A stretch of 63,731 nt of DNA, filler included, from Streblomastix strix (taxonomy: Eukaryota): the NCBI GenBank assembly GCA_008636045.1. It is 3 parts of 3 records of this genome, joined end to end, with 100 filler letters (N's around TTAATTAATTAA, not from the genome) between each part and the next. Parts side by side here need not be neighbours in the genome. Positions count along the whole stretch, not along the records: positions 1 to 21,180 come from SNRW01000391.1; 2 more parts are not named here. The stretch is one strand, 5' to 3'. A program made the position numbers and the translations under genes. This document shows, piece by piece, positions 1-63,731 of this stretch (the first letter of the stretch is position 1; every line of letters begins with the position of its first letter). The notes below the pieces were generated by a model. The model searched no databases and was not told where the DNA came from. It saw nothing but the letters and a program-made list of their open reading frames with translations.

Positions 1-126
1 ATTCCTTCTGCTCCTTGTATTCCTTCTGCTCCTGGAATTCCTTCTGCTCCAGGCATTCCTTCTGCTCCAGGTATTCCTTCTGCTCCAGGTATTCCTTCTG
101 CTCCAGGTATTCCTTCTGCTCCTGGT
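1..126 (+). repeat. 18-nt coding tandem repeat (ATTCCTTCTGCTCCwGGn, IPSAPG) in the formin FH1 region
   Basis: About 7 near-identical units are directly visible from base 1. Confidence 0.95.
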
Positions 127-1784
127 GCTCCGGTAATGCCTGTTGGTTTACCAAAGAAAATAGCAAAGAAATCAAATGTTCCTCTTAAAGTATTTCATTG
201 GTAGAAAGTACCTGATAGAGCAATTTCAAACACAATCTGGAAGGTTTATTAATTTTCATTTCTTTGATTTTGATTCCGATAATATTTATTTATATTTATA
301 TTTCATCACACTCCAACCAGGATTTAAATGATAATAAAGCTAAATTTAATGAAACTGAAATAGAGGAATTGTTTGCTAGAAAGACTGGAGGAGGTCCTAT
401 TGGAGGAATGGGAAATGTTGGACTATAACAACAACAAAATCAATCTGTTTCTATATTAGATGGGAAACGCATTGCAAATGTTGGAATTATGCTCACATAA
501 TTTGGATAGATGGCTCCAGAAGCAATAGCACTAGCAATTCGTCAGTGTGACACATCAAAACTCACATATGAACGATTGAAATCTCTAATATCATTTTTAC
601 CAACTCCAGAGGAGCGAGAGTAACTGTTGAGCTTTGAGGGTGATGAAACAAAACTTACAAAAGCAGAGCGATTCTTCTTGCAAATTATTAATATACCCCG
701 ACTAGAACAAAGATTAAAATGTCTTTTATTCAGAGAACATTCTTTTGAGATAATTGAATATCTACTTCCATCATACCAAACGGTTATATCTGCTTGTGAA
801 TAAGTGAAAACATCATAATCATTTAAAACATTGCTTGAATAAATTCTTGCAATAGGAAATTTCTTAAATGGAACAACACCGCAGGGAGGTGCATATGGAT
901 TCAAATTGGATGTTCTTGAAAAAATTGGTGATTTCAAATCTTCAGATAATAAAACCACTCTTTTTGAATATATTGTTATGTGGGCAGATAAATAGAATCT
1001 TTTAGACAAGTTAGATCATGATTGGTCGAAAGTTGCTGAAGCTGCTCGCCAACCTCTAACCACACTTGCTCAAGATGCAGCGGAACTATCTACAGGAATA
1101 AATTAAGTTGCGACAGAGATTAAAATGAATGGAGGATTGATTTAAGATGGTCATTTTGATAATGATGTGAATGCTGAGAGTGGAATAGATGGTGGATCCG
1201 CTCCAATGACTGAATAATAAAGAAAAGAAGCCAGATCCTTTTTAGAAGTTATGAACCAGTTTTATTCTGCATTTCGGATACAACTTGCTGAACTTCTTGA
1301 ATCAAAGTAAAAATGTGATTAAGATATAAATGATGTATTTCAACTATTCCAGGAGGATCCAAAAAAATTATCCAGTGAAGATTTTTTCTCAATTTTCACA
1401 AACTTTCTCGATAAATCAAAGGTTTAGATATTATTTATATGATTATATTAACAGTTTAATCAAATTTTTTCTTTCAATTTTTAACAGAAAACTATAAAAT
1501 CCTTAAAAGAAGTTGAGGAAAAAAGAGAAAAGGATAAATTGAGAAAAGAAAAGGAAGATGAAAGGAAAATTTCTAGAACATAAACTAGTAATCTAGGAAT
1601 GTAATCAAACCAAGGACCTTTATAACCTTCATCTTTATCTTCTAAATCTTTCCGATTACCTCCTGGTGCCGTACCAGTTTAAAAAGACCTGATTAACAAC
1701 TTAAACCAACAAATAGCGAGTGGAGCACTATTTTAACGCAGGCCAAACGTAAGAATTGGTGGGATACCTGGAAATAATTAATGA
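1..1784 (+). CDS. Formin (FH1-FH2), 5'-truncated by the window edge; exons 1-243, 321-1421, 1488-1784
   Basis: With TAR=Gln: Pro-rich (IPSAPG)n FH1-like region, then FH2 motifs LKVFHWQKV...TIWK, IEELFA, ILDGKRIANVGIML, FLPTPEE, LAIGNFLNG, GGAYGFKLDVL, KTTLFEYIV, FQEDP...EDFFSIF. GT-AG introns at 244-320 and 1422-1487 preserve the frame; ends at TGA 1782-1784. Confidence 0.95.
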
Positions 1785-2049
1785 TATTCTAGCTTTATCT
1801 TGATCATGATTTAAATAGTCTATTATTATTCATTAATTGTTAGTAATTTTTGCAATTTGATAATTTAAGTTTAATGATTTTAAATTTTGAAATAATTAAA
1901 AAATAAATAAATTGAATTATATCAAAAATAGTTTATTTGATAAATTTATGCGTTCAAACATATATATATTCTTTATTTATCAAATTATGATTAAAAAAAT
2001 CCAAAATAATTAAGGAAAAAATATTATAGATCAATTTTTATCTTACTTT

Positions 2050-3020
2050 GATTCTACAACTAATGCTTCAGGATCATCTCCCATCTGTCATTCATCTTCT
2101 TCTTCTTATAATAATAATCCAAACTACGGATTACGTTCTTGTTTTAGAAAATAATGCTATTTCCTATCATCTTGTATACTAATTCTTTTCCTTTCACACT
2201 TTACCTTAAATAAAATTTAAATTTTTTTAATTACATACCATTTGTTTTATATTATAATTCTTCTGAACATAAAATTCCATTCTTGAATTTTTCATAATCA
2301 TTGGCTATTATTTCATCAGTTTATGTAGGATTTGCCCTTATCATATCTATTATTGGTTGTCATTGGCATGTATTTTGTATCAAATTTTGATACATCTCGT
2401 TAAATAAAGGACGTAAATAAATTATCGCAAAATTCTTTATTTTGTTTAGAACATAATTAGTTAAAATATTATCTGTCTCCAGCATGTTTCTTCTTGCTAA
2501 CGCATACAACAAATCTTCTATCCCCTATTTCAACTCTAACAGGTAAAATTTTATTGGTAACGAAAATAAAACTAACTACATTTTTCGCATCTCCTCTTGG
2601 TTGACTCATCTCATAAATTCGTATATTCGAATAAGTAATTAAAGTTTTTAATATCTTACTCTTCTATATCTTGCTATTTTTTCAATTATTCATTTCATTA
2701 GCTAAAATCAATATTTTACCATTAACAATTGAATTAAAATTATTAATCATTTCTTACATATCTGCGCAATTACAATAACTATATCCACTTGTTTATTCTC
2801 ATAAAATATTTGTGAATCTGTTCTTACTAAAAATTTACATACCTCTCAAAATTAATGTTGAATCCGATTTTTTGTCGGGATTTTATTAAGTTTAAACGAA
2901 CAAATTAAATAATAATGTATATATTTATTCCTTGTCTACAACAATTGTTCCTCAAATTAGTCCGAAATATTACTCAAATTGTGATTGATTAGTAATATCA
3001 GCAATATCGCACTTACAACC
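2050..3020 (-). pseudogene. Degenerate viral-type SF3 helicase (D5-like primase-helicase C-terminal domain)
   Basis: The minus strand reads QNPDKKSDSTLILRGMQIFSKNRFTNIL (decayed Walker A, cf. GxQGxGKN), FNSIVNGKILILANE (Walker B), SFIFVTN (motif C) and VEIGDRRFVV (Arg finger). It contains in-frame TGA stops and frameshifts; boundaries are approximate. Confidence 0.75.
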
Positions 3021-3149
3021 TAAAATAGTTGAAAAATAAGTGTAACAGAACTAACGATTTTATTATTTTTTTAGAAATTTTTAGAAATTTATTTTTATTA
3101 ATCAAAAGTTTGCAATTTTCACGTGTTTACAACACATCGTATATGACTT

Positions 3150-3720
3150 AATAATTTGATGAGAATCTTCTGTTTCTTTATTCAGATGGTTAAATAATCC
3201 AAAAAAATTCTAGGTCCTGGATATATAATTGAAATAGATGAGACATGTGTGAGGAGAAGAAAGTGGTAAAGGAGGAGAGGAAAAGAACAAATTTGGGTAT
3301 TTGGTGTTATATTAAAGAAAACTGCTGATAAATAAGATTGATGAAGATATGTACTTATTTCAATTGCCTCAGATCATTCTGCAGAAACATTATATTAAGC
3401 ATTTAGACAGAATATTGCAGATATAATCATAGTTTTTAGTGAGCCATGAAAGTGTTATTCATTGATTTAGCGATATTATTTCGTCAATAAATAATTGAAT
3501 CATAAAATTTAGTTTGTTAATTCCAAAGATAGAGATGTTCACACTTAGCATATTTGGAATTTTTGGGATAAACTTAGACTTTTCATTAGAGGATGTGCTC
3601 CACCTGCACATAAACTTTAATTATATCTATAAGAATTTTTATTTAGAAAAGAATATATAAAGAAATGCATACCTGATTTCTTGTTTATTTTCAAATTATT
3701 ACCCAAATTAACTAGATCAA
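3150..3720 (+). mobile_element. Merlin/IS1595 (ISXO2-like) DDE transposase relic
   Basis: LGPGYIIEIDETCVRRRKWQRRRGKEQIWVFG...DHSAETL...VFSEP*KCY...LNHKIQFVNSKDRDVHTQHIWNFW...LYLQEFLFR matches the Merlin motif order (VEIDE, WVFG, SD-W--Y, NHS--FV, HTQ-IE--W, YL-EF-WR). There is an in-frame TGA at 3447 where W is expected; TIRs were not identified. Confidence 0.85.
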
Positions 3721-4189
3721 TCATTTCAATTATCATCAATGAATTTGCAATTATCGAAAGTATGGAAATTGGTTTGGATAAAAGAGAAATGTTGGTTCGA
3801 GCTGCAAATAAAAACTTTATGTTAAAAATGAAATTTTAATAATTGTCGAAAAGTATGATTTATGACCTCAGGACGTTTAAGGGGAAGATGTGGATAAGTT
3901 TGAAATGAACCTTTTAGAATAAGTAGTTAGGGAAGTGGAAGAAGAGGAAAAATAATTTCATTAAATTCTGATTTATGAAAAGAATCAATAAAAATATGAG
4001 TGAAAAAAAATATCTTTTTTAATAAATTAATTCAAAGTTATATTATTAAAACATCATAATTTTTGCCTAAATATAAATATTAAATAAAATCTATCTTCAT
4101 ACTTCTTACAGAACACTTATTATGAAATATTTAATCAATTATTAATTACATAACAATCCCAAAAAAGTAATTATTATATATATATTGTT

Positions 4190-6050
4190 ATACTTGTTGA
4201 TTCTAAGTCAGTTGATGAATCTGTTATTAGTATTGTTGTTATTGAAACTATGATCCATCTTTTTGAAGCTTTTATACATATTGCAGTAAGAGTTTTGAAG
4301 GAATTAATTTTACAATCAGTTATAATATCAGATATCTAAATAGGTATTAAGGTGGTTACAATACTAGTTTGTTAAGTTATTTCTACAGTTATGGATTTTG
4401 TTGGTGGATTTGATATTAGTTTCTATTCCATAATTTTTATCTCTGTTTTTTAGAAATTGGATTAAATCTAAATTTTGGAGCAGAAATAGGAGCTGGAAGA
4501 GATAATTGGATTTTAGGACCTGAATAAAAGAAAATGAATAAATGAATATGAATTTCAATAAATAAATAAATTTAATTATATTTATTTAGCTATGCTTTTG
4601 CTTGAGCTTATTGTTATTGTAATAAAAGATATGGAATATTTTTAAGGTATCGTCTATATTTATTATTACTATAATTTTATTTGTTACTATTATTAAAGCA
4701 CCTATTGCAGAATATGATCAAATTACTGTTTCAATAATTATTAATCATTATATTCTTTTGAATACACAACTTCAATCTGTTAGAATTATTAGTTTAGATT
4801 TTGAATAGTTGTAATTTCGCTTGCCTATTCAATTTTGAATTATTTAATGTGGTGATCTTATATAAATAGATACATAATGGACATTTAAATAAATGAAAAT
4901 ATTTATAAAATTAATTGAAAAGTTTATAATTCATATTAAAAAAAATTATTTAGAATTATATCTATCATTTAAGTAATATTCATACCTATTTTACTTTCTT
5001 TTCATAATCCAAAGCAAAATGATTTGCTTCTTTCTTCATATATTCTGTTATCTATTAATTTTATTTGCTAATTTCTTGTATTCGGAGCTAAATTAAAAAA
5101 TTTATCAATAAAATAAATTTGAAAACGTTCAAAAAAAATTTTTATAAATATAAGGTAATTATTTTTACATTATAATAGTTGTCAACTGACTTATGGAGAA
5201 CAGCAGGTGGAAGAGGTTCTAAAATTATAATTGACAATAATATTAATTAAAATAATTAATAAATTCATGCTAATTATAATTGATTATTGATTTATATTAA
5301 TTCAAACTTTAAATAACTGCTTATTTATCTATTTGATTCTTATTTCAAAAATATTTCCAGATGCTTAACAATTATTAATTCCATCGAAATTCTGCAATAC
5401 GTCCGATTCCTACTTTAATTGCACTAATTTAATATTTAATTGTTATAAAAGTTTTTGATAATGTTGGAATTTTTTATGAATAACTTAAGATTGAGCATTA
5501 CCAGTATTTGATTGTTTACCTTAGTTTTAACAATTCATTTGTTATTGCTTTTATTATTGTTATAGAATTGCAAATGTGGAATTATCTATTTCATCTGATA
5601 ATTGAATCAGATAAAATTTGTTTGGAATTGGTGAAAGTTGAAGTTATTTAGAAGGATTTGTTGTTTTGTTTAGTTAACCTGCTTATTATTATTGAGATTA
5701 TCTAGATTATGCATTCTATTGCTATATTAATTGTTATTATTATTACTCTTTTGATGTAAAGTTTTGATTCTATTATGCGCTTTAATTGAAATTTTTTTCT
5801 AAGCAATATTTTGATTTATTTGTTATTATTAAGATTATTATAATTTCTTATCATTTTCATATTCAAATTGCGCAGATTATCAGGAGTTATTAGTATTCTG
5901 AACTGGATATAATGGAGGAGATTACGATAATGAAACTTATCATTATAACCAAGATTATTATTGTTATTTTTGTTATTTCTATTATTCCTAAACTTATTGC
6001 TGTGGTGATTTTATTTCTTTTTCTGAAACTAGGCATTTTTTGTTCATTTT
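4190..6050 (-). pseudogene. Low-complexity Gln-rich host-like gene fragments, unidentified
   Basis: Gln-rich reading (e.g. MNKKCLVSEKEIKSPQQQVQEQQKQQ...) with internal TGA codons and intron-like AT-rich spacers; no recognisable domain. Confidence 0.3.
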
Positions 6051-7589
6051 CTTCACTACTTGATATGTAATAATTAAAATATAAATATGAATATAAAAAT
6101 CATTCAAAATTATCTATTTTTTATTTTTTTTTAAAATTTATTATTTTATTATTAATCATACTTCGCAATCTTTACTTCATCTTATTTTATTCTAATTTTG
6201 TTAGTACCATCTCCAAAATCTTCACTGATTGATAGACTTGCAAATAAATTACCGGCATTTGGTTAGAAATATATAAAGCAATGATTATTAATTTTATTAA
6301 TATAATTCAAATAGTAATAATGTTAATATCTAATTTACTATTAATATGTTTAATTCATTATTATTAATATATTCATAATAACATTGACATATTCTTACTA
6401 CTTTGAAAATTTTTCATCATTTTTCAGTTCTTCTTTTTCATTTCATTAATTTAATTATATTTTAATTCTTTATTCTGATAGGAATCTGTCATATTGACTA
6501 TAGAAACGTTTATAATTAGATTATATTAATATTACATACAATGAATTAATAAGAATAAAACGTTTATATAATAAAACAAATATATTATAATAATCTATTT
6601 AATATAAATACGGTTAATTATAAATATTTGCTTACATGTGTTATCTTTTGCCAAATTAACGAACAGAAGAGACTTGATCTATCCTAATTGGAGCCATCTA
6701 TAATCAATAATAATTGAATTAAATAAATAAATTAAATAAGTAAATAAAACAAATAAATATTAATGTTTAAACGCAAAATTTATATTTAATAATTTAATAG
6801 TTCATATTTTTTACTTATTTATTTGAGAATGGTTCTCTGATATCTTCATAATTGTCTACTTGCCTTCAAAATTATAGATAATAAGCAGTAATAAAACATT
6901 TGTATAATAAAAATAACGATATTTTTTAAATATCGATATATTATAATTAGGGTTGATTAAGAAATTAATATATAGATATACTTTCCCAATAATAAATTTA
7001 TTAAGAACTTGATATTGATTTTCATTATCTTTATCCAATTCAGATTCTTCTTTTTTTCTTTTAAACTCAAATTTTCATTCTTTTTACCTTCTACATTAAA
7101 TTTTTCTTTTTCTTTCATATTCAAAATTTAAGTTTTACTATCATTTTTATCTTTGAATAATAAAAACTTTATCTCAGATGAAGAAATTAAAGAATAAATA
7201 TTTTCATTTATATTTAATTACGAGATAGATTATAATAATTTTTATTTTGATTGAAGAGTACTTTGAAGTAAATTTGCTGCATTATATTATTCTTTTGTTG
7301 GTATTAATGATGATTCTTCATTTTTGTTTTCTTTTCTTTCTATTTTGTTCTTATTCTATTTATATTTATCTTTTTTTTACAAAAATATTACAGTTATCAA
7401 TGTTTGTATTGATGTATTTATTGAATTTTGGAAATAAGGTAAACATATTCGAATTATCGCTAGGTAAACCACTAGAAGCATCTGTATTTAACACATAAGA
7501 TAATGGAGCAATAGCTAAACTTTAATTTATTTATTTAATTAATAATTAATTTGAACATACATCGATTTTTGCCCATAATTCTCCATATT

Positions 7590-8454
7590 TATCTACATTT
7601 GCTATAGTTGGATCAACATTCAATGGATGAGCATGGTTATATCTAGCATAATTATTAAAATTACCTTTATCTCCAGATTCAGTGTCTTTTAATGGCTCAT
7701 TTGATACAGTTGGATCTATGCTTAATAAATGAAAATAATCATTACTAGAGTATGTAGTTGATGTTCCAATAGCCCCAGTTCCAGTATCTCTTTTTTGTTT
7801 ATCATCTGATACTTATAGTGGAAGCATATGCTCTCCTCTAGAATACTCATTTGCAGTTCCTGCAACTCCAGTTCCACTATCTACTAATAGAGTAGCATCA
7901 CTAGCAGGAGTTACTTAATCAGGAACTATATCTCCACTATTAGATTAATTCTAATCATACATCTATTGAGTTCCACTTTTAGCAGAGAACACAAAATCAC
8001 CATTGGTAGAGTTTTATAATTATTATATATCAGTACTAAATAAATAGTATCCTCTAAAATGAGTTTATTTATTAAGTTCTTAATTAATCACATTATTTTA
8101 CTATTAAAAACCTCCTAAATCTTATGTTACAATTCCGAATGTCTATTATATTACATTAATTTCTTATTCTAATGTAGTTATTTTACCTAAGAATCTATTA
8201 TTTAAAAAAATTTTATTTTTCAATGTCATATCATCATTAGCATCTAATTTCATTTCGTAATTCTAAGCATTATCTATTAATGCATTTATTAATGAATTTT
8301 AATCATCTACAATCAATTAATATTCCCTTCCTGATAATTAATTACTGAAACTTGATGATTTTCTTGAATGATATATCAAATATTGGAAATCTGAATATAT
8401 TAATGAACGAATCACTTAGATCTATTATTAGCTCAAGGTTTTAGCAAATATCAT
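7590..8454 (-). CDS. Tail-fibre/spike-like viral protein, 3'-truncated or degenerate
   Basis: Frame open from ATG 8454: coiled-coil segment, then THFRGYYL...NGDFVFSAKSGT...SGDIVPDQVTPASDATLLVDSGTGVAGTANEYSRGEHMLPL...DTGTGAIGTSTTYSSND...GNFNNYARYNHAHPLNVDP. These are ~30-aa G-x-G-x-x-G-T...Y(S/A)R-x-D/N-H-x-H-P repeats resembling phage tail-fibre HxH repeats. Confidence 0.65.
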
Positions 8455-8509
8455 ATTCGAATAAAGAAAAATAAATATAATCATATAATTTTTTTATTTA
8501 TCATTCGTT

Positions 8510-9555
8510 ATGATTTCATATTTTGATTGCAATTTATTGAAAATTAAGAATTCAGATCAATTAAGAGTTCCATATATTAACATAAACTCATCAAAGTCAA
8601 GATTCTTAATAGAATTCTCATCATAAACTTGTTTCAAATCACTTTCACTGAGTTTAACTCCCCAACATATAACATGTGTTAATATTCAAACAGTTTAAAA
8701 TATATAACTTGAACGTTAAACAATGAAAAACACAGTATTTTTGTTATGTCCATTGTCAGATACTAGGTGACATATTGTCTTAACTAATACTTATGAGAAT
8801 CTTTAAATATCAGCATTACTTCCTATATCATCAAATATTAATAATGATTTTAATAAAGAACTATGAAATAATATATGAATTCTTAATATCTTGAAGTCAG
8901 CATCACTTTCCACTTATGATATTTCTATTTTTTTCAAATAATATATTATGAATCATAGCAAGAATTGTAAATCTCATTATCATTGTTGTAGCACTGTATT
9001 TAGTGATGATATTAATGCATTACTATCGAAATATTTACGCAATTCTTCCTGCATAATTCTTAAGGATTTTTTTATTTATTATTCTGATGCTGCTGAAGTA
9101 ATTCTAGTTGGATTCTATTTTATAGAATTATTTATTAATATTCTTTCTTTCCTTCTCTATATGAAATCAAATTTGTACGATACATTTAATTCGCTTAACT
9201 TCCAGTAAGTATAAATTTCCTTAACAAAATATTTAATTTCATCAAATTAAGGGAGGAATTAATTAGCTTTATTATATGTTATATTAGTTAAGATTATATT
9301 CTTAGAGTTCCGATTCAAAGCCATAGTCTAATCAGCACCAAAATTAGAGATGTATAAAATGAATGGATTGATTCATTATTTATAAATTACTATTAATTTA
9401 CTTAATAAAGTAGTTTTTCTTGAACTAACTACATCAACTATATAATGATTCCCATTGATTAAGAATAATGAATTCTTTGTCAATGGCTTAGATTTATTAT
9501 CATTTAACATAGAAATATCAGTAAATGTTACAGATTATATTACGGATAACGTCAT
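8510..9555 (-). pseudogene. A32-like (FtsK-HerA) genome-packaging ATPase, frameshifted
   Basis: From ATG 9555: decayed Walker A HYIVDVVSSRKTTLLSKL (~9405-9440), Walker B SLLIFDDIG (~8825-8850), then HLVSDNGHNKNTVFFIVQ (cf. the RH...hhhhQ motif) and THVICWG. Confidence 0.75.
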
Positions 9556-10799
9556 TATATTTATTATAAAACAAACATATGTTAAATATAATAATAATAA
9601 TTATCAATTCCATATTTTATGATGTAAACTTCATTGTATCTATAATATCTCTATTAATTCATAAGTAATAATCATAGATAATATCATTAATAAAAGAATT
9701 ACGGAATTATTTTGATATAATTCTAATTCGTATTAACATAATTATATATATTTCAGTTAGTTTATCGTAAGAAAAAGAAATTTAAAAATGGAAATTTAAG
9801 AAAAACCAAATATTAATTAAGTAAGTTATTTCCATTGGTCCAAATACACAAATGAATAAATAGAGGATTTCATTAGATAAACAATTGAAAAAAAGATAAA
9901 GAACTTGCAAAGATGTGAAAATATATATTATATTTAAAATTATTGAATCTTAAAATTAATGATAATTTTAATTGAAGAACTCATTGTCTCCGACAGAACG
10001 AAGCCTGAAGTGAGCATATCTTATCTATGATAAGTGCAAGCAATAAATATTCTATCTAAAACATTATTTTTTAATTAGAAATTGCGTAAGCTCATTACCA
10101 CGAAGTGATTATCTCAATTATTATGAATAACATATGATTCACATATTTTAATTGCAAAATATTCAGGTAAAGAATATTTATTTAATATATTAATTATCAT
10201 ATTGTTATAAAGATTAATAAAATAATCCACAGGAACGTCTCCAGTCAAATGTTATGAACTAAAATATACCGAAAATATTGTACGTGTTAAAGGTATGTTT
10301 CTTGGTGTTCCATTAAATTACAGTTTATATCATCGCTAATAGTAGAAAACATAGTATATTCTCCTTTGCAAGCTTTATTTGGATCAGAATGTGAGATTAA
10401 AAGTGAAATATATATACACTTCCATTTTGTGTTATTAAAGTTCACCATTCTAATTTCTCATTCATTCCGTAAGCAATCGGTCTAGTAGTAGCATTTTCAA
10501 TTGGTTAATAAATTAATTAATCTTTATCAATAATATCTCCATTAGTTAATAATATTTAATTATTAATTAAACCTTATTTAATGAATTTATTAGCTATGAT
10601 CGATCATGAAAATAATTTAGATCCTATAATAATTTCTTCAGTATTTATTATTAGTAAATGAGATAAATCAGATAATGATGATATCTTAAAAAAATTGCTA
10701 AATTAAGTAAAATATTTTATAAATTCATTATCTATTTATTAAGTTATTTATTTTTACAACTTCAATAGTGATTCAAATTCTTATTATTATTTCTTTATC

Positions 10800-11757
10800 T
10801 TCTCATATTCAGATTTCATTTATTATAGTTCATCTTCTGATGGATCCTACAAATCACTGATGATTTGGCGACGAGGCTACTCAGTCTTTAAATCTAAAAG
10901 AGGTTACTCTTCTTGCTTTAGTATTCAACAAAAATAAACAATTTCATAATGGTGTTATATTCAGAAATGCTAGCATCATTGTAAATCTTCGATTTTCAAA
11001 AATCATTTAGTCCATTATCTGATTCTAACTTGTCAGATTATCTAATAAAATCTTTCTCAACTCTTTACAGCTTCTCAATATTATTCCAAAATACATTATC
11101 AATGTTAGAAGTAGAGACATTCTTGATGTGAACATCATTTATTCTTACGATTTCTTTCTTCTTATATTTTTATGAAGAACAACTGTTATATCTCATCAGT
11201 GGTTCTTCTATTATAAGTTCAATATCATTTTCTTCTTTTTACATTAAAAATGCCTAGAGTTTAAAATAGTTATTAGAGTTAAATATGAAATCTTCACCTT
11301 TTTTATGTGAATCAACCGTTCGCCAAATCGTATCTATGATGAATTTCTATACTTATAAGTTGGCATGAGATAAATATGAATCCTTAATAACCTATTCTGA
11401 CTCAAGTTAAGCTGTTTCACGTGAAACTTCTTTATATTTATGAATGTTATATTTTTATATTCTGGGTATTTTTGTCTAAATTTCTCGCTGTTGTTAATCC
11501 TCCTCATCAATTTATATTTCCTTTGATTAAATCGGAGTTTAGATAGATGAGTTACTCAATTCATTAGAAAATACAGGTTAAAATTCGTCATTTGAAATTT
11601 TTAACTATGGAATCTAAATTGATTTCTTAAAACCATTCATAATTGCCTCTTCAATGGCATATAATCTGGCTTCATCTTATTTTGATAATTCTTTTTTAAT
11701 AATACTCGCATATTTTCATTTATGAACTCTAATCTGAATTGTTTGTGTTATTGTCAT
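10800..11757 (-). pseudogene. Orphan ORF of the viral element (MTITQTIQIRVHK...), with internal TGA
   Basis: Long intron-less frame under TAR=Gln with few TGA codons; no recognised motif. Confidence 0.4.
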
Positions 11758-11799
11758 TAAATTTTTATGTTTAAATAAAATCAGTAAGAATCTTATAAA

Positions 11800-12483
11800 A
11801 TGAATCAAGTATAAGCATTAAAGAATCTCATAGAAAATGGTACTTCAATTGAATATTTTAACAATGGATGTAATTTGTAAGGTAAAGATAAGATTAAAAT
11901 ATATGATGAAGGAAAGAAAGCAGCATGAATTCTGATTCAAGCATTATAAACGAAATTATTATTAGAAGCAAGAGGTCAAGGCAGAATCAAACCTATTCGA
12001 GAATTAAAAAGATATATTGAATATAGCAGTGATGAAGCTGAAGATGAGGCAGAAGACGAATGTAGATACTATCAAAATTATCCAATGAATATCGATGATG
12101 ACGATTGTTATAATTAATAAATTATCGAGGAGAAATCAGCGGAGCTGCTTGAAGGATAACACCTGAAACCACGATAAATACTAAAATCATCACCTATGAA
12201 AATTATTAAGAAGCAATTGATTAATTATACTTCTTCATCAGTAGATTTAGAGGAATTAATTAGATTGCTCACTGAAAACTCATTCTTTAAGTAATAATAT
12301 CAAGAATCTATTAAGAAAGTTGAGAAATATAATGCAAAAATAATAAATTATAAATAAATGAAACTCAACGATGAATAAGCAGAGTAAATATAAACTCCTC
12401 CATAAGAATAACTTGCTGAATATTAAGAGTAAAAATATTAATAATAATAAGAAATTATATTTAATGAAACAGATTTATGGTGA
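11800..12483 (+). pseudogene. Orphan acidic ORF of the viral element (MNQVQALKNLIENG...)
   Basis: ~227 codons from ATG 11800 to TGA 12481-12483, with one internal TGA near 11926. Confidence 0.45.
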
Positions 12484-13149
12484 TTACATTCTTCGTCATT
12501 GCTTATATAATGAAATCACTCATCAACATCATCTTCAGTTGAATTATTAGGATTATCATATTTTTCTTATATATATTAGTTTTTAAAATATAAATTGTTC
12601 TATATCAGAAATAAATTCATTAATTCTTTAATTTTTATAATTTTTCCATCGCATTTATCTATTATTTTATGTATTTAAATAATTTCTTCAGAATTTCGAA
12701 TTACTATTCTTTAAAATCGTTAAATTAATAATATCTAAGAATTTATAACTCTATAATTATAATCATGTAATTTTTAACTTTCATAAGCATGAGCTATATT
12801 CTTCTTATAGACTATAGCAAATCTAGTTTCATCATCATTGGCATACTTATGTTTTCGAGTCTTCTTTGGAACTTCATTTCCAGTGATTATAGTTTAGAAG
12901 CATTACAAGCGAAAATTTTCATCTATTCTTCAGGTGATGGTACTTCTAAACTAAATTACTACTTGCATTTTATAACTTTTTACGCAATTGCCATCTTTCT
13001 ATTTTTTATTCGAAAATAAAATAAAAATATTTAAAAGTTAAAATATATTTATTTAATATATTATTAGTATTTTTATCTAATTATTGATTATTCAAAGCTA
13101 ATATTTTACAATATAATATTAGTAATTATAATATTTTTATATCTGAATA

Positions 13150-14060
13150 TGGCTTAAATAATTTGGCTGTTATGTTTCCATTAGAATATTTAATAAAGTT
13201 AGCTAATTTATTGAAATATCTTCTTTATTTAACGAATTGTTGACCTATTTTAGAGTAATTTAGATGAATCATTAATATATATTTCCTTGTGAGAATTAGA
13301 AAAAGTTTTTATTTTATTATTGAAATTTAATTTCAAATAGCTTATTTTTTTGCTTTCTTAGATATTATCCTTCAATATCTTAGTTATCATTAGCTTTTTA
13401 TTGTGAGTACTTATTATTGCAAGCAGAATGAGGAGTCTAGTTATACATCTAAACAATATAATACATTAAATCATTATCAGCAAATTTCAATGAATCATCT
13501 CAAAATCCATTATGAATTGTTCTAATAAGTAAGTCTACAACTCTATTATGATTAATTAACTTAGAATCTGTAAAGAATGAAGTAATTTTATTATCCTAAC
13601 GGAATGATTTCAAAATATTTCCATTAAATCCCATCTCACCATCACATTAAATATTGGTAACATGTTGATTCTTAACTAGTATTTACAATGTAATCATAAT
13701 TTAGCCTGTTGATTTATCTCTTAATGGGAAAACAATGAGATATTAAGAGTTGATATTGATACAGAATAGATATATTTAATTAGCTCTGATAATATGATCA
13801 TTCATTGAGAAAATTTAATCAATTTCCCATGAACCATGTTTTGGAGAGAAATATGGACGATTCAACTTAGATAATGGCTGAATTTGGTAATTAGGAGGAA
13901 TCTTTTGGATTTTCTCAGGTGATTTTCTATGAAGCTTCTTAAAATGCTCTATCTTATATTTGAAGGAATAATTTAGATATTTATTGCCAGTTAATAAACG
14001 AATATTTATTGTTTACAATCTATGTTTATTACTAAATCTTGATGCACTTGATTCATCATG
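13150..14060 (-). pseudogene. Retroviral-type (rve) integrase 1 with a D-D(35)-D triad
   Basis: KLNRPYFSPKHGSWEID (D at 13818-20)...YLFCININSQYLIVFPL...NIQCDGE (D at 13641-43)...NHNRVVDLLIRTIHNGF* (D at 13533-35; in-frame TGA at 13500-02)...MYNQTPHS. Confidence 0.85.
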
Positions 14061-14399
14061 ACTACTATACGATGACTGTTTTCCAGAGCCTTAACTTTTT
14101 CACGATGTTTTGGACCTAATTCTCCACGATTCTAGTCAAAATGGTCATTCTAGACAATTAACCCTATTTTTCAACGATTCTAGCACATTTTATCATAATT
14201 TATATAATTTAACTGAATCACAATAACCAGAACGCAAATCCCAACGATTATTTGAAAATGGAAAGTTGTGGAAAATCAGTGCTTAATATCAACGATTCTA
14301 ACACATTTTTACCATTATTTACATGCATTGATGCTAATAAATTACTAAGAAACAAATGGTGAAACATACAAAAATAAATCAATCATAACGTTGAAAATG

Positions 14400-15277
14400 T
14401 GATTATTAATTAGCTTATCGAAAATTATCTCCAAATAAATGATACATAATTTCATCTGGTGATTTTTAAGGTATTAAATTTATTTTATTAATTATTCTAC
14501 AAATTTATCATGATCCGACATCTTTAGTTTACTATTTTGAATAGTTTAATTGTATATCATTGCATTAACCAAAGTATAGATATTTCGAATATAATTTCCA
14601 AGCAAACTTGAATCTATTAATTTAATAACATTATTTATCTATTGTTACTCAGCAGTTGATACATTCATTTAATAATCTTCACGAATTTACTTACATTTCT
14701 CATGATCAATACCTGATTCAATTTCATTATATTCACATAGTGAGTCACATGTAGCCTCCAACATCTAGCCCAGCTCACTTTCGAATAATCCTTTAGTAAG
14801 ATCATCTGTTTGCACACCTGATGACTGTTAATTATTTTTATTATCCTACTATTAATAACGATTAATCAAGAATTTATTTATAGATGATTTAATAGTATTT
14901 TTATCACTTTATTCACTTAATTATTCACTTGTTTTTTCACTTACTTTTTCCTCCAATTAATTTGTATCACCAACATCCTGAATTATCGGATAAATTTATC
15001 TTGGAAATGATGTCTAATTTGCTGGATCTATTAATGTATCATTTTAATTTATATTTTATGTATATTTTTGTCTATTCTTAGGTATGGTGTCTAAATATAA
15101 TCTATCATGTCTACGCACAATCCGATGAGTTGGGAAACTGGTATATTTGTTAATAATGAACGATTTAATTTAATCAAGTTCTGGGTTCTCTAGCATAAAC
15201 ATCCTAACTTCTTCAAGTGTTGTTATTTTTGATAAATTCTATAATATTTCTAGTTAGTCTTGGTTTAATCGTGGCAT
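14400..15277 (-). CDS. Orphan ORF divergent from pPolB (MPRLNQDQLEILQNLSKITTLEEVRMFMLENPELD...)
   Basis: About 290 codons largely free of TGA; ATG at 15277, 84 nt from the pPolB ATG. The 3' end is approximate. Confidence 0.5.
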
Positions 15278-15361
15278 ATTTCGATGCAGTAAAAATATTA
15301 GATTCGATCATCTTAAACAACTTTTTACCATCATTAATACAACTTTTTATCAGATATCAAA

Positions 15362-18300
15362 ATGGCTAGAAACTATTTTCTAATTTCCGAAATTCGTGAT
15401 ATGCTCAATCAACTTGAAGTTCAATATGATCATAAATCAACCAAATCAGTACTTGAGTAACTATTATTAAAAACAATTAAAGAATAAGGTTACACTGGAC
15501 CAAAAAGTAGCATTACTAAGATAAGTGAGTTTGTTCACAATATTATTGCAACGAAAAATATATAGAATAATGAAGTGATTAATCATACAACTAACGATGA
15601 GATTAATGAATAAAATAGCAACATAGTTCAGACGTAGCCTTCAACCTATGATATAGCAGCCGAAGGTAATAAATAAGATGATGAATAAGAGTTAATATAA
15701 TTATAATAAGAAAGAATAAAAGCTAAATAAGAATTGAAATTAGCCGCAGAAAAATTGGATGGAATTAATAAGTAAATTGAACTTAGATAGTAAGTGACGA
15801 GGTTATAAAAGTTGACTAATCAATTAGCTATTGATAGTGAATAACTTAATGAAATTGAAGCTTTCGATACAGTCAAGAAGTCAATTAGAAATCGGCAACA
15901 AATCAATGATGCAAAGAGGTAACTATAAGAATTAAAGGATAAATAAGTGTAATAAATTAATGAAATAAAATAATAAAAAATCAATGATTTGAGCCCGATT
16001 AGTTAGAAACAATTAATCAATACAAGAGCAATGCTTGCACAAAATTTAGACTAGATATAGCTGTATCATGCGGCTAAGAAGATTTAACGATAATACTAAC
16101 AATATAAATAACGAAAAATAATAACTCACTTCGTTAAGGATCTCAGTAATACATTCAAGCAAGTTAAACAAGTTAGAGACGAAAGATTATCAGACTTAAA
16201 TAAAAATAAACTAACTGAAGAAGAGTATACAATTAGATAAGCGAAACTAACTGAATCATTACTTGGGTTTTATAAAAATAAATAATTATAAGAGCCTGAT
16301 CTCAAATTCACTAACGAATATAACGACTAGGTTGATGACTTGCTCAAGGCATTTATGTTCTTCACAACTGATGATTTGAAGAAATTTAATGAGATCCTAG
16401 TTGAAACAAGAAAGTGATATCGTGAATTGAACGAGGTTCATCTTGCTGGATTATCAGATAGAACTGCATAGATTAACAATGTTTAAATAGGGAACCTTAT
16501 CATACATATTACCTTAATAAATTTACTCATCTTAAATAATTCGACGATAAACTAGCATAAGTACATGAATTACATAAACATAGAATATATAAGATAGCTA
16601 TGGATTTCGGAAGTATCTGGTAAACAACTTAATCAACTCATTCCAAGACAGGAATCAGAAATGACTTTAGCTACCATTATTATAAATCTTCACTTGAAAA
16701 TTCACATAAAAATTACCCAATAATTATACGAAATAATGTTTCACTTAAACTATTCAAGGATAGAATCCACGATATGATTTACGAAGACTAGTCCCCTCTT
16801 CACTAGGAATCAAACACTCGAAAAGTAGCACTTTATTCATTTGTTATTATTGTTTATGAATTACCCCTTGGAACTAAATTAAGACATGAAGTTTAATGGT
16901 TCAATCAACACGATTACACTAGATCCATTGATTGTGATTACAATATCTGTTGGTTTATAGCTGCATCATTTTAATTACATCCTGAAATAAATAACTATAA
17001 ATCTCGTATCGCAAATGCTATTGAATTGTTCCTATAATTTCACGATCAAGTTCATAAGGCTGAAGGAAAATTAAGCAAATAATAAAAATAATTGCCAAAA
17101 GATTATGAAGGATTCAATTAAGATACAGATCTAGAGAAATTCCAGTAATGCTTTAAGCTAAACGTAATGACTTATGAATATGATAACTCTGAAAAATAAT
17201 TCAATAAAACTAACGAATATATTGTTAACTAAGATTATAAAACTACTCATATTTTATTAGCTTCTTTATCCATACAAGGTGATGAGAATCCGTAAGTTCT
17301 CGCTATGTTCATCAAAGACATTGATCGAGTAGTTGGTGGATACTTATGCAAGAAATGTAATCAAAAACTATTCAATCGGGCTAGTGATAACTTCAGTAGA
17401 GACTTTAAGACTCATCTAGAATCATGTAAAGGACCTGATCAATAGAAGCATCCAAAACTTGATAAATTAGCACAATCGTTTATGCCTTATCTCAAATCTA
17501 ATAAAACAATTCAAAAGCTATTCGCAACAGGTAAAATAAAGCTCTTCCCCAAGAATTTGGAGTAGGGAGTGAACAATATACTATAACCTACAGAAAATTA
17601 CATGTGCGTTGATGCAGAAACCGTTGAAGATCGAACTTAGGATGATGAAGCCAAAGGCTAAGCAAGCGAATAAATCTACGCATAACTCAAACCACTATCT
17701 ATAGTTATTGGTACATAAATTAACAATAAAATTTAATAAAAATACATTGATTCCAGAACATAAGATTTTATGAATAAATTCATAGAGCAAATGTGGGAGC
17801 TAGCGAATTAGGTTAATGAAGCAAAATTAACGTGTTAACTGATAGTGAAATTTGATAACGAGAATGAATAATAAAAACATTAATAAAAGATTCATCAAGT
17901 AGCAATCTTCGGATTCAACTCCAAGAAGTTCGATTTTAACATCATATTTCCATATCTAGTTTAATATCCTAAAATTATATTTAAAAATAACTAATATCTA
18001 GGATCAACTACTCAACAGAAGTAAGTGACAAATACACACACAGATTATCAGTTTGAATTAGTTTTCAAGGATGTTCTTACATTTATTCCTCTAACAACTC
18101 TCGATAATTTTGTTCATAAGTACGGTAATGGAACCAAACTAACTAAGGGTAAGTTTCCTCATGGATCTTTCAACACTAGCAATGTGAATCAGTTCTTATC
18201 ATCAACAGAACTATTTGATCATAAGGATTTTTATAATTAAACTAGTCGGAAAAATATTAGCGATAAAGAGTATTAGGAATACGTTGATAATTTCGATACC

Positions 18301-20517
18301 GTCGGCGGCATCAAAGATGCTAGTTTGGATGCAAATGGGAACAGAAAATTTGAAGATAGATGGTCCTATCTAAAGTACTACAATATTCGTGATGTAGAGT
18401 GTATGTTTGCCCCTATAAATAATTTAATAGATTTATGTTGGGAATAAGGTATTGATATGTTATCTTAGATATCCTTATCTCAAATAGCTAACTCAATTAA
18501 GTATAATTATGCGTGGGAAGACTTCGACATAAATGGTGATTACAATATAGAAACAGGTAATAAAGAATATAAATTTTATTCAGAAAAATGGAATAAGAAA
18601 GTTGAAGAGTATTTGCAATAAGATAACAAACAGGGAGAGATACTACAAATAACGTAATTGGTGATGATATAGATCATTTCAATCAGATGATCACAAATAA
18701 ATGCTGCTACTGCTAAGCTAAGTTCACTAATGTAAATATGCCAACTCTTGAACGATCTGACAACAACATTGCTCACACTAAAGATAACTGCAAACTAGCT
18801 TGTTAACTATGCAATTCTACAAGATCAAACAAAGATGCTGATGTGGCAAAACTAATGATATAGATGTACAAATATGCTATTGTTAAGAATCTGCCTATGA
18901 CAATTGATGATGAAGAAGTTTATTGGTTTTTACGTAAATCTATCCATGGCGGATTGAGTTAAGTATTCTATCAATATAATATAAAAGAATTAATTCACAT
19001 TAATAAATTAAAATATAATCCTGAAGAAAACAATATGACCACTTACGATTTAGATTACATATTCACTCATATTCTAGATCTTGATTTCAACTTATTATAT
19101 CCAAGTGCTTTCTGTGGAATTTATAATAAAAATAATCCGTATACTAGTGGTAAGATGTATATGGCTGGAGAATAACTGAACACATTAAAATTCGTGAAGC
19201 AAATGATTAGGATTATCGAGATACTAAGCGAAAAGAGATGATGAATATCATTAACTCAAAAGATAGATTCTCAGAGGAAAAGGGATAGCTATTCATAGTA
19301 TCAGTTAAGGGACACATTGATAAGGTTCACATTAACGAACACATTAACTTCCCACCTATCTGGAGGAAAAGAACTTATAAAACTGATGAGAAAACAATTG
19401 GAAAATTCACTTATGAAAAATGTAAAAATAAGGATTATCTGTTAATAAATTAGTAACAAAATTAACATCATTATTATCTATACACAATGAATATATGTCA
19501 TTCTCAAGCTATTACTTATGGCTATTGATTGATTATTGTTATTTCATTATCGATAATGTTGAAGAGATAGTATTATTCATCAAGCATACAGCGTTCAAAT
19601 CTTTCGTGGAAGTAATTGCTGAGAAACGTTAATAAGCAATGCGAGAAGGTTACTAAGCTAAATAACTTTATTTCAAAAATATAGTGAATAGTTCATATGG
19701 AGCTGATGGATAGAATAATGAAAAATTTGATAAGATTGGTATCTACAATAAATAATAATCATATCAAAAATAATTAAATAAAGGTTTCACTAACATACGA
19801 AAGATTTGTGATGACCGTTATCTTGTGTCGATTAATCCTAATTCATTTTCCGCTCATAAGTGCTTATAAGAAAGTATATTCACTTAAGACAATTCTAAGT
19901 TCTGGTATTTATGTTTCATTTACTTCTTCCTGTACAAATGTATTGATATGAATCGTGTTCACTTTTGCTGTATGGATACTGACTCAATGTATCTAGCTAT
20001 TAGTGGTTCAACTATTGAAGGATATAAATAATAATTTAAACATGTAATTAAAGATTAATAGTTTTGGGATGATCATTTCAAAGAGTGGCTTCCATGGGAA
20101 GGCTGTTCGATTGCTGAAGAAAAGAAGTTACTCGGTTGTGCTATCGAATCATAGAGAGAAAGCATCATCTGTTTAGCACCCAAATGCTATTCCGCAATTG
20201 ATGGCGAGGTTGATGATGTAATAAGAATGAAGGGAGTTAATGAAAAAAATAGTGGTTTGACAAGAGATGATTATATTAATTGTATTGAAAATAATTTAAA
20301 TGTATCAGTTCCAGTTACTTAAATTTAACTGAAAAATGGAGTTATGTCAATGATAAAAATAATTAAGTCTGCATTGACGGGAGTAGTTGATAAGATGATA
20401 GTGATTGATAGCGATATTTCAAAAGATTAATCATATCCATGTGCACCTCAAACTTATGGAGTTGAAGCTGCTAGTTATCAGTACTCACAAAGTGAGCGGT
20501 CTAAAGACTACATTTGA
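15362..20517 (+). pseudogene. Protein-primed family B DNA polymerase (Polinton-type) with several frameshifts
   Basis: ExoI CVDAET (17611), ExoII GFNSKKFD (17911), KGKFPH, ExoIII YYNIRDV (~18376), RKSIHGG, motif A LDFNLLYPS (19083), motif B FKNIVNSSYG (19675), motif C MDTDSMY (19975), LAPKCY, MKGV. Frameshifts at ~16.5 kb, ~18631, ~19168 and ~19430, a TGA near 16415, and terminal TGA at 20515-17. Confidence 0.93.
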
Positions 20518-20519
20518 TC

Positions 20520-21180
20520 ATTTATTATTTTTCAAATTTTTATATCAAACTCTTATAAATAAACTTAAGGTAATGAATCTATATTCTCACTAACTTTCTT
20601 GTAGTAGTATATTGGTAATTCTACAATAGATAATTTTTAGTGTTATGATATGAATTATCGTAAGAGTCTACATACTACATTACTGTTTCTATATTCTATG
20701 AACTCTGCTAACTCATTGAACTATCTTCTACGCTTCATATATGAGAAAGCAGTCTTTGATAAATCAAGATGAATCATCAAAATATTACCTTGTTTAAAAT
20801 TAAATAATCCTTCTGCTTTTTATTTTTATTTTTATTTTATATCATTTAACTCTTATTCTTTCATTCTGATGAATGCACCTTCAATATCAGAATTATACTA
20901 TATTTCTTCGGGAGAGAATTTATTATCATATACCAAATGTGGAGTCTTATTATAGATATAGACTAAATGTAATAATTTTTCAGGATCAGCAAAATCATTA
21001 CTGCTTGTGCCAAACCCATTACGAATCGTCTTAACTACTGAATCAACTATTCTATTGTGTTATGTGAACGGTGATCCTGTGAAAAAACACTAAATTCCTT
21101 ACTCTTCTAAGAATTATTGTACATCCTTACCTTTGAAGGATCTTTCACCATCTCCTCTTTTATTAGTTACGCGCTATTAA
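20520..21180 (-). pseudogene. Retroviral-type (rve) integrase 2, 5' part lost in the gap
   Basis: VTNKRGDGERSF (D at 21150-52)...FFTGSPFTQHNRIVDSVVKTIRNGFG (D at 21042-44)...DFADP; clearly homologous to integrase 1. Confidence 0.85.
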
Positions 21181-21280
21181 NNNNNNNNNNNNNNNNNNNN
21201 NNNNNNNNNNNNNNNNNNNNNNNNTTAATTAATTAANNNNNNNNNNNNNNNNNNNNNNNNNNNNNNNNNNNNNNNNNNNN
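21181..21280. other. Assembly gap with artificial TTAATTAATTAA linker
   Basis: Exactly 100 nt of N with a central linker, identical to the second gap. Confidence 0.97.
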
Positions 21281-21585
21281 CCGTATGCTAAAAATCATTG
21301 ATAAACAAATCAATTTGCTACAACTATTCAATTAGCGTGGGCAGATTGACCTGAAAATGAATGATTTTTAACATACGGCAAACTTCTTCATACTATACTA
21401 CTAATATAGTGAAATATTTCATTAAATATGAATGATTTATTTTAATTTAAATTTAAACATGTGTTAAAATAATAAATTAACTAATTATATATTGAAATGA
21501 ATTAATAAACAATGTAAATTGCAATAAATTAATATTCATTATAAAAAATTTATCTTCTTATTTCTGATTCAACAATTTTTCATTT

Positions 21586-24500
21586 TCATTTCTTTGAATT
21601 TAATCCTTCTTTCTTTCTCCAAGCAATTAAATCTTCCATTTCTGATTTATTAATATTCTTTATTTCATATCCTTTATTTGTTGAATATTTATTTATTATT
21701 CTTTTTTCTGATATATTGATATTCTCTTTTTAATCATATTCATCGTTATTAACTAAATGGGTATGTTTAATATTTTATTATTTATTATTTAAGTATAATG
21801 TATTATTACTATGAATTGATTATTAAGGAACTAATTAATTGGGGAAAATTTAAGATTTACTGATTGGATTCTTTTCATTAGAAGAATAAGAATAAGAATT
21901 TCTTAATGAAGATGATTATGATTACATTTAAGGTGATTGCGATGTGTGATGTATGTGTTTAGATGTTGATGTGTTTGTATTCTAATATTAATTAGATAAA
22001 CTACTTCTAATTGGTTTATTCAATTAATCTTTCATCATCAAATATAATTATATTTCACTGTCTTCATTCATATCTTTTTATTCATATTCTGTTTCATTAT
22101 TATTCTAAATTTATTTGTTTTAATTTCTGTTTAAACTCAAACTTCTGCTTCTGTTGTGATTATTATTAATATTTTGTCTTTATTCATTCAATTAATTATT
22201 TCTTATTTATTAATGTTAATTTGTCTGATTATTTTGTAATTATTAGTATTATTATTATATTATTTATTAGTTTGATATAATCATTTCGTTTGGTTGTATT
22301 ATATGAATTCTTTTATTATGATTTAATCTAATTGGTTATTATTAAGGAATTATATCTTATTCAATATCATCTTCTTTATTATTAATTGTATTGCATTCCA
22401 TAATATCAAATTGAACTTCATACTTATTCTTATTTTATTTATTATCAATAATAATATCTTCATTATCTTATTCTTATTAATTTTATTCTTATTAAAATTC
22501 CTGGATTTAATCTTTTTCTTAAATTAATTACTTAACTTCAATCTATTTCAAAATAATATTAATTTTATTTTCTTCTTCATCAATAATATTTAACACTTAA
22601 TTCCAAACTTCATCTTCATTTTCATTCATATATTCATTATTATTATTATATTCTTCTTCTTATTCATAATCATTCAAATGTTTTCCTCCAAATCTCTTAT
22701 TTCTTTGCTTATTCAGATCTTTCTCTCTATTTTTCATTAATATTCTCATTTTTTTTTCATTTTACTTATTATTGTTATTTCCCATTTCATTCATAACTTC
22801 ATTCACATCTGATTCCATCATTTCAATCATCTCATTCTCAAATTCTTCTAATTCTTTCTCTTTTTAATTCTTTTGCTTCTTTTTATTTATTTTATTCTTT
22901 ATTTCTGTTTATTTATTTATTTATTATTTGTTTATATTTCTTTATTATTGTGCTTATTACATTCTTATTCTGAGTTCAATGAATGTTGAAGAGCGGAATT
23001 TGAGTGAAGATTGTTGGACTGAATAATTAAATTATATATATGAAGAAATTATATATATATTAATATATTATAATTTAAATTTATATTAATAATAACATTT
23101 AATTATCAATAATTATTTATATTATTGATACATACGTTTCTTCTTATATTCATTAATCTTCTCTTTCATAACTAATCTCATTTTCATTTGTGCTGTTTAT
23201 AAAGAAGATCGAAATTCAGATTAACATTAAGAACGGATGAGAAGCTTTATTATTTAAAAATGAATAAAAAGAATGAATAAAAAGTTAATAAAATTTGTTT
23301 TGATTTAAAATTCAATATATTTTCAATTATATTTAATATTTATATTTATTATTTATTCAAACCATTTCTTTATCTTTCTATTCTAATTCGTTCTTCAAAT
23401 TATTCTACAATTCTTTTTCACTCATTTTCTTTGATTCTGAATAGTATCTATTAACTGATGATAAAACATCCTAATTAAATATAGTATAAATTAATAGCAA
23501 TAATAATTATATAATAAATTATTCAAATAGTATTATATATTATTATTCATTATATTCATATTATAATATACTTCAATATGCATCTGAGCGCTTTCACTGT
23601 GTCTCATCTTCATTTGAAGTAATAATCCTTCATATTCCTTTATTTTCTATTTATATTCTGATAAATAAGTAAACACATTGAATAATATATAAAAGCAAAT
23701 ATAATTCGTATTATTCATAAACTTATTTAATATATTTAATTTATTTTAATTTACTTATCAAACATTTCAATCCAATCTCAATTTCTTCTTTTTTCTTTAT
23801 TTCTTCTTCTTTTATTCTTAATTCACACATTTATTTCATTTATTTCATGGTTTATTCTCTTTAATTCATTGATTCTTCATATCCTTACTTTAATTTATTC
23901 ATTCTAATTGTGAATGAAGAATGCAACTGCGAATAAAAATATAATATTAATAAAGATAAAATACTAATTATAAAGATACAATATTGATAATAAAGAATTT
24001 ATATTAATAACTTATTTATATTTATATTTATTAATATTAAATACTTATATTTATATATATTCTAATATTTACTATTTATTATTTATATAATAAAAAACCT
24101 CTTTCTTCATCCTTTCATTCTCTTCTTCAATTTCATTTCTATTCTTTTATCTCCAATCTCTTTCACATTTACGTATTGCTTCTGATAATGATTATTAATG
24201 ATCGATATTCTATTAGGATAATAAATATATAAGAAGATATGAAGATAATAAAATATAATAAAGAATATTATTAATATATTGAAAATAGTTCAAATTCATA
24301 CAATTGCATCAATCTTTGCTTATAATTCACATTTTTCAGCTCTTAGATTCTCATTCTCAAATCGAAGTGAGATGCATTCTTTCATATCTTCAATTTCATT
24401 ATATTCATTTTTAGTTTTATTTCTCCTTTAGTTTGATTTATTATTAGTCATTTAATCATCTTCTTCTTTATTTATTTCTTATTCAGTGTTTTTCATTTAT

Positions 24501-25324
24501 TTAATTTATTTATCTTATTCAATAATTTTCTCGATTAATCTTTATTTCTCTTTTTCTTATTCATTCTCTTTTTCTTTCATTTTTATTCATTCATTTTCTT
24601 TCTCAATTAAACTGGCTCTTAATTTATCTCGTTCTTCTTCAAGTCGATTCTCAGTGAAATTAAGTTTGTTTTGAAGTTGTTGAATATGTTTAAGTAATTA
24701 TTATTTCTCTAGTTCTAATTTTTATTAAATTTCTTTAATTAATATTTCTTATTGTTATTATTCTTTTTTAAAATTCGATTAAGTAGTTTTGTTATCATTG
24801 GATAATTATTGTAAATGAATCATCATATCGTTGATTTATTTCTATAATAAATTGCATATTTATTCTTTTTCATCTAGTTTTTCTTTCATATTCAACTATT
24901 CTTTATTATTATATTTCAATTATTCTTCAACTTTTCTTTTATCCGATTTTAATTCTTCATTATTTTCTTCCAATTGGGCATTTCTGAGATTCAATTATTT
25001 TTTAATTCCAATTGATTATTCAGATTCGGAAAGTGTTTATGAAAGATCAGTAAGTGTGATTTCCTTTTTGATATCAGTTTTAATTTAGATTCTTGATTAA
25101 TCATCAATATTCACCTTTAAACCAGGTCCATCTTATTAGAATTCAGTATTCATATCCTTGTGAGTATCTGATGTTTTCCCAAATGATATGCTCATTCCTC
25201 CTAGATCGATTGATTATTCGGTTTCATGTTCATCGGCAAATGAGAAGTCTGCGAATAAATCTGCATTGATTTGACTTTTTTCTATGCTGCTCTCCTCGAA
25301 CTGCGAATCTTGGAGAAAGTTCAT
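21586..25324 (-). CDS. Multi-exon coiled-coil protein of unknown function
   Basis: ATG at 25324 (MNFLQDSQFEESSIEKSQINADLFADFSF...), long E/K/Q-rich heptad-like exons and several AT-rich GT-AG introns between ~23.0 and 24.3 kb. The 3' end is approximate. Confidence 0.7.
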
Positions 25325-28300
25325 TTGTTTGCAAATGCACTAATAAAACAATAAAATATAATAAAATTTTATAATGTTTAAATAAATAAATTGATATATG
25401 CTAAATAAAATTAGAATTAATTTAATAATATATTGGCTAAGTATTTCATGCATCATACATATATTAAAAGTTTAGAAAATTTAAAGTAATATTGTATCTT
25501 ATGATTAATATTAAAATATTATTGAAATTTTCAAATATTGTACAACAAAATTTGATTGTAAAAACAATTTTTTTAAAAAAATTAAATAAACCTATATACA
25601 ACAATAATCAAATTAATATTTAAATAATATTTAAATTGAAAAATATATTTAAATATTTATTTCAAGTTTTTATTTGAAATAAGTTCAGAAACAGTGTTTA
25701 TTTCGAATATAAATTTAAATTGATTTATCAAATATGTATTTGTCAAATTTCTTATAAATTTTTATTAGTTTTTATACAAAAATATTTGATTAATACCATT
25801 TTTTTCTAAATTCACTTTATATTTTATAGTTTTATATTAATTTCAATTAACTGGATTTTGTTCATTATTTAAGCTTGAAATCCCTAATTATATATCTATT
25901 TTTATTGCTATTCTACAAATTTTATTCATAAAATTAAAGAAATCTAAAAAATTCGTTCTAATTATCAATAAAATTTATTAAACATGAAAAAATTAATTGA
26001 TAAGATGATTTTAAACGAATAATTATAATATTTATTTTAAAGTTGTCAAATTTCATCAATTTCGTTCGCAATGGCCGTTTTTCATGTCTAAATTCGTCAT
26101 AATTTGATTTTTAAAAATAAAATATAAAATAGAAATTATAAACATTCTATGTTTTGATATTTTAATTTGTTATATAGATCAATGAAAATAAAATTCTTAT
26201 TTTTAAGATATATATAACAAAATATGGTATAAGTTAAAATTGAATTAATTTTTTAAAAATTTACAAAAATTCCATTATTTTTTCTCCCTTGCTTTCAAAT
26301 TATAATTTATGTATGACTTATATTATATTCATAAAATAATTATAATTAATATAATATTATTAAAAAGCAATTGATGAATTAAATCTTTGTTATGTTTTAA
26401 CGAATTTTTGAAAAAAAATTTCGTGTCTTCAGTATATAATAAAATAAAATTTTGACAAAATCGTCAAAATTACATTTCGTTCGAGGATTGGTTAGTTTTA
26501 TTTGTATTCGGTTAACCAATAATAAATCTGTTGTTGTAAATTTCTTAATTTGTCAATCAAAGGTATGTTATTTATATTGATAATTAGCATATATTAATTA
26601 ATATAATATTTTCGTAATGAGATTGATTGTTGATAATTGTTCATTCATGCAATAAAGCACAGAGTTTACTGTTTTATGTAAAAAATTAAATTTTAAATAT
26701 TTAAGTATATATATTTCACATTTTGTTTTAATTGCTGCAAATTGGTTGCATTTTATTATTTATTAGATATAAATTAGAAAAATAAAAGTTTAAATGAATG
26801 CACAACTTAAAATTAGTAAAAAATAAAAAAATTATTTATGCAGTCTCATATTAATGTAAATAATATTTAGTTTAATTAAATATGTATGAATATTACTCGA
26901 TTTTATTTTAGATATTTGCATATATATGACATAGCATTCAAAAGTTAAAAAAATAGTTTTTTTATTTTTAATTAATGAAAATAAATAAGCTAATAACAAT
27001 GCGGATTTTTTTACATTCATTTAAAATATTTTAAATAAATTAAAATATTAAAGTGTTAGATTGCATCCCCAATATTCACGGGTTTTCAGCATTCACGTCT
27101 TTTCATACTATTGTATAATTAGAAATTTGAGTTTCAATAATTATTTATTGAAAAATAATTCATATTATCTAATTCAATTCTTTCTAACTCATAAAAATTA
27201 ATATATTTGAAGTAAAAATTTGAATGTATAACTATAGAAGTTCTAATAAACTTAATTTTGTATAACTCGAAAAAAGTGCGAAAAATATAATCCTGATTTA
27301 TTTTCATCAATATGATTGTATTTTTCATTATATTGTAATAAACTTATTTTATATTTTTTAAATTATATTTATCACAAAATATTACAGTTTTCGCGGCAAG
27401 GGCGGCAGAAATTTGATTTTTTTATTTTTGTCAATTTTTTACGGTTGTTTCAATTGTATTTATTGTTTTTTTATTTTATATTTTTAACTTTTATTATTTG
27501 AAGCTATTTAATAAAAAAAACTATAAAGTTGTAGTTGTATGTTGAATAAAAACATTTTTATTCATTTTTTGCAAATTTAGCGTATCGCTTAAAACATAAA
27601 ATAAAACTAATGATAAAAACAATTAATATGTGATATTTATTTATTGAATTTACCAAAAATGAAGTGTTAGCATCAGTGTATAGCACAAAAAAAATATCAA
27701 AATTTGCTGATTTATGCTCACACTGCCGCAAAAAATTATCAAATTTGTAATTTTTGTATCAGAAATATTTAAATAAATTAATATTAATATAATTAAAAAA
27801 CTTATGTAACATTCCTGCGGCTTTAAAATCAGGATTATGTTTTAAGCACTTTTTTATAGATATGCAAAATCTGGTTTTTAACATTTATGAAAAATATTTC
27901 TAAAAATATTTTAAAGATGTTTAAATAAAAAAATAGTACTCGTTGGTTCTGAGCAGAACCGCCCATTTGTATTATTTATAACAAATTTTAGTATATATTA
28001 TGTATTCTTTAAAATTAAAATTTTTTCAATCAGCAATTAATATTAATATTTTTAGAACTGAATTTTAAGAATAAAACTCATATTTTATGCTAAAAATCTG
28101 TTTATTAAACTGCAAATTAATTTCTATATAATTACAGTATGAAATTTTGAATAATTTAATTTCAATCAATTTTATTTTTATTTATAAATTTTATATTAAT
28201 ACTCTTCATACCATTAATCAAATTTATATCTTTAGGTTTGATTTTAACTATAGCATTATTTTCTTCAAAATTAATTAACTTATTGACGATTTTGTTAGAA

Positions 28301-30930
28301 AATGCAATATTTATTTATTAATTTTAACTGCATTAATAAATAATGTAATCAATTTTTCTTAAAAATTTAATTTTATTAGTGCATTTTTTTCAATTTTATA
28401 TGTTATGAATAACATATACTAGTAAATTTACATATAATAATTCTTACATTTTGGCAAATTTTATATTTCATCAGATATAAATAAAACTCTCATTCAGAAA
28501 TATTTTTCTTTAATTGAAATTATTTAAATCAATTTAAATATTTTCCTTTAAAATAATTGTTTTATTAAATTTAAAATTTAAAATTCAATTTTAATAAAAT
28601 TTATTATTTTAAATATTAAATTTAATAAATTTAAAATTTTTTAAATAAAATTTTAATTACAATCTAAATAATTTAATATTTTCTACGCATTTAGAATATT
28701 TTAAATTATTATTAAGAAACTAATAATTAATCATAAATTTAAATTGTCAGATAAAGAAAAATTTTTAAGCATTTTATTTTTTTTTATTAAAATAAATTAA
28801 AAATTTTATAAAATTTAAAAAATATTTATTTATTTATGTTATATTAAAATATGTAAAAACAATGAAACCGAAAGTTAATCATTCAAGAGTTAAATTAAAT
28901 TTTCTGATGAAAACGATGAATAATAGATTAAATTTAATTTAATAAATTTTATTATTCAAAATTTTAATTTTTATTTATAAATTTAAATTTAAGATTAGAA
29001 TAAAAATCTAATTTATTTTATATAAAATTACATAAAAAACCATAAAATTTATTAAATATATAAAAAGATTTATTATTATTTTAAAAAATATTCATAGCAA
29101 TTAAATAATAATCCCAATTAAAGAGATTTTGAAACAATTAGCTTTTTAAATATTAAAATATTTAATTACACGTAAATTTAACTCAAATATGTTTTACATT
29201 CTCAATACATTATATATATTTTTATATATATGTATAGAAAGATATTTTATTTTTTCAATTTATAGAAAAAAAAGATTATTTAATCTGAAATTATTTTCTT
29301 AACAAATTCAACATTCTACTTTTATAATTTCGAATTATCTGCTATTCTTTATGCCCAAAATTACAAAATATAAATATATAATAAATTTAAATATATATTT
29401 ATGTATTATTTCATAGTCTTTTTTTATTAATTTATTTTTTATAATATTAGATGAAAATTCAACAATTTTTCTTCATTATTTTTTTTGTTATTCGAATTTT
29501 CCATATAATGTCTAGATATGGAATTAATATATAACTATTTGAATATTTTTCACTTCTGTGAGTATTGTGTTTTTTGATTTATTTTGTGGTAACTTTGTAA
29601 CACTTTCATTTTTTTAAAGATTAGAAGTTATTAAAAATCAACCAATTTTAAAATTTTTTTTATTTTTCAAGTTTTACTTTAATATATAAATTGATTTATA
29701 TGCAATTTAAATTTTTTTTAGTCATTTTAAACTTGTAACTACGAAAAATTGAAAATTTTAAAAGATACTACTTATGGTATAAGTATAATTCTTAAAACGT
29801 CCCTATATCAAATTATTCTATAAAATTTTTATAAAATTTCAAATATTTAACAGAATTAAGCAATAATGAAATAAATTCTTAAATCTTCTTCAAAACAATA
29901 AATAATCAAAACGGCTTTTCTTTAAAATACCAGAAACCAATGAAGATAAACAATAAGAGGTTAATTCAGATGGTCTAAAAAGAAAAAAAAAATTCGTTCA
30001 AAGAAAGATTAAATATTAATAAATCTGTAGACATAAAATACAGAGAAATTTAAACTTAATTGGACAGAAAATATAATGCCTGTTAAAATGTGATGTGAAT
30101 AACACGGAAAAAATGGTCTGGATGACATCCAATGTTGCTCATGTCACCTCTTTATAAAATAACAAAAAATAAAAATTTTTAATAACATTATAAATTACTT
30201 TTATTTATTATAACTTTATATTTAAAATAGTAAAATATTATATATATATATATAATTCAAACTAAAATATTCATATATTTTGTTCGAATTATGATTATAA
30301 ATGCAAAAATTTGACAAAAATTTGTTCATATATTGAAGTGTAGCTAAATTAAAGTGTTTTTATTATATTGACCTATTGCAATTTAGATATAAATAAAAAT
30401 ATTAGAATAATAAATTAAAATTGTATAAACTCTGATTTTTAATCTTAAAAATAATAATTTCAATAATTTTTTGATTTAATTGTAATTCTATTATTAATAT
30501 CAGCACAACAATATATTCTAATAAATAAAAATAATAAAATAGAACAGTTAGTAAATGAAAAAGGAAAAAATATATTGCATTTTATTAAATTCCATGAGAA
30601 AATTCAATTATAATAGAAAATTTATTAATTTGCAGAATTATTTATATGATGCAAATTAATTTTAGTAAATATAGAATTAATAAGCATATAAAATTAATTT
30701 AAACAATATATATAACTCACAGTAAGTTGGGTAAAGAGAGTGTTGAGGAACAAATCTAAGTTTTGAGAAATGTGACATTCGACAGCTCCAAGTTTAGAAT
30801 TAAATTTGGTTAAACCACAAATGAAAAATATTGTTTCAACATAAATTACTTATCTGGGGTAATAAAAACCAATTGCATCTGGAGCTAGGCCTAGGGTTAC
30901 ATTGGTGTCATAATTAACTGGGGTGCCATT

Positions 30931-30967
30931 GGTGACGGGTGATGTTTCACCCATGTCACCCGTCACC
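30931..30967. repeat. Perfect 12-bp inverted repeat (GGTGACGGGTGA-N13-TCACCCGTCACC)
   Basis: Arms at 30931-30942 and 30956-30967 are exact reverse complements. Confidence 0.9.
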
Positions 30968-32014
30968 CCGAAGAAAAGTGAAATGATTATCATACATTAA
31001 TATATATTTCTTTATTATAATTAAATATAAACTAAATTATAACATTTATATTTAATAAAATATTGCAGATATTGAAAAAAAAATTTTTTTTTTATTTTTT
31101 TTGCAATTGAAATTTTTTAAAAAAGTTCCATTTAAAAAGAATTTACAACATTATTTTATAACAACATTTTTATTTGTAACTTAAAAATTATAATATATTG
31201 AAAAAATATTTTAAATTATTTTTATTATTTTATTTGAGTTTTCAACTGTCAAAATGTCAACCTAATGTGTACTTGGCCGTCACCATCGAAAGGATTTTTA
31301 ACTTTTTAACAGCTTTAGAAATTATCAAACCACTACATTAATTTTTGAGATTAGAGAAAAAATTTGAATCAAGTAGAAAATATTATTGTTTATTAAAGTG
31401 AAAAGTTTAGAATTAAAAGAAAATACTATTTTAAATTAATAATGAAAGCACAAAATAATTAATTCAGCAAAAATTTCATATTGGATAAAAAGTTTGATTT
31501 AAGTTTTTTCTGCGAAATGGGGTTTGCGGAAAATTGGCGAAGTTTGAGAGGAACCAACTTGCATTTCTTGAGCCCCAAACAATATATCAATAAACATTCA
31601 TGATTGAAAGAAATAATCATCAAACAATTGAATAATCTAGCATTGAATGAAAAATACATTTTTTCACCTTCACTTTAATTAATTTGTATTTAAAAATCTT
31701 ATTTTTCTGCCCTTATTTAATTGATTATTAAATTTTAATATAATTTATTATTTTCACTAAGCTTACCCAACAAAAAACCGATTTTTATTTTCACTTTTTT
31801 TTACTTGTTTTAACTATTATTAACGAATTTATTTTACTTAATTGCATTATATTTTTCATAACTTCAGTTATTATCTTTCTAGTATATACTTTCTAAATTG
31901 ACAAATATTCTATTTAAACGTTAAAATTGCTTTTTTATAATTTTTCCTGATTCATCTGAATATTCACGGTTCCATTTATATATTTTTTTTTAAATTTTTA
32001 TTATTATTAGCAAT

Positions 32015-35000
32015 ATGAAAATGTTCTTTATACTTGTTGCTCTAGCTGCCTTGTGCAACGCTAAACAATTTATAGTTCCGGGGTAGTACAAGGAAATTTA
32101 TTTAGCATTTTAAGAAATGGCTACTAGTGGTAGTAACAGTGATATGATTGACATATAGTACAATTATTCTTATAACGCACAGTTGTAATATTCAAATTTC
32201 AATAATAGGAACTTAACAATAACAACCAATTACAATGCTAGTAGCCTAACGAGCACAGCTAGTTCAGCACTGTTTCAACTTAGTGGATCGAATTTCAATG
32301 TTTTTATAGCAAACATTACTATTTTGGATGCCAACAACGGTGGACTATTCAGTCTCTCATGCTCTTTGCTCCGCATTGACAATGCTACTATTAGAAGATC
32401 TATCTCTGTTTCAGAAACAGCCAATTCTGGGTACCTGTTTTAAGCTCCAGGTGCCAATATCGTTATAGGCGAGTTACAAGGTACCCCATTTTTCATAGCG
32501 AACAAGGTATTCAGCCTGTCAAACAACAATTTCACTGTGTACAAAGCCGACTTCTAGCAAACGTCCACATAAACTACCACAGCAATGATCTCTTCAAGTA
32601 ATTCAGATATCGTGTTTGGCGGTGAACTCACAGATTAACAACCAACAGTTACTGCAAACTTAGCGCTGCAAGTCACAGGTACAAGGAGCCCCATTCAGAT
32701 CAAGAGAGGCACATACACAGGAAGTTCAATAAGCACAGCTCTATTCAATATCGCTGGTAATGATGTTATTATTGGGCAAGGTGGATATGCTCCAAGATTC
32801 GTCAATTTGGGAACTTTCCTTCTGGCTGGCCGTGCATTGCAGATCATTAGTGGCACTTTCTCGCGTAGCTCTTAATCAGCAACATTAGCTTTCAGCTTCA
32901 CACAGAATGCCAGTGTCACGATTGGATCTGATTCAACAGTGCCTGTTTTTGATAGCATCAATAGTATTACACTCAACTATTGTAGACTGACAATTAATTC
33001 AGGTAATTTCATCAGTGCAAGCGCCAGTACTTATCTGTTGAACTCAGAGGCATCCAATATTACTATTGGAGATGAAAGTTCATAAGCACCGTCATTTACA
33101 GCATAGCGAATATTAAATGCTCATTTTGGTACATCAAATATTTTGAAGGGAAGTTTCGCTGGAATCGGTTCAGCTAATGAAGGAAATCTTCTGATCAGAC
33201 AATCCACATTTACTGTTCTAGATGGAGTTCCAAGTTTCACAAACATCGATCAGATCGTAATCAACAACTCAACAGTGAATATCAACAGTGGTACATTTTC
33301 TGGTATTGGAGAGAAACCTTTGATAGCAACTTCCAACAATACAGTTCTTAATATTGGTCAGACAACATCAACAGCTGCATTGACTTTCGCTGCTAATTAG
33401 ATTATAAACACAGCTGCCAGTCAATTGAACATCTTCAGAGGTGGATTCAGTAGTTCTTCAACAACATTGCCTTTAATCCAAGCTATAACAACTCCCATCA
33501 CAATTGGTACAGGAACTGGAGTACCAACTTTCACAGCTCAAAGAGTCATTGATATTCTCGCTTAGTTGCTCACAATCAGCAAAGGAACTTTCACTGGCAC
33601 AACAGCATTGGGGACATATCTCAAGACAAACGGTACTAATGTTACTATTGGAGCAACAACCACTGGAAATGTGCCATCATTCACTCTTGATCAGTTTGAT
33701 ATATAAGGAGGTAGAGTTGAAATAATCAGTGCACAGATCACATGTGGTACTGGAACAAACAGCGTAATTAAAGCCACGCCCAATTCACAGGTGATAATTG
33801 GAACAAGCACTGGAACACCTACTTTAACACTGACAGCTGCAACGATCGTTGAAGTTGCATCTGCTACACTTACGATATACAGGGGCGTATTCAATGGAGC
33901 TACATCAGCACTTGGAACAATTATCAGGACGCTTAATTCTTAAACAACGTATGCAGCACCTGTAACACCACAGATTAATGGAATTGAACTTATTGAAGTT
34001 GATGGGGGAACAATAACAGTATAATCTGGGTATATAATAAAAGCTGCTGAAAGAACTAGTCCATTAATTAGAGCGTTTAATAACCCAACTGTGGTAATTG
34101 GTTAATAGACTGCAACTGGAACTGCTTTAACTTTAATAGGAACAACAATACTTGATATCGTTGAGGGAACATTAAGTATCTATAGAGCGACAATTAACAG
34201 TTCATCACAAATATAGTACGCATTCCAAGCTACAAATACATATATATCACTAGGAAACAATGATGCATATCCAACTTTCAATGGCTTATGCTAGATAAGC
34301 TAGATAGGGAATGTATTGAACATCACACGCGCTGCCTTTTCAGGAGTAAATGGAGCGAATCCTTCAATAAGAGCAACAAATTCGGCTACTATAAATGTTG
34401 GTATTGGAACAAATACACCAACTTTTAGCTGCTCAAGAGCTATTGGAATCTATGACAGTGTTTTGAATATTTACAGAGGAGCTTTTTCTTCTTAAACATC
34501 TGCTATAGCTTCTTATGTAATTTAAGCTACAAACTCTGCAGTTACAGTAGGCAATGGGCAAACCCCAACTTTTACTAGTGGTAATGTATTCGATACTTTA
34601 AATGGAACACTAGATATCATATCTGCTAATTTTACAAGCTCTGGAATAGATGTTACAACATCCAACACAGTTACAACAATCGGAAGTCTTTCATCAATAC
34701 TTAATATCTCATTTACTGGTCAGAAACTATTGTCTATTACTGGATCAAGTATCAGTATAATAAATGGAACTTTTACTTCAACTTCAGACACACTTCCACT
34801 ATTTGCAGCTGCTGAGACATCAATTACAATTGGAGAAGGTGGATTAGCTCCCATATTCCAATCACCGTATTAAATTATAGATCAAACATAAGGAAAGGAA
34901 TTGAATATATACAGCGGTGCATTCACAGGAACGCATGCAGATCTACCTGCATTATCACTTATTGGTGTTAAAGTCGTAATCGGAAATCAAACTCATTTTC

Positions 35001-38000
35001 CCACGCTTACTTTCCAAGCGCATAGAGTGCTCAATATATTCAACAGCGACAGTTTAAGTATCTACAGAGGTATATTCAGCCATCCAGCTAACGGATCATA
35101 ATTAGATCTGATCTCAATTAGAAACACAACTACAGTAATTGGTGGGTATAGATCAGAAGGTTTAGAATTCAATGGAGAATATGTGATCAACATAACAAGG
35201 AAATCCTTGACGATACAATCTGGCACTTTCAGCCGTTTCCCAGCAACTGCAAAAAATGGTACATATATAAACGCATATCTGACTAATGTAACAATTGATG
35301 AGACAACAGATACAGATTTCCCAACATTCAATGAAATGGCTAACATAACAATCACTGGAGAAAAGCTTCAGAATGTCAATGGAGAGATACTTCATATCTT
35401 TGGCGGTAAATTCACGAAGCATTCAGGTTCTACAACTCTGTTGATAGTTAATCCAAATGTCGATGTTATTATTGGAAGGATCGGCTCTTTTGAATTGTTG
35501 ACAATCAGTGCTCCAGAACTGGTCAATATATAAAAGGGAAATCTAACTATCCTAAAGGGAGTATTCACTGGAACAGTATTCACTGGAACAGATCCAAAAC
35601 TAGAATATTCACTAATCACTGCGCATGATTCTAATATAACAGTTGGAGATTCATCAACATCTCAAACGCTTGAATTTAATGGATATAGGTTGTTTGATGT
35701 ATATGGTGATACTGATGCTAGAATTGATGATCATGTGTATCTATTCTATGGAAATTACACTGGCTATGATACTTAGACATTAGTCAATATCAGTGAGATT
35801 AATAATGTTCTGATTGGACAAAGTTTAGGAAATCCGCAGTTTGTTGGTGTTACGTTACTTTATGTTACTCATGTCACATAAGTTGGACTAAGTATTGTAT
35901 CAGGTACTTATAAACTCCCTGAAGAAACTGAATCAGTAGGAACATCTATCACAGCTAACAACGCTATTACAACTATTGGATACGGAGCATATCCACAGTT
36001 CCTCAATTTAGAGCAACTTCGTGTGATCAATGGAAGCCTCGATGTATTCGATGGACTATTCACAGGATCAAGTAAATCAACTAAACATATGTTCCATACG
36101 GAGAATTGTCCAGTGAATATTATAGCAGGGACTTACACAACTACCAATACAAACACACCCATGTTGCATTTAACTGGATAAGATGTCGTAATTGGTGATG
36201 TAAGTGTATAGAAGACATTATATTTCTATGCTCTGAAGATACTAGAAAAGAATGGTGGGAACAACTTGAAGATTTTCAGAGGAACTTTCGATGGATCAGA
36301 GGATACAGTATAACTGATATCGACAACCGCTAGCAACTGGCTTATTGGAGATGTTTCTGACATTCCAATATTCACAAACTTCAAACTGATCTCTGTAACA
36401 GGCTAGAAACTGGATATCATCAGCGGTTGGTTCACCGAATTTGGCTCAAAACAAACAACGATTTTAATAGACAACTTATCAAATGCGTCTATTGGAGCAA
36501 CTAATACTGTTCCTCTGTTCAACAATATAACCTTAATTAGCGTCACCAATTCGAAGTTCGACCTCATCAGCGGCACATATAATTCAACCGATCCTTTGAC
36601 TGCACTGGTTAAAACTGCCAGATCTGATGTTAGAGTTGGCGGAGAAAACAAGGAAGATCCATTTTTCATTACAAGAACAGGGTTTGATGTCACTGGAGGA
36701 TCATTAGCTTTCCTAAGAGGGTATTTCTCTGATAGTAACCCCAAGTTTAATCTGATCAAAGCTCTGTCAGCTGATGCTATAATAATTGGGCATCCAACTC
36801 GTGGACTGGACTTCTAAGGTTTCAGATTCACACAATAATCCTCAGTGTTGAACCTTGCTGGATGTAGAAACATAGTTATATAGAAAACAATATTCAATGA
36901 TCTGACACTTGAGGATAATCCAGTAGCTGATGGCAAATACTTAACTCCATCTTTGGTGGTATTCGCTGTTCCAAGCACACAGCTTGTGATAAATGAATGC
37001 GTGTTCCAGAAGAATATATATGCTGGTCCATCTGCAACTGCAGGTGCTGTCTTTGTACAGTTTGCAGATACTTCTCCAGAAGCTATTACTGCACAAGTCT
37101 CATTCGCAAACTCGCAGTTCATCGATAATTCAGGCACAATATCTGGTTGCATCGTCTTCAGAAGCAACGTAGTTCGAAGAATAACCTTCGACAACATGTA
37201 CTTCTACGGTAACAGATACTCAGGTGGTGCAAATGTGCCCAAGAAAGCGAGTGGCCTTTTCACTTTCGAAGATCTGTCAGCACAATTAGGGGATGATCCA
37301 TTCAAGACGAGTTATGCACCACACAGACTTTCTACACTGATTGGGGATCAGGATCTGGCGTATGGAAATATGATACCTTTCTACACGTCTCTGGAAGGAA
37401 GAGCTTACGTTCCATACTTGTAGGCCATAGATGATAATGTGTTTATACAATACGGGTATTCAGCTGATGAAGATGGTACGCGTGAACATCCATTCACACT
37501 GTTTGCAAGCTGCTTGACTGAACTCCCGATCTTTGGTGGAAGGATCACATTAATTGGAAACGAGTATCACATTAATTCGCCAACAATTATTGACAACCAG
37601 AGGAAAGTAGTCATTGTGCCTGATGAAGGAAAACCGACTTTTTTCAACTAATTGAACTATGAATCAGAAACTTTAGCAGCTTTCACTGTTGACAATGCTG
37701 AATTAGGATTATCCAACTTCAATGTAATCCAAGGTGATTCAATCGAACTGCCCACTAAAGATCCTATCAATTACTTTGTCACAATCTTAAATGATGGTTT
37801 CCTATTAGCCTCCAATATCAACTTTGATACCAACAATGCCAATACACTAAACAAAAGAAGCTACATCTATGTAAGTCAATCATATCTACAAGTCGATTCA
37901 AGCTCTTTCTAAGGATCACTATTAACATAGAGCAATCCTCCTGTTTAAATCACTGCGCCACGATAAATAATAATCAGATAGAGCAACTTCACAAATATTG

Positions 38001-41000
38001 AAATTAACGGTGGAAACGCAGGAGCTGTTTCAATTACTGGCATCGCTCCAACTTCAACAATAACACTCACTGGTAACCTGTTTGAAAACAATGGACCTGT
38101 AATCACAGATGAAGGACAACCATCTTACTCAGTAGCTGGTGCTATATATCTCCAATATGCAGGAGCTGTGCCAATACTTGACTTATAAGGGAACACATTC
38201 CTGGATAACATCGGGACAACATCAGGAGCTGTGTACATAGTTGGAAACACAGCCATCGGTGCAAACAGAATCATACTTGAGGGATCGTCATTCTTCAACA
38301 ACAGAGCTGTCGATCCATCATAAGTTGTAGATGTTACGTCCAATCAATCTCTGTCAAATCTATTTGGATTCGGTGGTGTATATTTGCATCCAGTTGAAGT
38401 CATATCGACAGCTGATGATTTTGATGGGTCACAGCTCATCAAATTAACTGAAGGTGGACCAACAACAGATGCGTATTAATTCAGCAAAATCTCCGCTACA
38501 CTGAAATTCGCAGCTCGTTTCAAAGATTACGCTTTCCTACCAATGACAATTGTTGGAAGAATCACCGAAGAAATTACATTTTAATTCACAGATGATGTTT
38601 AAATCTAAGGAAGAAGGAACGCAACACACATACCACAATAACCAGCTACTATCGGGTACTATATTTCTGGGAGCACATGGTTCAGTTCTCCAGGATCAAG
38701 TTCTATTCAGTGGTTGAACTTTGAAAGATTAGAAGGATTATATGGATCATAACTTATCGATGTATCTTAAGGATCACTGATCGTTGAAGGCTGCAATTTC
38801 ACTGATCAGAATAAATATGATGATGCATCTAGCTTCGCATTTATATTGTCTAGAGGAAGAGTAACCACAATTCAAAACAGCATCTTCACTGGTGGAAAAT
38901 ATGGAATCTTTGCTGGAGTTACTAAATCTGCTGGTGAACTTTACATTGAAAAGAGTCAATTCATTGGAATCAGCGAACAAACTGGACCTTTCATCAGACT
39001 TTATTCACTTCCAGGGAAATAGATGAATGGAGTTAGAAACGTAATCAAGTCAACTGTATTCAGTGGTGCATCTTTCTCATTAGAAATTGGATAGTAGAAT
39101 GCAGCTATAATAATTGAAGAGGAGATTGATACAACACAACTATTACTTAACAGATTCATAAACACTTAGAATTCGCAAGCAATATTAATTACATAGGATC
39201 GATTCAACGTTGAAGTTGTTTCTAATGAATTCGATAGCAACGGACAAGGATTATCACTTGGTGGAGCTATTAGCATCGTATCAGAATCACCAAGTGGAAC
39301 TGTGAAGGCCAATTACAACACATTTGTGAACAACAAAGGTACTCGTGCTGGTGTCATATACACAAATCCAAAACTCGAAGCAACTCCTATACTAATCCCA
39401 ACATACACAATACAGAACAACTTCTTCTACAATAACACAGTCGTTGAAGTTGGTGATGATAATGCAAATGATATATATATCTCTAGTGAATTTATTGCTC
39501 CAACTGAAATAAGAGAGAATTTGCTGAGAAGCGGAGATAGTTATAATGCGAAAAGGTGGATTGGAGATCATACTGAAGTTATTGTTGGTGCATATCTTGA
39601 TTAATATAAATATAATGATACAGTTTGTTTATTAATTAAATTAATTGTATAATGAATTATTATTATTATGATAAATATTTACAAATTTATTTGATTATTT
39701 ATAATTTTTTTTCTATGAATATCAATTTATTAATTAATATATAGATTCATATACGAAATCAAGGCGAGAACACAATTATCAATCCTGATAAAGATGAAAC
39801 AATCGGTTAATTTGAAAACGCACTTCAAACAGTCGATTTTGCACTGAATTCAAGAAATAAGAATGGAAACCTTGCAGTAATTCTCTACAGACAATAATAT
39901 AACTTCAATCAACAGCTGTATATCCTTGATGACATAGTTGTATTCAACGATGCTGAAGAATGCGACAGTCCATATTACACATCCGACAGATCAAAATTAA
40001 CCTCCTCGACTCTCTTTTCTAATAACGCATTTATTATTACTAGTGGAGCTCTTAAAATAAAAGCAATTGATATCGATATTACTTCTACTGTTTCTCCATT
40101 CACAATATTCTTTATCAGAGGTGCTGGTACTTTTGAAGCAGAGAAAACAAATATAAGAATCAGTTCTACCAACTCTAAACTGTTTGAATCAACACAAGCC
40201 ATCAAATTGTTCAGTATAACAGATAGGAGCACTTTAACTTCAGTTCTCAATTCAACTTCTTCTCTGATTGATATTGTTCTCAACTCCAATAGTACCTTTG
40301 AAGTTGCAGACTCAACATTTGATGCAGTTAGGAACATCAGATATGCAAATATCAAAGTAGAAAGCAAACCACTTCGCTTTGTCTTCAGCAAAGTTACTTT
40401 CATTGGAACTAATGATGTAGCGACAACCAAAGTTGCATAGATTTCAGGTGCCCCAATTCAAATAGCAGATGTATTCGATCACTGCACAGTACCAACAACT
40501 AAACGCCCACTGATTCAGATTCCTGGTGAGAATTATATCGGCCAATATGATGGCGCTTTATTAGACATTGGCTGGAAGGACAAACTCGATGAAGTAGTTT
40601 CACTTGGACCTGAAATTGCTGAACCGTTTGTTGTGACTAAAGATATATCATATGTTGGTGAAAGACATGTAGTGCAAACAAACACTGATGCATAAATAAG
40701 AGTGGTATCAACAGGTAATCTATAACTGCATGCAATCACTTTCATACAACAAACTGGAGGTCTGAGTATTATATATGTGGACTCAACTGATGCAGTAGTT
40801 GTACTTGATGATATTGGATTCTTAGTTGCTAATAGAAGGCTTATTGAATCTGGATTAGCTGAGCTACCTTCATCATCAGACAGGAAAGATCTCACAAAGA
40901 TAGAAAGCAACAAACAGAAGATTGATATCGACTACTACTTGAGAAACTTAAAGAGAGTAAGTTCATCACAAATCCTAATCAATCCATTCTTGAAAATTGA

Positions 41001-42415
41001 ATCTGGATATTCATTGGTTCTCTCTCGCATCAGATTCGGAGATTGGATTACAACCAGTGATGAACCTCTTATTGATATCAAAGGACAACTGCAGAATGCT
41101 CTTATTGAGAACATAACCTTAGTCAGAGTTGGAAGATAATACGGAGGACCCAAATTACTTAATCTGAATATAAGAACTCTTGGAGAAGCTAAGATCAGTA
41201 ATGTTGTTGTAGATGGAAGAGGATGGGTTCATTAAAGAGAGATTAGAGAGATATAGAAGACGGATAAAGAATATGAAAGATTGGGCGTAGAAGCTGAGAA
41301 AGATAAATGTGGGAAAGAGATTGTGAAAGAAATAGTGAGTGATGGTGTATAATTGTAAACAAAAGATAGAATAATTGAATATCCAAGTTTAGTTGAATGG
41401 AAACACCCAGCTATAAAAGTGAAAGGAGGAAAACTCAGAATTGTTGATTCCACATTTGTTGGTCTTGGTGTTGATGGTGCTCTTGTTTTAGAAGATGTTG
41501 ATGCTGAACTTTCCAACACAACACGATTTGAAGAGAATGATGTTCTAAGCGCAGCAAAAGCTGGTGGTATCAATAAGAAGAAAGTGCCACCCGAGTACAA
41601 GAAAGTCGACGATGAGAAGAAGAACGACCAGTTTGATGAAGACGATCGTCAGATTCACGAGTTGAGGAGGTACCGCGGATATACTAAGAACCTATTCGCT
41701 AAAGGATAGACTACACTTAAGGCTTGGAATGTGAGTTTCATTGGTGAGAAGCTTTATAAGAAGAAGAAAGCTTATAAAGAAGGATACCCATTGTTAGTGC
41801 AACACGAGAGAACTGTTAAATTAGTTGGTGAGATTGGATAGGCTAATAATGCATATGGGGTACCTGATGTTACATATGTTAAGACTGAATATTCCAAAGT
41901 TGCAGATAAGAAAACTGCTGATGGAAAAGCGGAGAAGACAGTTCAGATTGAGATCAGAACGAAAGGAAATCTAATTCCTGGAGTTGAGTGGTTCATTGAA
42001 CTGAAGAACAAGAAAGATGAAGAAGGATCATAGCGTCTGTACCACTACAACTTATTAAACAGGGATATATGGTAGGATATATCACCTATATTAAAATTAC
42101 AAGGATGGTATGTAAGCACTGATGAAAATAAGCTCAAAAATGAAAAATCAAAAACAAACAGTTATCCAACCGATGAATTCGGTGGGCAAGTTCTTGTTCG
42201 CTGGCTTAGTGAAAGAGTCATTCAAGTTCGTATTGCTCACATTGAACCATATGTAGAGAAGAAATCCAATGCAGATAAAGTAAAAGATCCAGATTCAGAT
42301 CATATCTACAAAGATTGGTAACTGAGGTTGGGTGTTGAGAAAAGAGCTGATTAGGAAGGATCTGGAGCTGATCCTGAGGTTAAGTGGACGAATCTGAAGA
42401 AAACTGGATTGTCGG
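32015..42415 (+). CDS. Giant secreted/surface protein with parallel beta-helix-like repeats (>3,400 aa; exons 32015-39622 and 39745-42415; 3' end lost in the gap)
   Basis: Signal peptide MKMFFILVALAALCNA. All + strand ORF-track fragments with repeat-like content fall in one frame per exon. Recurring ~45-50-aa unit (vtIG....PtF...l.I..GtF), followed by FxxN/GGAI-type motifs. Phase-0 intron at 39623-39744; a new GT donor at 42416 after KKTGLS. Confidence 0.88.
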
Positions 42416-42457
42416 GTATGAAAATTTAATATATATAATTTTTATTTAAATTTAATC

Positions 42458-42557
42458 NNNNNNNNNNNNNNNNNNNNNNNNNNNNNNNNNNNNNNNNNNN
42501 NTTAATTAATTAANNNNNNNNNNNNNNNNNNNNNNNNNNNNNNNNNNNNNNNNNNNN
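42458..42557. other. Assembly gap with artificial TTAATTAATTAA linker
   Basis: 100-nt N block with the same linker as the first gap. Confidence 0.97.
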
Positions 42558-42611
42558 TTTACTTTAAATTTATTGAAATAATATTTTTGTTTTATTTATT
42601 TATTTATTCAG

Positions 42612-44784
42612 AATTTATAAATCAGCAAATTTACTCTTCTTTATTTGTATTAAGCTTAAATGACAAAAATCATAAAAAAAGTAAGAATATAAAAAGATTT
42701 TAATATTCGATCTGAAGATATAAAAAGAAAAGAAGATGAAAAAGGAATTGAAGAAAAGAAAGACCTTATAAAACATAGTAGTGAACATGAAATGTAAGTT
42801 TATTGTGATACTTATTGTAATACGATGCAGGTTTCTATTTATTGATATTATTAGAAAATTCTTTATTTAAATTATTAGAAATTATTTTATTTAAATTATT
42901 GTTATATATATTCTAATAATTTGCATAATAAATACTAATCGATCAATAAATAGGAAGGCAAATATAGATGTCTTCTTAATTTCTTTAATCGTGGAATAGA
43001 TATATTTTAAAGGAATAAGAAAATAGAAGAACCAATGAAAGAACTATTAAATGAAAAAGTGGAGAAATAATAATCTTCTTCATCATCATCTTCTTCATCA
43101 TCATCATCTTCTTCATCATCTTCTATATAATAACAACTTAATGGGTTTAATGGAAAAATAAGAATATCGCGAAGGGCTTTAACACAATCTCCAAACTGGA
43201 TTAATTCCAATAAAGTACTATTTCATATTTATTTTATAATTTTATGGGGAAAAGATAATTTTAATAAATATTTCTTTGATCTTAATTCCATTATTATTTC
43301 AATCATAATTTATTATTATTAATCAGCCACTATGCCATGTAACTTTGGATATTAATGGGTTAATAGAAGATGCGTATGAAATAAAATTAAAAGTTGAATA
43401 AATAGCAATAATAATTTTTACTTCAAATTCTGTTAAAATGCTCATTAATTTTGTGAATATTTATTATAGACCATCATATTGTTACAAAGTTGATTTTGCT
43501 AACAAATGGCCCGGAGGGGGCGCTTTATCATTTGTATAATAATTTTAAACTATTATATACAAATAATTTGCATATTTATTAATATGTATCTGTATTTATG
43601 AATAGGGTTGCGTTTAAGAAGAAATATTATTTATGATTATTCCAGAATTATGCTTAAGTATTTTATTCTGTGAAGTAATGGATCATAATGAAGCTATTTT
43701 AGTTGAAGGAGCTGAAAGATTCTCAAAATATAAAGGTATAATAAATTATAGTGAATAATTAAGTTTATTATTGGTTTTATTAACCGAAACAAACATTTTT
43801 AATGATATAGGATATTCAAGGACATTTTAATATGATGGAGATTACAGAGAAAATGAAGAAATATAGTATCTAATAATTATGATATAGAATATATTTAATT
43901 TTCATAATATTGTTCTTTCACTTTGTTATTATTATATCAAATTTCTCAATTATTGTTATACTGAAAATTAGAGAGAATGGGATATTAACTTCAAGATATA
44001 TTGTGATGGATGCTTTATATTTCTCTTATTATTAACTTTAATAATTCTCTGAAGGAGATGTATGTCAATAAGAATTAGAGTAAATATAAATAAAATATTA
44101 AATGGGTAAGGATTTATATTTGTAATTATTTATAAATGTTTATTTTTTATTTTATTAGGACTTGCACAATCAATGGAGTGTATAATCAATTGTTCGTGAA
44201 TTAAACAAAGCATTTGTTGGTTTCTCTTTTGTTTAAGTTGAGAATGAAGATAAGAGTAAATAGATTAAAGAGAAAGAAAATAAAGTAAGAGATGATTCTG
44301 ATTAAGTTAGAAATGGAGTATTAGCTACTGGTCATTGGGGTTGTGGTGCTTTTAATGGTGACAAATTTCTTAAGTTCGTTATTCAATGGATTGCAGCAAG
44401 TGAAGCAGGAGTTACTGAGATGAGATATTCTTGCATGAATGATAAAGGTTTTTTTTAATATATCAACTATTATTTTTACTGTTGGATAATTTTTTTTTCA
44501 TTAAATCATCAGAGTTCATTTCCTAAGTTAGTTCTATTCTCTAAATCATTTAACCTGAATATAGTACTATAAACAATGACGAAGATTAGGATGAGAAGAG
44601 AAAGGAAAGTATTGCAGGTGAAAAGAAGAAGGATACCAATAAAGATAAATAGAAAGGATAATAAAAACACGAATCAGGATCTTAGACTGCTTTTTTGTAC
44701 AAGATTATCTGTGATTATTGTGGTGTGAGGAATTCAAGCAGATTAGAGTTGAGGGAATATATGAGTCAAATTCTGCATATTTGA
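42612..44784 (+). CDS. PARG: Poly(ADP-ribose) glycohydrolase, multi-exon, 5'-truncated by the gap
   Basis: LQVDFANKWPGGGALSF^GCVQEEILFMIIPEL (the Q is TAA at 43615), EAILVEGAERFSKYKGYSRTF, IVMDAL, RELNKAFVGF, ATGHWGCGAFNGD...KFVIQWIAAS; TGA at 44782-84. Confidence 0.95.
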
Positions 44785-45023
44785 TTGATTAATAAGTATT
44801 GAATATTAGTATTAGTACAATACAGTATCATTATATATTGGTACAATACATAATAATAATCTGATACGCTCAGTTCTAAGCATTTATTGAAATTATCTTA
44901 TTTTTTCTATTTTTGCCGCATTGTACTGATTACTAAGCATTAATATAATATTTAAATTATATTATTATATATCTTATACTAAAATTATTTTTAATATTTG
45001 TATTTTACAGATTTGATTTGTTA

Positions 45024-46023
45024 ATGATTGTAATAATTCTTGTTGTAAGCGTATTTTGTTATGAAATAGAAGATTCACTTCATTATTATTCTTCTCCTCT
45101 AATTAGTAATGATGTTCCTCAAAGCTTGGATGCTCGTGAACGTTGGGGTGATGCAATATTACCAGTAAGAAATGACATGGTTTGTCTGAATCTTGAATAT
45201 AAAATTTATTTATTTATTTTTAATGATAGGGGTGTAAAATAGGATGGGCATTCGCAATTGCTGAGAGTATAGGCGATAGATTGGGCATCATCAATTGTTC
45301 ATAAGGTAATATTTCAGTCGGATAATTGTATTAATGTGGAAGGACATCATACGGTTTTTAATGTTTTTTAAGTTAATGTTACAATTGAAATTTTATTAAT
45401 TTATTGGGTTTAGGTTGCAATTAAGAAGATGTAATTGAGATTTGGAAGAGATTATTGGTTGATGGAATAACAACTGAAGAATGCATTCCTTATATTAGTC
45501 CTGATTTAAGTCCTTGCCCATAGAAATGTGTTGATGGCTAAGATATAACAAAAATAACTTTAAAAGGAGCCTATAAAGTGAAACCAAGAGAAATTAGCAT
45601 ATAGGAGATCATAAACATATTCGGTCCTACAGTAATGCAATTTGAACTTTATGAAGACTTCATGAATTATAAAAGCGGTATTTATAGACATAAATATGGC
45701 TAATTTTTAGGAATTCATACTGTTCTTGCTATTGGTTGGGGTTTGAATTAATATACAATAAATAATTTTATCTTTATATTATATTCATTTTATAATGACA
45801 TTCAGGAAACATAGAAGGACTCCCCTATTGGCTATGTTAGAATAGTTGGGGACCTGAATGGGGAGAATAAGTATAATTTCATATATTATTTATGCATTAG
45901 ATATAATACTCTTATTTAATATTCTTATCTATTGATATATTATAGGGATTCTTTAAGATACTCCGATCAGTCAATGAATGCAAATGCGAGGATAATGTAT
46001 CATTCAGTCTTCCAAATTGTTGA
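45024..46023 (+). CDS. Cathepsin B-like papain-family (C1A) protein, probably catalytically inactive; 4 introns
   Basis: Signal peptide; VPQSLDARERW, PVRNDM^GCKIGWAF, GITTEECIPY, FGP...YEDFMNYKSGIY, GIHTVLAIGWG, YWLCQNSWGPEWGE^GFFKI...NEC; TGA at 46021-23. Confidence 0.9.
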
Positions 46024-46473
46024 ATAATAAAATGAATTATGAATAATTATATCTTTATTTTAATATTTGTGTATTTATTTCTGTCATTTGATAGTGATAT
46101 TTCAACAACAGAGAAAGAAGAGTTAAGATAAAAGTAATTAAATAAGAAAAAAACCTCTGATAAAAAGTGTGTTGCGAAAAATACAATACATAAGTTAATA
46201 AAATTTATATATTAAAAAAATTACGGAATAATTTGCTATGGCGGTTATGAAAGAAATAGAAAATGAATTGATAAAGGAAAAGAAATATTTTGAATTTAAT
46301 TGATTAAATAAAAAATTCTATGAATTAATATAAGAATATTTGTGTTAAATATTTAATATCACTCTCCATACATTCAACAGATGAAGCAGATCTTTTAATT
46401 CATTAAATTAAAAATACTCTGCTTACTTAATTCAATTTCAAAACTCACTTATCTAATTCATATTTCACATTTC

Positions 46474-49400
46474 TCATTTAGTTGGTATATCCTTTTCTTC
46501 CAACCTTATTAATAGATCAGATACTTCTATATCCTCTTCAGAGAAGTGTGAATCAAATAACTGTTACAATGCATATTTAGCTGTTGTTTATACAGCACAG
46601 ATATGTGAGTTATCAGATGCACCAAGAACATAGATTTGAAATTTGTGCCATAATCTGCTAGAAAATGATGGTTTCTTCTTAATTGCATCTTTACCTTTGC
46701 CTTCATTTTCCTATTCATCAACTTCTTCTTATTCATTTCCTTTCTTATTCTTTTCTGCTGTGTGTATAGAATCATATAACAGAGTCAATCTCTATCTGAT
46801 AATTATATGTGATTGTTGGTGTTCATTAAGCTTCACTACACCAAAGACATCTGGATCTTCTTATGGATTCTTACCCATCTCATCAATCTTCCTTTTCACT
46901 TCAAATTCAGTCACACCAACACGATGACACATCTCATGCTCTTCCCAAGCAAACTATTTCTTAACTGATGTAATCAAATGTCTCATTGCAACCAATACTC
47001 CATTGAATGACTTTGATCCTTCTGATTCAAACTCAGTCATTGCATCAATCACAGCTCTAGCAGCTTCTAATATTAATTCTCTTCCTTTATCATATGGTTC
47101 AAAGTTTGTTCTCATTACTGGAAGTAGTGTTAATGGTTCTCTATTCCCATCACCTTCCTATTCTTATCCTTCAATTACTATTTATGTTTCTTCTTCTTCA
47201 GGAAGTAATCTAAGCAGACAATGTGAATGAATACTCGCTTTATGCATTCTACCTTGCCAACTACACGCATTTATCAGAAAAGTGACAAATACAACAAATG
47301 AACAAACTATTTCTGTTATCATGAATGTAGTTGATGAATATTAAACAGATGATTGTGTATTTTTTAACATATTTGCAATTAATATTTCTATTCCTCTTCT
47401 GATATCTTCTCGCATTGCACTGGCAAGAAAGCGAACATATGAAGAGCTTTCATTCAATGATTTAATGTCATTTTCAGATTTATGATTCATCTGTTCAATA
47501 TAAAGTTCAACACGCGAAGTTAAGGTTGTTAATCCCCAGAATGGAGGTGCAACATGATAGATTCGTTTAGAATTAACTGCTTCACATTATGGGTCATCTA
47601 CAGAAAAGCAAGTAACATTCTTAAGTAAGATCTCAGTTGCAGAATCAACACTTAATCTCTATGCTTCTAAGTTAGAAGCCATTGAATCACCAATTTCAAA
47701 TTCATCATTTGATGACATTCCAAAGTTTGTTGCAGAAAGAAGTGCAGTGAAGTATTTACTTGATTTGTGTAAGAGATTCAGAATGTGTGTTCTATTTGAT
47801 GAGAGATGAGAGCTATCACTAAAATAATATAAGAATTTAAAGGTTAAAAAAAAATTGAATAGAGAATATTTAAATATATGCATACTTCCAAACAGGATTT
47901 GTTATATCAGAAAATTCAACAACCTGATTATCAGGCAACTCAAGTTAAGTAAAATCCATCACAAGCCTATGATTTAAGTATGTCATCTGACCCAAAGCAG
48001 ATGGAACCAGACCAGAAAGAAACATTGATGTTGAAGTATAATAGATTGAATATACACTGACAGCTACAACAACTATTCCTATAATTGATGAAACTAAGAT
48101 TAAGAGGAGTGATATGAAGACAGGAAGAACAAGACCAACTGTTAATGGAGATGGTAAATTGTTGAATGTTCTTCTGAGATCAGTGATTTAAGTGTCTATT
48201 TTACTCTCCCATCGAACATCAGGTAATTCATTCCTTACAAATCCTGGATCTTATTCATTAGCTTCTTCATCAGTAACCAAAGCCATGTGTGTCAGATCTT
48301 CTCCATCAACTGCCAACCAATTGGGTCCATAAGATCCATCAACTCTTACATGCTATGGATGCCTCTTCAATCCAGATTACTCAAATTATTCAGTGATTTA
48401 ATCTTCAAGTTATTATATTAGTTCTTCTTGTTCATTCTATTTATCTGTTAACACATCTTAATCCTTTAAAGATATCTTATCCAATTAAAGTAATGCTTTC
48501 TATTATATTCCAACATATTTATCATAATCGTCATTCAGAGCTTTTAGTTTCTTTTATTTCTCTTCAGCATCTTTAATATCACTAAATTTAATATTTTATT
48601 CATCTTATTCTTTCTTTTATTTCTTCTTTTCCAACATTTGTTTCTATTTATCTTCCAAAGCCAATCTTTTCTCTTCTTAAACCTTCTTTAATGCCTCCAT
48701 ATCTCTATTAATTTACTTAATTGTCTCATCTGCATGCACAGCTTCACATGCCAAAGTAATAACTTCCCTTCTCCATTTCCCAGTCAGAAGTTAACTTACT
48801 CCTTTTCCTTTCTTTAGTTCTTCTGATCGATGTGATATTTGTGTATATGTTTCTTCTTTCATTGTAAAAGTGTATCTATTTTTCTTATCAACAATACTTC
48901 CTTGTGAAATTTAACGATCAAGTTAATATGATGTTCCAGATTTTTAAAGCCTTTTATAAGCCAATATTGAATCTTCTTCATCTGGTTATTGCTCTTTTCT
49001 CTTTTCATCAACTTTATTAAGATATTATTCAAAATTAGAATTTTATTATTATTATTCAGGTTCATCAGTTTCAGCTCGGCTAATCTCTATATTTTCCATA
49101 TTCCCTAATATATTATCAACATATTAGTATTATTTCCCTCCTTAATTCAATAATTATTAATCTTAATCAAATATATCCTATTCTTATTCTTATTTCACTT
49201 CAATTTCATTATTAGCGATCTGAATATTTGTCATATTCTGTCCAACCTCTTCTTCTTCCTCTTCCACTCTCTCATCATGAAGTAATCTCCTTATAACTGA
49301 CTATTTAAGATTACGAGGAAGATTAATTAAGGCTCTAAATGCATTCTCTCTTTCTTATTCTACAGATCTCATACCAACAATAACTGCAATAAGAAGAATC

Positions 49401-52213
49401 ACCATCGCAAATGCAGCTACAATTGTGATTATCAGAATAACTATGATCAGTTGTTCCATGGATATATTCTGTGTCTCTTCATAGAAGACAAGCATGGATC
49501 TTTTAACTCCTTAAAGTGCAGGTACACAGGAATTGAGAATGATGAATGTTTCATCTGATAATAATGAAGAATGTTTAATAAGCTCTTTTCCATCTCCTTT
49601 ATCTCCAAATGCTCCAATAAGAGATTCTTTTTGAGATACCATCGTTAAGAGTCTCAATAAATTTACTTATTACTATTGAATTTCAATTACCTTAGGTTTT
49701 TATCCATTTGCTGTTAAAGCTCCCAATTAGTTCTAATTAGTTATTGGTTCATATACTGTTATATCTTAAATTTCCCATGATCCAATATGCGAAGTTAACT
49801 CATACAGTTAGGATATAATGTCATTAATCTTACTTCCAACAAGCGCATGAGAATTTAGCAAGGATGACAGTGTAACAATTGTTATTGCATTACCATCATT
49901 CTAAATTCTGCTTGCATTATATTCATACTTATAATAGTGCCACAGTAATTGCAAACTATAACTACCTGCTCTTCCCATTACTCCGGCCATACTACAAACT
50001 TTCTCCATATTTGCAAGTTATGTTTTGTATAATCCTGCAAGATAACTATATATCACTATACAGACAATGAAAGATAGTATAATCATAATATGAGGAATAG
50101 ATACAGCAAGAAGAAGAATAACTCCAGTTATATGAGATGCATCACCATCGTCTCCACCTGATGATCCTCTTCCAATTCCTTATAATTCTTTCAATGCTGG
50201 ATCATGTGGTTATAAACCAAATATCTTCTTTCCTTTCTTTTTTCTCTTATGACTCGAACGACCTGAAGTTTTGGATTTTCGAGACTTCCCTGAAAGTTAT
50301 GAGTTCTTATCATCGAATTAAGGAGATTGTTTATTATCAGTAGCTATGGCATCAATAGCTCCCCACGCATCATCGAATCCTCCACCTTATCCTCCAGATG
50401 CTTGTTGTGTAATTGTAGCAAACTAATGATGGTCCCCCAATTCTTCCACCATCTCAGCTCTTTGCAACAGTTCATCTGCTGTTTCTGTCTCATTATACAC
50501 ATCTCTGAGTAATTTGGCATATCTTCTGATTACTTGGACGTTGTTGTGGTGCTGACTCATCAATTCTTCGAATATCTTTCGACTTGCTGCATCTTAGTCA
50601 ACAATCTGTCCAAGAAGAGTTGGAAGCTGAGAGAAGTTTGGTTTTCTCTTTAAGACTTCCTCGAAAAACTTCTTCAATGCAACTTTTGCATTCTCATAAT
50701 GTTCCTCAGCAAGACCCATCTAATTCTGGAATGTAATTGATTACTCTGCATTGTCTTATGATCCACCTGACTAACTTCCGCTCACTTCTGTTGTCCTTTG
50801 GCAGAAAAGAATAAATCGAAGAGGTAATGAGGTGTTCAACATTGGATCAGTAAGTCTCTTTAGCACAGCTGTTGCTTTAATTTTGTTCTTAAGGAACTGG
50901 CTTTGAAATAGTGAGTATTCTAACAGAGGTTGTGCTTCATTCTTATGTTTTTGTAGTTACTATACATATAGGGAATCAACAATATCCAGATTGTGTTTTG
51001 TTCTCATTTCTTTATATTAAAGAAATCGTGTTGATGGATTAATATCACTAATAGTCTTAATCTTCGGAATATATTGCATCTTTTTTGTATCAAACTTTCT
51101 ATTTATGAGAAATAGGCTTACTGCTCTATCTTTTATAAAGTAAATTGCAATTGCACACAGCACTACTCCAATTGCAACTCCAGCAGCTAAGAAAAAGTAT
51201 TGAGGGATTTCTGAGTGAGATGCCCTTGTAACAGAATATCCAACCTCTAAGCACAGACGAATACTTCCAAACATTGTCCATAAAATACATGTCAAGACAT
51301 TTGAGATGTATTTGAAGTATGGTTGATACCAATATATGATGATTACTATAGTAAGTGAAGTGCCAACTGTTACAATTCCACGCCAGAAAGGCCATTCAAC
51401 CAACATTCGCATTGCAAAGCATATACCAAATGTCAGAACTGTTTCCAAAACATTGAATGTTGAATTCTTGCAGGTGAATATTGAATAGCTTTTTGGATTG
51501 TAGTTGAATATGAATATTCTAATTACTACTGAATATGATAGATAGCAGAGAAGGAAGACGATACCAATAATAAATCCTATTATATGTAATACATTACCAC
51601 TCAAGCATTGTATTGTTACATCAGCTCTCCAGATATTCTTACCTTCTTCATCTTTGAAACAATCAAATGTTGTAATCGCATTTGTGATTAATGGAATGTA
51701 AAGAGCTGAGAGAAGAGTTTCTACACATCCACGTAAAACAGACAATATCCAAGGTTACATCTATATGATGGGTTGATAGAGCATAGTGCATATGACTTGA
51801 GCTGCAATAACTATTATAAGCAGTACTAATGCTAATATTGAAATGATTGGTGCTAGCTTCCCCATTGCCAGACCTATTGATGTTCCACTGGCAAAATTCA
51901 CAACCTGGAATATTTATATTAATAAAAAATAATAAGTAAAATTAAATAAATATTATACCATTGAGAAGCCTGGCTGCTTATTCGTTCCTGGATCTGTGCG
52001 GAAAAGTGCAAATGCTATCATCTCAACAAACTTGAAAACCCACAATATCATTGTAAGAACAGGCAGTTCGCGCCGGGGCTAATCATATAGTGGAAGAAGA
52101 AGGGTGAATAATAACGATTCAACTTTGTCACTTTTAGACGCTTTGGCGAAAGATTCAACGCGCGTGGATTGGGTTGATGGGGCCGTGCTTCTTTTTTCAT
52201 CCTATTATGCCAT
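46474..52213 (-). CDS. Large multi-pass membrane protein (TmcB/TmcC-like architecture) with a C-terminal hemerythrin-like domain; introns at 51905-51958 and 47819-47885
   Basis: ATG at 52213; N-terminal multi-TM block (LYIPLI...FDC...IQC...YQPYF), then a helical region, further TM pairs and HCLLRLLP, followed by a hemerythrin-like tail; TGA at 46474-76. The family name comes from motif recall only. Confidence 0.75.
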
Positions 52214-52484
52214 TTAATGCTAAATACTTTTAAAAAATAAAAATAAAAATCAATTTACATTTGAAAATAATGAAAAAAAGTGAATTTTTTTAAATTGTTT
52301 AAAAAATCCATGTAAAATAAGTTTGTATAATAATCATGCTTATTTAATTATTTAAATATATTATTTTATTAATAATTACATTTTTTTAAAAGTTAAACTA
52401 TGACTATTGTTAAATAAAATAAATAAATTATGAAATATTGATAAAAATTGATATAGATATAAAAATAATATAAATTTACAAAGA

Positions 52485-55400
52485 TCAATTTTGCCTCCTA
52501 CATTAAAAGAGCAGTAATTTATCAAATTCTTATCGAAGTTGGTCCCTATTTTCCCACAGCTCGTATTGATAGATTGCCATCATCGAAGGAACATCGAAGT
52601 CAAAGAATAAGTAACAACCGCTCCTCTCAAAATCAGCGAAATCTTCATGAAGAACAACAACAGATAGATCAGATGTATCCTTAGTAGATGAAGTGTATAT
52701 ATGTGTCCGCAAAATTTCATCCTCTTCTTTTCCTTGCTTATTTTCATTTTCATGCATTGACTCATTTATGCTTTATATATTATATCCATACTTACTTATT
52801 CGTCTAGTTTCAGACCCTGTTTACTATATTACCTCAGACTATTTTAGTTTAGAATCCAATCCTCTTATTTCTTCATCTTTTTTTAGACTCTTTTTATTCT
52901 CATTAAAATCCGAATTTTGTATCACATCTACTTTTTTTGATCTTTCAAACTTCGACAATTCTTCAATGTGTCGAACTTTAATTGATTCTCTCATTCTTAT
53001 CATATTAACTTCTTATCTATATTTCCAATATCGCATTGTGTGGAATATATCATATGGTGGATAGAAAGGTGATAATGGAATATGCTCTGATGTATCAATA
53101 ACAGATTTCTATTGCGACTCTCTTAAAGTATCACCTCTTCGAATCTGATCAAGAATTCTCCTTTTCTTCAAATGATCAGGATAAATACATGAGATTCTTA
53201 TAATTGGAAACTGTGTGGCATCTTTTGTCAGGAATCCAAATGGAGAAGATTCTATTATTTTTTTATTCACAAAATCCCATGCAAATCCATGCATTGATAT
53301 TCCCCTAACAAGTAATGTGTCTCCAGACAAGTCTGACTCAAGCAAATTATTTTCTTATAACTTTTTATGTGGATCCACAGCCAGAAACTCCAACCCAAGA
53401 ACAATCTCATCCAAACCTCCCTGAGTGGCAACACTACTTCTCAATCTTTCTTCCTATTTCATCTACTTGTCTTCTTCTGTCATATCTGCATGGATATGAA
53501 TATTAGGATCATTTTTAGATGCAATCTTCGTTTGTCTGTGTTTGATAGTTCTAAATCCCATTGGTTAATTCTATGCTGTTGTATTCCTTTATTCTCCGTC
53601 TCCTAATTTAATCATCTTTTCAATCTCCTTATTTAATTCAGATTATAATTAGTTTCCTTTTGGGTTATTTATTTTCAATTAATTATTACCCATTTGTTAA
53701 TTGATGAATATGTTGTTCCTTAGAGATCTTTTCTGTTGCATAAGTACAGTCATTCTTCCATCTCTTTTACTCAACTCTCTTCTATGGGCCATTAATTTGA
53801 ATGCATTCATGAATCCACTTGGTGATACAAATAGTGACAATGGGATGGGATCTTTATGGACTAAATCAGATTGTAGACCCCAATGATTCAAATATGCATT
53901 TCTCATCTGAAGCCAAACAATGAGATCCATTTCTTTATTTCCCAGATGATAAGGAATTGGGACCATTTTCAGTACTTATGATTCCAGAAGTCCTCTTTAA
54001 TCACCTACAAATGGAGAAGGGAATGGAACATGAGTTATACAAACTGACTAATCAAGTGGAAAGAGACTCTGTATTACTGAATCAACTGTTACACGCAGAG
54101 AAGTTACTATTGAAGATTAATATTTGACCTCTTCAACAATGTATCCATCAAGAAGCTGCTTCGTTGATACTGCAAGATGGTTTCGGATTTTATCTTACAA
54201 TTGTTATGGAATCATAAGTGGAATCTCCTGTAATATCAAAGCCATCTTCAAGAAGAACTTATCCTATAGTCTGTCAGTTATATGAGATTTAACAGCTTCC
54301 ACTTCCTATTTCTGCTATAATCTCAGTCTCTATAGATGTGCCCTGACATACTATCTTTCCTAATCTCCATTATCAATATGACTCCCACCTTCCTCTTTAC
54401 TGGAGTACTTAGATGCTTATTCAGCAACAAGAGCCATTGATTCACATTAATAAACAGATCTTCCTTATCCATCTCCAACCTTTGATCCCATCCATAGTCC
54501 AGATCCTTGTGATAATTTGGCTGGACGCATCGCTATGTTCATCTCCGAAAGGGACCTTACTCCAAATTCTAATTCAGTTATGGGGAGTATTGTTCCAATA
54601 AGTCCAATTATCTCTGGTTGCGACATTGCATGAAAATGTGACTGAATAAAACGAATCGCTTTATTACGAGGGAATTTTGATCCACGCATAAATTCGGGTA
54701 AAATAAATTTTTGACTTTAATTAAATTCCTCTTCCAATTAGTTAAAACTCTTCTGTTCTTATTTTTCATTGCTATTATATGAGTTGGCAAATTATGATTT
54801 TCTTTTTTTTTAGAAATGAAAGAAGTTAAATCCCTACATAAATGCTTCTGGTACAAAGAATGTTTAAAAAGTCCTCAATATCATTGATATTTCTCGATTG
54901 TTAAAGTGAACAATTCGACTAAGATTTTAAATACATGCTGTTCGTACATCTTTCAGCCAACATGGATTCAATTCACTGAAATAATCTGTCTTATCAACCT
55001 CATTTTCTTTCCAGAAACTTTAATCTTTTTATCTTTATCTACCACTCTTTTCTCCTTCTTTATAACTCCTTCTCATATCTGATGTAAGTAAATAATCATC
55101 CATCATACTACTGTTTTCATCTAAATCAATAAAACTTGTATCCTTATTTCTTTGTATTTGTCTGTTCTATTCTTACTCAAGGTTCTTAAAAAGTTCTTTT
55201 TATATCCGAGCATGACGTGTGATGATATCCATCATATTTTGCAGAAGTGAAATGAATGTTGCTTGGCAGTAGAATTATGGTGGTATGATTGTGTTCAGAT
55301 CATTTTATTCCAGATAAAATAGTCTATTTCCAGGTCCAGAAAATGCCCCACTAAAGAGCATTAATTTAATCGCTCTTAGCCTCAATATTGAGAATATAAA

Positions 55401-58400
55401 ACATAAACTGAATAAAATAGCTCCCCATCTTCTAGATCCTTCCATCACAACTTTCACTTCTCCTCCCCAATCATTTGTATCTGACCACATCTTCATCTCC
55501 TCCATTCCAGGAGGAATCCAACTAATGACCCTTGAAAGTGTGGCTACCAATGTTTGATCCATGTCATCAACTTATGAATCTATTGTCTGTGTAACTGTGT
55601 GTGAGAAAGTCTGAACCATTGTTCTCATTGTTGGAGCTGACAGTATATACCTTGTTGATGGCTGATTGTGGTTAGGGTAGACTGGATACACACGTTCAAA
55701 CTCAACAATACGACCATTCCCATTCTCCCATTAAATAATCTTCATTCCAAATAATTGTTATTGGCCAGTTTCCTCAACAGACTTTTTCACATTCTTTAAT
55801 AATTCCTTCTGATTCAACAATAATTCCTTTCTGAGTTTATCTTCACCTCCTTCTTCTTCCTGTCTTCGAGTTCCATCTTCATCTTCATCTTCAAATATAT
55901 CCATATCTTCATTCTTCAGTTCTTCTACATTGTTCCATCCTACTTATTTCTCTTACTCTAATTTCAATAGAACATTTGCTGACTTTATTTATCCTGTATA
56001 TCTCTTCACTCCTTCAAGACCTTACTTTTAATATACAAATAATCTCTATCTTTGGATTTGTCCTAGAGTTAATGTTCTTATTATTTCAACATGACGTTAG
56101 TTATGCTTTTTTATCCTTTCTTTCAATCTTATTTAAACAGCTTCAGATCCATGAACTTCATCCTTTTCTGGGATTGGTTGAGTTTGTTATACAATTTAAT
56201 CATTGCTTTCATTTTAATTTTTAGTGCTGCTTTCGTTCTTATGAAATTTTCTTTAATTTAATTCCTTAATATGTGATTTCTTAATTAATGAATTTTATTC
56301 ATGTCTCATTATATCCTAACCTTAAATTCTTATTGGGTCAATTTAATCATTCCAACTTTAATATCCAACATTCTTTAAACCAACGTTCTTACCTGCAGTA
56401 GTAATACTGTATACATAAGGTGAGATGTGAAGATACTTTGCTGGGAAAGAGTGCAAAGTTCTGAATATCTTTGAATTAGCTACAAATACAAGAAAACGTA
56501 ATATATTTCCTATATTTTATTGCTCATGGAAACGATTGGCGATCTTCCAATATCGAGGAGGGAGTATATTTTTGTAGAACACAGCAAGAGCCTCTGAAAA
56601 CTCAGATTGCCAAACGAATCTGACCAAAGCTTTCTTCGGCAATTCTTTATCTTCTCCCAAAGATTTTGCCAATTCTTTCGCTTTCCTCTTTTCTATCTGA
56701 TGATCAAAACGAAATTCAGATTCAGTTTATCTTTCATCCTAAAATCTGTAACCTTTTCTTCTGTCTTTCATTAATATAGTGGATAATTCATAATCTTCTT
56801 CTAACTTCTTGATTTAATCCATTTTCTTCATATTCTTCTTCTCATGTTTCTAACGAAGATTCTTATCCATTCTTTTCTGAGAAATGATTCTTAATATGTC
56901 TTTGGACAGACTTAGTATTGGATCTCTACCAGCATCTGCAGACACCATATCTCCTCTTGTTCCACTTGTGTAATCAAGAGATGCATTCCATATTAACTTC
57001 ACTATTTATTGATGCTAATTTGAGTTTGAAGGAACAATGGGTAATGTCACGAACAGGCGTGGGGGAGTATGTAGATTATAAGGAAGTGATGATGTCTTGA
57101 ATGGGAGATATATTGGGGGAATGTTCATAACATCTTCAACTCTCACATCTTCATTTTCATTTTGCAACATACGAATGTAAGGTTTATGATTATATTAACC
57201 CATAGGGGATAGAAGAAGGATTGGAAAATTAGGAGATGAAGTTCCAATCAAAAGTTCAAGAGCTTTTTCATGAGGTATATATGTTGGGAATAAGCTCCCA
57301 AGTGTATCTATTACAAATTAGAAAACTGTATTTAATGATCTATGTGCCATTATCTGACGAATGATCAGAAAGTGATAATATGAAGGAAACTAGAAATTTA
57401 AACCACAAGGAAGTGCTGTATATTGTCTGAGTGATTTAGTTGCCCAGTTCATCCAATCATCCAATCTTTCTACAAATGATTCCTGGAAATTCATCTCTTT
57501 TTTCCCTTCTCTTTCTTTAGTCTTGTCCAATATAAAGTAATCCTCATCATTTTCAAACAATGATGCACTGCTTTATTAATTACCTGAATAATTTGCTTGT
57601 CTTGGTTTTTTAATCCTTTATGGATAAAGCAAATCTAAAATTGGTTCAGGAAGCAACTTCTTTTCATCTGATAATTCATCATCCATAACTTTTAATGACC
57701 AAGCAAAGTTAATAAGAGGATATTAACCTGAAAATAACTGAACATAAGTTTTTTGATCCTCTTTTGTTTCGCTCTTTGATTAAGTCAATTATTATTAATT
57801 AACATCTCTAATGTTCTCTATTTATTCAACTTCCTCTATTTTATTTCCTTATTCATTTATTTATAAAGAATCAACTTAATTTAATCTGCTTCTCCTTAAA
57901 GTTGATGACTCCCCTGCTCTTGGACGTGATATTTATGATCCATCATTGGAATCTATTAGATTATTATTATTATCTGACTGAGGAGGTTTAGGAACAAAAT
58001 TCACTGTTTCTTTTGCCTTTCCAGCAGTTTATGCATCACCCATAAAACTATTCAGATTAATTGGGGGTAACATTTCCGATTTTTTTCTTCTGTTCTCTTG
58101 ATTTTGCAGATATTAATCTTTCCAGGTTTTGTCCATCATCATATCCACCTTGTCCATAAGGAGTTCTATTTTCTTTTATATTTATTAAAAGAGGAATTAG
58201 GTCCCAAGAGCAATTAATGGCTGTGATGGAATATTCTTATAATTATCAGTTAAAACTTGAGTTGAAGGCACAAGATCTCTCCATAGAACAATTTATCCTG
58301 ATTTCAATTCCTCTTCTGTTGCTGGATATATTATGTGTGAATCATCCATAATTCCTGATTGTTTCTTTTTCTTCTGTGTTTTCACTTCTTTATTTGCTTC

Positions 58401-61400
58401 TTTCTATCCTTTCTTTAATACAGGCTATCCTTTTGATTTTTCATCTTATTTCTTCCCATCAATTTTAGTGTTCTTGTTCTCCTTCAGTTCTTCACTTTCA
58501 TTGATAATATCTTCCAGAGCCAATCCATCATTTCCATACTTTTCAGCTGCAAGTCTCTCTGCTCTGTGAATCTCAAGTCGTTATAATTCGTTTATTGCAA
58601 TGTTAATTAAAATGGCAGGTCTGGTATATAGAGACAGTCCGTTTCCAAGTGGATCTGTTGGTGTGATAACAATTGCATGTGAAACACGGTCCAGGAATAA
58701 GTATGCTATTGATTACAATAAAGAGCTTAGTAAACCTCTTGGAATTAAATGGAACAGCGATGGAACAGTTGGAGTGCCGAATAAAGAGTATCCATACCTG
58801 CCATGTGTCTTCAATTCAGAAGTTCCATCTGCTCTCATATTCCCAAATACATATTCATTTGATTCTTCTTCATCTTCGCCCTTCTCATATAATTCAATTC
58901 CATCTCTTTGTCTTATCATTTCGCTTTCATTCTCTATGTTTAAGCCAATTTTTTTATTTTTAATGCATTATCTGATAGAAAATGTTAAATATCCAAATAT
59001 TTGTAATGCAGATGGTAGAGTTTGACTAGACATTGATGCTAGCATAATATTCCTTGGTGATGAAGCTGGAAAGAGCTGCATCACATTCTGGCTCTGAAAA
59101 GACATTATTGTTGAGTTTACGTCTTCAACAAGACACGCAAGTGGCGCCATCATTCCAATGTCTTATTCTATCTTAGTGATCTATATCAAGTCCTCTTTGA
59201 TTTTTTCTTCTTTATCTTGATGCGATGCTATTAACTTTATACAGGAGTAAAAGAATTGAAGTGTAATTTGGTGCTGAATCTAAATTAAGAATAATTAGAA
59301 GTCGTTCAAATCATTTTCAACCGTTTCTTTTACTTGAGCGATGTTTTAAAGAAGTTCTCTCCTTCGTGTAAGTAATCCAGGTGTGATACCAGGAGCTAGT
59401 ATTGTGTATGTGAGTTGTTGGTGGAATGTTCGTCCAATTCCAAATGGGCTCCAGTTTATAATCTGAGCATGTTTATACAGATTTGTGTCCTTAATTGATC
59501 GGTGATTCCTGGGTATTAGTGAAATGTTGTCCTTAATAAAAATAATCAGTCTAAATCCTGGTCTCATTTCTATGTCCTATCCAAATATTTATACTGGACG
59601 AACAGCTCCTTGCATCTCAACACTTGCAAAGGTATCCAGTAAATTAAAAATGTTTTCCTACTGTATGAGAGGCAACTCTAATGAAATGTCTGTATATTCA
59701 ACTAACAAAGGATTCCCTGACTGCATTGCATCAAGTCCATTATGAAACAATTAGCTTTAAAGTACTGAAGTCACAATAACAGGCCCTTGAAAGCGCAAAC
59801 TATTCAAAACCCAATGCATTGCTGTTCCCAATGGGTCTATGAATATCAGAGGTGTCCCATTTTGCACCATTCCAGCTGCACTACTACACATCAGTGATTG
59901 TTCATCTGGAGGCAATCCTTCATATAATGATCCTATTAACCTTGAAGGTCCATGCATTACACTGAAGATTGGTCTGAAAAGAGGACGTAAGAAACCCGCA
60001 TATCCAATTGTAGTTTCATCAGAGTGAGATATATTCCCATCTTCTCGAACATCCAAAGCTCCCAATTACATATTTCTACGTAATTTTTCCTTCAATACTT
60101 CTTCCTCTTTAATTTAATCAAGCTTTTGAATTGATCTATTTCTTGCACTATAAGTATCGCGACTCCCTAAATTACTATGGGGTATATTTAATAGATTTCC
60201 TTATTATTATTCTTCAACTGATGAAAATCTAACACCAACTATTCTCAATGTGTCTTACCACTGACGAATTGCAAGTTCCCATTCTTCGACAGGAATAAAT
60301 CCGTTGAATGAAATGAAAGCACCAGCCATCATTGAATCTCCTCTACAAGCCAATATATTATCTTCTACAGCTCTTAGTTCCTCTCTCCACATGAATATTG
60401 TTCGTGAAATGAAGAATTGTGGATAAGCAAGATCATTTGTAATCATTATTGGTTTAACATAATTAATGTCTTCTCCTTCTTCATCATCATCTTCATCTTC
60501 ATCATCTTCATCAATATATTCTTCGTTTGCATATTTCTGGATTTCTTCACTTTATTCATCGACGTACTCACCCTTCAAATTAAGCTTTCTTTTATTTCTT
60601 TTCTCTTTCTGTTCATCTTCCATAAATGTTGGCATATAGGCACTTGTCATTCCATCAACTTGTTTCAACAGCGCTTCAAGACTGTTTCTGGTCTCTTCCA
60701 TTGACTATCGAAGCTGTGTGAGTTTTTGCATTGATTCTCTCAGAGTTTTTTGTGTAACAATAAATTCTTTGAATAATTCTGATACTCGTTTCCGTAGTTC
60801 CCGAACTCCAAGCATTGAACTTACAAATCTGAAAACACTCAATAATGATGTACTTATTCTCTCAATTAAATCCTCTTTAAAATCTGGCATTTCGAGATAT
60901 GGCTGTAAAAGCTCAACTTATTCATCTGATAACATAGTTTGATCGAATTAAACCAAGTCCTTTATGAAATTCTAATTACGAAACATTTTCTTTGTTTCCC
61001 CAAAAGAATCCTTCAGAACATATCTTACTCCTTATCCAGCACCATAATTGAATTGTTGATATTGCAATTATAGATTAAGATTTACATTTGATCCAGATGA
61101 ATGGGTTGGTTAAAGTTAAACTAATTGTTATCTACTTCCAGCATCTCCCAAATAAATGCTTGTTGGAAGCCCTGTATCTCCCAATGGAACAATTTCAACT
61201 GGTTCAATTGGTCTCCTTAACATAATAAGAATCATATCAAACACTCGTCGAATCAATTCATGCGGAGATTTAAATATTCTCAAATTCGACAGATCTTGCG
61301 GTTGTATCTATTTCTATCCACTCAAAGCTATCCTCAGGTTCTCTCTTTAAAATATTTCCTCCCAAAGTGAATCAAGTCTTATTCGAACTTTCTAAGCTTG

Positions 61401-63731
61401 ATTCTCTGCTTCTTTTACTTCAATTTAAACTTCTCTGATCTTCCTTGCTTGGATGAGTAGTTCATCTGTTTTATTCCTCATCTGTGTGATCAATCTTCGA
61501 AGATGCATCTCACCTGTGTCTTCACTGTACAGGATGTTCAATAGTTGGCGCATAAAAGCTCTTTTAGTCACAATGGCAACATGAACTTGCACAAGTTTCT
61601 ATAACAATGCGCGAAGATTATACCACCGTCTCTAAAGTCCCTTCATTCTTTCTTCGTAGATATCAAGTGTTATTTAAACAAAAGATATATAGTGTTCGCT
61701 TTGAAGATATATCATTCGATAAGTAAGCCAATTTTGTGATGGTGCAGTTTAAGCAAAATACTGATAGTTATCTCGAACTATCTCAAAAATAGCAGCAAAT
61801 AATCCCAAATAAAGATCAATGTCGGATTAACGACAAAGCCGTTCAACTTACACTTCAGGACTTACATTTTAAAGATCCAGCTATACTTGCTCTGGGCGAA
61901 TTGTTAGTCTCGCTGATGGCCGTCCAAGTTCTTGAGGGTCTGCATGATGTCTGATTCGCTTTCTGTTTTCATAACCATTATCAGCATCTATTCCTTCTTC
62001 ACTAAACTGTTGTGCATCTTCTAAATTTGCTATATCTTTATAAGACACATCATCGTTATTTTTATCTACTTCTTTATTCAAGCCATGTTTTTAACTGCTT
62101 TTTTTAGATTAATTAGATCCCTTTGGACTCATCCAACCCTTTTCTTCTAATGAATTGCTTTACATTATTTTTAATTCTATAATTTTCTTTCGATCATATT
62201 TCATTTTGAAGATATTTATTGATATCTTCCTTTATGTCGGCAAGTAACTCCTAGATCTTACAACATAATCATATACACCAGCTACAGCAGCCGATGCTGA
62301 TATTGCAGCTTCCACAGCTTTGATCGAATTAAGTCCGCTAAGTCCTTTTGTTTCACCATACTTAATTTCCCTCTCTGAAAGAAGCATACTTTTTATTCCT
62401 TATTATATTCTTCTATCCATTCGTCTATCATAAACACGTATTTCTTGTTTTCCCATCAACATCATCTCTTTATTTTCTTATTCTTCATTCCATTCTTCTT
62501 CATCATCATCACTATAACCTTTTTTTACATTAAAATTTTTCGTTTTTTACCAAATTTTTAAATTTCTCGCTTTTATATCAAATTTCTTCTTTTCATTTGT
62601 TATTAATCCTTTTCTAGGACTGTCATTTGTCTTTATTGATCCCTTCCCATCCTTTTAACTATTTCCAGATGATAGAGGTCTCTTGCTTTGTTATTTTCCA
62701 CCTTTTGTCGCAATAACTTTCTATGTTTATTTTGCATCTTTCTTCTTTATATTTCTATCTTCAGATTATATCTTTTTTTTCTCAGATCCAACTTTATCTC
62801 CTTTTTCTTTCTAATCTTTTCTTCCCCTCTCTTCTTATTTCAATTTAAGCTTATCATTGTTTTCTCTATTTTCTTATTTACTTGAATTTAACTCCCTTTT
62901 TTATTCATCTTTCTTCGTTGGTGATTTTGCCAAGTTATTAAAAATGTCTCTCTTTTTTATTTTCGCGTCTTTTTTTGTATCCAATCCTTCAATTTTCGCT
63001 TTCAATGAATTTTCACCTCCATCTTTATTTCCCAATTCTTTTTATTGCTCTCTTTTCAATACTCTTATAACAACATCATTTAAATTTGGCATTAATGGCC
63101 TCAAACATAAGAAAGGTGCTGGATGGGGTGTTGGTTGCAATATATGTTTACTAATTTATATTCCAGCTTTTGGAATTTTCTATGTTTATTATGCATTAAC
63201 TTTAGATTTGTCTTTTGAGTATGTGGATATATTATCTCTGCTCTTAATATCTTTATCCACTTTTTAGAATTTCTCCTATTTTTTATTTTCTCTAACAAAA
63301 GCTCTTTTTCCTTCAAGTCTCTCTTTAAGCGTTATTTTTCCGTCGTCTTCCTTTTCTTTCTCAAAAGCAAGAATTATGGGATGTTTGTGTGAAAATCCTG
63401 TGATCCTTTATAGATGCTGAGTGCTTGCAATCTTGTTTAGCATAGCATCCAACTAAACATCAAGAACATCTTCTATTTGTTCCCTTCTTTATTATTTATC
63501 TTTTTAAAACTTCTCCAGAAGTGTATATCTGGCTTTCCTCCTGTCATCCTTTCCAATCTCTCTAATATTCATTGATATACCTTCTTCTCTTGAACTCTTC
63601 TTTCCTTCTTTCATCTCCAATTCCATTTTCAATTTTTATAGCCATTGTTCTTCTGATGATCCACTTCCCTGAACTCGAGGAGTCATTTATGACATTCGAT
63701 GAGGAATAGGTGCAGACCTTGGAGTGACTGA
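52485..63731 (-). CDS. Divergent dynein heavy chain, C-terminal portion (stalk/MTBD, AAA5, AAA6, C-terminal domain); 5' end beyond the window
   Basis: HYISFV...NLRALLQKL (stalk entry), QDLSNLRIFKSPHELIRRVFDMILIML (MTBD-like), WREEL...RGDSMMAGAFISFNGF, PLIFIDPLGTAMHWV, GNPLLVE, IFGQDIEMRPGFRLIIF (AAA5), PILLLSPMG, LFSLCFIFSILRLR (AAA6 region), VRGISMHGFAWD (C-terminal domain); TGA at 52485-87. No introns were noticed. Confidence 0.82.

What the first reader, a model, noticed from the sequence alone, without database searches (positions are those of the whole stretch)
7590..21180. Endogenous Polinton-like virus with fibre gene, packaging ATPase, pPolB and two integrases, written in the host's TAR=Gln code
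Seen: a 13.6-kb intron-less gene cluster with motif-level matches to a fibre-like protein, A32-like ATPase, pPolB and two rve integrases, plus at least three orphan ORFs. Known: pPolB + rve integrase + ATPase is the Polinton/Maverick core, normally with one integrase, a protease and major/minor capsid genes. Inference: this is a decayed copy of a divergent, possibly undescribed virus lineage of this protist. Its ORFs use TAA/TAG as sense codons throughout, implying long adaptation to this host. An unrecognised capsid may be among the orphans or beyond the gap.
Basis: partly seen in the sequence, partly recalled or inferred. Interest (0 to 1): 0.88.

Follow-up and report, generated by a model that had tools for sequence, protein, structure and literature searches.

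The report
Two broken protist viruses, stacked together
This stretch holds the broken remains of two different Maverick/Polinton-type DNA viruses lying end to end in a termite-gut protist genome, one likely inserted into the other, so the 'virus with two integrases' is really two ordinary copies of an already reported virus group.

Summary
The genes are real: fibre-like gene, A32-like ATPase, pPolB and two rve-like integrases, all read with TAA/TAG=Gln. But they are not one virus. Left of 14,060 lies a decayed copy of a high-copy family ('A': two fibre genes, ATPase, int1). Its gene order recurs in other Streblomastix strix records, where int1 follows a different pPolB (22 of 32 gene models; 0 of 32 carry the window's type). 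Right of 14,060 lies a less decayed, roughly ninefold rarer family ('B': pPolB plus convergent int2), cut by the contig end. The 'gap' at 21,181 is an artificial contig joiner. No major capsid gene is present, and one 'orphan' is the N-terminal part of pPolB. S. strix endogenous viruses, their TAR=Gln code and about 820 capsid copies were reported by Bellas et al. 2023 (Metamonada group). Most likely B inserted into A's integrase gene; an assembly chimera is not excluded. What is left as new is modest: a gene map, at least four pPolB families in one host, and a probable Polinton-in-Polinton insertion.

The parts
216..1442 (+). Host formin FH2 exon: host flank on the same contig, showing the viral DNA is integrated
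   Evidence: Pfam FH2 E 3.5e-74
7417..8455 (-). Element A, fibre-like gene 1; internal deletion at about 7,600 and 3' truncation at about 7,417 (left edge of the viral DNA)
   Evidence: 60-64% to S. strix homologues, one named 'Tail fiber protein' in UniRef; homologue residues ~217-356 absent; a run contig with 0 differences spans 6,520-7,783. Fibre function itself is inferred from repeats and that name; no Pfam hit
8503..9555 (-). Element A, A32-like packaging ATPase pseudogene: 3 in-frame TGA (9,373, 8,686, 8,557), a frameshift pair (9,062, 8,935), Walker A degenerate (DVVSSRKT against GAVGSGKT in other copies), Walker B LLIFDD kept
   Evidence: 75% to P0056 over 349 codons; homologues P0059, P0061 hit Pox_A32 above cut-off
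10120..10650 (-). Element A, second fibre-like gene, broken (1 stop, 2 frameshifts, internal loss)
   Evidence: Aligns with P0064, P0070, P0102, P0310, P0368, P0374, which continue into the ATPase
10690..10891 (-). Element A, small coiled-coil ORF
   Evidence: Matches the N-termini of P0064, P0305, P0308, P0374
10999..11757 (-). Element A, conserved 251-aa protein of unknown function, 1 stop (11,716); not capsid-like
   Evidence: 69% to P0071; fold of the family uninformative, pLDDT 33; no match to the capsid profile
11929..12483 (+). Element A, acidic ORF, unassigned
12528..12994 (-). Element A, ORF following the integrase, 1 frameshift (12,876)
   Evidence: Continued by integrase gene models P0113, P0114, P0121, P0123, P0124, P0133
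13081..14060 (-). Element A, integrase int1 (rve-like; D, D and a third Asp); 1 stop (13,500), 1 frameshift (13,276); first ~37 codons missing
   Evidence: 56-79% to 32 S. strix models; homology to P0126 begins at residue 38 = window 14,060
14060..14061 (.). Junction between element A and element B
   Evidence: End of int1 homology; summed depth falls from ~21,000 to ~2,300 across this bin in run X1
14115..14301 (.). Three 21-nt direct repeats near the left end of element B, possibly subterminal repeats
   Evidence: 100/86/71% identity; role not tested
14279..15277 (-). Element B, 333-aa orphan, predicted all-helical, not a jelly roll
   Evidence: No Pfam hit; single-sequence model pLDDT 46, no strands; no BFVD match at E<=0.001
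15362..20517 (+). Element B, protein-primed DNA polymerase B including its coiled-coil N-terminal region; 1 stop (16,417) and 4 frameshifts (~16,473, 18,632, 19,171, 19,416)
   Evidence: 79-88% to closest S. strix copies, 30% to P0347 in the N-terminal part; 38% to a Trichomonas vaginalis protein; tree
20535..21180 (-). Element B, integrase int2, convergent on pPolB, 5' part cut off by the contig end, no disablement in 196 aligned codons
   Evidence: same arrangement in loci L001 and L010; P0001's last exon matches its antisense strand at 70-74%
21181..21280 (.). Artificial contig joiner, not genomic
   Evidence: Identical N44-TTAATTAATTAA-N44 spacer at 42,458-42,557

Best explanation
The region is two different, broken Maverick/Polinton-type endogenous viruses of the Metamonada group meeting at 14,060, and a younger low-copy element (B) likely inserted into the integrase gene of an older high-copy element (A). 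Shown: the two halves belong to different repeat families with different pPolB partners, different depth and different decay. Family A runs pPolB-A > int1 > ORF > (ORF on the other strand) > 251-aa ORF > small ORF > fibre 2 > ATPase > fibre 1 on one strand; here its pPolB and the first ~37 codons of int1 are replaced by family B DNA (orphan, pPolB-B, convergent int2), and its fibre end is deleted. From established Polinton biology (not tested here): active copies excise, replicate by protein-primed synthesis from terminal repeats, are packaged by the A32-like ATPase into a double jelly-roll capsid bearing fibres, and reintegrate with the rve integrase; all proteins are made by host ribosomes reading TAA/TAG as Gln. 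Inferred: B's integrase placed B inside A, so the rest of B (its capsid module and right end) and then the rest of A (pPolB-A) would lie beyond the contig end. Both copies are dead as they stand. Confidence that there are two elements is about 0.9; that B is a true insertion into A about 0.6.
For: (1) Of 32 S. strix integrase gene models, all 32 are closer to int1 than int2; 22 carry an upstream pPolB piece of family A, 0 carry one closer to the window's pPolB (P0047, a 33rd S. strix hit of a third family, was left out). (2) Those pPolB-A pieces form their own clade (SH-aLRT 100, branch 1.17), apart from the window's pPolB, which groups with P0001/P0002 (98) and the P0003 family (99) (quick tree). 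(3) Summed contig depth at 80% likeness steps down at the junction: median 18,072 vs 1,952 in X1 (9.3x), 4.4x in X2, 14.8 vs 0.25 in X4 (these three runs are one sample). (4) The order of A is kept in other records: 11 of 52 hits are ATPase+fibre chimeric models; tags 009369/009370/009372 on a 12,060-bp contig give small ORF+fibre 2+ATPase+fibre 1, the 251-aa ORF and int1 in window order; four more adjacent ATPase/fibre tag pairs. (5) This ATPase type also shares contigs with a third pPolB family (tags 010952/010957, 005644/005648); no such link to pPolB-B was seen. (6) pPolB with a convergent integrase directly behind it recurs in L001 and L010 and in P0001's record. (7) int1 homology stops sharply at 14,060. 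(8) A carries 12 disablements in 1,385 aligned codons, B 5 in about 1,870 (counts), fitting a younger B.
Against: No read or contig listed spans 14,060 (only the longest pieces were shown, 9,949 not shown), so the junction is not confirmed outside the assembly. Run X3, from another study, shows no depth step (ratio 1.2, p 0.19). The tool states that summed depth is not a copy number. No TIR, target-site duplication or right end of B could be found because the contig ends; the letters at 14,061 read ACTACT, the reverse of the AGTAGT start recalled for Polintons. Only 0.53 of sampled words of 12,000-21,180 are in the best run. Bellas 2023 (section 7) warns that short-read assemblies of such repeats give false stops and chimeras. 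'Same contig' for other records is inferred from equal length and close tags. The int2 family was barely sampled (best match 56-59%).
Confidence: 0.68

Rival explanations
1. Two families, but the join at 14,060 is an assembly chimera of short-read, amplified single-cell data, not a real locus.
For: Both sides are high-copy repeats; no listed contig bridges the junction; 0.53 of words held by the best run; Bellas 2023 section 7 describes such artefacts.
Against: The two sides share no long homology at the junction that would invite a mis-join (int1 vs int2 39%; no repeat of 25 nt or more links them). The A copy is 64-75% identical to its family while family members are 92-93% alike, so it is a distinct, separable copy rather than a collapsed consensus; the left host junction with its deletion is matched with 0 differences by a run contig.
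Confidence: 0.15
2. Two families brought together by a deletion or recombination between neighbouring elements, not by B integrating into A.
For: A's other end is also deleted (fibre truncated), so deletions do act here; no canonical terminus is visible at 14,061; mosaic and multi-element loci are reported for these viruses (bioRxiv 2026.10.13.758929, passages).
Against: B is less decayed than A, the break is sharp within int1, and short direct repeats lie just inside B's left end, as expected near a terminus.
Confidence: 0.12
3. One divergent virus that really encodes two integrases, fibre, ATPase and pPolB, for instance a recombinant that became its own active lineage.
For: All genes lie contiguous, intron-less and in one GC block; X3 shows no depth step.
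Against: 0 of 32 int1-type models are linked to the window's pPolB, 22 are linked to another; ninefold depth step in the matching sample; int1 lacks its 5' end exactly at the step; unequal decay of the halves.
Confidence: 0.05

Closest known systems
Metamonada (MMN) group endogenous viruses of Streblomastix strix (Bellas et al. 2023, PMC10120064)
   Same: Closest homologues of every searched gene are S. strix proteins (16 of 54, 52 of 52 and 33 of 41 hits); TAA/TAG=Gln, which the paper states for S. strix EVEs together with the inference of long association; pPolB + rve + A32 ATPase; the paper counts 820 capsid hits, about 10.8% of the genome (Table S4).
   Different: The group is defined by its major capsid protein, which is absent from this window and was not linked to family A or B in any of 237 proteins held. 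In the passages and supplement rows seen the paper gives no gene map or pPolB families for S. strix.
Maverick/Polinton elements of Trichomonas vaginalis and other parabasalids
   Same: pPolB 38% identical to a T. vaginalis protein over 84% of the query; standard-code relatives in metagenome loci L008, L010, L011, L016, L020 carry the same pPolB, integrase, A32-like ATPase and MMN-type capsid.
   Different: Standard genetic code; ATPases too divergent to align directly (profile domain E 0.01); fibres unrelated at sequence level. Two 2026 preprints leave these elements unplaced among virus classes.
Canonical animal Mavericks/Polintons (class Polintoviricetes)
   Same: pPolB, rve-type integrase and A32-like ATPase; integrated in host DNA.
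   Different: No adenovirus-like protease, no Polinton PY capsid, no TIR or TSD found; third catalytic residue of the integrase is Asp in all six aligned sequences where retroviral integrases have Glu (recalled).
PLVs and virophages carrying nested retrotransposons (cryptophyte PLVs, Cafeteria EMALEs; PMC12220804)
   Same: An endogenous virus interrupted by a second mobile element that supplies an extra integrase (passages).
   Different: Here the second element is itself a pPolB-encoding Polinton-type virus, not a retrotransposon.

Membership tests
Maverick/Polinton-type element | Protein-primed DNA polymerase B | tested here: met
   Element B: PF03175 E 1.7e-4, below the curated cut-off; DFNLLYPS and MDTDS motifs; 54 homologues. 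Element A: absent here, present upstream of int1 in 22 of 32 other models.
Maverick/Polinton-type element | rve-type integrase | tested here: met
   One per element; homologues hit rve weakly (E 0.002-0.005); best PDB hits are integrases.
Maverick/Polinton-type element | A32-like packaging ATPase | tested here: met
   Element A, pseudogene; homologues pass the Pox_A32 cut-off. Not present in the assembled part of B.
Maverick/Polinton-type element | Terminal inverted repeats and 5-8 bp target-site duplication | tested here: inconclusive
   None found; A's left end is deleted and B's right end is beyond the contig end.
Maverick/Polinton-type element | Adenovirus-like maturation protease | tested here: inconclusive
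   No Pfam hit in ORFs or six frames (the six-frame scan also missed pPolB, so it is insensitive); both elements are incomplete.
Metamonada (MMN) group EVE | MMN-type double jelly-roll major capsid gene | tested here: not met
   Not in this window: 150 family proteins including S. strix ones gave no tblastn hit better than E 0.001 anywhere and only E 0.02-0.04 within 7,400-21,180; profile of 89 gave best E 1.4; control found 77 of 89 planted 100-aa and 49 of 89 60-aa fragments (S. strix names). Both copies are truncated, so this does not show that the families lack it.
Metamonada (MMN) group EVE | pPolB and integrase related to those of elements that carry the MMN capsid | tested here: met
   Loci L008, L011, L016, L020 carry related pPolB plus MMN capsid, L016 and L020 also the integrase; tree.
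Metamonada (MMN) group EVE | In S. strix, genes read with TAA/TAG=Gln | tested here: met
Metamonada (MMN) group EVE | Minor capsid (penton) | tested here: inconclusive
   15 small ORFs of relatives, including a candidate, gave no hit in the element at E<0.05; single-sequence searches only.
   0 of 32 int1-type models carry this pPolB type; depth step at the junction.

The most novel reading that the evidence does not exclude
S. strix carries at least four pPolB-distinct Metamonada-group virus families, and they integrate into one another: family B knocks out the integrase of the roughly tenfold more abundant family A, a deep-branching pPolB lineage with two phage-like fibre genes whose capsid gene was not linked in any record seen and may be borrowed from another family. 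That would be virus-on-virus parasitism inside one code-6 genome, in a group that current frameworks cannot yet classify.
Probability: 0.15. Interest if true: 0.6.

Novelty: new member of a known kind. Interest (0 to 1): 0.3.

Why it matters
Mainly as a correction: an apparent two-integrase virus is a stack of two copies, a trap for any scan of repeat-rich protist assemblies. The existence, abundance and genetic code of these viruses are already published. The residual value is a first gene order for the dominant family, evidence for several polymerase families in one host, a direct codon test that the viruses used TAR=Gln while active, and a candidate Polinton-in-Polinton insertion, in a group that a 2026 preprint says needs more genomes before it can be placed.

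Tried and rejected
No whole genome is held, so no genome-wide tBLASTn, family consensus, TIR or TSD search was possible; co-occurrence was read from chimeric gene models and locus tags instead. Six-frame Pfam scan of 6,601-21,180 found nothing, not even pPolB: insensitive. Viral contigs gave no relative of pPolB or ATPase, genome contigs none of the ATPase. Capsid among the orphans: rejected. Folds: 251-aa family pLDDT 33, 333-aa orphan pLDDT 46 with no BFVD match; both weak. The protein atlas could not be used for the 333-aa orphan, so it has no language-model look-alike search; ORF 11,929-12,483 and 9,560-10,120 stay unassigned. No RNA holder listed. Capsid profile on 237 non-capsid proteins found no chimeric link of capsid to family A or B. 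The pPolB careful tree did not finish; quick trees were used, 69 of 71 and 32 of 47 rows passing the coverage filter; long branches meet at families A and C, so their sisterhood is not claimed. Supplements of the bioRxiv preprints were not seen. The search of earlier findings returned nothing three times. Literature searches for a Polinton-in-Polinton insertion listed none by title or abstract start; only PMC12220804 and the 2026.10.13 preprint were opened, so absence from print is not established.
Full report
Setting. The window is three contigs joined by an identical N44-TTAATTAATTAA-N44 spacer at 21,181-21,280 and 42,458-42,557. The finding lies at the right end of the first contig, whose left part holds a host formin exon (FH2, E 3.5e-74). 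The ORFs open only with TAA/TAG read as Gln. The best homologues are annotated Streblomastix strix proteins (16 of 54 pPolB hits, 52 of 52 hits for the 7,318-11,715 frame, 33 of 41 integrase hits), so the host is most likely this oxymonad. No genome was held.

Observation. Fibre-like gene, ATPase, pPolB and two integrases are present. The ATPase (9,555-8,503) is 75% identical to an intact copy but has three TGA stops, a frameshift pair and a ruined Walker A; intact copies pass the Pox_A32 cut-off. pPolB has one stop and four frameshifts, and its N-terminus extends into the 'orphan' 15,233-16,417. Both integrases match a profile of relatives and, weakly, retroviral integrases. A second broken fibre-like gene lies at 10,650-10,120. 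The fibre label rests on repeats and one UniRef name, not on a Pfam or structure match.

Two elements. Gene predictors often fused neighbouring viral ORFs in other S. strix records, which reveals gene order. 11 of 52 hits are ATPase+fibre fusions; tags 009369, 009370 and 009372 on one 12,060-bp contig reproduce small ORF, fibre 2, ATPase, fibre 1, the 251-aa ORF and int1; P0125 and P0130 run from a pPolB piece through int1 into the 251-aa ORF. So the left half is a real, conserved module (family A). But of 32 S. strix integrase models, all closer to int1 than int2, 22 carry an upstream same-strand pPolB piece of another family and none carries the window's type (P0047, of a third family, was left out of the count). 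In a quick tree these pieces form their own clade (100), away from the window's pPolB, which sits with P0001/P0002 (98) next to the P0003 family (99); P0040/P0047 form a fourth group. The A-type ATPase also shares contigs with the P0040 family. Homology to int1 ends at 14,060, lacking about 37 N-terminal codons. Contigs of run X1 laid at 80% likeness give median summed depth 18,072 left and 1,952 right of that point, against 70-237 in the flank; X2 and X4 of the same sample agree, X3 from another study does not (ratio 1.2); the tool warns that this is no copy number. On the right, an integrase converging on pPolB recurs in standard-code relatives L001 and L010 and in the record of P0001. The right half (family B) has 5 disablements in about 1,870 aligned codons, the left 12 in 1,385. 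Each element thus has one integrase, the usual state.

How they came together. The simplest reading is that B integrated into A's integrase gene; then B's capsid module and the rest of A lie beyond the contig end. This step is inferred: no TIR or target-site duplication is visible, and no listed contig bridges 14,060. A chimeric assembly (Bellas 2023, section 7) or a deletion remain possible. The left host junction and the fibre deletion are matched with no difference by a 1,264-base run contig, so at least that decay is not an assembly error, though this run may be the source sample.

Capsid. Four capsid-type proteins from related loci seeded a search that found 660 proteins, best 150 listed, among them S. 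strix proteins; one begins with the same stretch as the S. strix capsid in Bellas Table S3, which was matched there to Sputnik capsid. Neither these 150 nor a profile of 89 of them finds anything in the window, while the control recovered 77 of 89 planted 100-aa fragments. The 333-aa orphan is predicted helical; the 251-aa model is too poor to read. No capsid link to family A or B was found in 237 proteins.

Genetic code. At columns where homologues conserve Gln the window has 52 TAR and 17 CAR; at conserved His and Pro columns first-position C>T is seen in 14 of 92 (Fisher p 8e-15). TAR use is therefore far above what decay after insertion gives, so the active elements were read in code 6. 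The test does not date the association, the columns come from code-6 translations, and 45 TAR codons sit at non-Gln columns (for example Trp), part decay, part misalignment near frameshifts.

What is known. Bellas et al. [quoted passage not shown] Jeong et al. (bioRxiv 2023.08.22.554363, passages) list the Polinton gene set and high pPolB2 copy numbers in Metamonada. Two 2026 preprints (passages) leave the group unclassified and describe mosaic, multi-element loci. Nested retrotransposons in PLVs are reported (PMC12220804, passages); a Polinton nested in a Polinton was not seen in the listings, a shallow check. The replication and packaging cycle given in the explanation is textbook knowledge, not tested here.

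Verdict. Works like, and very probably is, two truncated dead copies of Metamonada-group Mavericks; strict membership by capsid cannot be shown in this window. New member of a known kind; interest 0.3.

Noticed in passing
window 3,150-3,908 (+): Broken ISXO2/IS1595-like (Merlin-type, name recalled) transposase between the formin gene and the virus; Pfam DDE_Tnp_IS1595 E 2.5e-10 read through stops. A similar transposase interrupts the Maverick in locus L011.
   Followed up: partly
window 16,060-16,120 (+); proteins P0347, P0351: pPolBs of the sister family carry a Pfam IQ calmodulin-binding motif above cut-off in their coiled-coil N-terminus (E 1.3e-4). The window has a similar stretch (AAKKIQRQY) but no hit at E<0.001. 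One paper holds the terms Polinton, IQ motif and DNA polymerase (listing only).
   Followed up: partly
window 13,500-13,560 and 21,040-21,060 (-): The third catalytic position of the integrases is Asp, invariant in six aligned sequences, 36 residues after the second Asp: a DDD rather than DDE triad (DDE norm recalled).
   Followed up: no
window 14,055-14,070: The junction reads ...CATCATG|ACTACTATACG...; the ACTACT triplet repeat could be B's terminus but is the reverse of the AGTAGT start recalled for Polintons.
   Followed up: no
window 9,560-10,120: Stretch between fibre 2 and the ATPase is covered at family-A depth but matches no protein held; a short plus-strand ORF remnant may lie near 9,790-10,040.
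   Followed up: no
L008, L011, L016, L020: Standard-code metagenome relatives, some flanked by protist host genes (L012, L014), carry pPolB, an MMN-type capsid and in part ATPase, integrase and fibre-like genes; 660 capsid relatives exist in the representative library, a large pool for classifying this unplaced group.
   Followed up: partly
window 31,604-42,453 (+), second contig: Very long GC-richer ORFs (2,683 and 945 aa) with signal-peptide-like start and repetitive beta-strand pattern, like large surface proteins; no Pfam hit at E<0.001. Unrelated contig.
   Followed up: no
window 46,474-52,249 (-), third contig: Multi-pass membrane TmcB-like gene (Pfam TPR_TmcB E 1.3e-16) whose last exon has His-rich, hemerythrin-like motifs by eye. 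Unrelated contig.
   Followed up: no

What the first reader, a model, noticed from the sequence alone, without database searches (positions are those of the whole stretch)
13150..21180. Two paralogous integrases flank the polymerase
Seen: integrase 1 (13150-14060) and integrase 2 (20520-21180) lie on the same strand either side of pPolB. They share the (R/C)xDGE and HNR(V/I)VD..(I/V)(R/K)TI.NGF motifs but differ substantially elsewhere, so this is not a recent tandem copy. Inference: either a two-integrase element or two related elements nested or adjacent.
Basis: partly seen in the sequence, partly recalled or inferred. Interest (0 to 1): 0.7.

Follow-up and report, generated by a model that had tools for sequence, protein, structure and literature searches.

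The report
Two stacked Polinton elements, different families
The two integrase genes are real but belong to two different families of virus-like jumping elements in a termite-gut protist, a younger one likely inserted into the start of an older, decayed one's integrase gene, so this is most likely ordinary pile-up of mobile DNA and not a new two-integrase element.

Summary
Both integrases are real (TAA/TAG=Gln code; 39-42% identical), and nearly all close relatives are Streblomastix strix gene models. They fall in separate clades, A (int1) and B (int2), each tied to its own polymerase clade. In 9 of 21 family-A models a polymerase only 28-42% identical to the window's lies directly upstream on the same strand; here it is missing, and int1 is broken and lacks about 26 N-terminal residues. 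The window's polymerase is family B and is linked to an int2-type gene in three other copies. Int1 homology stops at base 14060, where ACTACTATAC and a multi-copy non-coding repeat stretch begin: a candidate left end of element B. Best reading: B inserted into the 5' end of int1. The gap at 21181 hides B's other end, so terminal repeats and target duplication are untested, and no contig bridging the junction was shown. Of 23 related metagenome loci, 2 hold two integrases, each with an element end between them. Side finding: the family's catalytic triad reads DD(35)D (132 of 136 rows).

The parts
13078..14060 (-). int1: family-A retroviral-type integrase, decayed (in-frame stop 13500-13502, frameshift near 13275, about 26 N-terminal residues missing)
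   Evidence: clade A; at most 77% identical to any relative
12453..12994 (-). family-A gene directly behind int1 (unknown function), decayed
   Evidence: matched by the C-terminal extensions of family-A gene models
10996..11933 (-). further family-A coding remnants (unknown function)
   Evidence: P0055 62-79% and P0067 55% identical
8509..8859 (-). C-terminal remnant of an A32-like packaging ATPase, with stops; assigned to element A by strand and order (inferred)
   Evidence: tblastn E 4e-6; profile of 8 related ATPases iE 7e-8; relative L007 ORF hits Pox_A32 weakly
7318..8556 (-). 412-aa frame behind the ATPase remnant; no family hit; part of element A only by position (inferred)
14055..14060 (+). 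ATCATG, the predicted 6-bp target-site duplication if element B inserted here (second copy not visible)
   Evidence: sequence; inference
14061..14310 (+). candidate left end of element B: ACTACTATAC followed by a stretch without a recognised gene that holds three copies of a CAACGATTCTAG-like word
   Evidence: variant contigs of other copies lie on it in two studies
14276..15277 (-). 333-aa ORF of unknown function, assigned to element B by position (inferred)
   Evidence: 3 short relatives among 1.84 billion representatives
15362..16417 (+). 351-aa ORF ahead of the polymerase; possibly its N-terminal (terminal-protein) part (untested)
16426..20517 (+). family-B protein-primed DNA polymerase, in four pieces (frameshifts near 18630, 19180, 19417)
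   Evidence: PF03175 E 1.7e-4, below the curated cut-off; 76-90% to P0203 and 67-90% to P0126 pieces; clade B
20532..21179 (-). int2: family-B integrase, open as far as visible, 5' part cut by the gap, convergent with the polymerase (14 bases between the stops)
   Evidence: 84% to P0004
21181..21280 (.). scaffold gap (N runs with a TTAATTAATTAA linker); host-like genes follow

Best explanation
The two integrases belong to two different Polinton/Maverick families, and the younger family-B element (polymerase plus convergent int2, from about 14061 into the gap) likely inserted into the 5' end of int1 of an older, decayed family-A element (about 7300-14060). Shown: separate integrase clades, each linked to its own polymerase clade in other copies; int1 broken and cut at 14060; family-A genes continue to the left of it. 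Inferred from known Polinton biology: each element is copied by its own protein-primed polymerase and inserted by its one integrase with a 6-bp target duplication; B's insertion would have pushed int1's first codons and the family-A polymerase beyond the gap. Both copies here would be inactive on their own (int1 has a stop and a frameshift, the B polymerase three frameshifts). Two separate elements in any arrangement: about 0.8; this nested form: 0.6.
For: Int1 sits in clade A (19 rows, support 100) and int2 in clade B (again 99 and 100). 9 of 21 family-A gene models carry a polymerase C-terminal piece upstream on the same strand, 28-42% identical to the window's polymerase; the 6 of them put in the tree form their own clade (99), apart from the 10-row clade (98) that holds the window's polymerase. 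12 of the 21 models continue into the window's 12994-10999 genes. The window's polymerase type is linked to an int2 type elsewhere: consecutive tags EZS28_014579/014580 on a contig of 8665 bases, and model P0129 runs from polymerase B into the antisense frame of an int2-type gene (82% to 21013-21180), the window's convergent layout. Clades C and D also have own polymerases beside them (tags 049744/5, 031898/9). Int1 homology ends at the His codon 14060-14058 exactly where ACTACT starts; ACTACT or AGTAGT occurs 13 times in 21180 bases. Related gut-protist elements start with AGTAGTATAG at 13 of 16 aligned ends. 2 of 23 metagenome loci hold two integrases, L022 (second element starts inside the first) and L023 (head to head), each with such an end between the genes.
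Against: B's far end, its terminal inverted repeat and the target duplication are not visible; no family-A polymerase lies anywhere in the window. The word at 14061 reads ACTACT on the strand where a left end should read AGTAGT, so it is a variant end or chance, and it was noticed after the fact. No contig bridging 14060 was among the pieces shown (5303 not shown). Model P0008 has polymerase B and an int2-type piece on the same strand, and P0065's polymerase piece falls outside clade C, so rearranged copies exist. The links rest on automatic gene models and tag order, not on the contigs' DNA. Branching order among the four clades is unsettled: B with C at 95, open, and A with B as sisters is not rejected (p-AU 0.14).
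Confidence: 0.6

Rival explanations
1. Two separate elements lie side by side without true nesting: A lost its 5' part by deletion or rearrangement, and B (complete or itself truncated) abuts the break.
For: All family evidence fits equally; A is heavily decayed; the terminal word is non-canonical in orientation.
Against: A break falling exactly at a (trinucleotide)x2 word followed by a multi-copy repeat stretch would be a coincidence.
Confidence: 0.22
2. The join at 14060 is an amplification or assembly chimera of two unlinked repeat copies.
For: The assembly is gapped and repeat-rich; no bridging contig was shown; the public S. strix data are described as single-cell metagenomics in a reference title seen (whether the window comes from those data was not established); chimeras in amplified DNA are recalled knowledge.
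Against: The join coincides with a terminus-like word; real nesting of relatives is seen in L022.
Confidence: 0.12
3. One mobile element carries two integrases (a recombinant that captured int-A), both used or one specialised.
For: The genes lie on one contig 6.5 kb apart; the ATPase left of int1 and the polymerase right of it could be read as one element's modules; A-B sisterhood is not rejected.
Against: Int1 is broken and cut; its family has another polymerase; a candidate end lies between the genes. Among 74 S. strix integrase models listed only one contig shows two, both family A and at least 90% alike; none of the 19 contigs over 8 kb shows two (read from contig lengths and tags; only 120 of 233 hits were listed).
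Confidence: 0.05

Closest known systems
Metamonada-group endogenous viral elements of Streblomastix strix (Bellas et al. 2023, PMC10120064; passages and supplement rows seen)
   Same: Same host group and TAA/TAG=Gln code; pPolB plus rve-type integrase; 820 capsid genes counted in that species' assembly (Table S1), so neighbouring copies are expected.
   Different: The paper grouped elements by capsid gene; the passages seen give no integrase-polymerase families or termini for this species. No capsid gene was found in the window.
Polinton/Maverick elements (as described for vertebrates in PMC8097293, section 7 read)
   Same: Protein-primed polymerase, retroviral-type integrase, packaging ATPase; 6-base end motifs of repeated short units; most copies decayed.
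   Different: Described ends are (AGT)2//(ACT)2, (AG)3//(CT)3 or (AC)3A//T(GT)3; the candidate end here would be (ACT)2 at the 5' side. Third catalytic residue reads Asp, not Glu. No protease seen; gene order differs between families A and B.
Related elements in gut metagenome contigs L004-L023
   Same: Same integrase family; L007 has polymerase, integrase, ATPase in tandem like family A; L022 and L023 show two integrases through stacking.
   Different: Standard genetic code; AGTAGTATAG ends; in L008, L017, L018, L019 integrase comes first and the polymerase lies at the far end on the other strand.

Membership tests
Polinton/Maverick (element B) | [quoted passage not shown] | tested here: met
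   PF03175 E 1.7e-4, under the curated cut-off; 90% to P0126, which carries PF03175
Polinton/Maverick (elements A and B) | retroviral-type (rve) integrase | tested here: met
   through relatives: P0004 over the rve cut-off; model of P0045 matches retroviral integrases, E 1.6e-11; window proteins have no Pfam hit of their own
Polinton/Maverick (element B) | terminal inverted repeats with 6-base end motif | tested here: inconclusive
   one candidate end at 14061 with non-canonical orientation; no long inverted pair in the window; other end in the gap
Polinton/Maverick (element B) | 6-bp target-site duplication | not testable with these tools
   far end hidden by the gap at 21181; no genome held
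Polinton/Maverick (elements A and B) | double jelly-roll major capsid protein | tested here: inconclusive
   profiles of presumed capsid ORFs from related loci found nothing in the window; both elements are incomplete here and those ORFs were called capsids by size and position only
Polinton/Maverick (element A) | packaging ATPase | tested here: met
   C-terminal remnant at 8859-8509, iE 7e-8
Polinton/Maverick (element A) | own polymerase | tested here: inconclusive
   absent from this copy; present upstream of the integrase in 9 of 21 family-A models
single two-integrase element | int-A and int-B recur together with one polymerase in other copies | tested here: not met
   no A-B pair among 74 listed models; each clade has its own polymerase; limited by short contigs
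canonical DD(35)E integrase | Glu as third catalytic residue | tested here: not met
   Asp in 132 of 136 rows with a residue, 35 residues after the second Asp in int1 and int2; aligns to the Glu of VVE in lentiviral integrases in weak profile matches (E 0.04-0.2)

The most novel reading that the evidence does not exclude
Gut-protist Polintons form a large clade whose integrases use a DD(35)D triad, and family B of Streblomastix has switched its ends from 5'-AGTAGT to 5'-ACTACT; these elements insert into one another often enough to build stacks, of which this locus is one. That would give matched natural pairs for testing how a Polinton integrase recognises its ends.
Probability: 0.3. Interest if true: 0.45.

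Novelty: new member of a known kind. Interest (0 to 1): 0.2.

Why it matters
As a locus it matters little: stacked, decayed Polintons are expected in a genome with hundreds of copies. It adds a first sorting of Streblomastix elements into at least four integrase-polymerase families with different gene orders, and two leads: an Asp in place of the catalytic Glu across 132 of 136 relatives, and a possible variant end motif. A true two-integrase element would have been a surprise, but the evidence points away from it.

Tried and rejected
No whole genome is held, so gene order came from gene-model extensions, tag order and contig lengths. Viral-contig scans with two integrase alignments found no relative (119 and 27 stretches, 0 confirmed); the prokaryote genome scan likewise (26 stretches, 0). 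A pattern scan for the candidate end in viral contigs gave 5 loci, none related to the window. Repeat searches found no long inverted pair enclosing both integrases. Laying contigs of 4 runs on 13150-20800: summed depth drops from 11,700-24,000 over int1 to 470-3,700 right of 14174 in X1, with a like drop in X2 and X4 (one sample), but not in X3 (32-144 against 7-254); the tool says this is no copy number, so it is not counted. No RNA holder was listed. The ORF at 14276-15277 has only 3 short relatives, which give no linkage; the 351-aa ORF has no Pfam hit and stays unexplained. Reading the ACTACT word as the canonical right end of element A was rejected, because int1 coding homology runs right up to it. 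Congruent branching of integrase and polymerase trees (B with C) appeared but not and is not claimed. Tree is the quick tree, 119 of 125 rows (6 short rows left out). Earlier findings: nothing on this genome or sequence; the 8 word matches concern other genomes. Not found in print: 'two integrases' 0 times in the 20 papers listed, 'DD35D' 0 times in the 15 listed and passages of PMC10045372 showed no description of these families. Two papers were not held. The Bellas supplement was cut and its annotated element maps were not seen; they may already show these families.

Full report
Setting. Long frames open only under NCBI code 6. All 12 relatives of int2 in the first search are Streblomastix strix gene models, so the window is read as DNA of this oxymonad or a close relative. 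The contig 1-21180 has no gap; a scaffold gap follows at 21181-21280, then host-like genes. No genome is held.

Observation. Both integrases are there, on the minus strand, either side of a plus-strand polymerase. They are 39-42% identical (E 4e-31). Int2 is open from the gap to its stop at 20532. Int1 has an in-frame stop at 13500-13502 and a frameshift near 13275. The polymerase lies in four pieces. The family is retroviral-type: relative P0004 passes the Pfam rve cut-off, and the model of relative P0045 (pLDDT 88) matches retroviral integrases.

Families. A profile search gave 233 relatives, 120 listed. In the tree of 119 of 125 rows the S. strix proteins form several clades; int1 is in clade A, int2 in clade B (again). 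The automatic gene models often splice neighbouring genes together and so record gene order. Of 21 family-A models, 9 begin with a polymerase C-terminal piece on the same strand, only 28-42% identical to the window's polymerase, and 12 run on into sequence matching window 12994-10999. So family A reads polymerase A, integrase A, further genes; the window holds the part from the integrase onwards, with an ATPase remnant at 8859-8509, and no polymerase A.

The window's polymerase has close relatives of 73-90% and sits in its own clade of 10 rows. It is linked to int2-type genes three times: consecutive tags 014579/014580 on one contig; model P0129, which continues from the polymerase into the antisense frame of an int2-type gene, the window's convergent layout; and P0008, which has both on one strand and is the exception. 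None of the 72 polymerase hits holds a sense integrase piece. Clades C and D have own polymerase clades next to them; P0065 is a mismatch. Among 74 listed S. strix integrase models one contig shows two, both family A. The order of branching among clades is not settled, and A with B as sisters is not rejected (p-AU 0.14).

The junction. Aligned to family-A N-termini, int1 homology ends at the His codon 14060-14058; about 26 residues are missing. From 14061 the plus strand reads ACTACTATAC, then about 215 bases without a recognised gene, with three copies of a 12-base word (12 window matches at 2 mismatches against 4 expected, three of them clustered here). Variant contigs from other copies lie on this stretch in two studies (18 and 45 X1 contigs, 6 and 5 X3 contigs at 14241 and 14279), with joints that skip repeat units. 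Described Maverick ends are (AGT)2//(ACT)2 and variants (PMC8097293, section 7), and related gut-protist elements start AGTAGTATAG at 13 of 16 aligned ends. The window's word has the same pattern with C for G. Such a hexamer occurs 13 times in 21180 bases, so its place at the junction is unlikely chance, though noticed after the fact. Its orientation is not canonical, so it is a candidate end only. No contig bridging the junction was among those shown.

Precedent. Of 23 metagenome loci with a related integrase, 2 hold two: in L022 a second element starts inside the first, and in L023 two families lie head to head; each has an element end between the genes. Bellas et al. 2023 (PMC10120064; passages and supplement rows) count 820 capsid genes in S. 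strix. In cryptophyte elements, extra rve integrases were traced to inserted retrotransposons (PMC12220804, passages).

Mechanism. Shown: two families, each with one integrase and one polymerase type; A decayed (int1 at most 77% identical to relatives), B closer to its relatives (96% over 133 polymerase columns). Inferred: B, copied by its protein-primed polymerase and inserted by int2's family enzyme, landed in the 5' end of int1, duplicating ATCATG; the rest of A would lie beyond the gap. Odds: nested 0.6, adjacent 0.22, chimera 0.12, two-integrase element 0.05.

Side finding. The third catalytic position is Asp in 132 of 136 rows, 35 residues after the second Asp, and aligns with the Glu of lentiviral integrases in weak profile matches. 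DDD triads are known from other transposases (PMC10045372, passages); my searches did not show one described for Polintons, but most subscription papers and Repbase were not seen.

Verdict. Real observation, ordinary cause: new members of a known kind. Interest 0.2.

Noticed in passing
window 13500-13700 and 21030-21160 (catalytic cores); alignments A2, A4: The whole integrase family, in S. strix and in metagenome relatives, has Asp at the third catalytic position (DD(35)D), 132 of 136 rows.
   Followed up: partly
window 14061-14070: ACTACTATAC mirrors the AGTAGTATAG end of related elements with C for each G; possible variant Polinton end.
   Followed up: partly
L022:4704 and L022:6947; L023:1629; L009:456 and 671: Related elements stacked in or beside each other, with sharp AGTAGTATAG starts.
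   Followed up: partly
L008, L017, L018, L019: Near-complete 11-12 kb elements: end, integrase, ATPase, a 540-aa presumed capsid gene, a variable gene, and a polymerase on the other strand; none of the 7 L018 proteins hits Pfam.
   Followed up: no
L004:1430-4381, L006:2248-5286: About 1000-aa ORF convergent with the integrase that did not match the polymerase queries or, for L004, Pfam; a different replication gene is possible.
   Followed up: no
window 2316-2681 (-) and 3450-3908 (+): Further mobile remnants: DUF5906-like piece (E 2e-4) and an IS1595/Merlin-type transposase piece (E 0.003).
   Followed up: no
P0016 (S. strix model EZS28_025909): Clade-C integrase model preceded by an HNH (PF13392) piece.
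   Followed up: no
window 216-1442 (+); 32015-42576 (+); 47816-52213 and 52485-63695 (-): Host genes: a formin FH2 domain (E 3.5e-74) and several very long frames of 1465-3736 aa not examined.
   Followed up: no
window 21181-21280 and 42458-42557: Both gaps are identical 100-base spacers with a TTAATTAATTAA core, i.e. artificial scaffold joins.
   Followed up: yes
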